Under the pieces are notes generated by a model. The model ran no database searches, was not told where the DNA came from, and was given only the letters and a program-made list of their open reading frames with translations. This document shows positions 1 through 63,102 of a stretch of 63,102 bases of DNA, piece after piece. Each line of letters begins with the position of its first letter. Positions within the stretch are counted from its first letter, which is position 1. Made by a program: the position numbers and the translations under genes. The stretch comes from a virus (Duplodnaviria; Caudoviricetes), in the IMG/VR virus record IMGVR_UViG_3300031952_000016, positions 1 through 63,102 of that record. The stretch is one strand, 5' to 3'.

Positions 1-29
1 GTTTGAACAATTTAAAAACAAATAAGATT

Positions 30-221
30 ATGGAATTAGTAAAAAGATTTGGGATAGGTTGCGTAGGGTTTTTAATTATGTATTTGATGTGTTCATTTTA
101 TAATGTAACATTTGACATATCAAAATGGAGTGCAGAATCAAGGTTTATAGCAACTATGATTGGAGGGTTTTCCTTTGCAATGTTAGCTACTTTTCCAAAT
201 TATAATTTTAAAAAAGAATAA
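30..221 (+). CDS. small membrane protein (accessory cassette)
   Basis: ATG at 30 follows the junction motif AAACAAATAAGATT; two hydrophobic segments; ends FKKE*. Confidence 0.7.
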   Translation: MELVKRFGIGCVGFLIMYLMCSFYNVTFDISKWSAESRFIATMIGGFSFAMLATFPNYNFKKE

Positions 222-222
222 G

Positions 223-420
223 ATGAGATATATTATAATACCGTTAGCAATAATCCTTTATTTATACTGGAGTTATAAAGCAATTGATAATTTAATTGAT
301 TGCTATAAAAACCCATATTTGGATGGAACTGATGGAGAAGATTATACTTCTGCATGGCTTCTTACACATTTATCTATCTTATTTGGAATCATTGTGTATT
401 TTGTAATTAGATATTGGTAA
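223..420 (+). CDS. small two-TM membrane protein
   Basis: ORF track; hydrophobic N- and C-terminal stretches. Confidence 0.7.
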   Translation: MRYIIIPLAIILYLYWSYKAIDNLIDCYKNPYLDGTDGEDYTSAWLLTHLSILFGIIVYFVIRYW

Positions 421-450
421 AATTTATTAAACAATTTAAAAAGAAATAAG

Positions 451-537
451 ATGATAAGATTTATTATATGGTTAATGTTTCAACCTTTTAAGTTGGTATA
501 TGATTGTTTATTTATGAATCCATTTAAAAAGAAATAA
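451..537 (+). CDS. 28-aa hydrophobic peptide
   Basis: Manual translation MIRFIIWLMFQPFKLVYDCLFMNPFKKK*, bounded by junction motifs on both sides. Confidence 0.55.
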   Translation: MIRFIIWLMFQPFKLVYDCLFMNPFKKK

Positions 538-540
538 GTT

Positions 541-1305
541 ATGAAAAACATATACGTATTACCAACATCACAACCAAGTAGGTTAGTTAAGCAAAAATAT
601 GATACACTTGATAGACTATGTTTAGCTGATATAGCCACAAAAAGAACTGAATATAAAAGATTTAACATCTACATCAATTCTGATGAAGAAATTAAAAAAG
701 GAGATTGGGTTTATTCAGAAGCAAGAAAAACTTTGTTTAAAGTAAAATCAATTTGTAATACTTCTGCTGGTTATCTTCTTATTGAAGATGATGTTATTAT
801 GCCTTTAGAAATTAATGAAGTTGATTGTAAAAAAATAATCCTAACAACAGACCAAGACTTAATCAAAAATGGTGTACAATCTATTGATGATGAGTTTTTA
901 CAATGGTTTGTAAAGAATCCAAGTTGTGAGAATGTTGAGGTTGAGGAAGAAGACTACTCTCAAAAATGTAGAGAATGTGGAGAAACTGTAAAGAGAGGTT
1001 ATAGTTGTAAAAAAGGATGTTTTATGAGAGCAGGTAATTTTATACCTACAGATGAAAATATAAAATACAAAATAATTATTCCAAAAGAAAAACCTAAACA
1101 AGAAACACTTGAAGAAGTTGCTGAAATATATGCAAGTCATTCATTAAAAGAAGAAAGACAAAAAGATTTAAATATGGGTTTTAAAGAAGGTGCTAAATGG
1201 CAACAAGAGAGAAGTTATAGTGAGGAGGATATGAAACAAGCATTTAGAGGATTTGCATCAGGAAAAAGTTTTAAAGACTGGTTTGAACAATTTAAAAACA
1301 AATAA
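541..1305 (+). CDS. mosaic hypothetical protein (MKNIxVLPT...SDEEIK...KQETLEE...WFEQFKNK type)
   Basis: ORF track; shares DNA blocks with ORFs at 62365-63102. Confidence 0.8.
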   Translation: MKNIYVLPTSQPSRLVKQKYDTLDRLCLADIATKRTEYKRFNIYINSDEEIKKGDWVYSEARKTLFKVKSICNTSAGYLLIEDDVIMPLEINEVDCKKIILTTDQDLIKNGVQSIDDEFLQWFVKNPSCENVEVEEEDYSQKCRECGETVKRGYSCKKGCFMRAGNFIPTDENIKYKIIIPKEKPKQETLEEVAEIYASHSLKEERQKDLNMGFKEGAKWQQERSYSEEDMKQAFRGFASGKSFKDWFEQFKNK

Positions 1306-1306
1306 T

Positions 1307-1477
1307 ATGGAGAAAGGCACAACTTATACAGAAAATGAAATGGAAGAGATAGAGTTTCTTGAAGAAGAAATAAAAACTATTTTTTACAAAGATTATATAC
1401 CTGATAATTTAGCTAAAATAGGAACTAAGATGATTAACAAATGGAAACAATTAACCAATTGGAAAGAAGCAAATTAA
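1307..1477 (+). CDS. hypothetical protein
   Basis: ATG immediately after the FKNK* junction. Confidence 0.65.
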   Translation: MEKGTTYTENEMEEIEFLEEEIKTIFYKDYIPDNLAKIGTKMINKWKQLTNWKEAN

Positions 1478-1480
1478 ATT

Positions 1481-1738
1481 ATGAAGAAATTATTATTATT
1501 AGGAATGTTTGCTATAATGTCTTGTAGCAAACCCGAGAGTGAAGAAGTTAAGGCTGATTGTAATTGCGATAGAATAGTGGAGATAGTTAACTACAATATT
1601 GTAGGAAACGCACAAAGTCCTGCACTTAAATATTACAGTAATTACACAACAATAAATGATTGCACTCAAATACAAAGAAGCAAAACAAGTAGTACAACAA
1701 ATTCTAGTTTAATTCCCAAAAAGGGACAATGTAAATAA
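1481..1738 (+). CDS. Cys-containing lipoprotein
   Basis: MKK + hydrophobic core + IMS-C lipobox. Confidence 0.7.
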   Translation: MKKLLLLGMFAIMSCSKPESEEVKADCNCDRIVEIVNYNIVGNAQSPALKYYSNYTTINDCTQIQRSKTSSTTNSSLIPKKGQCK

Positions 1739-1741
1739 GTT

Positions 1742-2134
1742 ATGAAAATAGAAAGAATCGTATCGAGAGAGATACTTGAAAATGTATTAGTAACCGCACT
1801 TGAAGGCGGTAGTAACTATTGGTATTACTTGACTGACGATGCAGTCAAACTAATTAGAAAGGTTGTGCCTAACAATGAAGACCCTTATCTAAGCACGGCT
1901 ATATTAAAAGCAGTACTAGACCATCACATTGACATACCTATCAATGATGCAGAGAATGAGGATGATGTGTTAGGCTACTTGAGCCACAAGACTATGATGT
2001 CAAGGCTTCAAGAATTGTCAGAAGACAAAGGATGTATGTGGGCATTAGATAGAGAGCTTGAAGGACAAGGAGACGCAGACAGTAGTGATGTTGTCTTTCA
2101 GTGTTTGGTAATGGGAGAATGTGTATTCGGATAA
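1742..2134 (+). CDS. hypothetical acidic protein
   Basis: ORF track, tight packing with neighbours. Confidence 0.75.
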   Translation: MKIERIVSREILENVLVTALEGGSNYWYYLTDDAVKLIRKVVPNNEDPYLSTAILKAVLDHHIDIPINDAENEDDVLGYLSHKTMMSRLQELSEDKGCMWALDRELEGQGDADSSDVVFQCLVMGECVFG

Positions 2135-2148
2135 TTAATAGAAATAAT

Positions 2149-2451
2149 ATGAAAGATAAAATTGTACAATCGGTTTTGGAAAAGTACCAACAACGTTCAG
2201 AAGTTGGTCAAGAAAAGTATGGTGTTACCTTAGAGCGTAACGACCTCAACTTCCTGCAATGGTTAAACCATCTGCAAGAAGAATTAATGGATGCAACTCT
2301 GTATGCTGAAAAGCTAATGCTAGAGCTACAAGAAAGCTCTGCATTCCCGGATGGGCACGTTATTTCAAAAGAATCTTGGGATACTGCAGACAAGATAATC
2401 CACGATGGATTTACCTATGTAAGATTTACGGACTTAAAATTTTATAGATGA
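2149..2451 (+). CDS. MazG-like/all-alpha nucleotide pyrophosphohydrolase
   Basis: GQEKYGVTLERNDL...HLQEELMDATLY (EExxD motif). Confidence 0.6.
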   Translation: MKDKIVQSVLEKYQQRSEVGQEKYGVTLERNDLNFLQWLNHLQEELMDATLYAEKLMLELQESSAFPDGHVISKESWDTADKIIHDGFTYVRFTDLKFYR

Positions 2452-2579
2452 AATATAAGTTTTACGGATTCATAGCTTGGATGATTATAATAGTAGTCAT
2501 CTCTTTATCAATATTAATATTAATAAGATAATTGTTAATAACATTATTACTAAATTGCAAAACTTATGAAAATTATTTG

Positions 2580-2587
2580 TAGTTTTG
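2580..2587 (+). promoter_or_regulatory. Bacteroidota -7 promoter box
   Basis: TAGTTTTG matches TAnnTTTG, intergenic, upstream of the recombination/replication genes. Confidence 0.55.
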
Positions 2588-2609
2588 CTTTTTAATTAAA
2601 TCAAATGAA

Positions 2610-2912
2610 ATGAAAGAAGATGTGTTCAATCAGTACGTTGATAGGGTTGTGGACCTATTCAACATAGACAGAGAAGTTCTATTCTCAAAGTCTAAGCAAA
2701 GACATATAGTAGATGCACGACAGTTACTATATTACCTATGTTACAGTAGGAAAATGCAATTAGTTACTATCAAGAAGTTTATGAATGACAGAGGATGTTC
2801 TATCCTCCACAATTCAATCGTTAACGGTGTTAAGAACGTTGAGCTTAAGCTCGAGGAAGACAGAGACTACCAAACCGTTATCAGAGACATAGAGAAAGCA
2901 GTATTTATATAA
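2610..2912 (+). CDS. DnaA C-terminal-like helix-turn-helix protein
   Basis: SKSKQRHIVDARQLLYYL...HNSIVNG resembles DnaA domain IV. Confidence 0.6.
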   Translation: MKEDVFNQYVDRVVDLFNIDREVLFSKSKQRHIVDARQLLYYLCYSRKMQLVTIKKFMNDRGCSILHNSIVNGVKNVELKLEEDRDYQTVIRDIEKAVFI

Positions 2913-2931
2913 TTTAATTTAATCAAATCAA

Positions 2932-3582
2932 ATGGAAAAAACAACATTCGAGAAATTGTCAGCTATCAATATGAACGCTCATACTGAGAAGAAAAGCAAC
3001 CTGACTTACCTTAGTTGGGCGTGGGCGTGGGGAGAGACTAAAAAGACTTGTCCTGATGCCACTTACAAAATTGGAGAGACAGACTATGACGAAGCACTTG
3101 GCTTTATGTGTCATACTACTGTAACAATCGCAGGAGAAACTTTAGAGATGTGGCTACCGGTTATGGATGGAGCCAATAAGTCTATGAAGAAAGTAGCCTA
3201 TACGTATCAAACAAAATACGGAGAGAAGTCAGTAGAGGCTGCAACAACATTCGACATCAACAAGACTATTATGCGTTGCTTGGTTAAGAACCTTGCTATG
3301 TTTGGTATGGGTATCTATATCTACGCAGGAGAGGACTTGCCTGATACTCCGGTAGAGACTACTGCTGTAGCAAAGCCATCAGCAAGTAACCTTAAGAAAG
3401 AGATTGAACTATCTGACCTTAAGAAAGGTACAGATGATTGGGAGAAAGTAGTTAAGTACGTTACAGCCAACAAAGAGTTGGGTATTGAGAAGATTGGTCA
3501 ACAGTTAACTCGTAAGTACAAAATCAGTCCTGCACTTAAAAAAGAAATCGCTAAAATAGTAACAACCACAAACGTAGAATAA
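2932..3582 (+). CDS. single-strand annealing protein, Sak3/DUF1071-like
   Basis: EKKSNLTYLSWAWAW, WLPVMD, INKTIMRCLVKNLAMFGMGIYIYAGEDLP. Confidence 0.8.
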   Translation: MEKTTFEKLSAINMNAHTEKKSNLTYLSWAWAWGETKKTCPDATYKIGETDYDEALGFMCHTTVTIAGETLEMWLPVMDGANKSMKKVAYTYQTKYGEKSVEAATTFDINKTIMRCLVKNLAMFGMGIYIYAGEDLPDTPVETTAVAKPSASNLKKEIELSDLKKGTDDWEKVVKYVTANKELGIEKIGQQLTRKYKISPALKKEIAKIVTTTNVE

Positions 3583-3583
3583 T

Positions 3584-4315
3584 ATGCAAGTACTAGAATT
3601 ATTAAAAGACGACAGAGAATACTACTCAGGTATTGGTAAGAATTACCTTTCAAACTCAGACATCGGAACATTGCTAGAGAATCCAAAAGAGTTTGGTAAG
3701 CCTAGAGAAGACAACAAAGCATTTGCAGAAGGCAGATACTTTCATCAGTCAATACTTGAGCCTGAGAAGATTAAAGATGTACCATTCGTTGATGTGAGTA
3801 CTCGGACTACTAAAGAGTACAAAGCATTTTGCGAAGCAAACAACCTACCTTTCTGTTTGCTGAAGAAAGAGATTGACGAGATTAAAGGTCTAGTTAATAT
3901 TATCAATAGTAATATTGTATTCTTTGAGGAGATATACAAGACCGGTAATCAGTTTGAGGTTCCTGCTATTGGAGAGATACAAGGTATGATGTGGAAAGGT
4001 AAGGCAGACATCGTAACAGATGATTGCATCATTGACTTGAAGACCACTAGTGATATACAGAAGTTCAAATGGAACGCAAAGAAGTACAACTATGACTCTC
4101 AGTGCTACATATACCAACACTTATTCGGTAAGCCTCTAGTGTTCTATGTGATTGACAAGGTTACAGGAATCCTAGCGGTGTTCAAGCCTACGCAAGAGTT
4201 TGTAGACGGAGGAGCAGTTAAGGTATCAAGAGCAATCGATATGTACCAAAGATACTTCTCAGAGAATCCATCAGACGACATCGACAACTATTACATTGAC
4301 GAATTTTTATACTAA
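3584..4315 (+). CDS. PD-(D/E)XK exonuclease (RecE/ExoVIII-like)
   Basis: LSNSDI, GRYFH, KGKADIV...IIDLKTT, YDSQCYIY; adjacent to the annealase. Confidence 0.8.
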   Translation: MQVLELLKDDREYYSGIGKNYLSNSDIGTLLENPKEFGKPREDNKAFAEGRYFHQSILEPEKIKDVPFVDVSTRTTKEYKAFCEANNLPFCLLKKEIDEIKGLVNIINSNIVFFEEIYKTGNQFEVPAIGEIQGMMWKGKADIVTDDCIIDLKTTSDIQKFKWNAKKYNYDSQCYIYQHLFGKPLVFYVIDKVTGILAVFKPTQEFVDGGAVKVSRAIDMYQRYFSENPSDDIDNYYIDEFLY

Positions 4316-4320
4316 CAATA

Positions 4321-4360
4321 AACCAACTATCATCTCAGCCTTAGGGGGTGGTAGTTGGTT
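4321..4360 (+). promoter_or_regulatory. 16-bp RNA hairpin between exonuclease and SSB
   Basis: AACCAACTATCATCTC pairs with GGGGTGGTAGTTGGTT; the three non-Watson-Crick positions are all G-U. Confidence 0.65.
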
Positions 4361-4395
4361 CAAATAGACTAAGGCAAACTAAAACATTATTTACA

Positions 4396-4701
4396 ATGGC
4401 ACAAGAAGAAAAGATTTTCGCAGACGGTTTCTTATTCAAGAGAAACGAAAAAGCCCCTGACTTCGTAGTAGGGAGAATTAGTATCAAAGTTGATGAAGCA
4501 ATCGCTTTCATTAAACAACACCAAAAGAATGGATGGGTTAACCTTGGGGTTAAGACAGCTCGTAGTGGTAACTACTACATTGACCTTGATACTTTCGAGT
4601 CAAAGAGTCAAGAAGGCGCAGTTGATAAGTACGAGGCTAAAGCAAAAGCTGTCGCTCCTGTAGAAAAAGAAGACGATTATGATGATGATGTTCCTTTTTA
4701 G
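4396..4701 (+). CDS. single-stranded DNA-binding protein
   Basis: KRNEKAPDF motif, acidic tail ending DDDVPF, position after annealase and exonuclease. Confidence 0.65.
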   Translation: MAQEEKIFADGFLFKRNEKAPDFVVGRISIKVDEAIAFIKQHQKNGWVNLGVKTARSGNYYIDLDTFESKSQEGAVDKYEAKAKAVAPVEKEDDYDDDVPF

Positions 4702-4725
4702 TAACTAATTTATTATCAGGTAGAT

Positions 4726-4755
4726 AAAGAGGAATATAATCGTTCCTCTTTTTTT
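4726..4755 (+). terminator. intrinsic terminator
   Basis: AAAGAGGAA/TTCCTCTTT stem followed by a T-run. Confidence 0.75.
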
Positions 4756-4926
4756 ACCAACAGCTTGTACCGTAAATGACAATAAATTTCCATACTACTA
4801 CTATATAGAATATATATATATTATTTTTTTTTAATTTAATAAAAAGAGAAAATAATTAACATAAAAGACAGTAGTATTGATTATCAATAAGTTATAAAAT
4901 AAAAAACGACATAAAATCGACACGAG

Positions 4927-7353
4927 ATGACGCATATAATAACAATCTTCCAAAACATAAGGGATACAGACACTCCGTTCTTTAGAGATGTTCACGTTAT
5001 ACTTGAAAGAATAAAGGATGGAGCCGGTGCTACCAAAGACATCGTTAAAAGAATACGACAAGAAAAAAACAAAGCCGAACGAAACGAGATTAAAAAGCTA
5101 CTACCGGCTATTTGCTTTAGTGGTACTTTCAAAAAAAGATTAGACAGTGCACTCGAACAACATTCAGGACTTATATGTTTGGACTTTGATGGATATGCAA
5201 AGCAAAAAGAATTACTAAAAGACAAAGAGACTATATCTAAAAACAAATATGCTTTCGCTGTCTTTATTTCCCCTTCAGGAAATGGATTAAAAGTATTAGT
5301 TAAGATACCGGCTGACGAAGAGAATCACGTAAACTACTTCAATAGCCTAGAAAAGCATTTTAATAGCCCTTATTTCGACAAAACTAGTAAAAACCTTAGT
5401 CGAGTATGCTACGAGTCTTATGACCCTTTAATCAACGTTAATTTAAACTCCTCTGTTTGGGATGTGATTGATGAACCTGAATATACGGAAGTCAATAAGG
5501 TAAGAGACCAAGCTACTATACCAATTACAGATGAGAATAAGATTGTAGAGATATTAGTTAGGTGGTGGGAGAAGAAGTATCCGATGCAAGAAGGACAACG
5601 CAATCACAATGCTTACATACTTGCGATGGCTTTCAATGACTTCGGTGTAAATAAAAGTCTTGCGGCATACATCTTAAATCAGTTCTCTACTTCTGACTTT
5701 ACAATAGCAGAGATAGCTACCACGATTGACTCAGCTTATAAGCATACTGCTAACTTCGGTACTAAGTACTACGAAGACGAGGAGCGAATCAATCAGATAC
5801 GTGCTAAGTTAAGACGTGGTGTATCAAAAAAGGAGGTTCGCTACCAACTACAGGATTCCAATTTGGATAGCGAGACTATCGAATCGGTTCTAAATAAAAT
5901 CGAGGATGAAAATTATAAGATGACCTTTTGGACCAAGAACGATAAAGGAGCCATAAAGATTGAGCACATACTGTTCAAGCAATTCTTAGAGGATTCAGGA
6001 TTCTATAAGTTCTGTCCTGAGGGAAGTCGCAACTATGTATTCGTAAAGGTTACGAACAACCTTATAGACCATACATCAGAGAAAGAGATTAAAGACTTTG
6101 TGCTTACTCACTTACTAGAGTTAGATGACTATAGCGTTTACAATTACTTTGCCGACAACACGAGATTCTTTAGAGATGATTTCCTTTCAATGATTTCAAC
6201 TATTGAGATATACTTTATAGCAGATAGCAAAGATTCAGCTTACTTGTATTATAAGAACTGTGCTGTAAAGATTACGAAGGATAGCATACTTACTATTGAC
6301 TATTTGGATTTAGGAGGCTACGTTTGGAATGACCACGTTATCGATAGGAACTTCAACATCTGTGATGTTACCGGAGCCTGTGATTTCAAGCAATTCATAT
6401 CTAATATCAATGGAGGAGATGAGAATAGAATCAGAACTATGGAGAGTACACTAGGCTTCCTGCAACACGGATATAAAAATCTATCGTTCTGTCCTGCGGT
6501 AATCTTAAACGATGAAGTTATCAGCGACAATCCTGAGGGAGGAACTGGTAAGGGATTGGTTATGAACGCCCTTAGCAATATGAAGAAACTCGTAGTGATT
6601 GACGGTAAGTCTTTCAACTTTGAGAAGTCTTTCCCTTATCAATTAGTATCGGCAGACACGCAAATACTTTGCTTTGATGATGTCAAGAAACATTTTGACT
6701 TCGAGAGACTGTTCAGTGTGATTACAGAGGGTCTAACTCTTGAGAAGAAAAACAAAGATGCTATCAAGATTCCTTTCAATAAATCTCCTAAGGTTACAAT
6801 AACGACTAACTATGCTATAAAAGGCGCAGGGAACTCATTTGCGAGACGAAAATGGGAATTAGAACTACATCAGTATTACACGATGAATTTCACTCCTAGA
6901 GACGATTTTGGCAAGATGATGTTTGGAGATTGGAATGACGATGAGTGGTGTGAGTTTGATAATTATATGATTGGGTGTTTGAAATACTACCTATCAAGCG
7001 GATTGGTTAAGTCTAAGTTTGTGAACTTAAAGATTCGTCAGTTATCGGCAGAGACCTGCCACGAGTTTATCGAATGGTGTGGGCTCGTTGATATTAATGA
7101 TAAAAGCAATGTTCTTCCTGTAAACACTAGATTATACAAGAATGAATTATATAGTATATTTGTTGATGAATATCCGGACTACGGAGCTCGAGGTAAGATG
7201 ACAATTAGTAGAACTAAGTTTTACAAATGGTTAGTAGCTTACGCTATCTACAAAGAAGGCATTATGCCTGAGGAAGATAGAGACCACATTGGTAGATGGA
7301 TAATCATAAAAAAGAGAGCAGATAACGATACGCAAATACAACTCAACCAATGA
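4927..7353 (+). CDS. primase-helicase (VirE-N/BT4734-like primase + D5-type helicase)
   Basis: KKLLPAICFSGTF, HSGLICLDFD, FISPSGNGLK, GQRNH; Walker A GGTGKG; Walker B LCFDD. Confidence 0.85.
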   Translation: MTHIITIFQNIRDTDTPFFRDVHVILERIKDGAGATKDIVKRIRQEKNKAERNEIKKLLPAICFSGTFKKRLDSALEQHSGLICLDFDGYAKQKELLKDKETISKNKYAFAVFISPSGNGLKVLVKIPADEENHVNYFNSLEKHFNSPYFDKTSKNLSRVCYESYDPLINVNLNSSVWDVIDEPEYTEVNKVRDQATIPITDENKIVEILVRWWEKKYPMQEGQRNHNAYILAMAFNDFGVNKSLAAYILNQFSTSDFTIAEIATTIDSAYKHTANFGTKYYEDEERINQIRAKLRRGVSKKEVRYQLQDSNLDSETIESVLNKIEDENYKMTFWTKNDKGAIKIEHILFKQFLEDSGFYKFCPEGSRNYVFVKVTNNLIDHTSEKEIKDFVLTHLLELDDYSVYNYFADNTRFFRDDFLSMISTIEIYFIADSKDSAYLYYKNCAVKITKDSILTIDYLDLGGYVWNDHVIDRNFNICDVTGACDFKQFISNINGGDENRIRTMESTLGFLQHGYKNLSFCPAVILNDEVISDNPEGGTGKGLVMNALSNMKKLVVIDGKSFNFEKSFPYQLVSADTQILCFDDVKKHFDFERLFSVITEGLTLEKKNKDAIKIPFNKSPKVTITTNYAIKGAGNSFARRKWELELHQYYTMNFTPRDDFGKMMFGDWNDDEWCEFDNYMIGCLKYYLSSGLVKSKFVNLKIRQLSAETCHEFIEWCGLVDINDKSNVLPVNTRLYKNELYSIFVDEYPDYGARGKMTISRTKFYKWLVAYAIYKEGIMPEEDRDHIGRWIIIKKRADNDTQIQLNQ

Positions 7354-7535
7354 TACCAAAAGAAATAGCAAAAAAATTATTTTTAAAAATTTACAAAACA
7401 GGCATTTACCAATATCAAGCTAAAAAATGCGCACTAATAACAGTTGACGAAATGATTGAAGAATCAATAATACATCTATCAGTTTATAGAAATAAATATT
7501 GGAAAGAAATAAAAAAAGAAATAGAAAAGCTATGA
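7350..7535 (+). CDS. hypothetical protein (AKxCALIxV...EIEKL type)
   Basis: ORF track; paralogous to the next gene. Confidence 0.7.
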   Translation: MIPKEIAKKLFLKIYKTGIYQYQAKKCALITVDEMIEESIIHLSVYRNKYWKEIKKEIEKL

Positions 7536-7759
7536 CACCAAAAGAAAAAGCGTGGGAGTTATACCACAAGTATAGAACATTAGAAGGTAAATATGGCGAT
7601 AAAGTATTGTACAACTACGACGCTAAACAATGCGCCTTAATAACAGTTTATGAGATAATGGAAGAATTAGATTCAATAAGAGATGTTACAGGAAGTAGTT
7701 TTGTATTAGGAGTAATAGAGTATTACCAAGAAGTTAAACAAGAAATAGAGAAGCTATGA
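7532..7759 (+). CDS. hypothetical protein (MTPKEKA...AKQCALITV...EIEKL)
   Basis: ATGA-coupled start at 7532. Confidence 0.75.
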   Translation: MTPKEKAWELYHKYRTLEGKYGDKVLYNYDAKQCALITVYEIMEELDSIRDVTGSSFVLGVIEYYQEVKQEIEKL

Positions 7760-7869
7760 AACAAAAAAATATGAACGAACTAGAGTTTGTGATAAAAACC
7801 ACATTCAAAATGCTATTGATACTTTTTTATTTTGTATTGATAGGAATGATATTATTTTTAGCAAGATAG
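7756..7869 (+). CDS. 37-aa membrane peptide
   Basis: Manual translation; ATGA overlap with the previous stop. Confidence 0.5.
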   Translation: MKQKNMNELEFVIKTTFKMLLILFYFVLIGMILFLAR

Positions 7870-7871
7870 AT

Positions 7872-8042
7872 ATGGAAAATGTTTATACACAAGAAGAAGT
7901 ATTAAGAAACATTAATATTTTTCAAAAGAAAGAAGAAGAGCTTGTAAATAAAAGAAAAGAGCTCAACAAAGAATTGTTGCAGACAAGAAAGCAAAAAGAG
8001 TATTGGAAAGAGCTAGACCTTAGTCAATTAAAATTATTATGA
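7872..8042 (+). CDS. 56-aa coiled-coil protein ending QLKLL
   Basis: Manual translation MENVYTQEEV...DLSQLKLL*. Confidence 0.6.
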   Translation: MENVYTQEEVLRNINIFQKKEEELVNKRKELNKELLQTRKQKEYWKELDLSQLKLL

Positions 8043-8117
8043 AAGAAGATTTAGTACCGTGTTATAAATGGTGTTACGGGAAGTATATATTGATTGGATA
8101 TATTAAAAAAGATTAAT

Positions 8118-8522
8118 ATGACACTCGACATATTGGAAAGAAACTCAGGCTTTAGCAATAAAGAAATGTGGAAGCAATGTGAGTTATTAAAGAATGTTGT
8201 GTGCGCTACTGTTGATGTAAAAGTGGGCAGGGGTAAAAGTGTGAGAATAATAAAAGAGTACAAACATCAAACTCCTACCGAGATTAGAGAGCGCATAGTA
8301 AATAGTTGTGAACATTATAAAAAATTATATGAAATGAAAAAGAAAGAAATAGGGAGCCTTGAGATAACAAGGTACAAATTTGAATACGTTAACGGAGAAC
8401 CAAAAATAATAATTGAAATGGTAAAGGTGTTAGATACAGATGGCAACTATATGAAGTTTGCAAAACTCGAGGGCGTTGTTGGATTTCTCTCTAAGTATCC
8501 TGTAAAGTTTAAAGAAATATGA
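8118..8522 (+). CDS. hypothetical protein
   Basis: ORF track; ATG at 8118 preferred. Confidence 0.65.
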   Translation: MTLDILERNSGFSNKEMWKQCELLKNVVCATVDVKVGRGKSVRIIKEYKHQTPTEIRERIVNSCEHYKKLYEMKKKEIGSLEITRYKFEYVNGEPKIIIEMVKVLDTDGNYMKFAKLEGVVGFLSKYPVKFKEI

Positions 8523-9823
8523 TAACAGACAAGAGCCAAATAGATGCTGTGATTGATATTCTCAATGCAGTTCCTGAAGTATTTGTAAGTAATACTATTC
8601 AATTTAGAGATTATCAAACTAAGATTATATATGAAGGAGCTAAGATTATAAAAGAACACGGCTTCTTATATCTCGCAATGGAAGTGAGAATAGGTAAGAC
8701 CTTAACAAGTCTCGGTATAGCGTCAAAGATTTCAAGTAGCAACGTACTTTTCTTAACAAAAAAGAAAGCTATTAGTAGTATTCAAAAGGATTACGAGATG
8801 CTTAGCCCTTTCTATCATTTAACAGTTATCAACTACGAGAGTTTACATAAGTTACCCGATACTAAATGGGATTTGATTGTCTGTGATGAGGCTCACTCTA
8901 TGGGAGCTTTTACTAAGCCAAGTAGAAGAGCTATTCAAGTTAAAGACTTGATAGTAAAGACTAAAGCCAATGTTATTCTCCTATCGGGAACTCCAACTCC
9001 TGAGTCGTACTCTCAGATGTATCATCAGGTTTATGGCATACCGAACAACCCTTTCAGAGAGTTTAAAAATTTCTACAGATTTTGTGATAAATTTGTAATT
9101 GTAAAGAACAAAATGATTAACGGATTGTCGATGAATGATTACTCCGAAGGTATGTACACCATTATTGAAGCGATGGCTCCTTTCACAATCAACTACACTC
9201 AAGCTGAAGCAGGATTCGTGGCTACAACTACAGAAGAGATATTTGAGGTTGAGCTGAAAGAATTAACTTATAAGTTAATTAATAAGCTAAAAAGAGATTT
9301 AGTTGTTGAAGGAAAGGATGAAGTAATACTCGGAGATACACCTGTAAAACTAATGAGTAAAATACATCAGTTGTACTCAGGAACGGTTAAGTTTGAGAGT
9401 GGAAAGTCAATGGTTATTGACACTACCAAAGCTGAGTTTATCAAAGAGCAGTGGGAGGGGTGTCAGATTGGTATCTTCTATAAGTTTAAAGAAGAATTAG
9501 TAGCTTTACAGAAAATATTCGGAGATGAACTTACCACTGAGCTAGATGAATTTAATGATAGTTTTAAGAACATTGCATTGCAGATTGTATCAGGGCGAGA
9601 AGGCATTAGTTTAAAGAAAGCAGACTACCTTGTATACTATAACATAGACTTCAGTGCGACAAGCTATTGGCAGTCTAAAGATAGAATGACTACCAAAGAA
9701 AGATTAGAGAACCAAGTATTTTGGATTTTTGCTAAGGGAGGTATTGAACAAGAGATTTATAAAGCAGTAACTAAGAAGAAAGACTATACATTAGCACACT
9801 TTAAAAAAGATTTTTACTTATGA
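8519..9823 (+). CDS. superfamily 2 (SNF2-like) helicase
   Basis: FRDYQ, RIGKT, INYESL, CDEAH, LSGTP, EGISL, QSKDR. Confidence 0.85.
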   Translation: MITDKSQIDAVIDILNAVPEVFVSNTIQFRDYQTKIIYEGAKIIKEHGFLYLAMEVRIGKTLTSLGIASKISSSNVLFLTKKKAISSIQKDYEMLSPFYHLTVINYESLHKLPDTKWDLIVCDEAHSMGAFTKPSRRAIQVKDLIVKTKANVILLSGTPTPESYSQMYHQVYGIPNNPFREFKNFYRFCDKFVIVKNKMINGLSMNDYSEGMYTIIEAMAPFTINYTQAEAGFVATTTEEIFEVELKELTYKLINKLKRDLVVEGKDEVILGDTPVKLMSKIHQLYSGTVKFESGKSMVIDTTKAEFIKEQWEGCQIGIFYKFKEELVALQKIFGDELTTELDEFNDSFKNIALQIVSGREGISLKKADYLVYYNIDFSATSYWQSKDRMTTKERLENQVFWIFAKGGIEQEIYKAVTKKKDYTLAHFKKDFYL

Positions 9824-10017
9824 AACCAAGAGAAAATGTATTTGATGTTGAAGCAATAGAGGCACAAATAAAAATTAATCAAGAAAGAGAAGATAACTTT
9901 GCTATTGCGTTTCATCAATGGATGAGAAAAAATGACACTCAGGAAAATGCTGAGAAGTATTTCCACTATACAGATAAAGATATGTTAAACGCATTTAAAG
10001 AAGAAAAAGGATTATGA
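9820..10017 (+). CDS. hypothetical protein (FAIxF..W...EKGL type)
   Basis: ORF track; paralogous C-terminus with 10192..10395. Confidence 0.7.
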   Translation: MKPRENVFDVEAIEAQIKINQEREDNFAIAFHQWMRKNDTQENAEKYFHYTDKDMLNAFKEEKGL

Positions 10018-10205
10018 ATACAATTTATTTTCAACCACCGGGCATCAAAGAGCAATATTGCGAAGCAGGTATGATTTCAGAAACAGACCCTGATTATATT
10101 TGGTATTACAGCGAACCTTGTAAAGTTTTAATAAGTGAAGTTAAAATTATACCAAAAGAAAATGTAATTTATAATAAAAAAAATAGGCTATATGAAATTA
10201 AATAA
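10014..10205 (+). CDS. hypothetical protein
   Basis: ORF track; ATGA coupling. Confidence 0.65.
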   Translation: MNTIYFQPPGIKEQYCEAGMISETDPDYIWYYSEPCKVLISEVKIIPKENVIYNKKNRLYEIK

Positions 10206-10395
10206 AAAATATTGTGCATTAATAGATAGCGATAATGGATATGATAATCAATTATTAGCTGATTGTTGTGAGAATATAGCAGATGAATTTGCTATTGGAT
10301 TTAACGATTGGGTAAATGTGAATGCTTACAAATTTTCAACAAAAATAACTACACAAGAACTATTAGAAATCTATAAAAAAGAAAAAGGATTATGA
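10192..10395 (+). CDS. hypothetical protein (FAIxF..W...EKGL type)
   Basis: ORF track. Confidence 0.7.
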   Translation: MKLNKKYCALIDSDNGYDNQLLADCCENIADEFAIGFNDWVNVNAYKFSTKITTQELLEIYKKEKGL

Positions 10396-10508
10396 ATTGG
10401 GAATATCAAGAAGAAGCAAAAGAGTGTACCTGCAAATATTGTGGAGAGGACTCAGAGAGAGAATTTTGTAGTAATGAATGTTTAAAAGCATATAAATCAG
10501 ACAACTAA
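10392..10508 (+). CDS. 38-aa zinc-finger-like peptide
   Basis: Manual translation with CKYC...FCSNEC. Confidence 0.6.
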   Translation: MNWEYQEEAKECTCKYCGEDSEREFCSNECLKAYKSDN

Positions 10509-10509
10509 G

Positions 10510-10788
10510 ATGAGAAACAAACTAGCCGGGAAACACCCATCGTATGACAAGTTAGGTATGTCAGAAGAAAGAAAGAAAAAGAAGTTAGCCTACGATAAGA
10601 AGTATCAGGACAATCCTAAAAGAGTCAAGTATCGTCAGGAGCTTAACAAAGCCAATCGTGATGCCGGAACCTACGGTAATGGAGATGGTAAAGATATGAG
10701 CCATACCAAAGCTGGGACTATGGTAAAAGAGAATATGATGTCCAATCGTGGGCGTAATGGTCAGAACGGGAAGTCAAGTAAGAAGTGA
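10510..10788 (+). CDS. small basic protein, possibly a minimal HNH-like domain
   Basis: GDGKDMSH...NRGRNG pattern. Confidence 0.55.
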   Translation: MRNKLAGKHPSYDKLGMSEERKKKKLAYDKKYQDNPKRVKYRQELNKANRDAGTYGNGDGKDMSHTKAGTMVKENMMSNRGRNGQNGKSSKK

Positions 10789-11027
10789 AAGAAAGTAAGA
10801 TACAGTCTGACAAAATAAAAGAACTTGAAGCTCAGGGGTACTATGTTATTAAGTTAATTCTTACAAATAAGAAAGGTATCCCTGACATCATTGCTATACC
10901 TCCTAACTCCGATGTTGAGTTCTACGAAGTCAAAGGACCTACAGGAGGGCTAGAGCCACTACAAGTATTTAGAATAAAAGAACTAACAAAGCACGGTGTT
11001 AAAGCCGAGCTATATAAACCAATTTAA
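10785..11027 (+). CDS. VRR-NUC domain nuclease
   Basis: ESKIQ, KGIPDII, FYEVKG, LEPLQ; GTG start. Confidence 0.8.
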   Translation: MKESKIQSDKIKELEAQGYYVIKLILTNKKGIPDIIAIPPNSDVEFYEVKGPTGGLEPLQVFRIKELTKHGVKAELYKPI

Positions 11028-11031
11028 TCAA

Positions 11032-11247
11032 ATGGAAAATTATAAAATAGAAGTAAACGAAATATTTTTTAAAAATGTAATTAAATCTTTAAATGAAGGC
11101 GGTCTTTATGCGTTTCCTGATGCGATGGAAGTATATAAGAAAGAAGGAGAATTTCTTGTAGGAAGCGAAGTTGCTTTGTCAAAAATAAAAGATATAGTTA
11201 GCGAAGATTTTTACAATAAGTATTTTAAATTACAAAAATTAAATTAA
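11032..11247 (+). CDS. hypothetical protein
   Basis: ATG after the TTTAATCAA leader. Confidence 0.65.
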   Translation: MENYKIEVNEIFFKNVIKSLNEGGLYAFPDAMEVYKKEGEFLVGSEVALSKIKDIVSEDFYNKYFKLQKLN

Positions 11248-11736
11248 ATGCACGAAAAAGAAATAGAAGAACTCAAAAGAATTGTCAATGATATTTTTTT
11301 AGTAAATTTGGATTCAAAAAGCAGAGAAAGAAATATTGTGGATGCTAGAAAAGTTTACTCTAAGATGTTAAGAGACAGTGGATTTAGTTATGAAGCAATA
11401 GGGAAGACCATAGGTAAATGCCACGCTACGGTTGTGCATTACATTAATAATGTAGAATACATATTATCTTACGATAAGATACTTAGAGATAAGTACATTG
11501 CCTGTAAGAATGATTTTATTAAAAAAAGAGAATCCATTTCAGAACAGATTAAAAAAGATGCAGATGTATATGTAACGGTAATAAGATTGGCAAATGAATT
11601 ACAAGAAGCTATATCGGATAAAAATAGAGTTCTAAATGACTTTGTTGACTATCTTGAAAATTTTCAAAAAACAGCAGGTCATTTCCCAAACGCTTTAGAT
11701 TTAAGAAGACATATACTACCATTGTTTACCAAATAA
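11248..11736 (+). CDS. second DnaA C-terminal-like HTH protein
   Basis: SKSRERNIVDARK...SYEAIGKTIGKCHATVVH. Confidence 0.65.
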   Translation: MHEKEIEELKRIVNDIFLVNLDSKSRERNIVDARKVYSKMLRDSGFSYEAIGKTIGKCHATVVHYINNVEYILSYDKILRDKYIACKNDFIKKRESISEQIKKDADVYVTVIRLANELQEAISDKNRVLNDFVDYLENFQKTAGHFPNALDLRRHILPLFTK

Positions 11737-11747
11737 ATAAATAATGT

Positions 11748-11942
11748 ATGAGCACACCACACCCCCAAGAAAATGAACGAGCAGGTAGAATAGCCTACAG
11801 AATAGAGGAATACCATTCTTTATTAGCTAACATTTACGAGAACCTAGTTGACCGTGATTTTAAAATCGTCAGGAGGGAAGCTCAAATTTTAATTATGGAG
11901 TTGAGGTGTGTGTTAAAATCCACAGAAGAAGATGACTTTTGA
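11748..11942 (+). CDS. hypothetical protein
   Basis: ORF track. Confidence 0.65.
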   Translation: MSTPHPQENERAGRIAYRIEEYHSLLANIYENLVDRDFKIVRREAQILIMELRCVLKSTEEDDF

Positions 11943-12315
11943 AACTGAGCAAGACTTAAAGAGAGAGCATAAAGCAATAACAACATTTGTAAATACATTC
12001 GGAGGCTCGTTTCAAAAACTAGGACCTCAAGATATTGACTACAAAGTGTTCGACAAAGAAGGCAAACTAATTGCATACGTTGAAGTAAAGAGTCGTATAA
12101 GAACTATGCACGATGCATACCCTTTACCTATATCAGCAAAGAAGCTTGTCAAGCTAATGGATAAAAGATTAAATCCTGTGATAGTTTGGTCCTGTGAAGA
12201 TGGTATAATTTACGGACAAGTAAATCGTCTAACAGGAGAAATCAAGTTAGACGATTCAGAGCTTATGGTATTCTACAGCAAGCAGAAACCTTTAAAGTAT
12301 ATTAGATTCGTTTAG
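11932..12315 (+). CDS. PD-(D/E)XK nuclease-like protein
   Basis: DIDYKV...YVEVKSR motif. Confidence 0.6.
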   Translation: MTFETEQDLKREHKAITTFVNTFGGSFQKLGPQDIDYKVFDKEGKLIAYVEVKSRIRTMHDAYPLPISAKKLVKLMDKRLNPVIVWSCEDGIIYGQVNRLTGEIKLDDSELMVFYSKQKPLKYIRFV

Positions 12316-12317
12316 AA

Positions 12318-15300
12318 TTATTTGTATGTTTTTGACTTTCTTACAACTGTTCCATCAGAATTATATCTTTCGCTACTACTACCATAAGAACTACCGTAAG
12401 AACTACCATAAGAACTTTTATCAGAAGTAGATTTTCTGTAATTGTACTCCTTTTCTTCTTTTTTTGTAATTTCTTCATTCATTTTCTCATTAGCCTGCTT
12501 TTCATACTTGTGGTCTTTATACCATTGTGAACGAGGTCCGAAATTTTTATTCCAAAGTCTTCTGTTGTACTTTTTTAAATCTTCTTCATTGTCATAAGAC
12601 TCGTTAGTAATTGGGTTGATAAGTAATTGACTCTTAGCTTCTTTCTCTGCTTTTCTTTCTGCAGTTAATTGAGCTTTTTCTTCAGGACTTTCAGTCAATA
12701 GTTCATTTCTTTTTGTTTCAAGAGCTTCTTCCAACTTAGGATTCGAGTTTTTTTCTAATAGCTTATCAAGAACTTCTACTTTTTCATTTAATTTTTCATC
12801 TACTTTTTGTTCAATTGCAGGAGGATTTTTTAAATCTTTATAGATATTATTCATCACTGTTTTTCTGATGTCTTTGTATAAAGGTATGAATCCTGCATTG
12901 CCTAACACCTCTAAAGGTATTCTAATGTTTTTAACATCTTCCTGTCTCTGAATTGCATCAGCTTCTTTTTTATCTCCGCCACTATATGTCTTTATAATCA
13001 AATTAGTGGTTTTAATTGCAGGACCAAAAGCTCCTGAAAAACTTTCTGCATAGTCATATAATCCTGTTTGCTTTCCTTTTTTCTCTATTGGAATAGATGT
13101 GTACTGTATGGCATCTTTGTATGGGTCATAAGGTCCTTCTCTTAAATCTTGAAGATACTCTTCATTAAACATCTCTAGTCCTTTATTTATAAACATTTTA
13201 GTTGCGTTACCAAAATCTCTATTAAAAAGTAATGAAGTAAAAGTAGATGTCAATGCTTGACCAATAGACTTGTCTAATGCTTTTTCTTCCTCTTCATCAT
13301 CGTCTCCAAATAATAACCCTATTAATCCTGAGCCTAACGCTTTTGAAAGTAAACTATATACAGTCATTCTAGTTGTAACAGCTCCTAGTAATGCAATTCC
13401 TTGTTTCTTACTTAAAGAACCATTACCCATAGCAGCCATTATACCTGTTCTTGCAGAAGTGTATTCGTAAATCAAGAACCTAGTCATAAAGTTATTGAAG
13501 TTATTAAATCCTTTAATAAAGTTAGATTGATTCGGTTTTGATGTTCCTTTTAAAATACCTGTAAAAGTATTATTACTAGCTCCTGTAATTACAGACCTTT
13601 CGTCTGCCGCATCTTTAGCCTTGTCAATAGCCTCTATATTCTGATTCATATATGCTTCATCATTAGCCGCTATCTTTTCAAAATCAATATCTTGACCTGT
13701 TTGTTTCTTAAAATTAGCAGCAAATGCTCCAAACCATATAGGTCTCATTATAGCTTTATCAGGTGTAGTTATTAATACATCAGCCGTTAATTCAACAGCA
13801 TTTTTATATTTCTTACCTGTTAAGTTCCAAATTTGTTGAGCTTTATTTACAACTTTGTTTTTAGCTTTCCCTCCTCTTATTCCATTTGCCTGACTTAAAA
13901 TATTAGTATCAATAAGCCTGCCTGATAAAGTATCAGAAGGAAAAATTCTATTTATCTCCTTGCTATTTACGTTATGCATTATTAATGGAGCGTCAGGAGA
14001 CATAAGTGTAGAAGTGTATTTTAAACCTTCAGCAAATGTTGTAGGGTCGCTTATTATAACAAAACCAACGTTCGATAAAAACTCTGCAGCAAATCTTCCT
14101 GTTCCTGCAAGAATAGAACGATAACCTTGTTTTTTTATATAGTCAATAACATCATCTCCTATTGATGTCTCCATATAACTATTTTGAACTAATCCTTCAA
14201 CTGCTTCTTCAAAAGAATTTTTTATAGCATTTATAATTTTTCTTTTGTCTTTGCTAATTCTTCCTTGATTTTCTAGTTCTGTTATAGCTTTGTTTATAGT
14301 TTTACGAGCAGTACGAATAGGCTCTGTTAAATTATAATCCATTAATACAAACTTAGCTCCCTTGTTAACAGATGCAAATACATCAAAATTAAGAGGAGAT
14401 ACTTTACCTGTTCTTTCTATTAATGATTTTGCTTTTGTAGATGGCTTCAATGAATTGTTGTACTGGTCAGCAAAAGACTCTCCTGATTGCAAATCATTAG
14501 GCTTGGTATCGCTAAGCACGTTTAAGTGAATATAGTTGCTTAAAGGGTTTATTCTTTGACCTCTAATAACTGAAGCAGTGTACTCAGCTTTTTCTGTCAA
14601 AGACTGATTTACTTCTTGAATTGTTTTTATACCTGCTTTTTCTGCACTATTAAAAGAATTGTATAGTTCATCAATATCTATCTCTCCATTAGGCGCAAAT
14701 TTGTCTAATATCTCTTGAAGCATATTGGCATCTCGTTCTTCAAATTGAGACTTTCCTTCATCAATATGTTTTATTGTTGCTTTTAAAAACTCAGCCGCAG
14801 GATTTACTTGTTTGCTATCAGGATTAGAATTGTGCTCAAGTTGAACCATATAAGTCATCATCTTAAACTTAGCCATTAATGTGGCATCAGGATTAAGACT
14901 GTGTGATTTTGCTATTTTTTCTTCCGCATTGGATAGCTTTAATTGAATAGCTTTTAATTCAGCTGTAAACTTAGCCTCTCCTTCAGCCGCTTTTTCTAAT
15001 ATAGAATTAAATATATCTTTCGTTTTAAAGTCTGAAAATATTTGGTCTATATTAAATAACGGATTTCTTCTTATCATCTCAAGAACATAATCTTTTTTTG
15101 TAATAACAGATTTTACCCGAGCATATATTTTTGATAAAGGAAGTAATACTGCTCTTTTTACAGAAGATACTAATGATTTTTTATTATTATTTGAGTTCAA
15201 TTCTTCTATAATCAATTGAGCAGAGTGAGCAAAATATCCATTATTGATATTATCAATGACCTTCAACAAATTCTTTAGTTGAGCATTTGTCAATTCTTTT

Positions 15301-18300
15301 ACCGCAGAAGTTTTTAATAGTGAAGCTAATTTTTTAGCAGCATCACGCTCAATTCTTGTCGGTAATTCATCTGAATTAATAGATAATTTTCCTACTTCTT
15401 TGAGTAAATCGTCTTTTTCTTTTTGTATTTCTGCATCAGTTGCTTGAGTCTTTTCTACTTGAGGAATAATTTCGCTCTTGTATTTATTCATTAGCTCTGC
15501 CTCTTCTTCAGTAATCTCTCCTTCTTTGAGCATCTTCTTAACTGTAGCGGCATAGTTTAATTTACCATCTTCAATTACTTGATTCTCTGAGTAATTAAAC
15601 CTTTGTGATAATTCATCAACAGCTGACCTTTCATTATTTATCTCATCAAGTATATCATTAACGTCATTAATAATTTTAGATTTTTCCTCAAGAGTAAGAA
15701 CAGCTTTTCTTTCAGAGAACATATCTACAAGCTCTATATACCTTTCAAGATTCTTTATAGGGATAAGGCTTGGGTTTATAGAAAGCAATCTTTGTAATGG
15801 TCCAATAAGACCATCAGCTATACCAATCTTAGTATTGATATTTTTCTTAGCGGTTTTTAATTTACCCTTCGCTACATTTATTTTATTATCATAGTCTGCA
15901 TCAGCAAATACCTTAGCCATATAATCTACAAAGTTAGATACTGATATTTCGTTCAGCATATTTACCTTGCTAAACTTAGAAATCATATTTAGAGATTGAG
16001 TAGGCGTTATTTTACCTGATGATTCTAACTCCTTAATTTCTTTTACTAATTGCTGACTAATTTCTTTTGTAGTTTTTATTACATCTTTAGCTCCTCTTAT
16101 TTTATCTCTTATTTGTTTAATCAACAACTCTTTCTCAGTCATTGTAATTTTCTTGATGTCTTTAATTGTTCCAAACAATTTACCTACAGACGGAGCTGAC
16201 TTTTGACTTAATCCAAACTTCTTACGAACCTCACGAACTAATAGTTCTTTTTGTACGTCATTAGCACGTTTATAAACATCTGACCTATTCATATAGTTCA
16301 GCGCATCATCTATCGTCTTACCTCCTGAAATTGCGCTGTCTACAACGCTAGAGAACTTATCGTAACCTTTTAATGCTTGTTCAGATAATTTTTCTCCTTT
16401 ATTGAATTTATTAAGTATTTCATCTTCTATTTTGTCTCTGTTTTTTTGTCCTAATAATCCTACTAAATCTTTTGAAGCTTCTTTAAGAGCTTTTGAGAAC
16501 TCAACTCCTGCATCCATTAATTGACCAAGTTTAATAACGGAGTCAGCGAATGCTCTTTTAAGTACAGTAGAGTCAACACCTTGTTTAGCACTTCCTTTAG
16601 CTCCTTCAGCAACCGCCCAATCAGGTAACTCAAGCTTCATTATTTCATCAGCTATTTTCTTAGCCTTGTCCTCAAATTTAGTTTCAGGAGCAGCTTTAGG
16701 TTTTGTTTTAGGTTTAGGAGTAGGAGCTTCATTTAGGTCTTCAAACTTAAACTCAATCTCTGAGTATCTTTCTCCCATACGGGTATTCAAGAAAGTTTTA
16801 ACTGACTGAGCATCTGATTCAAATGCTTTTTTAGCTCTTCTTAATGTGATTAAATCATAATTACTAGCAGGATTAACCCAAGCACTTGTATCAGGTCCAT
16901 TTGTTTCAAACAAAACCTCTATAGCGTTATCTATTTGCGCTATTCTCTGTTGCACTTTATCGGTAAGAGGCTTTGCTACTACAGGAGATACCTCTTCTAC
17001 TACAGGAGTCTCTGCTACAGGAGTTGGCTCTTCTATTACAGGAGTTACCTCCTCTACCGCAGGAGTCTCTGCTGTAGGAGCTGGCTCAGTTACAACATCT
17101 ATTTCTTGAGGCTTAACTTCTACTACTGTTTCAGGAGCAGGAGTTAATTCTCCTGTTCTTCCTCCTCTGTCAAGTCCTTGAACACTTCCCTGAGTATTTT
17201 TGCTTTTTCTTTTGGCGTTAGCCTCTCGAACTCCTCTGTTAAAACTTTCTCTTGCTGTTGCATCACTATTTATTTTTTTTGTTAAACCTCCTTGTTTTGC
17301 TAAATCAAACATCATAACTTCTGCTAAATCATTAGCCAACTCTCCTTTTATAGAATGAGTTACACCATTTACGTCTGTTATAACAACTCTTTTTACATTT
17401 CCATTCTTATCAGTCTTAATAGATTTTAAACCTGTCCCTTGAGGTGTTATTTTACCTTCAGGAACGCCATCAATTTCTTTCAATATAGTAATACCTCCAT
17501 CTTCACTAATATTAAAGTTAGGAGTTACTTCTTTTGCATTTAGACTATTATCACTCAAAACATCTTGAACAGTACCTAATGAAAACTCTTTGTTGCTATC
17601 TGTAAAAACAACCTCTTGACCATCAAAGAATATATTCCCTTTTAGTTTGTCTCCTGTTATTGGGTCTGTGTACTCGTAAATTTTACCTAATATATTATCT
17701 AAAAATGTTCCTTTTACTTCTTCCGGTTGCGAAGTAGTGATAGTTCCCCCTTGGGTGTCTCCTTCGCCCATTTCTTGCAATCCCAATTCGGGTTGTTCTG
17801 TGCGTAGCACGCTTTCATTTGCTGTTTGTTCTTGAATGGCATCTTGTTTTGTTTTTAAGTTGTCTAATTCTTTTAGTGCTTTTTCTGATTTTTCTACCGA
17901 ACCTTTATCGAATCCACTTTCAGGATTTTCTTTTAAAGCTTTTTTTGCTATCTCTAAAGTTTTTTCAATATATTTTCTTTTATCAGCAAAATATTCATTA
18001 GCCAGTTCTTTTTCCCAATCATAGCTTTTTTCATCTTCAAGAATTCTTTTATTATAATCATCTAAACGTGATATTTCAGGAGTTTCAAAAGAGCCTTCAA
18101 CTTCGCTAACAACTTCATCTGCTAATTGGTTTTCTTGAATATCTTTTATTTTGCCTTTAAGAAGAGAGGCTTTATCTTTACCGGTTTGAGTTTTATTTCC
18201 TTCTAAACCTTTGAGTTCTTTTTCTAACTCGGTAATAGCATTTAGACTTGGTTCATTCAAATTTGGATTAGCTGTTCTAACTTCTTTTTTAATTGCACTT

Positions 18301-19754
18301 GTAACTACTTTGTCTTGTATTTTAAACATTCTTCCTTCGTAGTCATTGTTTATTACAATATCTGTAGCGTGTAACTGCTCAGGAGTCATTGTGTTTATCA
18401 GTTCGTCAATTTGTTGTACTGAAACTTTTTCTCCATTAACTTCATAAGAAGGTTTAGCAAGTCTTGCCTGAATAGTAGAACGAACACCTCCGGGTAATTC
18501 AGCAAGTCCTTCAAGTGCTATTTCAGATACATCCATATCCTGACCTATAGCTAAACGAGCTGCTGCCTCTCCTGCAGAACCTCCTAAAGATTCAACAGCC
18601 GAGCCTGCTGCGACTGATTTTGTAACTGCTTGTTTTGTAGCAGTTCCAACTGATGACTTAGCGGCTGACTTTGTAAGTATTTTAGCACCAACGCCTGAAG
18701 CAAGTTTACCTGTAAGAGCGTCTACAGTACCTATTATTATACCTCTTGCAATCGCTCTATTTCTAATTGATTGTAATTTTTCAGGGTCCTCAAGAATGGC
18801 TCTTACGTTTTCTTTATTAAGGTCTTTCCCTTCTAGTTCTTCGTTAAGTAATTCTCCAAATGTAGAGCCTGCCTCTACTACCGTACTTGCTAATCCAAAC
18901 GCATAAGGAACAGCGCTTACTGCACCTGCTAAAGCACCCGGAACAGCACCTGCTCCTGCAAATTCAGGAGTAGCTATTGCTCCTGTAACTGCACCTCTTG
19001 TGGCTCCTACTCCTATAGCAGCACCTCCTGCTTTTAAAGCATCGGTATTTGTAGCCATTGAAATTATAGAACTCGATAGTACTTCAGGGATAATACTTGG
19101 GTTATTGGCTAATCCTTTTATAACTCCCCAAAATCCTTTACCTTCTTCCTCGTATATTTTATTGTAGTCTTCCATCTCAGCAGAAGATTTTAATTGCTGA
19201 GCACTCTTATTTGCGTCTATAAATTTTTGTATCTGTTCAGGAGTGGCTTTATGCCCTTTTAATAGCAAATCGTCAGCTACTTGAGCAACCTCTCCTTGTC
19301 TATATCCTGAGGCAACACTACGTGCCATATCATCAACAAAATCTCCTATACCTAAAGGAACAATATTGTCAAATCCTCTTAATACATTACCAAAGCCTCC
19401 TGTAAAATAATCTTCTTCTTCGTCAATTGGCTCTTTCTTAGGAGTTATTTTCTTAGGAGGTAACTGCGTAGCCGATAAACCATCTTCCGCAGGTAATTCC
19501 GTAGTACCTTGTTGAGGAATTGGATTTTCTGACGACCCAACAGTATTTTTTTTTTCAGTAGTTAACGAACCGACACCCATAAGTGTTTTATACTCGTCAA
19601 TACTTTTTGAATATCCGTTAGTAACAAATACATCATACGAGTCTTTTAACGCTTGAGGATTTACGTTTATTAATTTCTTATATTCATCAAAGCTTTTAGT
19701 GTATCCATTTGATACAAATACGTCATACGAGTCTTTTAATGCTTGTTCGTTCAT
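12318..19754 (-). CDS. very large (2478 aa) putative internal virion/ejection protein
   Basis: Size, Ala/Gly-rich hydrophobic N-terminal region, last position in the structural operon. Confidence 0.65.
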   Translation of the reverse strand: MNEQALKDSYDVFVSNGYTKSFDEYKKLINVNPQALKDSYDVFVTNGYSKSIDEYKTLMGVGSLTTEKKNTVGSSENPIPQQGTTELPAEDGLSATQLPPKKITPKKEPIDEEEDYFTGGFGNVLRGFDNIVPLGIGDFVDDMARSVASGYRQGEVAQVADDLLLKGHKATPEQIQKFIDANKSAQQLKSSAEMEDYNKIYEEEGKGFWGVIKGLANNPSIIPEVLSSSIISMATNTDALKAGGAAIGVGATRGAVTGAIATPEFAGAGAVPGALAGAVSAVPYAFGLASTVVEAGSTFGELLNEELEGKDLNKENVRAILEDPEKLQSIRNRAIARGIIIGTVDALTGKLASGVGAKILTKSAAKSSVGTATKQAVTKSVAAGSAVESLGGSAGEAAARLAIGQDMDVSEIALEGLAELPGGVRSTIQARLAKPSYEVNGEKVSVQQIDELINTMTPEQLHATDIVINNDYEGRMFKIQDKVVTSAIKKEVRTANPNLNEPSLNAITELEKELKGLEGNKTQTGKDKASLLKGKIKDIQENQLADEVVSEVEGSFETPEISRLDDYNKRILEDEKSYDWEKELANEYFADKRKYIEKTLEIAKKALKENPESGFDKGSVEKSEKALKELDNLKTKQDAIQEQTANESVLRTEQPELGLQEMGEGDTQGGTITTSQPEEVKGTFLDNILGKIYEYTDPITGDKLKGNIFFDGQEVVFTDSNKEFSLGTVQDVLSDNSLNAKEVTPNFNISEDGGITILKEIDGVPEGKITPQGTGLKSIKTDKNGNVKRVVITDVNGVTHSIKGELANDLAEVMMFDLAKQGGLTKKINSDATARESFNRGVREANAKRKSKNTQGSVQGLDRGGRTGELTPAPETVVEVKPQEIDVVTEPAPTAETPAVEEVTPVIEEPTPVAETPVVEEVSPVVAKPLTDKVQQRIAQIDNAIEVLFETNGPDTSAWVNPASNYDLITLRRAKKAFESDAQSVKTFLNTRMGERYSEIEFKFEDLNEAPTPKPKTKPKAAPETKFEDKAKKIADEIMKLELPDWAVAEGAKGSAKQGVDSTVLKRAFADSVIKLGQLMDAGVEFSKALKEASKDLVGLLGQKNRDKIEDEILNKFNKGEKLSEQALKGYDKFSSVVDSAISGGKTIDDALNYMNRSDVYKRANDVQKELLVREVRKKFGLSQKSAPSVGKLFGTIKDIKKITMTEKELLIKQIRDKIRGAKDVIKTTKEISQQLVKEIKELESSGKITPTQSLNMISKFSKVNMLNEISVSNFVDYMAKVFADADYDNKINVAKGKLKTAKKNINTKIGIADGLIGPLQRLLSINPSLIPIKNLERYIELVDMFSERKAVLTLEEKSKIINDVNDILDEINNERSAVDELSQRFNYSENQVIEDGKLNYAATVKKMLKEGEITEEEAELMNKYKSEIIPQVEKTQATDAEIQKEKDDLLKEVGKLSINSDELPTRIERDAAKKLASLLKTSAVKELTNAQLKNLLKVIDNINNGYFAHSAQLIIEELNSNNNKKSLVSSVKRAVLLPLSKIYARVKSVITKKDYVLEMIRRNPLFNIDQIFSDFKTKDIFNSILEKAAEGEAKFTAELKAIQLKLSNAEEKIAKSHSLNPDATLMAKFKMMTYMVQLEHNSNPDSKQVNPAAEFLKATIKHIDEGKSQFEERDANMLQEILDKFAPNGEIDIDELYNSFNSAEKAGIKTIQEVNQSLTEKAEYTASVIRGQRINPLSNYIHLNVLSDTKPNDLQSGESFADQYNNSLKPSTKAKSLIERTGKVSPLNFDVFASVNKGAKFVLMDYNLTEPIRTARKTINKAITELENQGRISKDKRKIINAIKNSFEEAVEGLVQNSYMETSIGDDVIDYIKKQGYRSILAGTGRFAAEFLSNVGFVIISDPTTFAEGLKYTSTLMSPDAPLIMHNVNSKEINRIFPSDTLSGRLIDTNILSQANGIRGGKAKNKVVNKAQQIWNLTGKKYKNAVELTADVLITTPDKAIMRPIWFGAFAANFKKQTGQDIDFEKIAANDEAYMNQNIEAIDKAKDAADERSVITGASNNTFTGILKGTSKPNQSNFIKGFNNFNNFMTRFLIYEYTSARTGIMAAMGNGSLSKKQGIALLGAVTTRMTVYSLLSKALGSGLIGLLFGDDDEEEEKALDKSIGQALTSTFTSLLFNRDFGNATKMFINKGLEMFNEEYLQDLREGPYDPYKDAIQYTSIPIEKKGKQTGLYDYAESFSGAFGPAIKTTNLIIKTYSGGDKKEADAIQRQEDVKNIRIPLEVLGNAGFIPLYKDIRKTVMNNIYKDLKNPPAIEQKVDEKLNEKVEVLDKLLEKNSNPKLEEALETKRNELLTESPEEKAQLTAERKAEKEAKSQLLINPITNESYDNEEDLKKYNRRLWNKNFGPRSQWYKDHKYEKQANEKMNEEITKKEEKEYNYRKSTSDKSSYGSSYGSSYGSSSERYNSDGTVVRKSKTYK

Positions 19755-19766
19755 ATTTCTTATTTA

Positions 19767-21608
19767 TTAATAGCTTCCTATTCTGCTTTGTGCGTTACCT
19801 GATGTTGTTGTTTCTTTTCCTATAGCTTTTAGCTTACCTGCCGCAGGCACAGCTTCTAGTATTTTTTGTAAATCAGTTGCGTGCCCTGCAGCGGTATCTT
19901 CATCTTCATTAGAATTTAACTCTATAGTTTTTGGAGTTGTTCCCTCTGTATATTTTATTGTAATAGTATTATTTCCGGGTAGTTTTGGATACTTCTCTAC
20001 CACCTGTATTCCCGGAACATCTTTAAGCATTACTTTTAGTTTGGAAACAGTAGGTCCTACTTTGTTACCTGTAAACAAATCAGGAGTTACTTTGTCAATT
20101 ATATTTGTTTTATATTCTCCTTCAACATCTCTTTCTGCTGCAAGTCCTGTTCCTGAGAAAGTAGTGTTAAATTTCTTACCAATCTTCATATTCTTAAACA
20201 CTAAGTCTTGAGGGAAATTCTGACCTGTAGCTCTTAATAGACCTCCAATAACAGCTCTACCTCCTGCGGTAACATCTCCGTCTTCTGTTTCTAATAAAAC
20301 ATACTTTCCTGTTTCGTTATTCATAATATAATTTCCTTTAGGTTTTCCTGCAGGATTAACCATAATATCAGCACCCATACCTGTGAAATAGGTAATAGCT
20401 TCTTTCTTCTGAGCGTCAGTTCCGTAAAGGAAGTTCGATGTATTAACTGCAAAGTTTTTAGCATCTTTCTCCATATTAGTTTGAGCATTTTCTTCAGAAG
20501 TTTTAGGTCTTCTTTCTTGTAATTGACTTTGAGCAGTAGGTTTAATACCTCTTTCTAAATCTATCTTACTGTATATTTTTTTAGCAACAAAATCTGAAGC
20601 CTCTTCATATTGCTTTTTGTAATTAGGACCCTCTTCATCTATTGTTGGTAAATTAGTTATAGGGTCAATTTTTAGCAGTATTTTAGTAGGGTCTTTAGCT
20701 GCCTCTGCTTTGTCATATATAAAAGAACTTGGATTATATTTTCCTAACTCATCTCCTAATATAGAAGTTAAATTATAAGGATTTTGAAAATAACTATCGA
20801 TTTGTAAAGATATACTATCCTTCGTATCTTTTACTATTTTTTGAGTAACAGGGTCTTTTTTTGTGGCTAAAAAGTCAGGTCCCATAAGTTCAGTAATACT
20901 TCCTGCTTTAGCGGTAGTAGCGGCTTCAATTAAAAAATCTTTACGAGTTCCAAGACCATCTACATAAGAGGTAGTAACTTCATCGACTTTAAATTTTAAA
21001 GGCTTATGCATCATTTTTGACATAGCCACATTTACAGGAACTGCATTTGTAGAAAGAACTTTTACCTTCTTTCCATCTATAATTTTATTTTCATATAAAT
21101 TAATACCAACTCTCCCATCTCCAAGTGAATCAATAGTAGCTACAGAGGAACTGAAATTACCTATACCTTCTACGCTACTCATATTGCTAATAGTAAGTCC
21201 TGATTGAAGTGTTCCATTATCAATGTCTGCCATTGTTTTAGCTGCCTCTGCTTGATATACTTTAGATAGGTTAAATAACTGACTTGTTCCGTCAGTATAA
21301 TTCTGTCTTCTTAGTCTATATTGCTTTTCACTCATTCGACCTGACTTAAATAATTTCTCATCCATTAACATTTGATTTGTCATTAAGTCAACGTAGTTGT
21401 TCGTGAAGCCATTTACATCTTGGTTTTCTCCTTGAGGAGCGTTAGCCAAGTTGTTCATATCTTCACGAGTAGCCTGATTATAAGCTTCTTTCTTTTCTTC
21501 CCGAATACGGTTAGCCTCAGAAAGGGTATCTGTTAACTCTTTCCCAACCTCAAACCAATTTACATCTGAATCAGCACTCCGTTCCGCATATTTATATCCT
21601 AAAGGCAT
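19767..21608 (-). CDS. putative internal virion protein
   Basis: 613 aa; lies between the pilot-like and giant proteins. Confidence 0.55.
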   Translation of the reverse strand: MPLGYKYAERSADSDVNWFEVGKELTDTLSEANRIREEKKEAYNQATREDMNNLANAPQGENQDVNGFTNNYVDLMTNQMLMDEKLFKSGRMSEKQYRLRRQNYTDGTSQLFNLSKVYQAEAAKTMADIDNGTLQSGLTISNMSSVEGIGNFSSSVATIDSLGDGRVGINLYENKIIDGKKVKVLSTNAVPVNVAMSKMMHKPLKFKVDEVTTSYVDGLGTRKDFLIEAATTAKAGSITELMGPDFLATKKDPVTQKIVKDTKDSISLQIDSYFQNPYNLTSILGDELGKYNPSSFIYDKAEAAKDPTKILLKIDPITNLPTIDEEGPNYKKQYEEASDFVAKKIYSKIDLERGIKPTAQSQLQERRPKTSEENAQTNMEKDAKNFAVNTSNFLYGTDAQKKEAITYFTGMGADIMVNPAGKPKGNYIMNNETGKYVLLETEDGDVTAGGRAVIGGLLRATGQNFPQDLVFKNMKIGKKFNTTFSGTGLAAERDVEGEYKTNIIDKVTPDLFTGNKVGPTVSKLKVMLKDVPGIQVVEKYPKLPGNNTITIKYTEGTTPKTIELNSNEDEDTAAGHATDLQKILEAVPAAGKLKAIGKETTTSGNAQSRIGSY

Positions 21609-21630
21609 AGCTTATATTTTTTTATTTATC

Positions 21631-22371
21631 CTAAAATTTACGATTAGCTCTTCCCGTTCCAAATCCCGGTCCTCCTACGCTTGAAAAAATTGAATCGTAA
21701 GCGGTTGCTCCAAAAATAGGGTTTCTATCTGATGCAAGACTTTGAAATGCAGGATTAGCTCCATTTACATTCGTTCCTGATGTTGTGGCTTTAGATAAAT
21801 CAAACTTATCTTTTCCATCTTTAAAGTATAATGGCAGTAAATTAAGACCTTGACTAGCAAAACTTGATACTCCTTGAAACCCTTGAGCGATTTGTGCTGC
21901 TCTTGATTCTGAGGCATCTCTTGCTATTTGCTGCTGTCCTTCAACTTCTCCTAAATCCAACTGTACGTTTAAGTCTCTAAGACGACTTTGCTCTGCTATT
22001 TGTTGTCTCTCAATTTCGGTCATCTCTGCACCCATAGCAGTTCTTACTCCTGCTTGAGCTTCGTTCTGAGCCATCATTACTTTTCCTGCTGTAGCTGCTG
22101 CTCCTCTATCTGATTCTACTCCTGCCTCTATAGCCTGAGCACCTGCAGAAAGTAAAGCTTCTCTTTGAAGTTCGTAAGGCTCTTTCTTTACAGCCATCTC
22201 ATCGGTAAAGTTTATACCTAGTTTTTTTCTAGCTTCATCCATTGCCGCCTGAGCTGACGCTTCTGCCTCTCTTTGTTTCTGCTTTTGCTTTCCTGCTTGA
22301 ACAAACGAGTTTGTCGTAGTGGCTGCTGTAATTGCTAACCCTCCTATTGCTACTGCTGTTGCTACTCCCAT
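21631..22371 (-). CDS. putative ejection/pilot protein
   Basis: Hydrophobic Ala/Gly N-terminus followed by an Ala/Gln coiled coil. Confidence 0.6.
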   Translation of the reverse strand: MGVATAVAIGGLAITAATTTNSFVQAGKQKQKQREAEASAQAAMDEARKKLGINFTDEMAVKKEPYELQREALLSAGAQAIEAGVESDRGAAATAGKVMMAQNEAQAGVRTAMGAEMTEIERQQIAEQSRLRDLNVQLDLGEVEGQQQIARDASESRAAQIAQGFQGVSSFASQGLNLLPLYFKDGKDKFDLSKATTSGTNVNGANPAFQSLASDRNPIFGATAYDSIFSSVGGPGFGTGRANRKF

Positions 22372-22372
22372 A

Positions 22373-22783
22373 TTATAATATTTTTATCATTTCACTTGTG
22401 TATCCTTGTCCTTCAGACCAACCTTGGGCAGTATAGGTTTTAATTAAACTTTTGTTTTTAATCAATGCATATCCGTATTTACTTCCTGTGTTTTTACAAA
22501 TATTAGTAAGAGATTCTATTAATAGTCTTATTGCCTCTTTCCTTTTATCTTTTACTCGATACTCTTTGTTGGATATTATCCAATCAACCCAAGCAACTTT
22601 TGAATTTGTAATGTATATAAAACCTGCACAAATTGGTGTATCTCCATCGTAAATTATCAAACCTCCTTTACCATCGTCAGGTAAGAAATCTCTTACAGGT
22701 GCTTCCCAATTCCATTGCTTCCACCAACCTACGAGAATTTCTTCGTAATCGCCTTCCTTAAGAGGTCTAATAGTTAACTCCAT
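22373..22783 (-). CDS. GNAT-fold protein of the virion module
   Basis: TIRPLKEGDY start, ICAGFIY, WIISN; such genes commonly precede podophage ejection genes. Confidence 0.6.
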   Translation of the reverse strand: MELTIRPLKEGDYEEILVGWWKQWNWEAPVRDFLPDDGKGGLIIYDGDTPICAGFIYITNSKVAWVDWIISNKEYRVKDKRKEAIRLLIESLTNICKNTGSKYGYALIKNKSLIKTYTAQGWSEGQGYTSEMIKIL

Positions 22784-22790
22784 ATTGTTA

Positions 22791-22798
22791 CAAAGATA
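22791..22798 (-). promoter_or_regulatory. Bacteroidota -7 promoter box
   Basis: TATCTTTG on the - strand, just upstream of the ATG at 22783. Confidence 0.6.
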
Positions 22799-22804
22799 TT
22801 AAAT

Positions 22805-23632
22805 TTAAGGAAAACTTTTCATTACGTTAGATTCCGCTACAAACAACTCGATTTTACTGTTAAAAGCATTTTCAAGTGTAAATGTACAATAATGCCCCAA
22901 AACTCCGTGCGATTCTGCAACTGAATTTTTAATATATAAAAAGTAATTTGTATCAGTCGGAATTGGCGTTGTAGCAGGTGTAAGCATATTGTTGTTGATT
23001 ACAATTTGATTTATACCTGAAGGATAGTCTACGTTTACATCTGTAACAGGTCCTGCAAAAACAGGATTATTACCTGATAAAAAGTAAACATAATCTCCTA
23101 CACTTATGATATTCCCTATTGCTACAAGAGGAGATATGCTAAAGTTTATTACTGCACTGTTAGTACCTTTTCCTGTAACAGTTGTGCTACTACCTATACC
23201 ATTAACACTTCTAAGAGCAAGTTGTCCTAGTGAGGTATTTCTTACAAAAGCAAAGTACGAAGCTTCTTTTCTATCAAACCAATTCCCGTCTATAAACCCT
23301 GAGTATTGCAAGTCAGTTTCTAAAGTAACTCCCCAAGGAGCATCTCCTTCTAAGCTAATGGTCTTAAATAGCTTGTTCTCAATAGGAGAGGTATTAAATA
23401 CACTTTGAAGTCTTGAAGGAGTAAATGCATTTGGAGAAGGCACTATGTCGTCTTTTAAATCCCACCACGGTTGATAGAATGTATTACGAATTTCATTTAC
23501 ATTATGTCTGTAAAGATTTCCTCCTTTGAAGGTATAGAAAAAATTGTTCATTCCAATCATCCAATCAGGTTGATAAGAGTAAAAAGATACCCAACCGGCA
23601 ACTCCTTCGCTATATGATAATGTGTAATTCAT
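22805..23632 (-). CDS. tail structural protein (nozzle C-terminal-like)
   Basis: TLSYSE..GWVSFYSY.PDWM pattern; follows the large tail protein. Confidence 0.6.
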   Translation of the reverse strand: MNYTLSYSEGVAGWVSFYSYQPDWMIGMNNFFYTFKGGNLYRHNVNEIRNTFYQPWWDLKDDIVPSPNAFTPSRLQSVFNTSPIENKLFKTISLEGDAPWGVTLETDLQYSGFIDGNWFDRKEASYFAFVRNTSLGQLALRSVNGIGSSTTVTGKGTNSAVINFSISPLVAIGNIISVGDYVYFLSGNNPVFAGPVTDVNVDYPSGINQIVINNNMLTPATTPIPTDTNYFLYIKNSVAESHGVLGHYCTFTLENAFNSKIELFVAESNVMKSFP

Positions 23633-23634
23633 AA

Positions 23635-26600
23635 TTATAATTCAGTTGGTAAACAAACTCGTATAGCATCCCATCCTGTACCTACACTGCCTGTTATTCT
23701 TATATTAACTTCATTAGATGCTATATAATCTGCAGCACTATATATCCACCAAATTCTTTGTTGGTAATCAGTTGTAAGAGGTAAGGTCGTTATTCCTGTA
23801 GCAGCTGTAAATTGAGTCATTCTAGTTGGAACAGTTCCTTTATCGGTCCCTATAAATTGGTCTGTTGCATTAGCTTGCAATACAGTAGGAACAACATCGG
23901 AAGGTCTAGTTCCGTAGTCATTATCAAAAGGACCTGAATTATTAGCAGCGGTCATACTACTTGTTGATTTCTTGATATACGAAGTACCTACCTTATGTAT
24001 TATCTCTAACTTATCAGGCACTGCAGCAGGTTTGAAATCAAATATAATAACACCTCCTGAAGGATTGTCTAAAATAACAGTAAGGTCATATATACCTGTT
24101 TCTCCTTCAGTTTCAACAGGCACGCCACAAGGCACTCCACAAGTAGGACAATTTTGTTTAGGTAGTAATACTCCATCTACAAGTTGTCTTACAATACCTC
24201 CTAATGAATAGAATCCATTTGCTGCAAATACAGTTAAATCGCTATTAGTAAATATTGATGTAGCCGTAGCGAACGGAGCGTTTAAATAGTAATTATCATC
24301 CGTACAATCACAACAAGCATCTTCTTTACTTGTAAGTGCGTAACATAATTCAGTAAAAAGAGACGTTCTTAAATCCCATAATAAATAAAGATATTCTCCA
24401 TCTACAACATCAGGAGTTATAAAGCTTGAGTAATACAAAGGAGAGCTACCTAAAATTGGAGTAGCTGTTATTGATTCATTGATTAAATCTTGAATCTCAA
24501 TACTATTGTTTTCATATAAAACAGAGCTTCTAAGGTATCTAAATTTATTTTTCTCAGGATTAAATACAAAGTCATCAGGGTTTATTCTGTTTGTAGACAA
24601 TATCATCGTGCTTCCTGCAGGAGGATAAGCTCCTTGACCTGCAAATCCTGAAGAAATATTGTACCTAGACACTAATGGAGTTTCTGTTCCACTATCGAAT
24701 AAAACAAGATTAGATAATAATGGACCTATAAAATTATCATTAGTATATCTATACTGAGTATGTATTGTTTTCCCTGAATCTGCGTTATCTGTTAAGACAA
24801 CTTCCACAATTTTTACCTCTTCAGAAATAGGACAATCAGATGTTACAGAAACAACCATATCTCCTTTATATGTTATTGTTATTTCTGCAGTACTAACAGA
24901 TATATTATTTTTGTTAAAAGATATAGTTCCATTTGAAGCAGTTTCTATAGAATCTACAACTACTCCATTATAGTTTACGCTTATCTGTATAGAGGCTCCT
25001 TCTTGAATACTTGTAAATACCCAATTTATATCTGAAATTCCTACAATAGCTCCTAAATTAACGCAGTATATCTCTTGTTTTTCTTCTATCAAGTCTTCTG
25101 ATGATAAAGTAAATGTTTGACTAATACCACATCCTATACATTGAGGGGTTGATGGTAATGGTTGGTCATTCATAGATAGTACATACTCGTTCATATAAGG
25201 GTCGTAACCTCCTAGTTTTTGATAATTGAACGAAGAGTTAAATTCATCTCTAAACCAAGTTCTCATATTTTGATTAGAGATAGCTACCAATTCTTCATTC
25301 TGAGTATCTCCTCCTTTTAATTGGAGAACAACTCCACGTTTTACATCTGTAAAGAACCTATCAAATCCCCATTGAACATAACTTTCAGGATTGAAACTAA
25401 TACCATACTTTTCAGTACGTGCTATTTGCGTTCCTAAGACCTCAGGAGTGGCTGTAATTATACCTCCGGCACTTGCATCAGACAATAAATTTTTCTCCGC
25501 TAAAACGTAAGATATTTTATCTTCTTGTAAAACCAACACATCTGTATTTCTTGCATCTAAAAGTTGTATCTCTCCGAATGAAGACTCGCATTTTTTAAAG
25601 TTTAATAGTCCTGAGTTAAATTGGTTTAATCTATTAATATTTGATTCATTATTATAAACTCCACTATATGTTATATCTGACATTCTGTGAGCTTTTTTAT
25701 AATCTTGAGCTGAAACAGTAGTTACTCTTTCTCCTAGATTGAAACTTCTTCCAACTATTGAGTCTCTAATTTTATAGCTTTCTGCTCCGTTACCAAAAGC
25801 AAAGCAGTTAAAAAATTCAGTATCTACAACACCGTTTATCCCTGCGCTTATATCTTGATTCGTAACATTACCTAAGTGGTTTCCATCTTCATCAATAGCG
25901 AACGACAATTCATTTTCAAAGAAAATATCAGGTAAAGCATCTTGAGGTTCTGTCTCAAAAATAATTGTATTTAAAGCTCTTAGTATCTGAATAGTAACAT
26001 TTAAACGATACTCTCTACGGCTAGGTCTTGAGAATCCTCTACACGCTTTACCTATTGTCAACTGAAGTATTGTTTCGTTTGTTATATCGTCAGTATAAAA
26101 CTGAAGATATTGTGGACCAAAACTCTCTATATCTAGTATTCCTTTTGTAGGAATATATACCAAACTAGTTACATCATCCTTTGGCGTTCCTGTACTTAAT
26201 AAAGCACCTATGTTATCGCCATTCCACCAATCTTCAAAACTATCATAATCAGCAGAAGATTGAATCTCTCTTTGAAATAAATACCCTAGAGGGTCGCATT
26301 TTCTTCCTGAAAAACCTGCTCTATTCCAATTAAAATCTAAAGTGATTATACTTCCTGCAGGAATTGAGTAGTCTTTATACTCCCAAAAAGGGTGTAAATC
26401 GTCAAAACCTGCTCCTTTAAATTCATTAACGCCATACTTCATCATTCCGTAATTACCATCAAAAGTATAATCGTATTCGGCTCCAAGATTTACAAAAGCA
26501 TCAGGAGCTACAACTGCTAAAAAACTATTTGGGTTTATCTTAACGTATAGACCTGCAGGAGGAGTTATATCTCCAATAACAGTAATATCTCCTGATGCTT

Positions 26601-28698
26601 TTGCTTCTTTTGCTAAGATAGTTGCATAAGCACAATTTTGTCTAGGACCACCTGTATCTGCTTTAACAATTAACCTATCTCCTGTTTCTACTTTTCTAAT
26701 ATTTTCTCCTTCTAAATAAAACCAATTCTCGTTGGTTTCAGAATCTGTAAAAAATAAATTACAGTAGATTGTTTCGTAATTCTCTTCATCAGGTTTGATG
26801 ACAAACTTATATCTCTTTGCAAATTTAGGAGCCACTTGGCTAAAAGGTATAGTTACTCTAATACCGTTTTTAGTATCAGAATCATCGCACGAAGTAAATA
26901 CTGCATTGTTTTGACTTACCAAAGCGGTTGTAGACCTATTAAATTCATCCATATAAACAATGCCTATCTCATAACCTCTATTACTGTGTAGGCTTTTTGG
27001 ATTTCCTATTTCTTGAAAAACAGCACTAGAAAAAAGAACTTTGTAATACTCATATATAGTTACCGTAGGAGTTACAATGTCATCTACATATTTTGCTGCA
27101 CATAATTGTAATCCTATTTCAGTACTTGCCGGAGTAGTAACAATTCTTATTGGTTGATTAATTGCATCTATACCACTTTCTACTTTTATTAATAAATCTA
27201 AGGCACTAGGAATATTACAATTTACTCTGTCAGTAAAAGTAATCCCATCGCAAGCAGTAGCCATAGGCTCTATATTTGTAACACTTCCAACAACATCTTG
27301 AAATTCTACGCTAGTGGCTAGTTCATAAACAGAAGAGTAATTTCTATTTAAAAAGAAATCAAATGTAACTTGTGTGTCTCCTGTTTCTTGTGTAGGCTCA
27401 GGAGTTCCTGAAAATCTATCGTGAGTAAAAGTAAAATCTAAATTAATAAAAGCACCCTTTACAAGGTTTAATCCTACTAAATCAATATACACTATAGAAT
27501 CAGGTATAGTTAATGCTGTATCTATAGTGTAGTTTCCACTTCCTGTTCTATCAGTAACTGCGGATTCTCCTATATCTTCTGATATTATTTCAGGTCTATA
27601 TTCAATTTTTGTAGCATATCCAAATTTATCAATTAAATCATACCCTTCTACATAGTTCCCGTACATTAATCTATTACCCATAATCGTTTGAGCTTTAGCT
27701 ATTAATGGTACGTTATCGTATAATCTCAATATCTCAGCCTCAGTTAATATAGTAAAAATCTTACTGTTGTTAAATGAAAAACTTTGTATGCTGTTATCAG
27801 AAAAGCCTGCTTCTTTCTTATCTATTTTTTGTATGACTTTTATTATATTATTGTTTGCTTGCTTAAAAAGTAAGTCAATTCCTACAACAAGAGGTCCTCC
27901 TGTATTGTATTTAACAATAGCTGCGTTGAAAAAATTACTCATCCCTTCATTTAGCATACTATTTACGCTAAACTGAAATGAATTAGGAGCAAACGCAGGT
28001 GCTGACCATTGTGATGTAGCTGAATACTCTCCATCTTCATATTTATATCTATAAGCAAAACATATAAATCTAGTATCTAAGTAATTCTCTTGACCACTCG
28101 TGGTTATAGGAGTTACTTCAGGAGACTCTGTAGGCGGTTTCTTTATAACGAGAATTGCTTCAGGATTTAATACGTCAATATCTCCAACAGGATTAGGATA
28201 ATTTTTATCTATGTTTATAAAACGAGGAGGATTATAATTATCAGTCCAAAACAAAAGATTATCAATTAAATTGATTCCTGTAATAAGATAAGAAGGATTA
28301 AAATTTAATGTAGTATCTACTCCATCTCCATTATCTATACTGATAACGTGATACGTTAGTATATCTGTAAGCACGTTGTAAGACACAACTAAATCAAGTT
28401 TCCCTGTGTCTCCAACAGTAAATTCAGGGTCGTGAACAAACCAATATACTGTTTCGTTAGCACTATCTTCAACAGCACCAATGCATCTTGCATTTATACT
28501 TAATGGAGTTCCATCTAAATAGGTCAATATGGTTAATGATGAATTTCCTTTAGTGTTAGTAATAACGCCTACTTCTGATTTTTCAGTAGACCCCATTCTA
28601 ATATTCATAGCATCGACATATTCTCCATCAGGAAGTAGTCGTTGGTCTACGACTTTGTTCATTCTTCCTGCTATAAAATTCCTTGTTACTTTTGCCAT
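23635..28698 (-). CDS. tail stabilisation/nozzle (muzzle)-like protein
   Basis: NFIAGRMNKVVDQRLLPDGEYVDAMNI, LFWTDNYNPPRFIN, FAYRYKYEDGEYS, GNRLMYGNY. Confidence 0.7.
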   Translation of the reverse strand: MAKVTRNFIAGRMNKVVDQRLLPDGEYVDAMNIRMGSTEKSEVGVITNTKGNSSLTILTYLDGTPLSINARCIGAVEDSANETVYWFVHDPEFTVGDTGKLDLVVSYNVLTDILTYHVISIDNGDGVDTTLNFNPSYLITGINLIDNLLFWTDNYNPPRFINIDKNYPNPVGDIDVLNPEAILVIKKPPTESPEVTPITTSGQENYLDTRFICFAYRYKYEDGEYSATSQWSAPAFAPNSFQFSVNSMLNEGMSNFFNAAIVKYNTGGPLVVGIDLLFKQANNNIIKVIQKIDKKEAGFSDNSIQSFSFNNSKIFTILTEAEILRLYDNVPLIAKAQTIMGNRLMYGNYVEGYDLIDKFGYATKIEYRPEIISEDIGESAVTDRTGSGNYTIDTALTIPDSIVYIDLVGLNLVKGAFINLDFTFTHDRFSGTPEPTQETGDTQVTFDFFLNRNYSSVYELATSVEFQDVVGSVTNIEPMATACDGITFTDRVNCNIPSALDLLIKVESGIDAINQPIRIVTTPASTEIGLQLCAAKYVDDIVTPTVTIYEYYKVLFSSAVFQEIGNPKSLHSNRGYEIGIVYMDEFNRSTTALVSQNNAVFTSCDDSDTKNGIRVTIPFSQVAPKFAKRYKFVIKPDEENYETIYCNLFFTDSETNENWFYLEGENIRKVETGDRLIVKADTGGPRQNCAYATILAKEAKASGDITVIGDITPPAGLYVKINPNSFLAVVAPDAFVNLGAEYDYTFDGNYGMMKYGVNEFKGAGFDDLHPFWEYKDYSIPAGSIITLDFNWNRAGFSGRKCDPLGYLFQREIQSSADYDSFEDWWNGDNIGALLSTGTPKDDVTSLVYIPTKGILDIESFGPQYLQFYTDDITNETILQLTIGKACRGFSRPSRREYRLNVTIQILRALNTIIFETEPQDALPDIFFENELSFAIDEDGNHLGNVTNQDISAGINGVVDTEFFNCFAFGNGAESYKIRDSIVGRSFNLGERVTTVSAQDYKKAHRMSDITYSGVYNNESNINRLNQFNSGLLNFKKCESSFGEIQLLDARNTDVLVLQEDKISYVLAEKNLLSDASAGGIITATPEVLGTQIARTEKYGISFNPESYVQWGFDRFFTDVKRGVVLQLKGGDTQNEELVAISNQNMRTWFRDEFNSSFNYQKLGGYDPYMNEYVLSMNDQPLPSTPQCIGCGISQTFTLSSEDLIEEKQEIYCVNLGAIVGISDINWVFTSIQEGASIQISVNYNGVVVDSIETASNGTISFNKNNISVSTAEITITYKGDMVVSVTSDCPISEEVKIVEVVLTDNADSGKTIHTQYRYTNDNFIGPLLSNLVLFDSGTETPLVSRYNISSGFAGQGAYPPAGSTMILSTNRINPDDFVFNPEKNKFRYLRSSVLYENNSIEIQDLINESITATPILGSSPLYYSSFITPDVVDGEYLYLLWDLRTSLFTELCYALTSKEDACCDCTDDNYYLNAPFATATSIFTNSDLTVFAANGFYSLGGIVRQLVDGVLLPKQNCPTCGVPCGVPVETEGETGIYDLTVILDNPSGGVIIFDFKPAAVPDKLEIIHKVGTSYIKKSTSSMTAANNSGPFDNDYGTRPSDVVPTVLQANATDQFIGTDKGTVPTRMTQFTAATGITTLPLTTDYQQRIWWIYSAADYIASNEVNIRITGSVGTGWDAIRVCLPTEL

Positions 28699-28699
28699 A

Positions 28700-29623
28700 T
28701 TACTTAATTACTTTGTCCATACCTCTTAAATTCATTAAGAGTCTTCCCGGATGAAGGTTGCTAATTCTTATTCTTGCATTTCTTAATAATGCAGCTCTTT
28801 TCTTACGACAACGATTAATAACATACTCCTGAACATTAAACTTAGAACTTAATATTTCATATTCAATTGCTGCATAGATATATGCTTCAAACATTTTATT
28901 TACAGTAATCAAAGAATTATCTCCACCCTCCATACCATCAGATACATACTCAAGGATACAAAGTTCTCCTGCCATACTTGAATCAAAATTTATAACCCCT
29001 GCTTTTTTATCAATTTTAAAAGTAGGATTAAAATTCGCAGTTTCGGTATTCAAGCCAAACTTTGCCCCAATATTATAATCAAAATACCACATCCCATCAA
29101 AGTTATATCCTTCTTGACCGTGAAATTGATGACCTTGATTCAAGTAAATGCTTTTCTTCATTTTATGGAGTCTATCGTAGTCAATATCAGAGTATTGAGG
29201 TCTAAGGATATTCCCATTTTGGTCAAATAAAATATTCCCCTGTTGGTCTTGTAGGTATGCGTTAGATGACATTATTTGAATATTTTCAGTCAAAGGTCTT
29301 AAATATCCATCTTTGTATAAAGAGATACGAACCCAATTCACAAAATCTGATGGAAGTACATATCTCAAAGAATCAGCTACGCTTAGTTCTAATATTTTAA
29401 TTTCTTTAAAAGCATCGTAATTAAGCTCTTGTATCGCTCTCTTTGCGTGAAAGATTACTTTATATCGCTCCTCATTATTTATTAATGAATGATTCCCTGC
29501 ATACATCAGTAAGAAATTATTAACTACATCGTCTAAGCTAATGTATTGATAAGAGCCCCAATTTGTATCTTGAGGAGCATTCCCGCTATTGTCGTAATAT
29601 TGATATTGTGATATATATGCCAT
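28700..29623 (-). CDS. tail ring/adaptor protein
   Basis: Position; HAKRAIQELNYD...LPSDFVNWVR pattern. Confidence 0.6.
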   Translation of the reverse strand: MAYISQYQYYDNSGNAPQDTNWGSYQYISLDDVVNNFLLMYAGNHSLINNEERYKVIFHAKRAIQELNYDAFKEIKILELSVADSLRYVLPSDFVNWVRISLYKDGYLRPLTENIQIMSSNAYLQDQQGNILFDQNGNILRPQYSDIDYDRLHKMKKSIYLNQGHQFHGQEGYNFDGMWYFDYNIGAKFGLNTETANFNPTFKIDKKAGVINFDSSMAGELCILEYVSDGMEGGDNSLITVNKMFEAYIYAAIEYEILSSKFNVQEYVINRCRKKRAALLRNARIRISNLHPGRLLMNLRGMDKVIK

Positions 29624-29634
29624 TTGTTTTTATT

Positions 29635-30585
29635 TTATTGTTGCATACTAAATGTAGGCTGTTCGTGTTGTTGTTGCGCCATACCAAACTGTGTAACTTC
29701 CATTTCACGAATAGTGATACCACAATACTCAAGTATCTTTGTTACTAACTTGTAGCCATCTTCAAGAGGAAGCTCAAAATCTTGATAATCAGATTGTGAT
29801 TGGTCAAATGCTGGCTCTCCACTAAATAAAGTTACATAAGTCCATTTCGGAACTTTAGGGTGTCTAAAATACACTGCTTCAACTTGACCTAATGTGTTAA
29901 TGGTATTTGGATATATCTTAATATTTTGACCTTGTAATGTGTATGAGGGATATAAGTCAGAAGGAGTAGTTAATAATGAAGAATTAAGCATCGTTATTTT
30001 TCCAACACTTACTTTGTCTGCTTCTTTAGACTTATTAGAATATATTTCATAATCATTATTTGAGGTAAGAAATATATTTTTATCTAACAATACTGCTGTT
30101 TGAGACAAGACGCTTATAATTGTAGCTACTTTTCCTGTTTCATTATTAATAACTATATATCCTGTAGTTATTCCTTCTGTTATAAAAGCAGCTACAACAT
30201 CAACAAGTTGATTTGCCGCTACAGATGTATTGGCATTTGAAGTTACAAACTCGGTATGACATAATATTTTCAGTATATAATAAGCATCATTTCCAACGGT
30301 AGTAACAGTAGGAGCTGAAAATATATTTCCTCCTAAGTGCGTTAAAAAATCTGTCATTAAAAAAGTTTCTAATGTCTCAGCTATTGGACTCTCAATATCA
30401 GCGTAATCAGTACCCGAACCTCGTTGATTTTCAGCGTTTATAGTTTTATTATAACTGCTATAATACTCTTCATAGATTTCCATCTGTGCATTTGCAGCAA
30501 ACAAATTAAAGTCTGATGGAGAGATATATCCATAATTATTCTTATTCAATATGGACAATACTGCATTTCTAACTTCGTTTATCAT
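29635..30585 (-). CDS. tail ring/adaptor protein
   Basis: Position after capsid genes; NKNNYGYISPSDFN, YFRHPK..KW, DFELP; ATG at 30585 preferred. Confidence 0.6.
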   Translation of the reverse strand: MINEVRNAVLSILNKNNYGYISPSDFNLFAANAQMEIYEEYYSSYNKTINAENQRGSGTDYADIESPIAETLETFLMTDFLTHLGGNIFSAPTVTTVGNDAYYILKILCHTEFVTSNANTSVAANQLVDVVAAFITEGITTGYIVINNETGKVATIISVLSQTAVLLDKNIFLTSNNDYEIYSNKSKEADKVSVGKITMLNSSLLTTPSDLYPSYTLQGQNIKIYPNTINTLGQVEAVYFRHPKVPKWTYVTLFSGEPAFDQSQSDYQDFELPLEDGYKLVTKILEYCGITIREMEVTQFGMAQQQHEQPTFSMQQ

Positions 30586-30599
30586 CTTAAATGTTTTTA

Positions 30600-30607
30600 C
30601 AAATATA
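30600..30607 (-). promoter_or_regulatory. Bacteroidota -7 promoter box
   Basis: TATATTTG on the - strand. Confidence 0.6.
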
Positions 30608-30610
30608 CAT

Positions 30611-30638
30611 AAAAAAAGCACAGAATTATTTCTGTGCT
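30611..30638 (-). terminator. intrinsic terminator
   Basis: AGCACAGAA/TTCTGTGCT stem with a U-run on the - strand. Confidence 0.75.
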
Positions 30639-30666
30639 AATTTTGAACTAATCCAAATGTGATTGA

Positions 30667-31410
30667 TTATTGCGGAATATTTGCCTCTAACATTTTGAGA
30701 GAATCTATACCTTCATCACTTGATAAAAATGACGCTGCCATATCGTAAGGGTCTTCCCCATAAGGTATAGACATCATTTTCTTTTTATTGGTCGGAGTGC
30801 TAAACCAAATCTCTTTATCGTTATTACGTAATGCTAATAATTTTTCTGCAAAGAATACACGAATCTTATCCTGAAATTGTAACTCAGGGTCATTCAATGT
30901 AGCCAAGAATCCTCTTGGGTCATTTTTAGCAAACACTAATATATCTCGTTTTAATTCTGCTGTAGAGATTATTGAAGGGTCCTTGCCAAACATTACTCTT
31001 GTAAGAGTTTCAAGTTGCTCAAGGCTTAATTTTCTTGCCTCAACTAATGCATCGATTTCAAGGTCTAAATATTCTACTTCAGATACTGCATCTTTCTCGT
31101 CATCTACTTCTACGAAAACTCTTCCGTTTAAAGGATGATAATGCAAGAAGGCTTGTAGTGCAGGGTTCTCTCTTGGAACTCTTAAAAAGCCATCTTCAAA
31201 CATAATTGGCTCAATGACTACATTCCCATCTTGTTCATCCTCGAAAGGAGACTTTTGGTTTATTGCATATCTAAGAGCTCTATTTTCATTCTTTTTTTCA
31301 TCATACCACATTAGTGGGAATCTTGGATGATTTCTTGATGCTAAACTATAGGAAAGAGGACTGCCTATTTTTAATTTGTAAACTTTGTTTACTGAAACTA
31401 CTGTTGCCAT
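30667..31410 (-). CDS. hypothetical protein downstream of the major capsid gene
   Basis: ORF track. Confidence 0.75.
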   Translation of the reverse strand: MATVVSVNKVYKLKIGSPLSYSLASRNHPRFPLMWYDEKKNENRALRYAINQKSPFEDEQDGNVVIEPIMFEDGFLRVPRENPALQAFLHYHPLNGRVFVEVDDEKDAVSEVEYLDLEIDALVEARKLSLEQLETLTRVMFGKDPSIISTAELKRDILVFAKNDPRGFLATLNDPELQFQDKIRVFFAEKLLALRNNDKEIWFSTPTNKKKMMSIPYGEDPYDMAASFLSSDEGIDSLKMLEANIPQ

Positions 31411-31446
31411 TTTTAATAATGATTTAATTTGATTAAATATTTTTTT

Positions 31447-31480
31447 AAAAAATACAGAGCCCCACTAATGAGGCTCTGTT
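31447..31480 (-). terminator. intrinsic terminator after the major capsid gene
   Basis: ACAGAGCC/GGCTCTGT stem with a U-rich tail on the - strand. Confidence 0.7.
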
Positions 31481-31494
31481 ATTTAAACTATATA

Positions 31495-32934
31495 CTATCC
31501 GAAACGGAATAATACGAAGTTGTTTGCACCTAAAGTACATACACATCTCTCAGACAAGAAGTTAACCTCCATTGCATCCAAGTCGCTTGTGGCAGCACCA
31601 CCGGCAGAACCTGTAATCCAAGTTTTGTAACGTCTATCTTCAGCTTCAGAAGCACGGTAACGAACGTGCAAGAATGGTCTCTTAGCGTTTTTACCCATAA
31701 TTTGGTCATACACTGAAGTAGAACCTGCAGGAACTAAAAGACCTGTGATTGTACCTGTTGCTGTAGCAGCAGTAGTATTCAATCCACCTCTCATAGTTGG
31801 GTCGTTTAGGTATTTCCAATCAGACTTGTAAAAATCATAACCTCTACGGAATCCTGTGAATCCTAAGTTCAAAGCCATATCAGTATCGTTATCGAACAAT
31901 CCATAAGAAGCTGCAGCTGCAGGAGATGCTCCGTTGAAACCGTTCAATGTTGCTAACATATTGTCGATGTCAAAAGACAATCCACGGTTAACAAATATTA
32001 CGTTCTCTTCGATAGCTCCTTGTTTGTCCAAACGAGAAACAATAGAATCCCAATCAGTTAATGAAGTTGGTGTACCACCACCCCATACATTTCCTCTGTT
32101 GTTAACAACATAGAAGATACCTTCTGACCCTGCTGAGCCTGCAACTCCTGCAGAACCTAATGCAGATATTGCTCCCGAACCTACTTCAGCAGGAACAGTT
32201 TCAATCATTGCAGTTTCTAAGTAATCCTCGAAACGCAAACGAGTTTCGTGCTCTGATTTCAAATACCACAAGTATCCTGTAGCACCGTTCTCAGTAGTAA
32301 CCTCAACCCATCCGATTTGAGCCATATCAGACCCATTAACAGCATATTTATCTTTAATGATAATAGGCTTGTTGCTGTAGATTTCATCTTCAGCTTCCAA
32401 AGAACCAACCATTCCATTAGTTCCTTTTTTGAACTCAGAACCGTAAATAAATACAGTACAAGCAGTAGACACAGCAAAAGCTTGACCACCTGCCTCATAG
32501 TAAGCTACTGTAAAAGTAGTTGCTGAAGGAACAGCAGTAACAACTGCTTTGTTGAAAACTCCTGAAGAGTTGTTTTGAATCATAACAGTTTGACCAACTC
32601 TAATAGCGATGTAAGTAACACCTGAATCAGCTACTGTAAAAGTTGCTGTATCAGCAGCAAGAGCTGCAGCTGAAGTACAGTTAGTGTACTTAATGTGAAG
32701 ACGACCTTGTTCTGCCCATTTGATTTGGTCAGAGTTAGAAGGCATCTCAGCGCCTACCATTCTTAAGAATGATGCGATGGTTCTATTACCATATCTTTCA
32801 AACTCTTTTTCGTAAGTATCAGGAAGATACTGATTCAAAAAGTTAAAGTTGGTAATATAGTTTGTTGATAACGCTACTTGCTCCGCTGCCGGTTGTAATG
32901 CAAAAGTAGGGTTGTTTAATAAAGCACTTGCCAT
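31495..32934 (-). CDS. major capsid protein
   Basis: 479 aa; follows portal and scaffold; followed by a terminator. Confidence 0.8.
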   Translation of the reverse strand: MASALLNNPTFALQPAAEQVALSTNYITNFNFLNQYLPDTYEKEFERYGNRTIASFLRMVGAEMPSNSDQIKWAEQGRLHIKYTNCTSAAALAADTATFTVADSGVTYIAIRVGQTVMIQNNSSGVFNKAVVTAVPSATTFTVAYYEAGGQAFAVSTACTVFIYGSEFKKGTNGMVGSLEAEDEIYSNKPIIIKDKYAVNGSDMAQIGWVEVTTENGATGYLWYLKSEHETRLRFEDYLETAMIETVPAEVGSGAISALGSAGVAGSAGSEGIFYVVNNRGNVWGGGTPTSLTDWDSIVSRLDKQGAIEENVIFVNRGLSFDIDNMLATLNGFNGASPAAAASYGLFDNDTDMALNLGFTGFRRGYDFYKSDWKYLNDPTMRGGLNTTAATATGTITGLLVPAGSTSVYDQIMGKNAKRPFLHVRYRASEAEDRRYKTWITGSAGGAATSDLDAMEVNFLSERCVCTLGANNFVLFRFG

Positions 32935-32952
32935 TTTTTTTTAATTTAAAAT

Positions 32953-34059
32953 TTATACTCTTTTTATACTACGGATTTTTAGGCTTTTACCGGAATCAGG
33001 ATTTACCGCTTTTACCTGCATTCCTCCTGTTGTTTTTGTAACTTCAGGTGCTCTATTGGCAGACATTTGAATATTCTTAATGCCTTTCATAGTAACATCT
33101 GTAGCATCTGCTTGCCCTTGTTCGTAAAAGAACCTTGCAAACTTCTCAGGATTCATAGCTACTGCTAATGACCTATGATAACCTGCCGCATCCTTAACTA
33201 AGCCTTGCTCATCTAAAAACTTGTTTATAAAGTTTGCAGGTGTAGATTGTGCTTTTTTAAGTTCATTAGCATCTCCGGGATTGAAAGTGATTCGTTTGTC
33301 GTTAACATTGAACTCAAAACCTTTGAACTCTCCGTTAAACACTTCATCAGACTTTTGGTTAAACCAATTTCTTTTTCTTTCGTTCTCTTCTTCAATAGTC
33401 TTCGCTTGCTTGGTATATTGCTTATAGCTTTCGTAAGTCTCTTTCTCATCATCAGAAACAAATGCCGCACTTGACTCAAGTGGCACTTTGTATTGTTCTT
33501 TTTGATTATTAAAAAACTTTCTTGCCTCAGCAACTGCCTTTTTAGTTGTAATCTTAACTCTCTTAATGTGAGATTCATCATCAATATCTTCGTCATATCG
33601 ATAGTCATCCATTAAAGAATCAATGTCGTCAGCATCAAGTCCTTCTTGAGTTGCTGCCAAATAATTTTTAAGTAAACTCTCAGAGTCCATAGAATCAAAG
33701 TCTTTTTTAAGACTTAAGAAATCCTCAAAACCTCTTCCTGTTTCTTTTTTGTATTTCATATAAGCAGCAACATCTTCAGGCAAAGCCTCAGACTCTACTC
33801 TTTGAGCTGTTAATTCATCTAATGAATTAATCTGCTTATTGTATCTTTTCCCAATATATGAAAGAACTTGCTCTTCGCTTAATTCAGCAGGGACCTCTAT
33901 TTCAGGAGTTTCTACCTCAGGAACCTCTATCTTTGCTACTTCTTGTCCGGGGATTCTTACGTTTTCAAACTGTTGCTCGTGTCTTTCAAGTAACTCTTGT
34001 TCAACTTGAGCAGTTCCCTTTTCTTCTGTACCGTCTAATAATCTAACTTTTAATTCCAT
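32953..34059 (-). CDS. capsid scaffolding protein
   Basis: Acidic coiled-coil protein between portal and capsid genes. Confidence 0.65.
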   Translation of the reverse strand: MELKVRLLDGTEEKGTAQVEQELLERHEQQFENVRIPGQEVAKIEVPEVETPEIEVPAELSEEQVLSYIGKRYNKQINSLDELTAQRVESEALPEDVAAYMKYKKETGRGFEDFLSLKKDFDSMDSESLLKNYLAATQEGLDADDIDSLMDDYRYDEDIDDESHIKRVKITTKKAVAEARKFFNNQKEQYKVPLESSAAFVSDDEKETYESYKQYTKQAKTIEEENERKRNWFNQKSDEVFNGEFKGFEFNVNDKRITFNPGDANELKKAQSTPANFINKFLDEQGLVKDAAGYHRSLAVAMNPEKFARFFYEQGQADATDVTMKGIKNIQMSANRAPEVTKTTGGMQVKAVNPDSGKSLKIRSIKRV

Positions 34060-34081
34060 TTTAATTTGATTTAATTTTTTA

Positions 34082-34089
34082 CAAATCTA
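34082..34089 (-). promoter_or_regulatory. Bacteroidota -7 promoter box
   Basis: TAGATTTG on the - strand upstream of scaffold and capsid. Confidence 0.6.
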
Positions 34090-34108
34090 TACAATTTTTC
34101 TGACATTT

Positions 34109-36541
34109 TTAACGAGGGTCAAATTCTCCTAAATCAAACCCGTCTAAACTATCTTCATTTGATTCAAAATTCAATGGAGGTAGGTTGTTTTTACGTTGGT
34201 CTATTAGTTTAGATTGGTTCGTACTTTGTATGTTTATACGCTTGTCTTTAGCTATTTCACTATCTTGTTGCTTCTTGCTTATAGTCTGCATCTCCATACT
34301 GTGAAGCTGTTGATTGTATTGAAACTCTTCAGCCATTAAGTGAGATTTTAATTCAGCTTGGACCTGCATAGTTTTGATATTATATTCAGTCTCCATTTGC
34401 TTCAATTTCAATTTAGAATCTAAATCTGCCTGTGTTTTTTGCATTGCGGTTTGAGCTGCTAACTGCTGAGATTGTAATTGTAGTTGAGAAGTCATCGTTT
34501 GTTTCTGCATCTCCATTTGCTCTCTTTTGTCCTGAATTTTAATTCGTTTCATTTTTAACAATTGGTTTGCAAGTTTAAGGTTTCTCAACTCACGAATATC
34601 AATAGCATCTTCAAGGTTTATATCTCCTTTTTGTAGAGCCATTTGAACGTTAGCTTCAAGCTGTGCTTTTTGTTCTTCATCAGGAGCTACCTCAATAAAG
34701 ATTCCAAAATCATAAATATAAAGGTCTGATATTTCATTTAATATAGATACATTGTACTTACCGATTTGATTTGCAAACTCATCTTTGAAATCAGAGTATT
34801 GTAGAATATCTGCAATCCTATAAGTCAAAGCCTCCGCCATTGAACGATAGATAAATAAACCACCTTCGAGGATATGTCTAGTAGCTGTATTTGAATTTAA
34901 AGCTGCTAACTTCTGTAAACCAACTAAAGAGTTAGGGTCAGGTGCATCAGCTCTTGCTTCATTTAATCCTGTTACCGTTCTAATCATATCCATATAATGA
35001 TTATAATTAGCAATAAGCATTTGAGTTTTACCTGAACCTGAATTTGAACTTAATTGAGTAACAGGAACTTTAGCATTATTAAAGTCTCCATCTTGCGTAA
35101 AACTTCTACCTACAACGGACCCCGTTTGGAAATATAACCTTAAAGCATCTTCAGGAGTATAGGCAGAGCCATTTCCTAAATCAACCTCATTAAGTCCATC
35201 AGCATCAATAAATACACCATCAGGTACAACACGATTTATTACTTGTTGTAGTTTTAAGTGGGTAATCTGAATAAGGTCAGCAAATGGTATCATTCTACGA
35301 ACCAAAGACTCAATAGCTCCTTTATACATACGAGGAGCAGAAGCTACATAGTTTGGAAGTGCGTGCTGAGAAGCTGATTTAGGTCTTACCATATTTTCAG
35401 ACATTCTCCATTGCAATAGGATATTAGTACCCATAACCATAATGCCTTCGTACCATACGTCGATAGTCTTCTCAATTTTCTCAAATTTTCCTTCCTCCAT
35501 CATTTCTACAGGAGGATTAAAGGTATCGTCTTTCTCTATAACTCGTGCCCCACCATTTTCTAATATCTTTTTCTTATATACTATCTTCTTGGTAGTCTTA
35601 TAGTTAAAATACATTAACGTACAAGTATCTCTTGAGAATACGCTATTCTCATAAAACTGAGCTACATTGAAATAATCATACCAACCTTGACTGTATTGTG
35701 TAATTTCTTGCAAGTCTTCTTTAGTAAGACTTTGGTCAATCTTCATCAACTCTGTTATTGGAAGAGTTTTAATTTCTCCCCAATAAAAACAATCTCTAAA
35801 GTAAGGGTCTTCAGTATAGCTGTAAACAACATTAGCAGGGTCAACGTATGAAATCTTAACTCCTGAGCCTTGTAGAAACTCGTGCTTAGCTATAGATATT
35901 CCTAGTACCGTAGCATCATAATCAAGTCTCTTACGGATTTCATCATAATGGTTTTCATCAAACATTGTATTGATAGCCTCTTCTTCAGCAATCTCAATAG
36001 CAGGCTTGTAATTTAACTGCATATACAATTTCAACTCTTCGTCTGTTTCAGGTAATTTCTCAGGGTCGGTTGAAAATGGATTGAATCCTGTCTTGTCTTG
36101 AATTATTTTCAATACAGGTTTTGCAATCATCTGACCTTCAATCATATCCTGATACTTACTTCTCTTAGATTGAGACATTGCATCTTGCGCATATACTTTA
36201 ACCTTGAACAACCTATCGGACATTCCGTTGACAACAATATCAACAAACTTAGGTATTACAGGAACGGGTGTCCAATCTAAATTTAGATAAGACAAATCTC
36301 CATCAATAGCTAATTCGTTTTTATATTTTCCAACCGATTGCTCTCCTCTAGCATACAGTCTAAGTCTATGAAATTCCTTCCATTGACCATAATATCTACA
36401 ATTATTTCCATCCTTTCTAAACCACTCATACTGAATAGCTTGACCTACTTGTAAGCCGAATTGTTCGGATGCTTTTTCTGCATCAGTTGCTAACTGACTT
36501 GGAAAGGCTGACGATGTAATATCTATTGCTACGTTTTTCAT
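34109..36541 (-). CDS. portal protein
   Basis: 810 aa directly after terminase; PVIPKFVDIVVNG; Gln-rich C-terminal coiled coil. Confidence 0.8.
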   Translation of the reverse strand: MKNVAIDITSSAFPSQLATDAEKASEQFGLQVGQAIQYEWFRKDGNNCRYYGQWKEFHRLRLYARGEQSVGKYKNELAIDGDLSYLNLDWTPVPVIPKFVDIVVNGMSDRLFKVKVYAQDAMSQSKRSKYQDMIEGQMIAKPVLKIIQDKTGFNPFSTDPEKLPETDEELKLYMQLNYKPAIEIAEEEAINTMFDENHYDEIRKRLDYDATVLGISIAKHEFLQGSGVKISYVDPANVVYSYTEDPYFRDCFYWGEIKTLPITELMKIDQSLTKEDLQEITQYSQGWYDYFNVAQFYENSVFSRDTCTLMYFNYKTTKKIVYKKKILENGGARVIEKDDTFNPPVEMMEEGKFEKIEKTIDVWYEGIMVMGTNILLQWRMSENMVRPKSASQHALPNYVASAPRMYKGAIESLVRRMIPFADLIQITHLKLQQVINRVVPDGVFIDADGLNEVDLGNGSAYTPEDALRLYFQTGSVVGRSFTQDGDFNNAKVPVTQLSSNSGSGKTQMLIANYNHYMDMIRTVTGLNEARADAPDPNSLVGLQKLAALNSNTATRHILEGGLFIYRSMAEALTYRIADILQYSDFKDEFANQIGKYNVSILNEISDLYIYDFGIFIEVAPDEEQKAQLEANVQMALQKGDINLEDAIDIRELRNLKLANQLLKMKRIKIQDKREQMEMQKQTMTSQLQLQSQQLAAQTAMQKTQADLDSKLKLKQMETEYNIKTMQVQAELKSHLMAEEFQYNQQLHSMEMQTISKKQQDSEIAKDKRINIQSTNQSKLIDQRKNNLPPLNFESNEDSLDGFDLGEFDPR

Positions 36542-38784
36542 TTAATTAATTGACTTGTTGAACCATCATTAGAATACCTTGCGAAGTTAATACTTATTTT
36601 TGAATCTTTTTTCTCAGGCATATATACGTGCTTTTGATTAGCCATAATAGCCAATCCCGAACTAATAGACGCATCAAATTTAGTTCTATCGTTAATATCA
36701 AACTTTGCCCAATCCTCTAACGTTCGAGTAAAAGGCATAGTACCCATATCTTGACTACTTCTATAATCTCCTGCGAAATCTATACCTACATATTTTTCTA
36801 TGTAGGACTCAATTGCAGATGCGTGAGATTGCTTAACATCTTCAGAGGTGTTGGGTATCCCTCCAAGTTCTCGTTCTGTTTTTGTTAGTTTGTTGTATTG
36901 TTTATCAGGTCTATTCAAACAGTAATGTCTGTATCCTCTATTCTTAAAATGATATAACAGACGAGGTTTGTTGTTCTCTATAAGGATTGGCATACCGTAA
37001 AACACACAAGCCATTAAGACTTCTTCAAAAAATATCTCTGCCGTTTGAGGTCTAGCAATATACTCTAAGAAAAACTCATTTGAAGGAGCGTCATCCATAT
37101 TAAACTTAGTAAGTCCGTGTAATGAACCATTAGACCCTCTACCTCCTACAACTGCCGATATATCATAGCTATCACAACCAAAGGACCCAATATGCTCATT
37201 GCCCGGATGTTTCATTCCGTTTAAAGAATGTACGTTGTTTTGAAGATGCTTTGCAGGAGTCCAACTTACTCTGAATCTACCCCTCGAATCAGGCGTAAAA
37301 ATTACCTTCGTATCTTTTTCTCCGTCTCTCCAATGAAAAGACCCACGAGTTATAAAATGCTCTTTTATCAAACTATCATTATAGTCAATCTGTTGGTAAA
37401 TTTTTGTAAGGTTAAAAAGAGATTGCTTGCTCTCATCTCTAAAGGCGTGAGAATGTGTTCTCGGGAACTGTCGATAAAATTCATTTAATGCGTCAGCATC
37501 ATTTTTCAAAGAATCAACTTCATTTTGCCAATAATCAACAGCTCCATTTTTAATCATAATACCATCAACCCCCAGTATAGGAGTTTCAGGCTTCTCAAAA
37601 ACAGGCATACCGTATCTATCGATGAACCCTTCCATATTCCATTCCATCGGAATAAACAAAGCATACAATCCACTTTTTGTTTGCCCATTGGCATTACGAG
37701 TTAAGATGTCTGAATCCTCAAACATATCTTTGTAGTTCTGACCTCCTTTAGATAATGCATTTGATGTTGAGCCCATCATACACTTCCCAATGATTTTAGA
37801 ACCCAATCTAAGACAAGTTTTAGTTACTCGCCAATTGTCTTTTATATTGTTTGGTTTCAACCATTTAGCACTTTCATCGTGAGCTAATAATAATAGCTTT
37901 TCCCCATCATAGGAGTTGTCATCTGTATTTCTCCAATCTATAGACGTATCTAATCCGTCAATTGAATCTGACTCAGAATCATACATATTTTTCTTGGTAA
38001 TCTTAGAAGCAGGTATTCTGTAGGATAATTCTGTCTTTGGTTTATCCATACCATCCATAATTGGCTTGAAGAAGAAAGGTAGTCTGCTATTTATAGGAAC
38101 TACTTTGTCTGTAAACATCTTCTTAGCATCGGCTCCTGTCTTTGACAAGATGCCTATACGTGCATCACGAGCAAGAGTACCCATATTCACACATTCAGAC
38201 GAAGCCATAAACGAAAACCCTGAACGTCTAATCTTTAGGTATATCATTCCAAAACTTCTTGAGTCTGCTCTACACGCTTCCCAAAAAATCCAATATATTC
38301 TATTTGCTTCACGAAAATCAGGGTAACCTATATCAATACTCGCCCATTGAAGATACATATAGTGAGAGCCTGTTATATACGTTGGAGAGCCATTGTTCAT
38401 AAACCACACTCCATTATCTCTGCAATCAAATTCGTTCTCAATGTAATCAACCCACTTATTCTTAAAATCAGAGGGCATTTCGTTCCATTGGAATATTGAT
38501 TGTATTTTTGAAAGTTGTTTTGGAAGAGGTTCTCTTCCCCAATACTGTTCCGATTTGCTAATACTTCTTTGAGTGCATTTTTTAGGAGTAGGAGGTAGTG
38601 CAATATAAAGACCTGCTATGTTTACAATCTCTCCAATTTTACCTGTCTTAGATATTACTACAAGATTATACTGTTCGTTATAGCCGTACAGCCAAGACGT
38701 ATTACTATTTTTTTTAGTAATAGCATTAGCCGGAACATAGTCTCTAACTACTCTGTATAAATTATCTTGACCTTCTTTCTGCAA
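36538..38784 (-). CDS. terL: terminase large subunit
   Basis: LKIRRSGFS (Walker A variant), LLAHDE (Walker B), GSTSN, FGCDSYD nuclease domain, IENN. Confidence 0.85.
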   Translation of the reverse strand: MQKEGQDNLYRVVRDYVPANAITKKNSNTSWLYGYNEQYNLVVISKTGKIGEIVNIAGLYIALPPTPKKCTQRSISKSEQYWGREPLPKQLSKIQSIFQWNEMPSDFKNKWVDYIENEFDCRDNGVWFMNNGSPTYITGSHYMYLQWASIDIGYPDFREANRIYWIFWEACRADSRSFGMIYLKIRRSGFSFMASSECVNMGTLARDARIGILSKTGADAKKMFTDKVVPINSRLPFFFKPIMDGMDKPKTELSYRIPASKITKKNMYDSESDSIDGLDTSIDWRNTDDNSYDGEKLLLLAHDESAKWLKPNNIKDNWRVTKTCLRLGSKIIGKCMMGSTSNALSKGGQNYKDMFEDSDILTRNANGQTKSGLYALFIPMEWNMEGFIDRYGMPVFEKPETPILGVDGIMIKNGAVDYWQNEVDSLKNDADALNEFYRQFPRTHSHAFRDESKQSLFNLTKIYQQIDYNDSLIKEHFITRGSFHWRDGEKDTKVIFTPDSRGRFRVSWTPAKHLQNNVHSLNGMKHPGNEHIGSFGCDSYDISAVVGGRGSNGSLHGLTKFNMDDAPSNEFFLEYIARPQTAEIFFEEVLMACVFYGMPILIENNKPRLLYHFKNRGYRHYCLNRPDKQYNKLTKTERELGGIPNTSEDVKQSHASAIESYIEKYVGIDFAGDYRSSQDMGTMPFTRTLEDWAKFDINDRTKFDASISSGLAIMANQKHVYMPEKKDSKISINFARYSNDGSTSQLIK

Positions 38785-39046
38785 ACCCTTGTTTTGTATC
38801 AGTTCTATTTACTCCTTTTTCAGACATTTCAATACTTTCTCTTTCCGATTCTATTCTACTAAGAATCTCGAAAGCATCAAATATAGCTAACTTTTTTGTA
38901 GCTGCTGCATTTTTTAATTTATCAGCCGACAAATCATCTCCCTCCATATCAGGATTTAAAATAGCATCTTCAGCAACTTTAATCAACTCTAACACAGCTT
39001 TATGACCTGCAGCAATAATCTTTAACTTTATCTCTTTATTTGTCAT
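38762..39046 (-). CDS. putative terminase small subunit
   Basis: Small helical protein overlapping the terL start. Confidence 0.5.
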   Translation of the reverse strand: MTNKEIKLKIIAAGHKAVLELIKVAEDAILNPDMEGDDLSADKLKNAAATKKLAIFDAFEILSRIESERESIEMSEKGVNRTDTKQGFAERRSR

Positions 39047-39050
39047 ACGA

Positions 39051-39617
39051 TTATCTATAAAACATTACATATACCATTCTTCCCTCTTTCCACCCTGTGT
39101 TTGGATATTTGCTATGAAAGTAATTAGAAGGATACATAAGAGCACGATTTGGTCTATATCCTACTACAGAATGTAAATCCCAATTATCTAAATTGTTCGC
39201 TTCGTCTGAAAGAAACCTATCAGCTTCTTCATTTGAAACATCTAATGGCATTTCATAACCTACTTCTTTATGCTTCCAAAAAGCGGTTCCGTGAAGCCCT
39301 TCTTTTGTTGACGGAGACAAGTATAACACTAAAGCTCTTTCAGGTCTAATATCGCCTACCTTTGAGTCTGCGTGGATTCTCCAATCAGTATCGAACTCTT
39401 CAGTTGCTACCCTAAAAAACCCTAGTAAACATTCTCTCTTGGTTTTATCTATATCGCTTAGTTTATAGGTAATAAAATCATCAAATTCTTTATTACTATA
39501 TTGTACCCAAAATTTCTTATCTCCAACTTCAACTTCTTGAAATTGATTACTTGCTAAACTATTATAAATATAGTTATAAATATCTTCATCCAAAAAATCA
39601 TCTACAATATTTATCAT
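39051..39617 (-). CDS. 2OG-Fe(II) oxygenase
   Basis: NIVDDFL start, HAD iron motif, LVLYL, NRALMY, FHS, GR. Confidence 0.75.
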   Translation of the reverse strand: MINIVDDFLDEDIYNYIYNSLASNQFQEVEVGDKKFWVQYSNKEFDDFITYKLSDIDKTKRECLLGFFRVATEEFDTDWRIHADSKVGDIRPERALVLYLSPSTKEGLHGTAFWKHKEVGYEMPLDVSNEEADRFLSDEANNLDNWDLHSVVGYRPNRALMYPSNYFHSKYPNTGWKEGRMVYVMFYR

Positions 39618-40177
39618 AGCTTTACAGTTATTTGATGGTCATACATACGATACAACTTCTCTCCATCAACAGTAAACTCATATTCACTGTCAGGAGTAAA
39701 GCAGATATAATCTCCTTCTTTTATTCCTTTACTTGAAAGGTATTCATTTGGATATACCATCTGCCCCATTAGAGGTTCTTCTTTTAAAAATTTTTCTATG
39801 TAATACTCTGTAGCTGAAATAGGTCTGACGAAGCAATACTTATCATAAGCATTCCAAGTAGCCCCTTTTTTGTACATAAAGAATTGGTCTGTCTCTATAA
39901 AGAATAAGTCATCTTTAAAAAAACTTTTACCGCTTTTTTGACGACCTCTCATATCATTATAATACTTAAAAGCATTATGGTGTACAAGAAGGGTGTCTCC
40001 TATTGATATAGGACCGGTATAGCCTAAAGGAAGCTCAATAACCTCAGCATATCTATTGGAAAACTTATGGTCCTCCTCTGAAGTGCTGACTATAAAATCA
40101 GCAACTCCTATGTCTTTTGTATTATCGTAACGCTTTCCATTCATAGGCTTAACTATAAAGTAGAATGGAGATTTCAT
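39614..40177 (-). CDS. GroES-like protein, probably two domains
   Basis: Two repeats: FIVKP...AEVIELP...ISIGDTLL and CFVRP...GQMVY...IKEGDYI. Confidence 0.55.
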   Translation of the reverse strand: MKSPFYFIVKPMNGKRYDNTKDIGVADFIVSTSEEDHKFSNRYAEVIELPLGYTGPISIGDTLLVHHNAFKYYNDMRGRQKSGKSFFKDDLFFIETDQFFMYKKGATWNAYDKYCFVRPISATEYYIEKFLKEEPLMGQMVYPNEYLSSKGIKEGDYICFTPDSEYEFTVDGEKLYRMYDHQITVKL

Positions 40178-40404
40178 TAAAAGTCTATATTAAATTCGAT
40201 TGAAATTGGAATTGTAAAGGTAAACTCTTTCCACAAGACTACCTCTTCTTTTTCATTAATAATATATATTAGTATAGCACCTGTTTCAGCTTGTCGCTTA
40301 ATATGATGAATTTCATTAGAGTTTCCAAGTATTTTTTGACCAACAATATAGTGCATTGCACCACTCTTGTAGTCAGGACCTATTGATATTTTTCTTATAT
40401 CCAT
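40177..40404 (-). CDS. hypothetical protein
   Basis: ORF track. Confidence 0.7.
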   Translation of the reverse strand: MDIRKISIGPDYKSGAMHYIVGQKILGNSNEIHHIKRQAETGAILIYIINEKEEVVLWKEFTFTIPISIEFNIDF

Positions 40405-40764
40405 CTACACTAGTATATAAATTATTATCCCTACTATTGAAGATATAACCCAACTAGCAACAACATCTTTATCGCTTTCAAATTGGTCAGGTCTGCTCTT
40501 TCCTTTATAACTTGCATACATACCTTGCCCTCTTTCAAATCCCCAATACAAAGCAAGTGGTACAAATAGTAACACAAAATACTGAAACCACAATGCTTCA
40601 TTAAGAAGGAATAACTTGTACTTAAGCGTTAATGAAAAAAATATAATAAATCCAACACTTACAAAAATGTGTTCAATCCAATTGTTTGCTACTATTTTCT
40701 CTTTGTTCTTCATATCTTGAAAATAAGAGATGAATACTTTTTTTATGTAATTTAATGTTTCCAT
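40405..40764 (-). CDS. membrane protein
   Basis: Three hydrophobic segments. Confidence 0.65.
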   Translation of the reverse strand: METLNYIKKVFISYFQDMKNKEKIVANNWIEHIFVSVGFIIFFSLTLKYKLFLLNEALWFQYFVLLFVPLALYWGFERGQGMYASYKGKSRPDQFESDKDVVASWVISSIVGIIIYILV

Positions 40765-40765
40765 T

Positions 40766-41098
40766 TTAATTAAATTTAATTGCATCTATACAATGCTTCT
40801 CGGTTAATATCCACACAAGAACTTTTCCTGTATTTGTTAAGTTGTTTAATAATATATTCTTTCCCAAAACACTTGATATTGTTTCTCCTTGTAATCCAAA
40901 TGGATAAGATATTTTATTTTTTATTAAATGATTATTCCAAAAAGTTCTAAACTCAACATTTCCCCAAATATCTAGATTTAAAGCAGTGCTTCTGAAATAA
41001 CCTTTCTTATTTTTTACTTCAATAAAATTTATTATAGTCATTACAAAAATAAGAATTAATGCTAGAGTAAATAATAAAAACCCTTTTATTTCTTTCAT
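40766..41098 (-). CDS. hypothetical protein with an N-terminal TM segment
   Basis: ORF track. Confidence 0.65.
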   Translation of the reverse strand: MKEIKGFLLFTLALILIFVMTIINFIEVKNKKGYFRSTALNLDIWGNVEFRTFWNNHLIKNKISYPFGLQGETISSVLGKNILLNNLTNTGKVLVWILTEKHCIDAIKFN

Positions 41099-41099
41099 A

Positions 41100-41486
41100 C
41101 TACAAAGGAGTAAAATCCCAATCTTCTATATGAGTTTTAAAGTTTTGACCATTTTCCATAGTTAATTGAATTACTGTAAATTGCGTAACTCTCTCTAATA
41201 TACTATTTAATAACGCCAAAGAGTTTATAGGAGGAAGTTGAGCTATTTCAACATAAGCAACTGTATTCCAAGACATCAGTGTTGTAATGTTTCTTAACTT
41301 AACCACCTTTTCAACCTCTACTTCATTTAGGATTTCTGGTATCTTATAGTAATAATATCCTTTTGCGGTTATATCATTCCTATCCATATATAAATTTTCA
41401 ATGGTAAGATATATTTCTTTGTTATATATTACATTGTAACTTATATCTAAAATATCAAAAGGTTTGTTTGTTTTAATTGTTAACAT
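41100..41486 (-). CDS. tail-fibre-associated protein
   Basis: Position directly after fibre and lectin genes. Confidence 0.5.
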   Translation of the reverse strand: MLTIKTNKPFDILDISYNVIYNKEIYLTIENLYMDRNDITAKGYYYYKIPEILNEVEVEKVVKLRNITTLMSWNTVAYVEIAQLPPINSLALLNSILERVTQFTVIQLTMENGQNFKTHIEDWDFTPL

Positions 41487-41495
41487 AATATTTTT

Positions 41496-42251
41496 TTAAA
41501 AGTTAGGGTAATAGTTTGTTTGTAATGTTGCTACTTGTGTAGCTGTAAGAGCAGCATTAAAAATATATAATTCATCTATAGTACCTACAAACTTAATACT
41601 TCCTGATGCCGATGCACCGATTACAGGTGTTATTGCTGTGTTTCCCATACTAAGATAAGTACCAAAAATTACATTGTTAGTAGATTGTAATGCATTATTA
41701 ACATATAACTTAATCCCAGCAGCTGTTCCACTACCATCATAAGTTACAACTACATATTGTACAGCACCTGTTGGTATTGTTGCAATAGTCTCAACTAAAA
41801 GATAAGCTCCTCCTGCAGTTCTATTTAACAACAACAATGCTAATCTACCGTTGGTTCTAACATAGAATAGATATTCTGAAGTATTATCATTAGCACCACT
41901 GTATTTACTAAAGATTCCATTATTAGTAGCGTAGTTATTAATTCTAATATTTGCTTTAATTGAAAAAGGTTTATCTACACCATTACCTACTCCTGTACTT
42001 GTTGTAAATGAAAATACATCATTATCGGGAATAGTTATTCTTGTAGTTGTAGTAACTGTAAATTGTGCTGCTAATCCATTAACTGCATTTAATGTAGAGA
42101 ATGTAGTACCTACACCCACTGTACCATTATACCCACCTGTATGTGAATCATTACCATTGTTTTCAAACTTATAAGCAGCTATTAGTAAGTTTTTAAAACT
42201 TGCTGGTGCTGTTATTATATTATAATAAAATATGGGATTAAATGTACTCAT
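41496..42251 (-). CDS. LamG/concanavalin A-like lectin domain protein
   Basis: AAYKFENNGND, YVVVTYDG, KLYVN, FVGTIDELYIFNAALT. Confidence 0.8.
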   Translation of the reverse strand: MSTFNPIFYYNIITAPASFKNLLIAAYKFENNGNDSHTGGYNGTVGVGTTFSTLNAVNGLAAQFTVTTTTRITIPDNDVFSFTTSTGVGNGVDKPFSIKANIRINNYATNNGIFSKYSGANDNTSEYLFYVRTNGRLALLLLNRTAGGAYLLVETIATIPTGAVQYVVVTYDGSGTAAGIKLYVNNALQSTNNVIFGTYLSMGNTAITPVIGASASGSIKFVGTIDELYIFNAALTATQVATLQTNYYPNF

Positions 42252-44677
42252 TAGTAATTAGTTATTTGTAAATAATAAATACTACCATTTCTTGATAAAC
42301 AAGCTTTACTTCCTGCCACTCCCGTCATAGCAGCTGTTCCTGATAAAGTTGTAAGTGTTACTCCTGCCCCTGCTGTAAAAGTAATAGCTCCTGTTCCTAT
42401 TTTTTCGTAACTTGCTACAAAATCTGCATTAGAAGTTGTTTGAACAGTTAAGTTTATTGCATTAGCTCCGTTTGATATTTTATTATGTCTACCGTGTTGA
42501 CCATAAGTACCATTTGTTGTATCTGTAGTTATTGAAACAGCAGTTGTAATAGTAATTACATTTACATTTACAGCATCAATTTGTGTTTGAATAGGACTTG
42601 TTACTCCTTTTACATTTGCTAATTCTGCTAAACTGGGGTAAATTGTAGTATCTAAACCTGCTATATTGCTACCATTTGATGTAAAGTAAGCAATTTGATT
42701 AGTTAATGCTGCTCCTGTTACTGTTCCTGCACCAATAGCTATTCTAAATGTAGAAGCATCTAATGTTGATATACTATTGTCAGCATTAATCTGTATAAAT
42801 GTAATTGCAGAAGGATTAGCAAGGATAAATAAATTACTGCCAACTGTGTTTGCTCCTAAAGATGTTCTACCTATTGCAGCAACTAATCCTGTTGCTCCCC
42901 CATCCCATTTTAATCTATCTGTATAAGCTGTATTAAAATTTGTCCAATCTGTTGTGCTTAATGCTCCTCTGTTAGATGCACTTGCTGTTGGTAAATTAAA
43001 TGTATGTGTGTCAAGTAAACTATTAATAGTAAAGTCAGTACCGCTTGTACCTACTGCTAAATATTGTGTATTTGCAGTTAATCCATTTAATGAAGTTACA
43101 CCACCTGAAAAAGTAGTAATGATTTCACATAAATGACTATTTTCAGTATGTAATGTAGCTGTTCTACCACCTGAATTATCAACTATATAAACTCTAATAG
43201 CAAGTCTATCTGTAACTAATAATGCTGTTGTAGGAACTGCTAAAGATGTTAAATATAAATCAATTGGAATACCTCCACTTATTGTTTCAGGCGTTGCAGA
43301 GTTTGATGCAATACTTGTAAAAGTTGTGCCATTATATTTTAAAAGTTCAACATAAAATTTAGGACTTCCTCCACCTGAAGACATACTAAAAAACATCTCA
43401 AAGTTCCACGCACCCCCTGGTATCTCAGTTCTATTTGGATTACCTACATCTGTTAAAAACTGTGCTATTAATCCATTACCTGTTAATGGAAAGTCAGTAC
43501 CTGCTCCAATTATTGCAGTGTTTGACATCTGCTTATAAGTTGCAACTGATGCAGCAATTGAACCATTTAAATAATAATTAACAGAAGAACCGCCACCACC
43601 ACCACTTGGGAAAGTTGCTAATTGTCCATCTCCTCTAACATATTGAGAGGCAGTTCCTGCACCAGTTATTGCAAATGTACCTGATGTAGTTATTGTACTA
43701 GGCGTAACATTAAATGCAGAAGGCACAGTTAATCCAACAGATGTTACTGCTGTAGTTAAATATGTAGATGTATCAAGAGTGAATGTGCCTAATGCGCTCA
43801 TCTTAACAAATCCTAGAGAAGAATATGTAAGTCCTGATAAAGACGTAAGATTAGTTGATAATGGTTGTCCATTTAGTCCACTTAATGTGTACGTTGGTAT
43901 ATTTAAGACTCCTGCTATTAATGTAGAGGGTCCTGAATTTCCTGTTACTGTTAAAGACGTAACTGTAGAATCGGAATTAGTTATCCATTCTAACCCCCCG
44001 GCCCCAACGCTTAAAACTTGATTTAAAGAACCGTTACTGTCCGTACTATCTTTTATATCAGTAGGTTTTATGTACCCATTTAAAATAATATTATTTGTAG
44101 CTGTATTTCCAACCAATAAAACATCAGCTAAGCCTGCGGTATATACTGTAGGATTATTTATCCATCGTACCCCCGATGCTGTTTTTGAAAGTATCTGACC
44201 TGTTGTTCCTACTCCTGAAGTATCATCTTGTATGTTACCCGGTATTATCTTTGTTGCCGTGATGTCTCCAACAAGATTTATATTTTGAGTAGCAGTATTC
44301 CCTGTATTAAGAACTGCCTGAAGATTACTTATAGGTAAATCTACCCAATTTATACTTGACGTTCCTTTACTAAGGTATTGAAATGTAGTTCCTTGACTTC
44401 CTGTTGGGTCCTCAATATTCACAGGTTTTATTAATGTAGCATTAATAGTTCCTATCAATGTAATGTTTTGAGTAGCAGTATTTCCTGTATTAAGAACAGC
44501 CTGCAACGAAGCTGCAGGAAAGTTTGAAGAGAACAATTGCAACAACTCCCCTAGCGAGAAGTTCTTTGTCGCAAGAGGAGTTGAAGTAGGCGGTGTTCTA
44601 ATAGCTTCCGTACCTATCAGCCTATCGCTTAATTGTAAAGGGGTATCCGCTGAAGGATAAGTAGATATTTTAGACAT
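42251..44677 (-). CDS. tail fibre protein
   Basis: Thr/Gly-rich; three LxxVLxxGNTATxNI repeats; N-terminus shared with the neighbouring fibre. Confidence 0.75.
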   Translation of the reverse strand: MSKISTYPSADTPLQLSDRLIGTEAIRTPPTSTPLATKNFSLGELLQLFSSNFPAASLQAVLNTGNTATQNITLIGTINATLIKPVNIEDPTGSQGTTFQYLSKGTSSINWVDLPISNLQAVLNTGNTATQNINLVGDITATKIIPGNIQDDTSGVGTTGQILSKTASGVRWINNPTVYTAGLADVLLVGNTATNNIILNGYIKPTDIKDSTDSNGSLNQVLSVGAGGLEWITNSDSTVTSLTVTGNSGPSTLIAGVLNIPTYTLSGLNGQPLSTNLTSLSGLTYSSLGFVKMSALGTFTLDTSTYLTTAVTSVGLTVPSAFNVTPSTITTSGTFAITGAGTASQYVRGDGQLATFPSGGGGGSSVNYYLNGSIAASVATYKQMSNTAIIGAGTDFPLTGNGLIAQFLTDVGNPNRTEIPGGAWNFEMFFSMSSGGGSPKFYVELLKYNGTTFTSIASNSATPETISGGIPIDLYLTSLAVPTTALLVTDRLAIRVYIVDNSGGRTATLHTENSHLCEIITTFSGGVTSLNGLTANTQYLAVGTSGTDFTINSLLDTHTFNLPTASASNRGALSTTDWTNFNTAYTDRLKWDGGATGLVAAIGRTSLGANTVGSNLFILANPSAITFIQINADNSISTLDASTFRIAIGAGTVTGAALTNQIAYFTSNGSNIAGLDTTIYPSLAELANVKGVTSPIQTQIDAVNVNVITITTAVSITTDTTNGTYGQHGRHNKISNGANAINLTVQTTSNADFVASYEKIGTGAITFTAGAGVTLTTLSGTAAMTGVAGSKACLSRNGSIYYLQITNY

Positions 44678-44683
44678 CGTATA

Positions 44684-46051
44684 TTAATTATATATTTCTA
44701 TTTTAAATTGACTATTATTTAAAAGACCATCCTCGAAACTAAAAGTTGCTGTATTATATGTTCTTAATATAAACGTATTAGCAGATGTAGTATTTGCAGT
44801 ACAAGTACATCCTTGTTTAGCATTTAAAGTAGCAAAAAAAGTTTTAATAGTAAATTCACTAGTAGTAATAGTTCCAATATATTGCCCGTCTGCAAATCTT
44901 GACCACACAATAGGGTCTGTTATATCGTTTTTATATTCCAAATTTACTATTGGTGCATTTCCTCCTGTTTGACTTAATGTAACTGCATAAATTTTTTGAG
45001 TTTTTTGGTCTACATAAGTTTTGACAGCATTTTGAGAAGGATATAGAATATCACTTGTTCCTAAAGCTACATCGGTAGATTTATTAGCTATGTTTTCAGT
45101 CGTATAACCCTCTAAAATTTCTGCTTTCCAATATCCACCAAAACCAACATAAGTAAATCTATATACTTCATTTGTAGCTAATGTTACAGACGATACAAAT
45201 GTTTGAAATTTAACAAACATAAAATTTGTCCCTGCTGAATTTGCTCTAATTTCAATATTATTTGCTGTTGATAAAACAATTATTTCTTTTCCATTTTCAG
45301 TTGTTGTTGGTAAAAAAGCTTTTCCACCACCAAAAGAACAACTATTTATATCATAAGGCAATACTTGAAAAGTGCCGTTTAGAGTTATAGTACCACTTGT
45401 TTTTGGACTGCCACCACTAACAACTAAATCTCCACTACCTAAAATATCGCTTCCATTAATAGTTTTAATATTAGTGCCACTTACTAATGTGTTTTGTTTT
45501 AAATCTAAAACAGCTTTTAATTTTACAGGAGTTACAATATTTGTACCATTAATACCTTGCCCTACTTCAACAGTTGAAGCTAAAGAAGCAATTCCTTTAA
45601 CTCCCTCTTGAGCATTAGGGACTATGCCTACTCCTCCTTGAGGTCCTGTAGGTCCTTGCACTCCTTGAGGACCTTGCGCTCCTTGAGAGGCTAATAATGC
45701 CCAATTAGTTGGGTCTGCATTTGGAGGCGTAGTCCCTGTTACTGCAGATATACAAAACCAAGATGCCCCATTATATGAAACAGAATCATTAGCAACATAA
45801 GAAGTTCCTGATACCCAAATCCCCTCCCAAGTTAATCCTGCAGGACCTACAGCTCCATTAGCTCCTGTAGGTCCTTGCACTCCTTGAGGACCTATAGGTC
45901 CTTGAGTTCCAATATTTTGAGTACCTAAAAAAGTTATAAAATCTCCAATCAAATAATTTTTTGTAGCTAACGAACTATCAGCATCCGTACCTATTAATTT
46001 GTCCATTAAAGATATGTTTGAATCTTTAGGATAACTACTAATAATCGCCAT
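44684..46051 (-). CDS. tail fibre protein with collagen-like repeats
   Basis: G-X-Y runs (GPQGVQGPTG) flanking a WEGIWVSGTSY..DSVSYNGASW module. Confidence 0.75.
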   Translation of the reverse strand: MAIISSYPKDSNISLMDKLIGTDADSSLATKNYLIGDFITFLGTQNIGTQGPIGPQGVQGPTGANGAVGPAGLTWEGIWVSGTSYVANDSVSYNGASWFCISAVTGTTPPNADPTNWALLASQGAQGPQGVQGPTGPQGGVGIVPNAQEGVKGIASLASTVEVGQGINGTNIVTPVKLKAVLDLKQNTLVSGTNIKTINGSDILGSGDLVVSGGSPKTSGTITLNGTFQVLPYDINSCSFGGGKAFLPTTTENGKEIIVLSTANNIEIRANSAGTNFMFVKFQTFVSSVTLATNEVYRFTYVGFGGYWKAEILEGYTTENIANKSTDVALGTSDILYPSQNAVKTYVDQKTQKIYAVTLSQTGGNAPIVNLEYKNDITDPIVWSRFADGQYIGTITTSEFTIKTFFATLNAKQGCTCTANTTSANTFILRTYNTATFSFEDGLLNNSQFKIEIYN

Positions 46052-46078
46052 TTTGTTTTAGTTTAAAGTTAATAAGTG

Positions 46079-46318
46079 TTATTCTGTTTTATGAGTTACT
46101 TCTCCTGTTTGAATATTTATAACTGCATCTGCGCCATATTTCTCTACCAACAATTTTTCGTGTGCAGTAAATTGAGCCTTTAATTCCTCAATATGACGAA
46201 TTATATTTGCTTTCTGCAACTCAGCGTCTCCAATAGCCATTTTAGCCTTGTTGAACTCTGCGTTTAATTCTTGAATTATTGTTAATTCTTCCTGCGATAC
46301 TGATTCTACTTTTTTCAT
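46079..46318 (-). CDS. small coiled-coil protein
   Basis: ORF track; own -7 box upstream. Confidence 0.7.
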   Translation of the reverse strand: MKKVESVSQEELTIIQELNAEFNKAKMAIGDAELQKANIIRHIEELKAQFTAHEKLLVEKYGADAVINIQTGEVTHKTE

Positions 46319-46339
46319 TTTAGTTTGATTTAATTTTTA

Positions 46340-46347
46340 CAAATATA
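46340..46347 (-). promoter_or_regulatory. Bacteroidota -7 promoter box
   Basis: TATATTTG on the - strand. Confidence 0.6.
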
Positions 46348-46348
46348 A

Positions 46349-46726
46349 TTATTTTATTATAAACAAAACCGCTAGTATTATAGAGGTTATTTTATAAAGG
46401 TTTTTTTTGTTTTTTTCTTTGCGGATTATCTTGTCCTGAAGTTGTATTGATTTTTTCAACTCATTAGATTCAAGTACTCTTTCATCGTAAGCTGTTTCTA
46501 AATTAAAATTAGCCGTTGTAAGCGTTCTAATTCTTTTTACGCACAAACTATCCATTTCTTTGTAAATCTTTAATTCTGACTTAGCTATATCCCCTTGAAT
46601 GAGTTGATTGATAATCTTGTTTGACTGAATGCTATCTAGTATTACTACTTTCTTATTTTGTGCGTTCGTCAAAGTAATGCTGCATATCAGAAACAGAATA
46701 CTTATTAACCAATTTGATTTTTTCAT
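46349..46726 (-). CDS. spanin-like protein
   Basis: Signal peptide and C-terminal TM; overlaps the upstream coiled-coil gene in the lysis cassette. Confidence 0.5.
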   Translation of the reverse strand: MKKSNWLISILFLICSITLTNAQNKKVVILDSIQSNKIINQLIQGDIAKSELKIYKEMDSLCVKRIRTLTTANFNLETAYDERVLESNELKKSIQLQDKIIRKEKNKKNLYKITSIILAVLFIIK

Positions 46727-46976
46727 TGTACTGTATTTTAATTTTATTTTTCTCTACAAACAAGCTATCGTATTTTACTTCTAATATGCTATCCTTTTGC
46801 ATTAGGTCTTCGTATATTTCTTTATAAAGTATAGCTTTTGTTTCGTGCTCTTTGGCTTTTAAAGAAGCATCTTTAATCTTCTCGTCTAAAAATCCTATTC
46901 TGTTAAATAAAAAATAGATAACAATAAGCAATATGCTTATCAATATCCATTTCCAATTGGCTTTAACTTGTTCCAT
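46653..46976 (-). CDS. inner-membrane spanin-like protein
   Basis: N-terminal TM and coiled coil, directly after the endolysin. Confidence 0.55.
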   Translation of the reverse strand: MEQVKANWKWILISILLIVIYFLFNRIGFLDEKIKDASLKAKEHETKAILYKEIYEDLMQKDSILEVKYDSLFVEKNKIKIQYNEKIKLVNKYSVSDMQHYFDERTK

Positions 46977-46980
46977 AAAA

Positions 46981-47481
46981 TTATATTTTTGGATAAACAA
47001 TTCCATTATCAACAATAGTAACGCCCCTGTCTACTCTTTGTTTTAAAACTTTCCAATCAAATCCGAAGTCCATCTGAAAATGCGGAGCGTCTTTAAAGCT
47101 TTTCCAATCGCCTCCCCATTCCCATCCTTTTGATTTAAAATAGTCAGTTACTTCTTTCCAATCAGCAATACTGTCTTTATCAAAGTCTTTAACTTGCGAC
47201 CAACTTGCTTCTTCAAATGTACCATTACCATCATTGTCATATAGCATTACAATATCAAATGCCAATCCATAATTATGAATTGATTGACCGCCTTTAGCAT
47301 TGGTAACTTTAGGGCGTTGGTTATATAGCTTATCTTGTAGCGCATTACTTCTGTAAACGTAAGCAAAACGCAATCTTGCTCCTTTACCAAGCAAGTTATT
47401 AGCTTCTTGATACTGCTGTAAAAGCATACTCCTAAGTTTAGGATGCGCTTCTTTTATTCTATCAAGTGTTATTTGGTCCAT
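46981..47481 (-). CDS. endolysin, M15 family L-Ala-D-Glu peptidase
   Basis: YRSNALQ..LY, SIHNYGLAFD, EWGGDW, DAPHFQ. Confidence 0.9.
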   Translation of the reverse strand: MDQITLDRIKEAHPKLRSMLLQQYQEANNLLGKGARLRFAYVYRSNALQDKLYNQRPKVTNAKGGQSIHNYGLAFDIVMLYDNDGNGTFEEASWSQVKDFDKDSIADWKEVTDYFKSKGWEWGGDWKSFKDAPHFQMDFGFDWKVLKQRVDRGVTIVDNGIVYPKI

Positions 47482-47912
47482 TACGTTAATTCATCAATGT
47501 TATTTTTAACTTCTTTTGCTCTAAGAAATACTTTCTTGAGTAGTTTCCAAATATCAATATTAAAACTCTCTTCAATGTTTTCTTTTATAGATACCAACTC
47601 TACAAAAATCAATAGTATAGCACATATTTTTGTGAACATATATGTTATTCCAAAAGCCCTGATTACAAACTCATTTAAAGCATATTTGTCAATCGCAAAA
47701 AGAAATAATATACAAAGTTCGTATAATGCCATTTTTGATATTATGTTCGATAATATTCTACTTCTAATACTGCTTACTCCCTTTAGTTTTATGGTTTTAA
47801 AAATACCTGTTAGAGTATCAAGAAAAATAGCGGCTCCAACCGCTATTAACAACCCATATATGGGTACAAATAATAGTATCAAAGATGATGCTATATAATT
47901 TAAGTATTTCAT
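47481..47912 (-). CDS. holin
   Basis: Multiple TMs; DTLTG and ELVSIKEN motifs; precedes the endolysin. Confidence 0.75.
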   Translation of the reverse strand: MKYLNYIASSLILLFVPIYGLLIAVGAAIFLDTLTGIFKTIKLKGVSSIRSRILSNIISKMALYELCILFLFAIDKYALNEFVIRAFGITYMFTKICAILLIFVELVSIKENIEESFNIDIWKLLKKVFLRAKEVKNNIDELT

Positions 47913-48046
47913 TATCTTCCCTGACCTTTATACGCTTTCACGTAATTCTTACTTGTTTTTAGAGTGCTCGTTTTTGTTTTTGCAGCTACACCTGACTTAC
48001 TTGAATTAGACTTGTGGGTAGTTTCTTGTTGCTTAACTTTTGCCAT
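47912..48046 (-). CDS. 44-aa basic peptide ending YKGQGR
   Basis: Manual translation. Confidence 0.65.
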   Translation of the reverse strand: MAKVKQQETTHKSNSSKSGVAAKTKTSTLKTSKNYVKAYKGQGR

Positions 48047-48047
48047 C

Positions 48048-48533
48048 TTACCAAAGAGCGTTTACTAGAGTAGCAGTTGTGCCTGTTGATTTTAAAGCTA
48101 TAACTTGAACAGGCAAAATTGTGCCCACAGGGACAGCACTAAACGTTATATCATCTCCTCCAATAGTTGTAACAGCTACATTACCTGCACCACCAACATA
48201 TAAAAAAGCACCTGTATTTCCTAAACCTGTTTGCGCAGATTGTTGGTAAATTTTAAATGATTGACCGCCTGTTGTAAAAATATTTGCATTTAAAGTGATT
48301 TCGGTTTCACTATTAACAGATACTACCGTTGCGGCTGTTGATGAAGACGTATTGTAAACAACATCTCCTGTTTTTACATTGTCAAAAATAAAATCGCCCG
48401 TAATTGTGATTAATTTATTAGTTGCGACACTTGTATTTGCTCCGGTATGTATTAAATTAATACTTGGTATTACTGCATTATCAGATTTTATAACTGATAA
48501 CGCTCTTGAGAATGTTGTTTTAAATACAGACAT
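48048..48533 (-). CDS. putative virion spike/decoration protein
   Basis: LYVGGAGNVAV...VPVGTILPVQV..LKSTGTTA; beta-rich. Confidence 0.6.
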   Translation of the reverse strand: MSVFKTTFSRALSVIKSDNAVIPSINLIHTGANTSVATNKLITITGDFIFDNVKTGDVVYNTSSSTAATVVSVNSETEITLNANIFTTGGQSFKIYQQSAQTGLGNTGAFLYVGGAGNVAVTTIGGDDITFSAVPVGTILPVQVIALKSTGTTATLVNALW

Positions 48534-48539
48534 AGTTTC

Positions 48540-48710
48540 TTATTTATATAATGTTTTGTTAATCAATAGATTGGGGTTATTCAAAGCTTTTTTTCTTTCA
48601 CTACATTCACAATCTTTACCTGTTGCTTTAGCTACAGCTTCTACTACAGTTTTTATTCCTGTAGCAGTAGTTATTTTTTCAATTGTATCTCCTAGCCCTT
48701 TTGATTTCAT
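48540..48710 (-). CDS. 56-aa protein (GLGDTIEKIT...DCEC)
   Basis: Manual translation. Confidence 0.7.
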   Translation of the reverse strand: MKSKGLGDTIEKITTATGIKTVVEAVAKATGKDCECSERKKALNNPNLLINKTLYK

Positions 48711-48732
48711 TTTGTAAAGGTATTAAATTTTT

Positions 48733-49071
48733 TTAAACTTTTGAAACTCTGTTTCCCATACCAACCTTAGTCTTTTCTGCTTTTTTAGAAGCCAATTTAG
48801 ACTTGCTAATTTCAGATATAGTCTTTGGTGTTTTTGAAGAAACTTTTACTTTTGGTCTACAGTATTCATTACTTCCTCCTGCGCCACAAGCCTTGCCTGT
48901 TTTAGTATCGGTCCATTTCTCTTTATCCCATCTCTTTAAAGATGTACCTGCCTCAGTCTTTCTTACAACGCCTGAGCCTTTACGGCATTTAGCAATAGCC
49001 TGAGAGGCTCTTGCAGATGGAAAGATATCATACTGTGCCTTTACTTTTTTATAACAAGCATCTTTTGGCAT
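48733..49071 (-). CDS. basic hypothetical protein
   Basis: ORF track; Lys-rich. Confidence 0.7.
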   Translation of the reverse strand: MPKDACYKKVKAQYDIFPSARASQAIAKCRKGSGVVRKTEAGTSLKRWDKEKWTDTKTGKACGAGGSNEYCRPKVKVSSKTPKTISEISKSKLASKKAEKTKVGMGNRVSKV

Positions 49072-49072
49072 C

Positions 49073-49267
49073 TTATTTCTTTTTAGCAGGGATTACTCCT
49101 TTTGCAATAAGAATGTCTTTCTTGGTTACTTTACCATCGCCACTAGCGTCAGGAAATTTACCTCCTTTAGCCGGAGCTTTTTTAACATTCCCTTTTAGGA
49201 ATTTCATTTTACCGTCTAATGATTTCTTAGACTCGTATTGTTTTGCTTTTTCAATTACTTTTTTCAT
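49073..49267 (-). CDS. basic peptide with a DASGDGKVTKKD (EF-hand-like) motif
   Basis: ORF track. Confidence 0.65.
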   Translation of the reverse strand: MKKVIEKAKQYESKKSLDGKMKFLKGNVKKAPAKGGKFPDASGDGKVTKKDILIAKGVIPAKKK

Positions 49268-49557
49268 TAGTATTTTCCTTTACGATTACTTGGATTACTT
49301 GTTGTTGAACCTCCTGCACCTGCCCATAAATTTTTACACGCCCAATATCTTGCAGTTAGCCTGTCTTTTGCTTCAGCGCAATTATGTCTTGCTTTAAAAC
49401 TTTTACGTGCGGCATCTGAATAATTATTGCCATAGCCTTTTGCTCCAAAATGAATAAGTTTTTCTTGTCCATTTGAACAGGCTTTTACCATTTTCTTTTT
49501 ACCCGGTCTGTCTGACGAGACCGGGCTATTACATTTCATTTTAGATTTATCAGCCAT
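49267..49557 (-). CDS. basic hypothetical protein (RKSFKARHNC...ARYWAC)
   Basis: ORF track. Confidence 0.7.
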   Translation of the reverse strand: MADKSKMKCNSPVSSDRPGKKKMVKACSNGQEKLIHFGAKGYGNNYSDAARKSFKARHNCAEAKDRLTARYWACKNLWAGAGGSTTSNPSNRKGKY

Positions 49558-49560
49558 AAC

Positions 49561-49689
49561 TTATTGTCTAAATGCTCTTGTATTATGACCCGGATACTTG
49601 TCATCTACTACAGTAGGAGTCTCTACTACAGGAGTCTCGTTTACTACTTCTTCTACGGTTTCTACAACCTCAATTTGTTTCTTTGCCAT
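49561..49689 (-). CDS. 42-aa peptide
   Basis: Manual translation MAKKQIEVVETVEE...AFRQ*. Confidence 0.6.
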   Translation of the reverse strand: MAKKQIEVVETVEEVVNETPVVETPTVVDDKYPGHNTRAFRQ

Positions 49690-49694
49690 CTTAA

Positions 49695-49862
49695 TTAACA
49701 ATAAGAGTTACTACCTTTCATTCCTTTTCCTTTAGCAGAAGACATTACTTTACTAGTAGCGCCTTTGCTGTTTTGATTGATAGCCAATTTTTTGTTGCTA
49801 CCACTTGTAGCCGGAGCCTTCATACGAGACGAACCCGGTAATTTTGGTGTTGATTTTGCCAT
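49695..49862 (-). CDS. 55-aa Lys/Ser-rich peptide
   Basis: Manual translation MAKSTPKLPG...SNSYC*. Confidence 0.6.
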   Translation of the reverse strand: MAKSTPKLPGSSRMKAPATSGSNKKLAINQNSKGATSKVMSSAKGKGMKGSNSYC

Positions 49863-49876
49863 TGTGTTTATATTTA

Positions 49877-50155
49877 TTATGTTAATCTTGTTCTATCTGA
49901 AAATGATGCCAATCCGTGAAGTCTACCGCCTGCTGTAGAACGACTTTCTACCCTACTTCTCTCTACTCTTTTAACCTCTGCATCTTGACTTATTTTATCT
50001 TTAACAGCCTTTCTCTCTGCAGCTCTTTGTTTGATACCTGCTAACGCATCCTCAATATTACCTACTTTAGGGCTATCCCCCAACGGAGTAGACTCTCTGT
50101 ATTTTGCTGCAGAATCTGCCTGTCTCTCTTCTTTTGTTTTTTTAGTAATTGGCAT
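49877..50155 (-). CDS. small basic protein, TPL-motif family
   Basis: RESTPLGDSP. Confidence 0.7.
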   Translation of the reverse strand: MPITKKTKEERQADSAAKYRESTPLGDSPKVGNIEDALAGIKQRAAERKAVKDKISQDAEVKRVERSRVESRSTAGGRLHGLASFSDRTRLT

Positions 50156-50157
50156 AG

Positions 50158-50340
50158 CTATGGTTGTTCAGGTTGAGGTTGAGGTTGAGCAGGAGCAATA
50201 TTTTTCTTAGAAATATTACCTACCTGCTGAATAGCAGCATCTGCTGTTGCTTGGTATTTATTAACAGGCATTGGCTGTTGTCCTGAGTTAACAGGCATTG
50301 GCTCGGGCGTAGCCGCTAATGGAGTATCGGGTCTCATCAT
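50158..50340 (-). CDS. small Pro/Gln-rich protein, TPL-motif family
   Basis: RPDTPLAATPEP. Confidence 0.7.
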   Translation of the reverse strand: MMRPDTPLAATPEPMPVNSGQQPMPVNKYQATADAAIQQVGNISKKNIAPAQPQPQPEQP

Positions 50341-50359
50341 AATTATTTTTTATTAAAGT

Positions 50360-50689
50360 TTATTCTGTTGAGTAATAATTTCCTTTTGTACAACTTCCTC
50401 TAGGGTCGTCTTTTGTAAATCCGTTTGCTTGACCACAATAAGGGTCGGCATTGGGTTTCTTTTTATCTTTCTCTTGTTTAGCTCTAACTTCTTCTCTTGT
50501 CTTGCCTTGAGCATTAGCATTTCTATTTAAAATAGAATCTCTAGCTCTAATATTTTTTTGTTTAACTAAATCTTGAGCAGCTCTCTTTTGCATATAAGGA
50601 CTTATCTTTTCTTTAACAGTATCTTTAACTGCAGTAAATCTTGGTTCAGGAGATGTAGCCAAAGGGGTATCTCTATTTAAAATTGCCAT
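50360..50689 (-). CDS. small basic protein, TPL-motif family
   Basis: RDTPLATSPEP. Confidence 0.7.
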   Translation of the reverse strand: MAILNRDTPLATSPEPRFTAVKDTVKEKISPYMQKRAAQDLVKQKNIRARDSILNRNANAQGKTREEVRAKQEKDKKKPNADPYCGQANGFTKDDPRGSCTKGNYYSTE

Positions 50690-50691
50690 AA

Positions 50692-50946
50692 TTATTTTTT
50701 ATTTTTAGGTAGTAATTTTCTTTCTTTAGCTTCCTGATAACCTCTAACCGATGAAGCTGTTGGGAAGAATTTATGTTTTCCTGTTGTACCTCTTTCAAAA
50801 CCAACTCTGTACTCAGCACTATCTTGTGCTGTTGCTGTGTATGGCTTGTCTTTAAAAAACTCCCTTTTTGATGTTGGAATGTTTCTGTAATCAGGAGTTG
50901 GGCTATCTGCCAACGGAGTATCCGGTCTTTTTTTAGGTTGTAGCAT
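50692..50946 (-). CDS. small basic protein, TPL-motif family
   Basis: RPDTPLADSPTP. Confidence 0.7.
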   Translation of the reverse strand: MLQPKKRPDTPLADSPTPDYRNIPTSKREFFKDKPYTATAQDSAEYRVGFERGTTGKHKFFPTASSVRGYQEAKERKLLPKNKK

Positions 50947-50951
50947 AATTA

Positions 50952-51170
50952 TTAGTCTAATAAGTTTGTTAAAAATCCTTTTTTTGTTAAATCTTCAGGG
51001 TTTTTACTAGCTCTGATTTCAGCTTTAGCAATTTCATCATTAGTGAAAAGCAAACATCTTTCGTTTTTCCCATTTGAATCCTCTACTTGGATAGCTATAT
51101 AGTTATTAGCAGAACCAAATTTTCTTTCTGTATTGTCTACAAAAATTAATCTTCCTTTAACTACTTTCAT
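50952..51170 (-). CDS. hypothetical protein
   Basis: ORF track. Confidence 0.7.
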   Translation of the reverse strand: MKVVKGRLIFVDNTERKFGSANNYIAIQVEDSNGKNERCLLFTNDEIAKAEIRASKNPEDLTKKGFLTNLLD

Positions 51171-51171
51171 A

Positions 51172-51501
51172 TTATTTATTTTTTAAATATTTGAAATCAT
51201 TAGGATTAGCTTTTTCATCTTTCTTAGAAACAACAACTCCTTCTGCGTATTTCTTTACAGCAGAATTAGCTTTAGCTTTCTTTTCTTGCGCTTTTAGAAC
51301 TCCGGGGTCTGTTTTTGAAGAACCTGTATGAATATTTTTTAAATCCATCATTGTTCTTGGCTCAGGACTAGGAGCTAATGGTATGTCTCTACCTGAATTA
51401 GGACCTTTAAAAATAGGTCTTGAATTAATACCTCCTCCTGAAGTGGCATCTATAATATTTTGCTCTTGCTTACTTAAACTCTTTTTAGGCTGCTTTGGCA
51501 T
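51172..51501 (-). CDS. small basic protein, TPL-motif family
   Basis: RDIPLAPSPEP. Confidence 0.7.
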   Translation of the reverse strand: MPKQPKKSLSKQEQNIIDATSGGGINSRPIFKGPNSGRDIPLAPSPEPRTMMDLKNIHTGSSKTDPGVLKAQEKKAKANSAVKKYAEGVVVSKKDEKANPNDFKYLKNK

Positions 51502-51520
51502 AACTAATTATTTTAATTAA

Positions 51521-51539
51521 TAACTTTGTAGCAAATATA
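51521..51539. promoter_or_regulatory. overlapping opposite-strand -7 boxes
   Basis: TAACTTTG (+, 51521-51528) and TATATTTG (-, 51539-51532). Confidence 0.6.
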
Positions 51540-51553
51540 TAAAAAAAAATCAA

Positions 51554-51994
51554 ATGAAATCAGATAGAGATGACTACCTAAAATATTACAGGGTAATACG
51601 ACAGTTTATAAAAATTAAATACGAGATAACTCAGGCTGACTTAGATATGCTTTTGTTCTTGTATTCAGAGAAGTACTTCGGAAGGGATAAGTTTGATGAA
51701 TATACCAAACTGCTAGGATGGGATGTAGTGCGCTTTTTTAGACTCCAACAAGAAGGTTGGATTGTCAAATTTAGAAATCGAGTTGGTAAGAGAAAAGCTT
51801 TGTACAAACTTACCATAAAATCTGAACGTATGATTCAGTCGATATATAGAAAACTAAGTGGGGAAGAAATCCCCACTAGTTTATCCCAAAATAAAATGTT
51901 TTTAAAAAATGCATCATACCTAGATAAAGCGTATCGTGATATGATTATTCAGATGAATGAAGTTATAAGACAACAACGACATCTCTCTCAGTAA
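51554..51994 (+). CDS. MarR-like winged-helix regulator
   Basis: ITQADLDMLLFL...RLQQEGWI...LYKLTIK. Confidence 0.6.
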   Translation: MKSDRDDYLKYYRVIRQFIKIKYEITQADLDMLLFLYSEKYFGRDKFDEYTKLLGWDVVRFFRLQQEGWIVKFRNRVGKRKALYKLTIKSERMIQSIYRKLSGEEIPTSLSQNKMFLKNASYLDKAYRDMIIQMNEVIRQQRHLSQ

Positions 51995-52226
51995 TAATCG
52001 TGTACTGCTTTTCATCAATTAGCATTGTAAATCCGTGTGCCTTGTCATAGTAGATGTCATCATCTTTCTTTATGTTAGGCACATCTGTTCCTGCTTCAAT
52101 AACTAAACCACGTTTGTATCGCATTTGGTTTACATCTTCTCCCGATAGAATCAATCCTGACTCTGTCTTCAACTCTTCATCAACGGTCTTGATGACTATG
52201 TATTTTCCTATGGGCTTTAATGACAT
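51963..52226 (-). CDS. groES: co-chaperonin GroES
   Basis: LKPIGKYIVI, KTESGLIL mobile loop, GLVIEAG, ERDVVVV. Confidence 0.9.
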   Translation of the reverse strand: MSLKPIGKYIVIKTVDEELKTESGLILSGEDVNQMRYKRGLVIEAGTDVPNIKKDDDIYYDKAHGFTMLIDEKQYTIITERDVVVVL

Positions 52227-52897
52227 AATTTTTTTATTTTTAATTGTTTATTTAATATTTTACTGTTTACTTTTTTAGACCTTCCGTATAGGTTATTTGA
52301 TATTGCTGTCTCTAAACATCCTAATTTTTTTGCTGCTTCTCTTACAGAAGAAAAATTTTCAATAAATTCAGAAGTATAATAGTCATAACAAGAAATAGGA
52401 ACGGATGTTATTATTTTTGACTTATTTGACAATCTCATTTTAGCTTTAACTTGCTCAGGTATCTTTGTTCCTGTTCTTGCTTTGGCTATATTTTCTCTAT
52501 GCTCTTTAGATTTTATCTTTCCTTTATGAGATAAAGATATTTTATTTTTCCATTCTTCAGTTCTTATAACAGATTTTAAAGATTCTATTTTCTTTTTTAA
52601 AATGCTAAAAGAAACTGCTTCGACAGTAATTCCTCCTTTTGTTTGATTAATAAGTTGGCCATTTTTTAAATCTATTCTTCCGTATTTAGTAATAAGTTCT
52701 ATCTCTAACTCAAATGCTTGCTCTTGAGTTAATCCATCTTTATATATTTCAATTATATAACCATATTTACTTACTACTCTATTCCACCATTCAGGTCTTT
52801 GCTTACAATAGGCTCTTTTTAAATCCCCCATACCTACATAGAAAACAGAATTATCTGTTTTCTTTTTATGTAGATATACAACTTTGTTATTTTTCAT
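52217..52897 (-). mobile_element. free-standing homing endonuclease (GIY-YIG-like with NUMOD3/NUMOD1-like repeats)
   Basis: VYLH...FYVGMG..KRA, E..LI..YG, LINQTKGG; RTEEWKNKISLSHKG repeats; FSSVREAAKKLG. Confidence 0.8.
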
Positions 52898-52915
52898 TTA
52901 ACAAAAATAGTAATT

Positions 52916-52942
52916 TTATTTGTATTTCCCGATTGGTTTCAT
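52916..52942 (-). pseudogene. groES: relic of the original groES 5' end
   Basis: ATG AAA CCA ATC GGG AAA TAC AAA TAA = MKPIGKYK*, matching the GroES N-terminus. Confidence 0.75.
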
Positions 52943-52946
52943 ATCC

Positions 52947-54554
52947 TTACTCGTTTGATTGTTCGTAGCTTCTCGCCATTGTGATTATCGCATCTGTGCT
53001 TAGGATTGTTACCGCTACACTCACTGCGTTTTGCAATGCTGAACGGGTTACTTTCAACGGGTCTATTACTCCCATTTTTACCAAGTCTCCAAACTCTCTT
53101 GTTTTTAGATTGTACCCGTGACCCTGAGCTACACCATCTGAATAGATGTCTGATGCTCTTAGTCCTGCGTTAGCAAGTATCTGTAAGAACGGAGCCATAA
53201 GTGCTACGCTTAAAATATTTATTGCCGCATTGTACTCCTCACTCTTGTTATCGTCTAAATGTAACGCTGCACTCTCCTCAAGTAATGCTTTCCCTGCTCC
53301 GGGCACGATACCTTCCTCTAGTGCTGACCTTACCGCACATACCGCATCATCAACTCTATCAAATAACTCTTTCTGCTCTAGGTCTGTCTGACCTCCTACG
53401 AATATCACTCCGATACCTCCTGTAAGGGAAGCGATACGCTCTAAGATAAAGTCTTTCTCGTGTTTCTTAGTTGCGTTCTTATGCGCATCCCACAACTGAG
53501 ACACTCTTTCGTCAATTGCTTTTTGGTCTAACCTCAAGTCTGACTTGATGATAACAGTTTTGTCCTTGCTCACAATTATCTTAGCTGCGTGCCCTAGGTC
53601 TCCAAAGTTGATGATACTCAAATCATCTCCCGTTTTCTCGCTGAAGTAAGTCGCTCCAACGCTAATGGCAATGTCATACATCAACTCGTGTTGCTTGTAC
53701 CCAAAACTAGGTGGTGCAACTGCACATACCTTGATGTTCCCCTTTACAACATTTGCCGCCAAACTATTGATTAGGTTCTGACCACAAGGAGATATTATCA
53801 ATAACTTTTTACCCTCACTAACAATTGGCTTAAGCACGTTCTCAATCTGAAGGATATTAGTAATCTCCATATCAGCAACCAACACCATAACATCCTCAAA
53901 TATGCACTCATCTTTTTTCTGCTCGTTTATAAACATCGGACTCAAATACCCTCTGTCAAATTTCAACCCTAAAGTGGTCTCCGCATACGTCTCGTCAGTC
54001 TGACTTTTCTCCACCGTTACAATACCGGTCTTACCAACATCTTTGTACACCTCAGAGATTATCTTCCCTATCTCTCTATCGTTGTTTGCAGATATGCTCG
54101 CTACATCCACCAACATAGAGCTAGTAACTCTCTTGCTCTTTTTGCGCAACCTATCCACCACCTTGTCGCTTATCTCCACCATACTCCTTAAGACCTCAGT
54201 CCTGTTTAGATTTGGCGTAATATGCTCAAGTCCTCCCAATACCAACCCCTCTGTAAGCACAATAGCCGTAGTGGTCCCATCTCCTGCGGCAGTAGCGGTA
54301 CGCTCAGCAGCCTCCTTCATCATCTTAACCGCAAGGTTCTCCGAAGGGTCTAACAAGTCAATAGCCTTAGCCACTGTTACACCATCTTTAGTAACCGTGA
54401 TGCCGTGAGTGTGTGTAGGGCTCTCTATCAAGACCGGATTACCTCCCGGACCTAACGTAGCTTTTACAGCTTTTGACATCTTTACCACTCCATTTACTAA
54501 TTTTTTCCTTCCTGTGTCCCCAAAACACAAATCTTTAGGCGAATACTCTAGCAT
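52947..54554 (-). CDS. groEL: chaperonin GroEL
   Basis: TLGPGG, TKDGVTVA, AGDGTTTA, FDRGYLSP, EEGIVPG, GVIDPLKVTRSALQNA. Confidence 0.95.
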   Translation of the reverse strand: MLEYSPKDLCFGDTGRKKLVNGVVKMSKAVKATLGPGGNPVLIESPTHTHGITVTKDGVTVAKAIDLLDPSENLAVKMMKEAAERTATAAGDGTTTAIVLTEGLVLGGLEHITPNLNRTEVLRSMVEISDKVVDRLRKKSKRVTSSMLVDVASISANNDREIGKIISEVYKDVGKTGIVTVEKSQTDETYAETTLGLKFDRGYLSPMFINEQKKDECIFEDVMVLVADMEITNILQIENVLKPIVSEGKKLLIISPCGQNLINSLAANVVKGNIKVCAVAPPSFGYKQHELMYDIAISVGATYFSEKTGDDLSIINFGDLGHAAKIIVSKDKTVIIKSDLRLDQKAIDERVSQLWDAHKNATKKHEKDFILERIASLTGGIGVIFVGGQTDLEQKELFDRVDDAVCAVRSALEEGIVPGAGKALLEESAALHLDDNKSEEYNAAINILSVALMAPFLQILANAGLRASDIYSDGVAQGHGYNLKTREFGDLVKMGVIDPLKVTRSALQNAVSVAVTILSTDAIITMARSYEQSNE

Positions 54555-54580
54555 TTGATTTAATTTTTAATTGTTATATG

Positions 54581-54588
54581 CAAATATA
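54581..54588 (-). promoter_or_regulatory. Bacteroidota -7 promoter box for groEL
   Basis: TATATTTG on the - strand. Confidence 0.6.
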
Positions 54589-54668
54589 GTACAATAAATT
54601 ATATTTGATACCATACTTGATGGGAAATGCGAAGCAGAGATGGATTTTTATGTGTCGTTTATTGGGTT

Positions 54669-54748
54669 ATGTCGGTTTGTATGTCGGTTTTATGACGATT
54701 TATGACGAAAAATGTCGAGAAATGTCGGTTAATGTCGAAAAAATGTCG
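54669..54748 (+). repeat. eight phased ATGWCG direct repeats (iteron-like)
   Basis: Starts at 54669, 54681, 54692, 54702, 54712, 54722, 54732, 54743. Confidence 0.8.
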
Positions 54749-54973
54749 CAGGAAGTCCAGTAAACATTGAAAAAACGACAAAAATGCAATTTTATTTTCT
54801 CTACCTCTCTCTCAGAAAATATATACTCTTCTTCTTTTTTTTATTATTTCATTCTCTTCTTTTTTTCGACATTATCGACATTAAAAGAATAAAGTATTAA
54901 TAATCAAATAGTTAGAAAAATTGAGTCGTCGCAAAAACGTCGTAAAATATAACCGATTGTGTCGATTATAAGT

Positions 54974-55009
54974 AAAAAGAAACCCTATAGTTCGTATAGG
55001 GCTTTTTTT
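54974..55009. terminator. bidirectional terminator
   Basis: CCCTATA/TATAGGG stem flanked by an A-run and a T-run. Confidence 0.7.
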
Positions 55010-55032
55010 ACTCTGTTGATTGGGATTGTTTT

Positions 55033-55266
55033 TTAATCACAACAATCTTCTTCCATCATCTCAGACATAGCATTGCCTCTTGCAACAATAGAAATCTTCT
55101 CAGCGGTTCTAATAGACTTTCTCATCTGTGCCATCTGTGCAATACCAGTTTGTCCATCAGGGCGTTCGTTAATCAACATACCATTCTTTACAGTCAATCC
55201 ACTATATGAACCACTAGCGGTCTTCTGTTGGTAGATACTGTTCTTTAAATTTAAAGGATTTTTCAT
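55033..55266 (-). CDS. hypothetical protein
   Basis: ORF track; TATCTTTG box at 55295-55288 favours the ATG at 55266. Confidence 0.65.
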   Translation of the reverse strand: MKNPLNLKNSIYQQKTASGSYSGLTVKNGMLINERPDGQTGIAQMAQMRKSIRTAEKISIVARGNAMSEMMEEDCCD

Positions 55267-55833
55267 AGTGTACTTATTTAAGTTAGACAAAGATAATAAT
55301 TTTTAGATAGTAGTAGTGATTGGGCTATATGTAGGTTTGACGACAGCGCGCCCCAAACGAAAACGACTTTTTTTTCGCATAGTGGGGTACTGTTTTGTAG
55401 GATTTTCCCTACATTTTTTCAGCTTTTTGCAAGCTACTTTGTAGTCCTTCTCCTACAAATACGCTATACGCTTGTACTAATTCTCCTACATTTTGCACTA
55501 GTTTCTTACTACATTTTTTATCGTTGCTATCCTGCTAATTGCTTGACTGTCAGTGTGTTATGAATGTAAGAATCCACTTACAAACGCTTACAATAGGCTA
55601 TTTTAGGGCTTGACTTAAAACCTCTTTTGTAGTCCTAATCCTATTAAAACTTAAAAATATTAATTCCATAACTACCTGATTTTAAACAACTTACATTTAA
55701 TATCTCAAAAAAAACTAAATTTTAACATTTTAAATATTGTATTGTAAAACTATTGTATTAATATTGCTAAAGATTTGCAAAGGGAATTAACCATATTAAC
55801 CACAAATCAAAACAACGATTAAAATTTAATATT

Positions 55834-56112
55834 ATGGGAACTAAAGTAACAATTCAGAATGTAAGAAACGTAAACAATGCTAAAAAAGAGCAAAACAAAA
55901 CAATAGGCGGTATTATATCCAACATCTTAACGCTAGACAAAAACAAGCTAGAGAATAAAGAAGATAAAAGTATAATTGAATATTTAGTTAAGGCAAAAAA
56001 AGATAGTAACGTATATAAAAGATTATGCGAAAATGTTAAGCTCCACTACAAAACTAATCTACCTAATCAATACGCCGTATTACAAGCCGTTAAGGTTATA
56101 TTAAACAAGTAG
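55834..56112 (+). CDS. first early hypothetical protein (basic)
   Basis: ORF track; first + strand gene after the strand switch. Confidence 0.7.
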   Translation: MGTKVTIQNVRNVNNAKKEQNKTIGGIISNILTLDKNKLENKEDKSIIEYLVKAKKDSNVYKRLCENVKLHYKTNLPNQYAVLQAVKVILNK

Positions 56113-56244
56113 GAATTATCTTACATTTTCAGGGTGCCTACTTTGTTGAGAATAGACAAAGGTAAAAATCGAATTTTTGCACTCTACAAAAGTGGTTTTA
56201 TTGTGTTACACTAGATTAACACAAAATTTATAAAAGTATCTTAT

Positions 56245-56318
56245 TTTGTAGCTCCTAGAGTGCAATTTTAGAAACGTAAACTTTTATAAATAGTTGTATT
56301 TGTAGCTCCTAGAGTGCA
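56245..56318 (+). repeat. 20-bp direct repeat TTTGTAGCTCCTAGAGTGCA x2
   Basis: Copies at 56245-56264 and 56299-56318. Confidence 0.85.
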
Positions 56319-56755
56319 TTTAATAACTGTTATTTGAAATTTCGATATATTACAAAGGTGCAAAAGTGTACTAAAATAACCGTATTGTTATACGTTTAAA
56401 ATTAGTACTCGATTAGCTAACAAAGTACATATCGATATGTAAAAAAATGCATTAAACAGTATAAAAAAACTGTTTACAATTGTAACACTACAACGTTACA
56501 AACGTGGTTTTTTGTGTGTTTTTTATCCATAGGACTGTACGAGGCAAAAGTATGAAGACTCGCCTAAACTAAGTTAATGACTTAATGATACAGTACACAA
56601 AGGTACTAAAGACAAGCTATGTCTAGTAGTGGGCGACCTTTGTAGTAAAAAAGCCAAACGTTGAACGGGGCGAACGGTATTTACAAATGTAAATTTACAA
56701 ATGTAAACAACAATATTAAACTATTCCACTTCAAACGAGGTGGAATTTTTATATA

Positions 56756-56805
56756 GCATAGTCATTGGAATGATTAATTAAGGTTCGATTCCTTACTATG
56801 CGCTA
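56756..56805 (+). ncRNA. tRNA-like minihelix (acceptor-like stem + T arm)
   Basis: GCATAG/CTATGC stem stacked on TAAGG-TTCGATT-CCTTA. Confidence 0.6.
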
Positions 56806-56823
56806 ATTTAAAACCAAATAAAG

Positions 56824-57006
56824 ATGAGAACACGAATGAACACAAAGGTTGATGTTACAAATGTAATACAACAAATTGAGATTGAGATTAGAGCCTATTC
56901 AAAAGCGGTACGTACTATAATGCTACTTAAGAAGGTGGAGTACAAGGACGCAAAAAGAATTTTGGAAATGAGATTAACTGAACGTTTAATATTTAAAACA
57001 GCATAA
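56824..57006 (+). CDS. hypothetical protein, paralog of 57644..57814
   Basis: IQQIE...YKDAK.IL..RLTERL.FK.A. Confidence 0.7.
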   Translation: MRTRMNTKVDVTNVIQQIEIEIRAYSKAVRTIMLLKKVEYKDAKRILEMRLTERLIFKTA

Positions 57007-57007
57007 A

Positions 57008-57232
57008 ATGAACAGTCTAACAAATCATCAGTACTACAAAGGATTAAATAATAGGTTTGACAATAGGGTAAAAAAGCTAGTGAAAGCAGGACTTTTTTAT
57101 GATAAAGAACTTATAGGATTTAGAGTAAGGAATAGAAATCAAAGTAACCCGAATAATTATATTTTAAATTCAATAATAATGCATTCAGACAAGAGACATT
57201 TCAATTTAACATTAAACAATATGATACAATGA
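57008..57232 (+). CDS. hypothetical protein
   Basis: ORF track. Confidence 0.65.
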   Translation: MNSLTNHQYYKGLNNRFDNRVKKLVKAGLFYDKELIGFRVRNRNQSNPNNYILNSIIMHSDKRHFNLTLNNMIQ

Positions 57233-57346
57233 AAATAGCTTTAAACATTATTATAGCGAGCATATGCATGTTAACATCATATCCCATCGTTTTAATTATA
57301 GGAATAGTAGTATTAGTAGCAATCAATTATAAAACCAATTAGTAAG

Positions 57347-57640
57347 ATGGAAGATTTTATCACACCAATCAAAGACAAATTAGACTTTGAAATGCATCAA
57401 CAGTGCGTAGTGTTCATGTTATTAGGTACGCCAAGGGAGTCGCCAAGATGGCTAAACTATGGAGGCTTTGACATAGACACGAAGGTACTACGTATAGAGA
57501 GTACACAGACATCTCATATATTCTTTGAGATAGAGACAGAAGGCTTCAATCATATACCGTGTGATGAGTTTTGGTTACAGTTCAAAAAGTATAGAACAGA
57601 GTTTTTAGAGAAGTATTACCCAACAATTAAAACCTATTAG
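57347..57640 (+). CDS. hypothetical protein
   Basis: ORF track. Confidence 0.7.
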   Translation: MEDFITPIKDKLDFEMHQQCVVFMLLGTPRESPRWLNYGGFDIDTKVLRIESTQTSHIFFEIETEGFNHIPCDEFWLQFKKYRTEFLEKYYPTIKTY

Positions 57641-57643
57641 ATT

Positions 57644-57814
57644 ATGAATGACAACCAAGAATTAGCAAGCGCTATTCAACAAATCGACTATGAGTTTAAT
57701 GCGTACTGTAATGCAATCAGAACAGTAATGAAATTAGACAACGTAAAGTACAAGGATGCAAAGGCTATCCTAGACAGAAGACTAACCGAACGTTTACTAT
57801 TTAAAAAAGCATAG
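57644..57814 (+). CDS. 56-aa paralog of 56824..57006
   Basis: Manual translation MNDNQELASAIQQID...YKDAKAILDRRLTERLLFKKA*. Confidence 0.7.
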   Translation: MNDNQELASAIQQIDYEFNAYCNAIRTVMKLDNVKYKDAKAILDRRLTERLLFKKA

Positions 57815-57816
57815 CT

Positions 57817-58179
57817 ATGAAGACATATACATTTTACGAGCAAACCATTATAGACAACATTGACTTTAGTGGTTACGAGGATGATGCCGATATATTCGGG
57901 GATTATCCATTGTACACAAACATTCAGAATGTGTACTCAATATTCAAAAAAGAATATGTACATCAAAACAATTCGTTTATGAATGAGGAGATACTATTCA
58001 AAGAGTGGCTTCAAGGGTTGCCATCTATATTAACGGTTCCGTTCTACAACTATGATATAATAGAGAACGCAAGGAAAGCAGGATTCAGTCTTATGACAGA
58101 GAGTAAAGAGGAACAATTTTTAGATACGTATTGGAGTAGGTTAGCCAATGCTTTCTTCACTTTAAAAGAGAACTTATGA
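57817..58179 (+). CDS. hypothetical protein
   Basis: ORF track. Confidence 0.75.
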   Translation: MKTYTFYEQTIIDNIDFSGYEDDADIFGDYPLYTNIQNVYSIFKKEYVHQNNSFMNEEILFKEWLQGLPSILTVPFYNYDIIENARKAGFSLMTESKEEQFLDTYWSRLANAFFTLKENL

Positions 58180-58333
58180 AACAAAAAGTATGGGAGATAT
58201 GGTTTATTATCTCAATAGTCATTTCAATTGCCTTCTTTCTAGTAGGCACATTGCCCAATTTTTTATATGGTTTTATACCATCAATCATTAACCTAGTCGT
58301 ATGCGTATGCTATGGCACAATCAATTCAGACAA

Positions 58334-58489
58334 ATGAGAACAGAGATAACAGACATTCAAAAGTGGGTACGAGAGTACAACTATCCAACAAGTGAACAAC
58401 AATTTGTTAAGGCAAAGCGAGAGCTTGAGAAAGTCCATAATAAGTACGGCACAATAGATATAAGTATAATCAAATCATTAATCAATTAA
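58334..58489 (+). CDS. hypothetical protein
   Basis: ORF track; internal ATG preferred. Confidence 0.55.
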   Translation: MRTEITDIQKWVREYNYPTSEQQFVKAKRELEKVHNKYGTIDISIIKSLIN

Positions 58490-58503
58490 CAAAGTATCAC
58501 GCT

Positions 58504-58671
58504 ATGGAAAAATTAATATTATTTATAATCATCGTGGCTACGCTATCAAGTTGTGGCTCAAACTGTAGCAGAACGAGAAGGTATTGGAGCACCCACAGAT
58601 GTGTGTACCAACCTACTCAAATTGACACTCAATTCACATTTATTAACAACCAAATTGTAATACTTAGATAA
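58504..58671 (+). CDS. 55-aa lipoprotein
   Basis: Manual translation MEKLILFIIIVATLSSCG... with an LSS-C lipobox. Confidence 0.65.
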   Translation: MEKLILFIIIVATLSSCGSNCSRTRRYWSTHRCVYQPTQIDTQFTFINNQIVILR

Positions 58672-58763
58672 CGGTTTGCAGCTAACAGAAGTGGCTGCTT
58701 TTAAGAACTTCTGAATTGAAAACAAATGCCTGAAGCATCCATTTTTGTTAGGTGCTGTTATAA
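58666..58763 (+). repeat. attC-like imperfect inverted repeat
   Basis: TAAC...GTTA ends; TAACGGTTTGCAGCTAACAGAAGTGGCTGCTT pairs with AAGCATCCATTTTTGTTAGGTGCTGTTA. Confidence 0.6.
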
Positions 58764-58842
58764 AGGGTATTCACTAACTGATAAAAATAACTTAGATGAA
58801 CCTGCCACTTGGGGTGGTTGGGGAGACTACTAATTCAAGAGT

Positions 58843-59052
58843 ATGACAAACATTATACATTATTCAGACCAAGAACTTAGCTTATTGTTTCTAAACGATG
58901 AGGTATTGTACAAAGAATTGATGAGAGCAGTTAGAAGAACTGACTTTACCATTGTAAAGGAACTGTGTGATGAGTTATTCATATACACTGAAGACCAATT
59001 AGAAGATTTGGCAGACACATTTAACGATGAATTAATAGAGTACGAACTATAA
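58843..59052 (+). CDS. acidic hypothetical protein
   Basis: ORF track. Confidence 0.7.
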   Translation: MTNIIHYSDQELSLLFLNDEVLYKELMRAVRRTDFTIVKELCDELFIYTEDQLEDLADTFNDELIEYEL

Positions 59053-59078
59053 TAATTATTAACTAAACAATTAACATT

Positions 59079-60284
59079 ATGAGATTATCAGTATTAAGAA
59101 CGCTTTACGAAGTGTTCAACGATGACAGAGAGAAAGTACAACGTGCAATCTCTAGTTTAGAAAATGGGGATGTATCTATCCAAGAGATAGAGTCCGGAGA
59201 ATACTTCTCCCACGAAGATGGCTACTATTCCTGTGAGGACTATGTAACTACCGAAAATGGAGATGTACTACATAGAGACGATGCTTTCTATTGTAATGGC
59301 TATGAAGAGTATTATCACGAGGATGATATGGTAACTGTGTACGAGGATGGAGACACGAACTATTACAGCCGACAATGGATAGAGAACAGGACTGATGACT
59401 ATGCTTTTTATGAGGGCGAGTGGTATGACAACAGTGCACAACAAAGATACTGTCTTGTGTGGGCACAAGATATGAACCAATTAATCCACGAGGACTGTGC
59501 GTACTACCACGATGGAGATGGTTGGTACTCGTATGAGCCTGACGAGACTGAGGAGTATGTTCGTGGCTATCACAATGGTAGCTATCAGTCCATTAACTTT
59601 GACAACAAGTCTAAGTATCGTATCGGCTACGAGATTGAGAAGGAGGACTCAGAGGTATTGGAGAGTATCAACATCCAAGACTTCGAGAGTAATACTGATT
59701 ACAAGTGGCGTAAAGAAAAAGATGGCTCTCTCGATGATGATTCAGGCTATGAACTTATCAGTCCTACCTTTGAGTTTAACATCGACAAGATATTTGAGCA
59801 TATTGAGAGTAATGATGTATTAGTAGAGCATATCAATGCAAAGTACAGTACAAGTTGTGGTGGACACATTCATCTATCAGAGAAGAACCTTAATGGAGAG
59901 CAGTTGTTCGAGAAGATTAAAGGGTACACACCTCTGTTGTATGCCTTGTACTACGGCAGGGTAGACAAGAACTTCTGCAAAGGTAAAGCCAATAAAGACC
60001 TAGCCTATGAGAATGAGAAGTATCAGGCTATCAAGATACACCACGATAGGGTAGAGTTTCGTATCATCAGTGCGGTTATCAATGTTAAGACTCTCAAGTG
60101 GAGAACAAAGTTATTGATGATGATTTTGCAGAACCCTACCCACGATGTCATCAGAGCGTACTACAACGTGGATACTAAGTTCACAAAGTTACTCAAGCAG
60201 ACTTATACAGACAGCAAGTTAGTTGACTTGAAGGAACGCTTTATAAAATTTACAAAACAATTTGAAGGAATAGATATTAAATAA
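59079..60284 (+). CDS. putative amidoligase (COOH-NH2 ligase) with an acidic Tyr-rich N-terminus
   Basis: IGYEIE, KDGSL...GYELISP, SCGGHIH, VEFRI. Confidence 0.75.
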   Translation: MRLSVLRTLYEVFNDDREKVQRAISSLENGDVSIQEIESGEYFSHEDGYYSCEDYVTTENGDVLHRDDAFYCNGYEEYYHEDDMVTVYEDGDTNYYSRQWIENRTDDYAFYEGEWYDNSAQQRYCLVWAQDMNQLIHEDCAYYHDGDGWYSYEPDETEEYVRGYHNGSYQSINFDNKSKYRIGYEIEKEDSEVLESINIQDFESNTDYKWRKEKDGSLDDDSGYELISPTFEFNIDKIFEHIESNDVLVEHINAKYSTSCGGHIHLSEKNLNGEQLFEKIKGYTPLLYALYYGRVDKNFCKGKANKDLAYENEKYQAIKIHHDRVEFRIISAVINVKTLKWRTKLLMMILQNPTHDVIRAYYNVDTKFTKLLKQTYTDSKLVDLKERFIKFTKQFEGIDIK

Positions 60285-60303
60285 CAATTAAACAATTAAC
60301 ATT

Positions 60304-61113
60304 ATGTGCATAGCAATTTTAAACACGAAAAAAGCAGGTAGATTACCTAAGAATCAAATCAAAAACTCTTGGGATAACAATGATATGGGAGCAGGTCTCC
60401 TATGGAACAAAGACGGTAAGTTAAATGTATTCAAGTCGTATGACTATGATGACTACATAGACAAGTACAATGCCCTTAGAGATGACAATACCATCAACAG
60501 TATAGTGTTACATTTCAGGATAGCCACTAGTGGTTACAATGGAGAGCATAACCTTCATCCCTTTCTTGTCAATGACAACGTAGGATTTGTACACAACGGA
60601 GTCATTAGTGGACTAGGTAACAAGACCTTCTCAGACACGTATGAATTTAATGATATGCTTAAAAAGTTTAAGCACGATTTCTTATCTTGCGATATGAGTA
60701 AGTTCTTCATATCAGAGTACATAGGGTACAGCAAGCTAGTGTTCTTAGATAACAAAGACAAGCATACCATTATCAATGAGGAGTTAGGTAAGTGGTCCAA
60801 TGGTAATTGGTACTCCAATGATTCCTACAAAGAGTACAAGCCCTATGTTTATTATGGGAATCAAAAGGTTGCTAAGACGGATGTTGCAGGCAGTAAGACC
60901 TACCCTCACTATGATTACAGCAAAGATGCGTGGGATGATTTAGACGAGGGAATAGAGTATGACGAGTGGGATGTGTATGACTACCTATGTAGCGTGTACG
61001 GACTAAACCCTGAGGCAGACGATTCAATAGATGAGTTAGAGACGTATATGACGCTGAACAACGTAGACAACATCATAGATTTGTACAAAATCATAGGCGG
61101 GGAAATGGAATAA
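60304..61113 (+). CDS. class II glutamine amidotransferase
   Basis: N-terminal Cys (MCIAI), HFRIATSG, HPF, FVHNG, SDT. Confidence 0.85.
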   Translation: MCIAILNTKKAGRLPKNQIKNSWDNNDMGAGLLWNKDGKLNVFKSYDYDDYIDKYNALRDDNTINSIVLHFRIATSGYNGEHNLHPFLVNDNVGFVHNGVISGLGNKTFSDTYEFNDMLKKFKHDFLSCDMSKFFISEYIGYSKLVFLDNKDKHTIINEELGKWSNGNWYSNDSYKEYKPYVYYGNQKVAKTDVAGSKTYPHYDYSKDAWDDLDEGIEYDEWDVYDYLCSVYGLNPEADDSIDELETYMTLNNVDNIIDLYKIIGGEME

Positions 61114-61387
61114 ACTATCATCATTATGGAAAACGTAAACAGATTTTACGAGTGGATGCTTAAAGTGAAGAGCATCCACTTATCGGACAACGAGCGTATG
61201 ACTAGAGCATACGAAATAGTATATCAAAACAGTTAGAAATTATGGTAAAAGTGTATTTTGAAACAGATGGCTATGTAGAATTAGTAGCTATATTTGCAAC
61301 GGAGAGCAACTATATGGTTTGCTTGCCTATATTAGAATTAGAGGCTATTAAACAAGGGTTTATGCGTGTAACCGAATCAATTGAAGT

Positions 61388-61612
61388 ATGAAAGTATATA
61401 GAGTAAACACAACAGCGTACAAGGAGGAAGATTTCTACCTCCTTACAGACCTATCAGAGGAAGAGATTGCAGATGTTATAACACCAATAGTTGTCCGAGA
61501 GCGAGATGGGTATGAGGAATATGATAATGAATTATTAGTAGATGCACTAAAGAAAAAGTATCCAAGAAAAAAGGTTGAGCTCTATTCAGAGTTTGACCTT
61601 ATTACAATCTAA
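61388..61612 (+). CDS. hypothetical protein
   Basis: ORF track. Confidence 0.7.
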   Translation: MKVYRVNTTAYKEEDFYLLTDLSEEEIADVITPIVVRERDGYEEYDNELLVDALKKKYPRKKVELYSEFDLITI

Positions 61613-61756
61613 GTGGAATGACGGTTAAAAATCCTTACTTGTCGGTAATGTAGGCAGTTGTAATGCCATTGGTTAATTCAGTACGTCATTCAGCATCAAT
61701 AGATGCTCACTCATATAGCTGAAATTACAATAAGACTGACTGATGGAAAGACATCA
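61613..61756 (+). ncRNA. candidate pseudoknotted RNA
   Basis: GAATGACG/CGTCATTC helix; GGCA-GTTGTAA-TGCC loop complementary to TTACAA; terminal TGATG-GAAAGA-CATCA hairpin. Confidence 0.5.
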
Positions 61757-61758
61757 AT

Positions 61759-61834
61759 GGGGGATTAGCTCAATTGGTAGAGCCGTGAGCATAGGCATAA
61801 CGAGGTTACAGGTTCGAGTCCTGTATTCCCCACT
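61759..61834 (+). tRNA. tRNA with a non-canonical anticodon arm (identity undetermined)
   Basis: GGGGGAT/ATTCCCC acceptor, GCTC-AATTGGTA-GAGC D arm, ACAGG-TTCGAGT-CCTGT T arm; anticodon arm malformed; no CCA. Confidence 0.7.
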
Positions 61835-61852
61835 AATTTTAAATTTAATCAA

Positions 61853-62368
61853 ATGAAAACAGTAAGAGAAAAAGTAATTGAACAGATTAGACTGCAGGAG
61901 AAAATGCAAAGTCTAGCAAAAGTAAACCTAGTTACTTGTGGTAATTGTGGTGCTACATTATTGCACGAGCTGAATGAAGAGCAAATTGACTGCTTTGCGT
62001 GTGGTAATATGATTGACCAATCAGACTGCCCGGACTATTGGTATAGTGGACTAGAGAACTCAGAAGAGTACAATAGAGAGGAGCCTACTCTTTATGGAAA
62101 GTTAATTGACATAGAGGTTAATGAAGCGGTAGAACTCAGCACTATCATCAAACAAGAAAACATTGAGAACGCAAAAAAACTACTTAAAAGTGAGGGCTAC
62201 TATATAGACAGCCTTTGGACGACAGATGACGTTACAGAGAACTACAATTGCACAGAGGAACAGGCTCAAGAGGTGCTTGATAGCGCATTAAATAACGAGG
62301 CAACTATGCAACAGATATGGGATGCCATCAAGTGTAGTGCAGAGGATTTAAAACTAAAAGAGATATGA
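61853..62368 (+). CDS. zinc-ribbon hypothetical protein
   Basis: CGNC...CFAC. Confidence 0.7.
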   Translation: MKTVREKVIEQIRLQEKMQSLAKVNLVTCGNCGATLLHELNEEQIDCFACGNMIDQSDCPDYWYSGLENSEEYNREEPTLYGKLIDIEVNEAVELSTIIKQENIENAKKLLKSEGYYIDSLWTTDDVTENYNCTEEQAQEVLDSALNNEATMQQIWDAIKCSAEDLKLKEI

Positions 62369-62622
62369 AACAAGAAACACTTGAAGAATTTATTTTTAAA
62401 GTTCCTTTTGATTATAACATCAAACCTAAAGAGGTTATTAATATGTGTATGAAAGAACAAGAAAATATTATTCTTACTTGGAGATTAGGTTATTTTATAG
62501 ATATGATTAATTCTTTACCTGATGACACAGAAAAGAATAGAATATTAAAATCTGTTTTTGATAACAGAGATGGAGAATTATTATTAGAATCTTATAAATC
62601 AATGAAATCACATTATGAATAA
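62365..62622 (+). CDS. hypothetical protein starting MKQETLEE
   Basis: ORF track. Confidence 0.7.
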   Translation: MKQETLEEFIFKVPFDYNIKPKEVINMCMKEQENIILTWRLGYFIDMINSLPDDTEKNRILKSVFDNRDGELLLESYKSMKSHYE

Positions 62623-62863
62623 ACAAGAAACACTTGAAGAAGCTGCTAAAGAATTTTTTAGAAAATTTAAACATACACACAGTCCTGATAATTATTATTT
62701 AGCTTTAGTTGAATTTGCTAAATGGCAACAAGAAAGAAGTTATAGTGAGGAAGATTTAAAAGAAGCATTTAAACAATCTCGATAATATTTTATATTCCAA
62801 AAAGATATGCCACCATTATATAAAAATTTTGAAGAATGGTTTGAACAATTTAAAAACAAATAA
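62615..62863 (+). pseudogene. KQETLEE...WFEQFKNK type gene interrupted by an in-frame TAA
   Basis: TAA at 62783-62785; the same frame continues to WFEQFKNK* at 62863. Confidence 0.7.
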
Positions 62864-62866
62864 ATT

Positions 62867-63102
62867 ATGAAAAACATACACGTATTACCAACTTTACAAG
62901 CAAGTGAATACTTCATTAACAAAGAAGGTATTCTATCAGAAAGTTATTCACTAAAAAGAGGGGGTGCAGTACATTTCTACATCACTTCTGATGAAGAAAT
63001 TAAAGAAGGTGATTGGTTTATTACAGACAAAAACACAATTTGTAAATGTGTTAGAGTAGATTGGAAATATGCTTACTCTATTGAAGCAGGAAGTAGAAGT
63101 AA
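62867..63102 (+). CDS. partial paralog of 541..1305, truncated by the window end
   Basis: MKNIHVLPT...FYITSDEEIKEGDWF; open to the end of the window. Confidence 0.75.
   Translation, partial: MKNIHVLPTLQASEYFINKEGILSESYSLKRGGAVHFYITSDEEIKEGDWFITDKNTICKCVRVDWKYAYSIEAGSRS

Follow-up and report, generated by a model that had tools for sequence, protein, structure and literature searches.

Reassortment of variable segments between conserved coding anchors in an abundant accessory protein family of freshwater phages

Mosaic genes that are shuffled at conserved motifs are already known from a few phage proteins, gp38 foremost, and the group working on gp38 is said to have described, in earlier work, segment swapping by recombination between its conserved motifs. 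In the gp38 adhesins of T-even phages, glycine-rich motifs (GRMs) separate hypervariable segments (HVSs) and, as described in PMC3157838, gp38 is, like the family described below, a small phage protein in which conserved core-forming motifs alternate with variable segments swapped among related phages. A second precedent is provided by the PeSL promoter/stem-loop cassettes of T4-type phages, which PMC2839356 describes as short repeats in accessory regions that act as crossover points for modular shuffling, and a third by the work that traces phage mosaicism to relaxed recombination in temperate phages and prophages by Rad52-like enzymes (PMC3945230) and that reports exchanges of about 100 bp and longer and, for Red-beta, a minimal efficient pairing segment of 23-27 bp. 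Diversity-generating retroelements (DGRs) and invertase shufflons resemble the family in the targeted variation of a phage or host protein. Finally, the segmental gene conversion from silent cassettes in pilE/pilS of Neisseria and vlsE of Borrelia, and the orphan CdiA-CT/Rhs toxin modules, also involve variable cassettes between conserved flanks and partial copies that begin at a conserved junction.

The window studied here, a stretch of 63,102 nt, is an entire linear IMG/VR record, so that the first and last of its block copies fall at contig ends. The original prediction described mosaic genes built from near-identical DNA blocks with unrelated segments between them, and all of these blocks are indeed where it placed them, every copy on the + strand. 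The 21-mer AAACAAGAAACACTTGAAGAA (KQETLEE) is exact at 1096, 62368 and 62621 (three matches, a number reached in 0/100 shuffles), lying inside the 254-aa gene 541..1305 and directly after the ATG in ORFs 62365..62622 and 62615..62785, while the 40-bp block at 1191-1230 is 38/40 identical to 62716-62755. The 24-mer TTTGAACAATTTAAAAACAAATAA, from the tail block that codes for WFEQFKNK and stop, is exact at 2-25, 1282-1305 and 62840-62863; a copy with three mismatches at 426-449, which falls between ORFs, brings the matches to four in all, against none in shuffles, and one more degenerate copy is found at about 522-537 (repeat families D15 and D16). The genes starting at 541 and 62867 have two blocks in common, MKNIxVLPT and YIxSDEEIKxGDW (D15, 90% of 58 nt; D19, 87% of 52 nt). 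The dissimilarity between blocks also holds, with 28/60 aligned residues identical between genes A and C and 38/68 between genes A and B. At identical residues the same codon is used in 33/36 cases (gene A and gene B) and 21/26 cases (gene A and gene C), where pooled codon usage predicts about 0.52. The three window copies have anchors in common and no variable segment in common.

Table 1. Features of the window discussed in the text, with positions in nucleotides.
Feature	Position	Strand	Evidence or remark
3' codons (..FEQFKNK and stop), forming anchor A6 ("tail"), of a family gene truncated at the contig start	1..25	+	exact 24-mer copy
Three small ORFs (30-221, 223-420, 451-537)	30..537	+	tail-like TTTAAAAA..AATAAG motif before each (D3, D16)
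Gene A, full-length family member, 254 aa	541..1305	+	family HMM match, E 5e-101
Gene A anchors	A0 541-585; A1 661-708; A2 826-942; A3/A4 1066-1125; A5 1180-1230; A6 1276-1302 plus stop	+	
Sak single-strand annealing protein	2932-3582	+	Pfam PF06378, E 7e-45
PDDEXK-like DUF3799 protein, adjoining the Sak gene	3584-4315	+	PF12684, E 7.6e-22
Stand-alone alternative C-terminal module, 85 aa, starting M-KQETLEE (anchor A4)	62365..62622	+	
Gene B, stand-alone canonical C-terminal module	62615..62863	+	A4 62618-62650; A5 62705-62755; A6 ~62837-62863
Gene C, second full-length-type member, of which the contig end leaves the N-terminal part	62867..63102	+	HMM, E 1.7e-15
Gene C anchors	A0 62867-62911; A1 62969-63016	+	

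The family genes of the window belong to its replication/recombination/small-gene arm, on the + strand, and the structural block (12318-54554) is elsewhere, on the - strand. Taken locally, the pattern is partly plain domain architecture: two of the C-terminal modules are stand-alone and begin at the linker, one copy carries a nonsense allele, and another is truncated where the contig ends. ORF 62365..62622 has the seven KQETLEE codons, and no more, in common with genes A and B. Gene B has an in-frame TAA at 62783-62785, after which the frame continues to WFEQFKNK and stop, and this stop is polymorphic, with C at 62783 (CAA) in a contig of one metagenome run (X2) and TAA, as in the window, in a contig of another (X3). 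Recoding of in-frame stop codons was rejected, since the three cases use TAA, TGA and TAA and the TAA of the window is allelic with CAA. From 62975 to 63102, gene C is matched at 100% identity (127 nt) by a gene with which a second viral contig, L006, begins. Logan contigs extend 39-106 nt past the window end. Read from the sequence, the contig end joined to the contig start would stay in frame.

Gene A is a member of a very large family, with at least 7851 proteins at E<=1e-3 (8000 candidates scored) and at least 511 viral loci, relatives being encoded by 511/598 of the pattern matches in viral contigs listed. The layout is that of six anchors (A0-A6) around five variable segments (V1-V5). 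The full-length protein is composed of a beta-rich N-terminal region, an EEPKQ-type linker and a small helical C-terminal module ending in WFEQFKKK, with optional extra modules bounded by repeated EEPKQ linkers, and the C-terminal modules are also found as small genes of their own, whose start falls exactly at the linker. According to the models, the N-terminal region may include a barrel of SH3/KOW-like type, in many cases with an inserted zinc ribbon; V3 of gene A has such a zinc-ribbon-like insert (CxxC...C). The carriers are freshwater Bacteroidota-type phages, in their replication/small-gene arm. The gp38 type of organisation, conserved motifs with exchangeable hypervariable segments, is thus found in the family; it differs from gp38, however, in its position away from a tail-fibre locus, in its six anchors, whole-module swaps, stand-alone modules and tandem arrays, and in its presence on contigs of 6-270 kb, and no gp38 family was found in Pfam, PHROG and NCBIfam scans of the window proteins.

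PHROG 15656 (function unknown) matches gene A (E 9.2e-9, residues 33-111) and gene C (E 1.3e-5) and covers part of the N-terminal region, while the Pfam and NCBIfam scans gave no match reaching a curated cut-off, DUF7180 scoring 16.4 bits against a cut-off of 27 in gene B alone. None of 17 C-terminal modules (0/17) shares any family. A tblastn search of gene A against 50,697 GenBank phage records returned nothing at E<=1e-2; among cultured phages the sole blastn match is to Flavobacterium phage elemo, 68 records of which contain 45-49 nt of the A5 anchor as part of a stand-alone C-module gene, the only family sequence that does not come from a metagenome assembly. A collection of bacterial genomes spanning 185,579 species yielded 12 loci only, all in metagenome bins, which we take as phage contigs, so that prophage carriage is not supported. 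Literature searches returned neither a paper with any of six family peptide motifs nor a description of the family.

The AlphaFold2 model of gene A has a pLDDT of 83.7, and its residues ~47-100, compared with solved SH3/KOW/Tudor-like barrels in VIA-align, reach at best a Z of 6.5 (rmsd 2.3 A, 50 residues), within the range (Z <8) common for unrelated models. Foldseek found no match in the PDB at E<=1e-3, BFVD returned uncharacterised phage proteins only, and the ESM Atlas returned "hypothetical protein" clusters only, with scores <=0.85. The model of the C-terminal module is weak (pLDDT 70.3, pTM 0.37). In the models, the anchors coincide with predicted core strands and helices, which would suit ordinary paralogy, that is, an old multi-domain family in which essential motifs are under purifying selection and the loops have diverged by point mutation and indels; stand-alone and fused forms, too, are common in any domain family.

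The behaviour of the variable segments speaks against such paralogy. Among the 142 proteins with all six anchors (10011 pairs), the variable segments reassort almost independently. Where V1 is >=70% identical (n=154 pairs), V2 is shared in 5% and is <30% identical in 90%; V2 and V3 as starting segments give a pattern like that of V1, and V4 and V5 are more linked, at 38-42% shared. Gene A is itself a five-way mosaic, since V1-V5 each match a different relative best, at 87-100% identity, and that relative is 4-27% identical in the other four segments. The 85-aa module forms the C-terminus of seven family proteins (241-389 aa, 69-96% identical) belonging to different 50%-identity clusters, and in 6/7 the junction reads KQET[LI]EE or DETLEE, the seventh (P0133) having LLEE only. 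It is an alternative C-terminal module, swapped whole at the KQETLEE anchor. Shared DNA was delimited in 66 matches (>=93% identical, >=60 nt) between otherwise different genes: the left end lies inside an anchor in 58/65 and the right end in 49/63, and several matches span an anchor, the variable segment and the next anchor. The inter-block segments do, then, reassort as the original prediction held, and their histories are not congruent.

The anchors are conserved as DNA and not just as protein. Measured on the best 80 of at least 511 loci, the same-codon frequency at identical residues is 0.814 in anchors (0.524 expected) and 0.626 in variable columns (0.510 expected); for 4- and 6-fold degenerate residues the values are 0.754 against 0.362 in anchors and 0.460 against 0.358 in variable columns, and the anchors internal to the gene (A1, A2, A3/A4 and A5) show 0.78-0.86 against 0.51-0.55. 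Synonymous sites in the blocks are clearly not saturated, and the combination of saturated sites with a congruent phylogeny is not what the family presents. Part of the excess could be due to a recent common ancestor of the genes sampled, or to the DNA being constrained in other ways. These data, together with the reassortment and the mosaic of gene A, contradict ordinary paralogy, as do discrete segment types with 70-100% identity in proteins whose adjacent segments are unrelated and a 92-96% identical C-terminal module on proteins of different 50%-identity clusters. We therefore regard it as highly improbable, to be revived only if the mosaics were assembly artefacts.

As a consequence of the synonymous conservation, pairs of genes have long exact matches in their anchors: among 1950 pairs drawn from different loci, a match of >=23 nt is present in at least one anchor in 83%, compared with 8% in a codon-usage back-translation control, and in two or more anchors in 49%, compared with 0.4%. 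Exact anchor matches of 23-33 nt are common, and the median for A2 is 23 nt. Linkage between 20 anchor polymorphisms is close to zero, with a mean r2 of 0.01-0.02 beyond 15 nt and all four allele combinations in 93-100% of site pairs, which, with only 20 sites, could partly stem from recurrent mutation.

Overlapping DNA or RNA signals, such as translation starts and promoters, might explain this nucleotide conservation without recombination. The tail TGGTTTGAACAATTTAAAAAGAAATAA hardly varies, and in 64/95 cases an ATG comes 1-3 nt past its stop, so it may also help the gene behind it to be translated; 14/78 window starts have TTTAAAA 7-28 nt upstream (about 0.9 expected), and the tail-like copy between ORFs would fit as well. 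Such signals can account for A6 only, however, as the gene-internal anchors show the same synonymous excess; terminator-like hairpins are absent from 1-2700, the single one in 61000-63102 is outside the anchors, and the sigma-70-like sites are dispersed in a way that does not follow the anchors. We consider this explanation very unlikely. As for the likeness to PeSLs, the tail anchor A6 lies at gene boundaries beside varied downstream genes; PeSLs, in contrast, are an intergenic sigma-70 promoter and stem-loop terminator, whereas the family anchors are coding, five of the six being inside the gene, and have no terminator-like hairpin.

Our preferred reading, which we consider probable, is that the blocks are anchors of a huge phage accessory family whose segments have been reshuffled across hundreds of viruses, most likely by ordinary homologous recombination at the anchors instead of machinery dedicated to diversity. 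Crossovers or gene conversion would start in the anchors, and exchange would act between tandem paralogues of one genome and between co-infecting phages. Functions tolerant of short homologies could catalyse it, for instance the Sak and PDDEXK-like proteins encoded 1.6 kb downstream: the Sak family counts, with Red-beta and Erf, among the Rad52-like phage recombinases, and the median exact match in A2 is in the range given for Red-beta. The predicted Sak-family protein is one point of contact with relaxed recombination; the family differs in that its exchanges would be many and within one 250-codon gene. The variable segments may set binding specificity in some phage-host conflict. Overall, the evidence fits homologous recombination on an evolutionary and population scale, for which general phage recombination functions could suffice.

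The arrays also count in favour of exchange within a genome. Of 105 sources, 25 have 2-5 family pieces, among them L018, where full-length and C-module genes follow one another at 2334-6013, and 80 show one piece in the stretch covered. In L018 and L059 a full gene and the neighbouring stand-alone module are 97% identical over A5-V5-A6 and different elsewhere, and in L018, L059 and L082 segments of full genes recur in partial copies, which have start codons. In contigs of four metagenome runs, the summed depth is highest where the anchors lie (in X1, 283 against about 14-18), and many contigs run from an anchor to the following one through a different intervening sequence.

A programmed cassette system would, by analogy with pilE/pilS or vlsE switching, have modules and truncated copies donate segments to a full-length expression gene during infection, with anchor identity selected for donation. 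Stand-alone modules that begin exactly at anchor A4 are consistent with it, as are arrays in which full genes stand beside modules and beside copies interrupted by in-frame stops (in the window, in L013/L014 and in L018), the L018 and L059 neighbours with their differing V4, an anchor conservation that exceeds the need of the protein, and the recombination genes nearby. The modules, however, carry their own ATG with a spacing as for expressed genes, most sources have a single family piece, no dedicated enzyme recurs beside the family, and no variant joining the window's own copies was found among the metagenome-run contigs. The family also differs from silent-cassette and CdiA-CT/Rhs systems in the start codons of its modules, in that no toxin or immunity domains were found in the domain scans, and in that no single expression site is evident. 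We consider a programmed system of this kind unlikely.

The original prediction went on to infer an intragenic combinatorial scheme that needs neither a reverse transcriptase nor an invertase. On the enzymes it was right: no reverse transcriptase, invertase or site-specific recombinase domain was found in the 76/85 ORFs scanned (the reverse transcriptase threshold was E<=1e-5 for 68 ORFs and E<=0.1 for 8 more), and the block repeats are direct, on a single strand, with only weak, unrelated inverted repeats detected in the search. The family accordingly differs from invertase and shufflon systems, and it differs from DGRs also in having no template/variable repeat pair and in copies that differ by whole-segment replacement instead of substitutions at adenines. 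Constant anchors with exchangeable inserts are borne out by the independent reassortment, the mosaic of gene A and the module swap; an active intragenic scheme in this genome is not, the copies sharing anchors only. In its full form, a virus-encoded diversification free of reverse transcriptase and invertase, in which anchors are kept as recombination sites, arrays are cassette libraries and the Sak and PDDEXK-like proteins reshuffle them during infection, would produce variant host-interaction proteins at a rate far above that of general phage recombination; this we hold to be unlikely.

All sequences except the elemo C-module come from metagenome assemblies, and assemblers can cross at shared anchors, so assembly chimeras are a caveat to homologous recombination at the anchors as well. 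At its strongest, this would mean that short-read assemblers jump between co-occurring members and that much of the reassortment is in chimeric contigs. The common 23-33 nt exact matches would permit such jumps, the window contig, which breaks within a family gene, and several related contigs end inside family genes, Logan contigs fragment at the locus, and the module-sharing protein P0128 may be a chimera, its N-terminal part being unlike the family. Against this, 13 genes or arrays were recovered identically from 2-3 separately named metagenomes, which argues against a pure artefact, short of excluding one; the mosaic partners P0004, P0018 and P0059 of gene A represent clusters on 2-6 contigs, shared segments mostly differ by a few substitutions instead of being identical, and typical exact matches are probably shorter than the larger assembler k-mers. 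An artefact on that scale strikes us as very unlikely.

What distinguishes the family from the known cases is, first, that in freshwater phage metagenomes it ranks with the most abundant families lacking a name; second, that it is not a tail-fibre protein; third, that about 250 codons accommodate six anchors and at least five segments that reassort independently; and fourth, that the synonymous sites of its anchors are conserved across more than 100 contigs, with exact matches of about the length that a Rad52-like recombinase needs. These features make it a natural test bed for the role of short homologies in phage gene evolution and for selection for recombination sites within coding sequence. 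Its extreme variability makes it a likely player in phage-host conflict, and thus worth characterising.

All of the repeated blocks of the original prediction were confirmed, far above chance and on the + strand only: the KQETLEE 21-mer recurs exactly at 1096, 62368 and 62621, the WFEQFKNK* 24-mer at 2, 1282 and 62840 (degenerate copies of this tail lie at 426–449 and about 522–537), the copies of the 40-bp block AKWQQERSYSEED share 38/40 positions, and the N-terminal blocks are 87–90% identical across 52–58 nt. The sequence between blocks is, as predicted, unlike among the window copies. The three small hydrophobic ORFs between two family tails look like insertions at tail junctions; the first and third terminate in tail-like FKKE* or FKKK*, and the tail-like copy at 426–449 comes after the stop of the second.

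Coordinates of the family pieces and other features of the window
Feature	Position	Strand	Remark
Gene tail cut by contig start	1–25		
Small hydrophobic ORFs	30–221, 223–420, 451–537		between two family tails
Gene A	541–1305	+	complete family member, 254 aa
Gene B	62615–62863	+	stand-alone C-terminal module, in-frame TAA
Gene C	62867–contig end (63102)	+	N-terminal part of second family member
85-aa ORF	62365–62622	+	M-KQETLEE only in common with other family pieces
Small proteins with DnaA C-terminal helix-turn-helix domain	2610–2912, 11248–11736		
2478-aa ORF (no Pfam match); two muzzle proteins of crAss type	12318–19754 and 22805–28698	−	
Direct repeats rich in GGN-complement triplets	45627–45906	−	inside ORF 44684–46051, which has a CBM_5_12 domain
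GroES (Cpn10) and GroEL (Cpn60) pair	51963–54554	−	phage-encoded
Starts with upstream TTTAAAA	30, 223, 451, 541, 1307, 9820, 41100(−), 50952(−), 56824, 57008, 57817, 58176, 62365, 62867		

The family is large. Searching with gene A gave 7851 proteins at E ≤ 1e-3 (8000 candidates scored), none of which has a recorded Pfam domain, and an IMG/VR profile scan confirmed at least 511 family loci on contigs of 6–270 kb. In 185,579 species genomes only 12 loci were found, all in metagenome bins, and tblastn against 50,697 GenBank phage records gave no match; Flavobacterium phage elemo has a stand-alone C-terminal module. PHROG 15656 (function not known) was the sole family match, and a literature search found no paper containing the family's motifs.

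Alignment of 60 proteins shows six conserved stretches, the anchors A0 (MKNIHLLPTDKPSRL), A1 (NIYITSDEEIKEGDW), A2 (KKIILTTDQDLIKDGVQAIDDEFLEWFVKNPSCExVEV), A3/A4 (YKIIIPKEEPKQETLEEAAE), A5 (GAKWQQERMYSEEE) and A6 (WFEQFKKK*), with five variable stretches, V1–V5, between them, and optional extra modules located between repeated EEPKQ linkers. The AlphaFold2 model (pLDDT 83.7) is β-rich in its N-terminal and helical in its C-terminal part; at residues 47–100 it resembles an SH3/KOW/Tudor barrel with only a middling score, and a PDB search with the model gave no significant match. Family proteins P0022, P0035 and P0054 have two complete N-terminal units in tandem inside one ORF, an arrangement that unequal crossing-over between neighbouring genes would be expected to produce.

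The variable segments reassort. For the 142 proteins that carry all anchors (10011 pairs), identity has a median of 0.73–0.79 in A0–A2 vs 0.17–0.19 in V1–V5. Taking ≥70% identity as a shared segment type, the 154 pairs with a common V1 type share V2 in 5% and are <30% identical there in 90%; V2 and V3 show the same lack of co-sharing, and V4 and V5 are shared together more often (38–42% of pairs). Gene A is itself a five-way mosaic, in which every segment has its best match in a separate protein: V1 in P0051 (92%, equalled by P0027 and P0018), V2 in P0004 (100%), V3 in P0002 (100%), V4 in P0093 (100%, equalled by P0058) and V5 in a gene of viral locus L032 (87%), each of them only 4–27% identical to gene A in the remaining four segments. 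The list of the top 120 proteins is biased to those sharing something with the query, and many recurrent segment types do not involve gene A.

Whole C-terminal ends are exchanged as well. An exhaustive HMMER search with the 85-aa ORF found 21 representatives, in seven of which (P0122, P0124–P0127, P0130 and P0133) the module forms the C-terminus of a family protein of 241–389 aa, with 88–96% identity in six and 69% in P0133. The representatives come from different 50%-identity clusters, so one and the same module is attached to dissimilar N-terminal parts. The junction is KQET[LI]EE or DETLEE in 6/7, P0133 keeping LLEE only; as read from these junctions, KQETLEE is the start of exchangeable C-terminal modules, which accounts for its position inside gene A and at the N-terminus of both small ORFs.

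Conservation of the anchors extends to synonymous sites. Codons were aligned for 118 unique family pieces, taken from the window and 104 loci. Where genes of different loci have the same residue, its codon is also the same at a frequency of 0.814 in anchors vs 0.524 expected from pooled codon usage, and of 0.626 vs 0.510 in variable columns; for 4- and 6-fold degenerate residues the values are 0.754 vs 0.362 and 0.460 vs 0.358. H5, D10, F103 and E117 are exceptions, at or below expectation. In A2 the median length of the longest exact match is 23 nt vs 12 in a back-translated control. Of 1950 gene pairs, 83% match exactly over ≥23 nt in one or more anchors (8% in the control) and 49% do so in two or more (0.4%). 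PMC3945230 reports pairing minima of 23–27 bp for Red-beta and 31–34 bp for RecA. DNA matches of high identity between genes that otherwise differ mostly end in anchors (58/65 left ends, 49/63 right ends); most consist of A2 alone, and several run from an anchor through a variable segment into the next. Polymorphisms within anchors are essentially unlinked (20 sites only).

Simple divergence of paralogues is rejected. The mosaic would instead arise by repeated homologous exchange at the nucleotide-conserved anchors, within arrays and between phages, for which the Sak single-strand annealing protein encoded in the window and its adjoining PDDEXK-like protein would be a plausible candidate catalyst. 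What stands of the original prediction is the mosaic of constant anchors and exchangeable inserts. No reverse transcriptase or invertase was found in 76 of the 85 window ORFs, a search for inverted repeats gave only weak, unrelated ones, and one for terminator-type cassettes found none; we consider a programmed cassette mechanism improbable. In design the family is closest to gp38 of T-even phages, where hypervariable segments alternate with conserved glycine-rich motifs (PMC3157838), and in mechanism to PeSL-mediated shuffling (PMC2839356) and relaxed recombination by Rad52-like recombinases (PMC3945230), but it belongs to none of these systems.

Two to five family pieces occur in 25/105 sources (three loci were counted twice, so the total of distinct contigs is slightly lower). 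In viral locus L018, full-length genes and stand-alone modules form a series with a copy carrying an in-frame stop; here and in L059 a module and a full gene are 97% identical over A5-V5-A6 and unlike upstream, and in L082 the identity is 90.5%. In contigs of four metagenome runs, summed depth is highest over the anchor-bearing stretch, many contigs connect successive anchors via other intervening sequence, and the genes after the tail differ. Chimeric assembly at anchors is the main technical caveat; thirteen genes or arrays identical in 2–3 metagenomes argue against artefact as the whole story. In P0128 an N-terminal part of non-family type is fused to linker pieces of the family and to the 85-aa module; this protein may be a chimeric contig or gene call, a warning on assembly at anchors.

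In three independent copies, one in-frame stop interrupts the stretch from the ERSYSEE anchor to the EQFKKK tail (TAA at 62783–62785 in the window, TGA at 4727 in L013/L014, TAA at 4108 in L018), with the frame open through to the tail. The codon at 62783 is TAA in the window and one X3 contig and CAA in one X2 contig, and we read the TAA as a nonsense allele; stop-codon recoding was rejected since the stop is allelic with CAA and its counterparts use TGA and TAA.

The tail, TGGTTTGAACAATTTAAAAAGAAATAA, is nearly invariant, and an ATG lies 1–3 nt past its stop in 64/95 cases; the downstream gene is non-family in 65 cases vs 11 family (judged crudely from the first three residues). TTTAAAA, a possible signal for translation start or gene junctions, lies 7–28 nt upstream of 14/78 window starts vs about 0.9 expected in random windows. 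Given this enrichment and the tail's position before ATG, A6 may also help translate the downstream gene.

The window spans one whole linear virus record of IMG/VR (63,102 bp, rated complete by CheckV). Both its start and its end lie inside family genes, an end-to-start junction would be in frame, and Logan contigs run 39–106 nt beyond the end; the record is thus broken inside a family gene, probably interrupted by repeats rather than at a true linear end. Replication and small genes occupy the + strand at both ends and structural genes the − strand in the middle. The 2478-aa ORF and the two muzzle proteins point to a crAss-like podovirus architecture; an M15 peptidase, a SNF2-type helicase, a BT4734-like primase-type protein and one tRNA gene (tRNA-Leu) are also encoded. 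The triplet-rich repeats look like collagen-like Gly-X-Y repeats, and the ORF with the CBM_5_12 domain is probably a fibre protein. TTAAATCAAA-type leaders recur upstream of 2610, 2932, 11032 and 61853 (+) and of 30667, 32953, 46079 and 52947 (−), often preceded by TAnnTTTG, which we take to be the Bacteroidota −7 promoter consensus, so a Bacteroidota host would fit. Flavobacterium phages are the nearest cultured relatives for any part of the studied region, and window DNA occurs in sediment and freshwater metagenomes. Most likely the family has a role in phage–host conflict, with V1–V5 as specificity surfaces, the basis for this being its variability, genomic position and restriction to phages.
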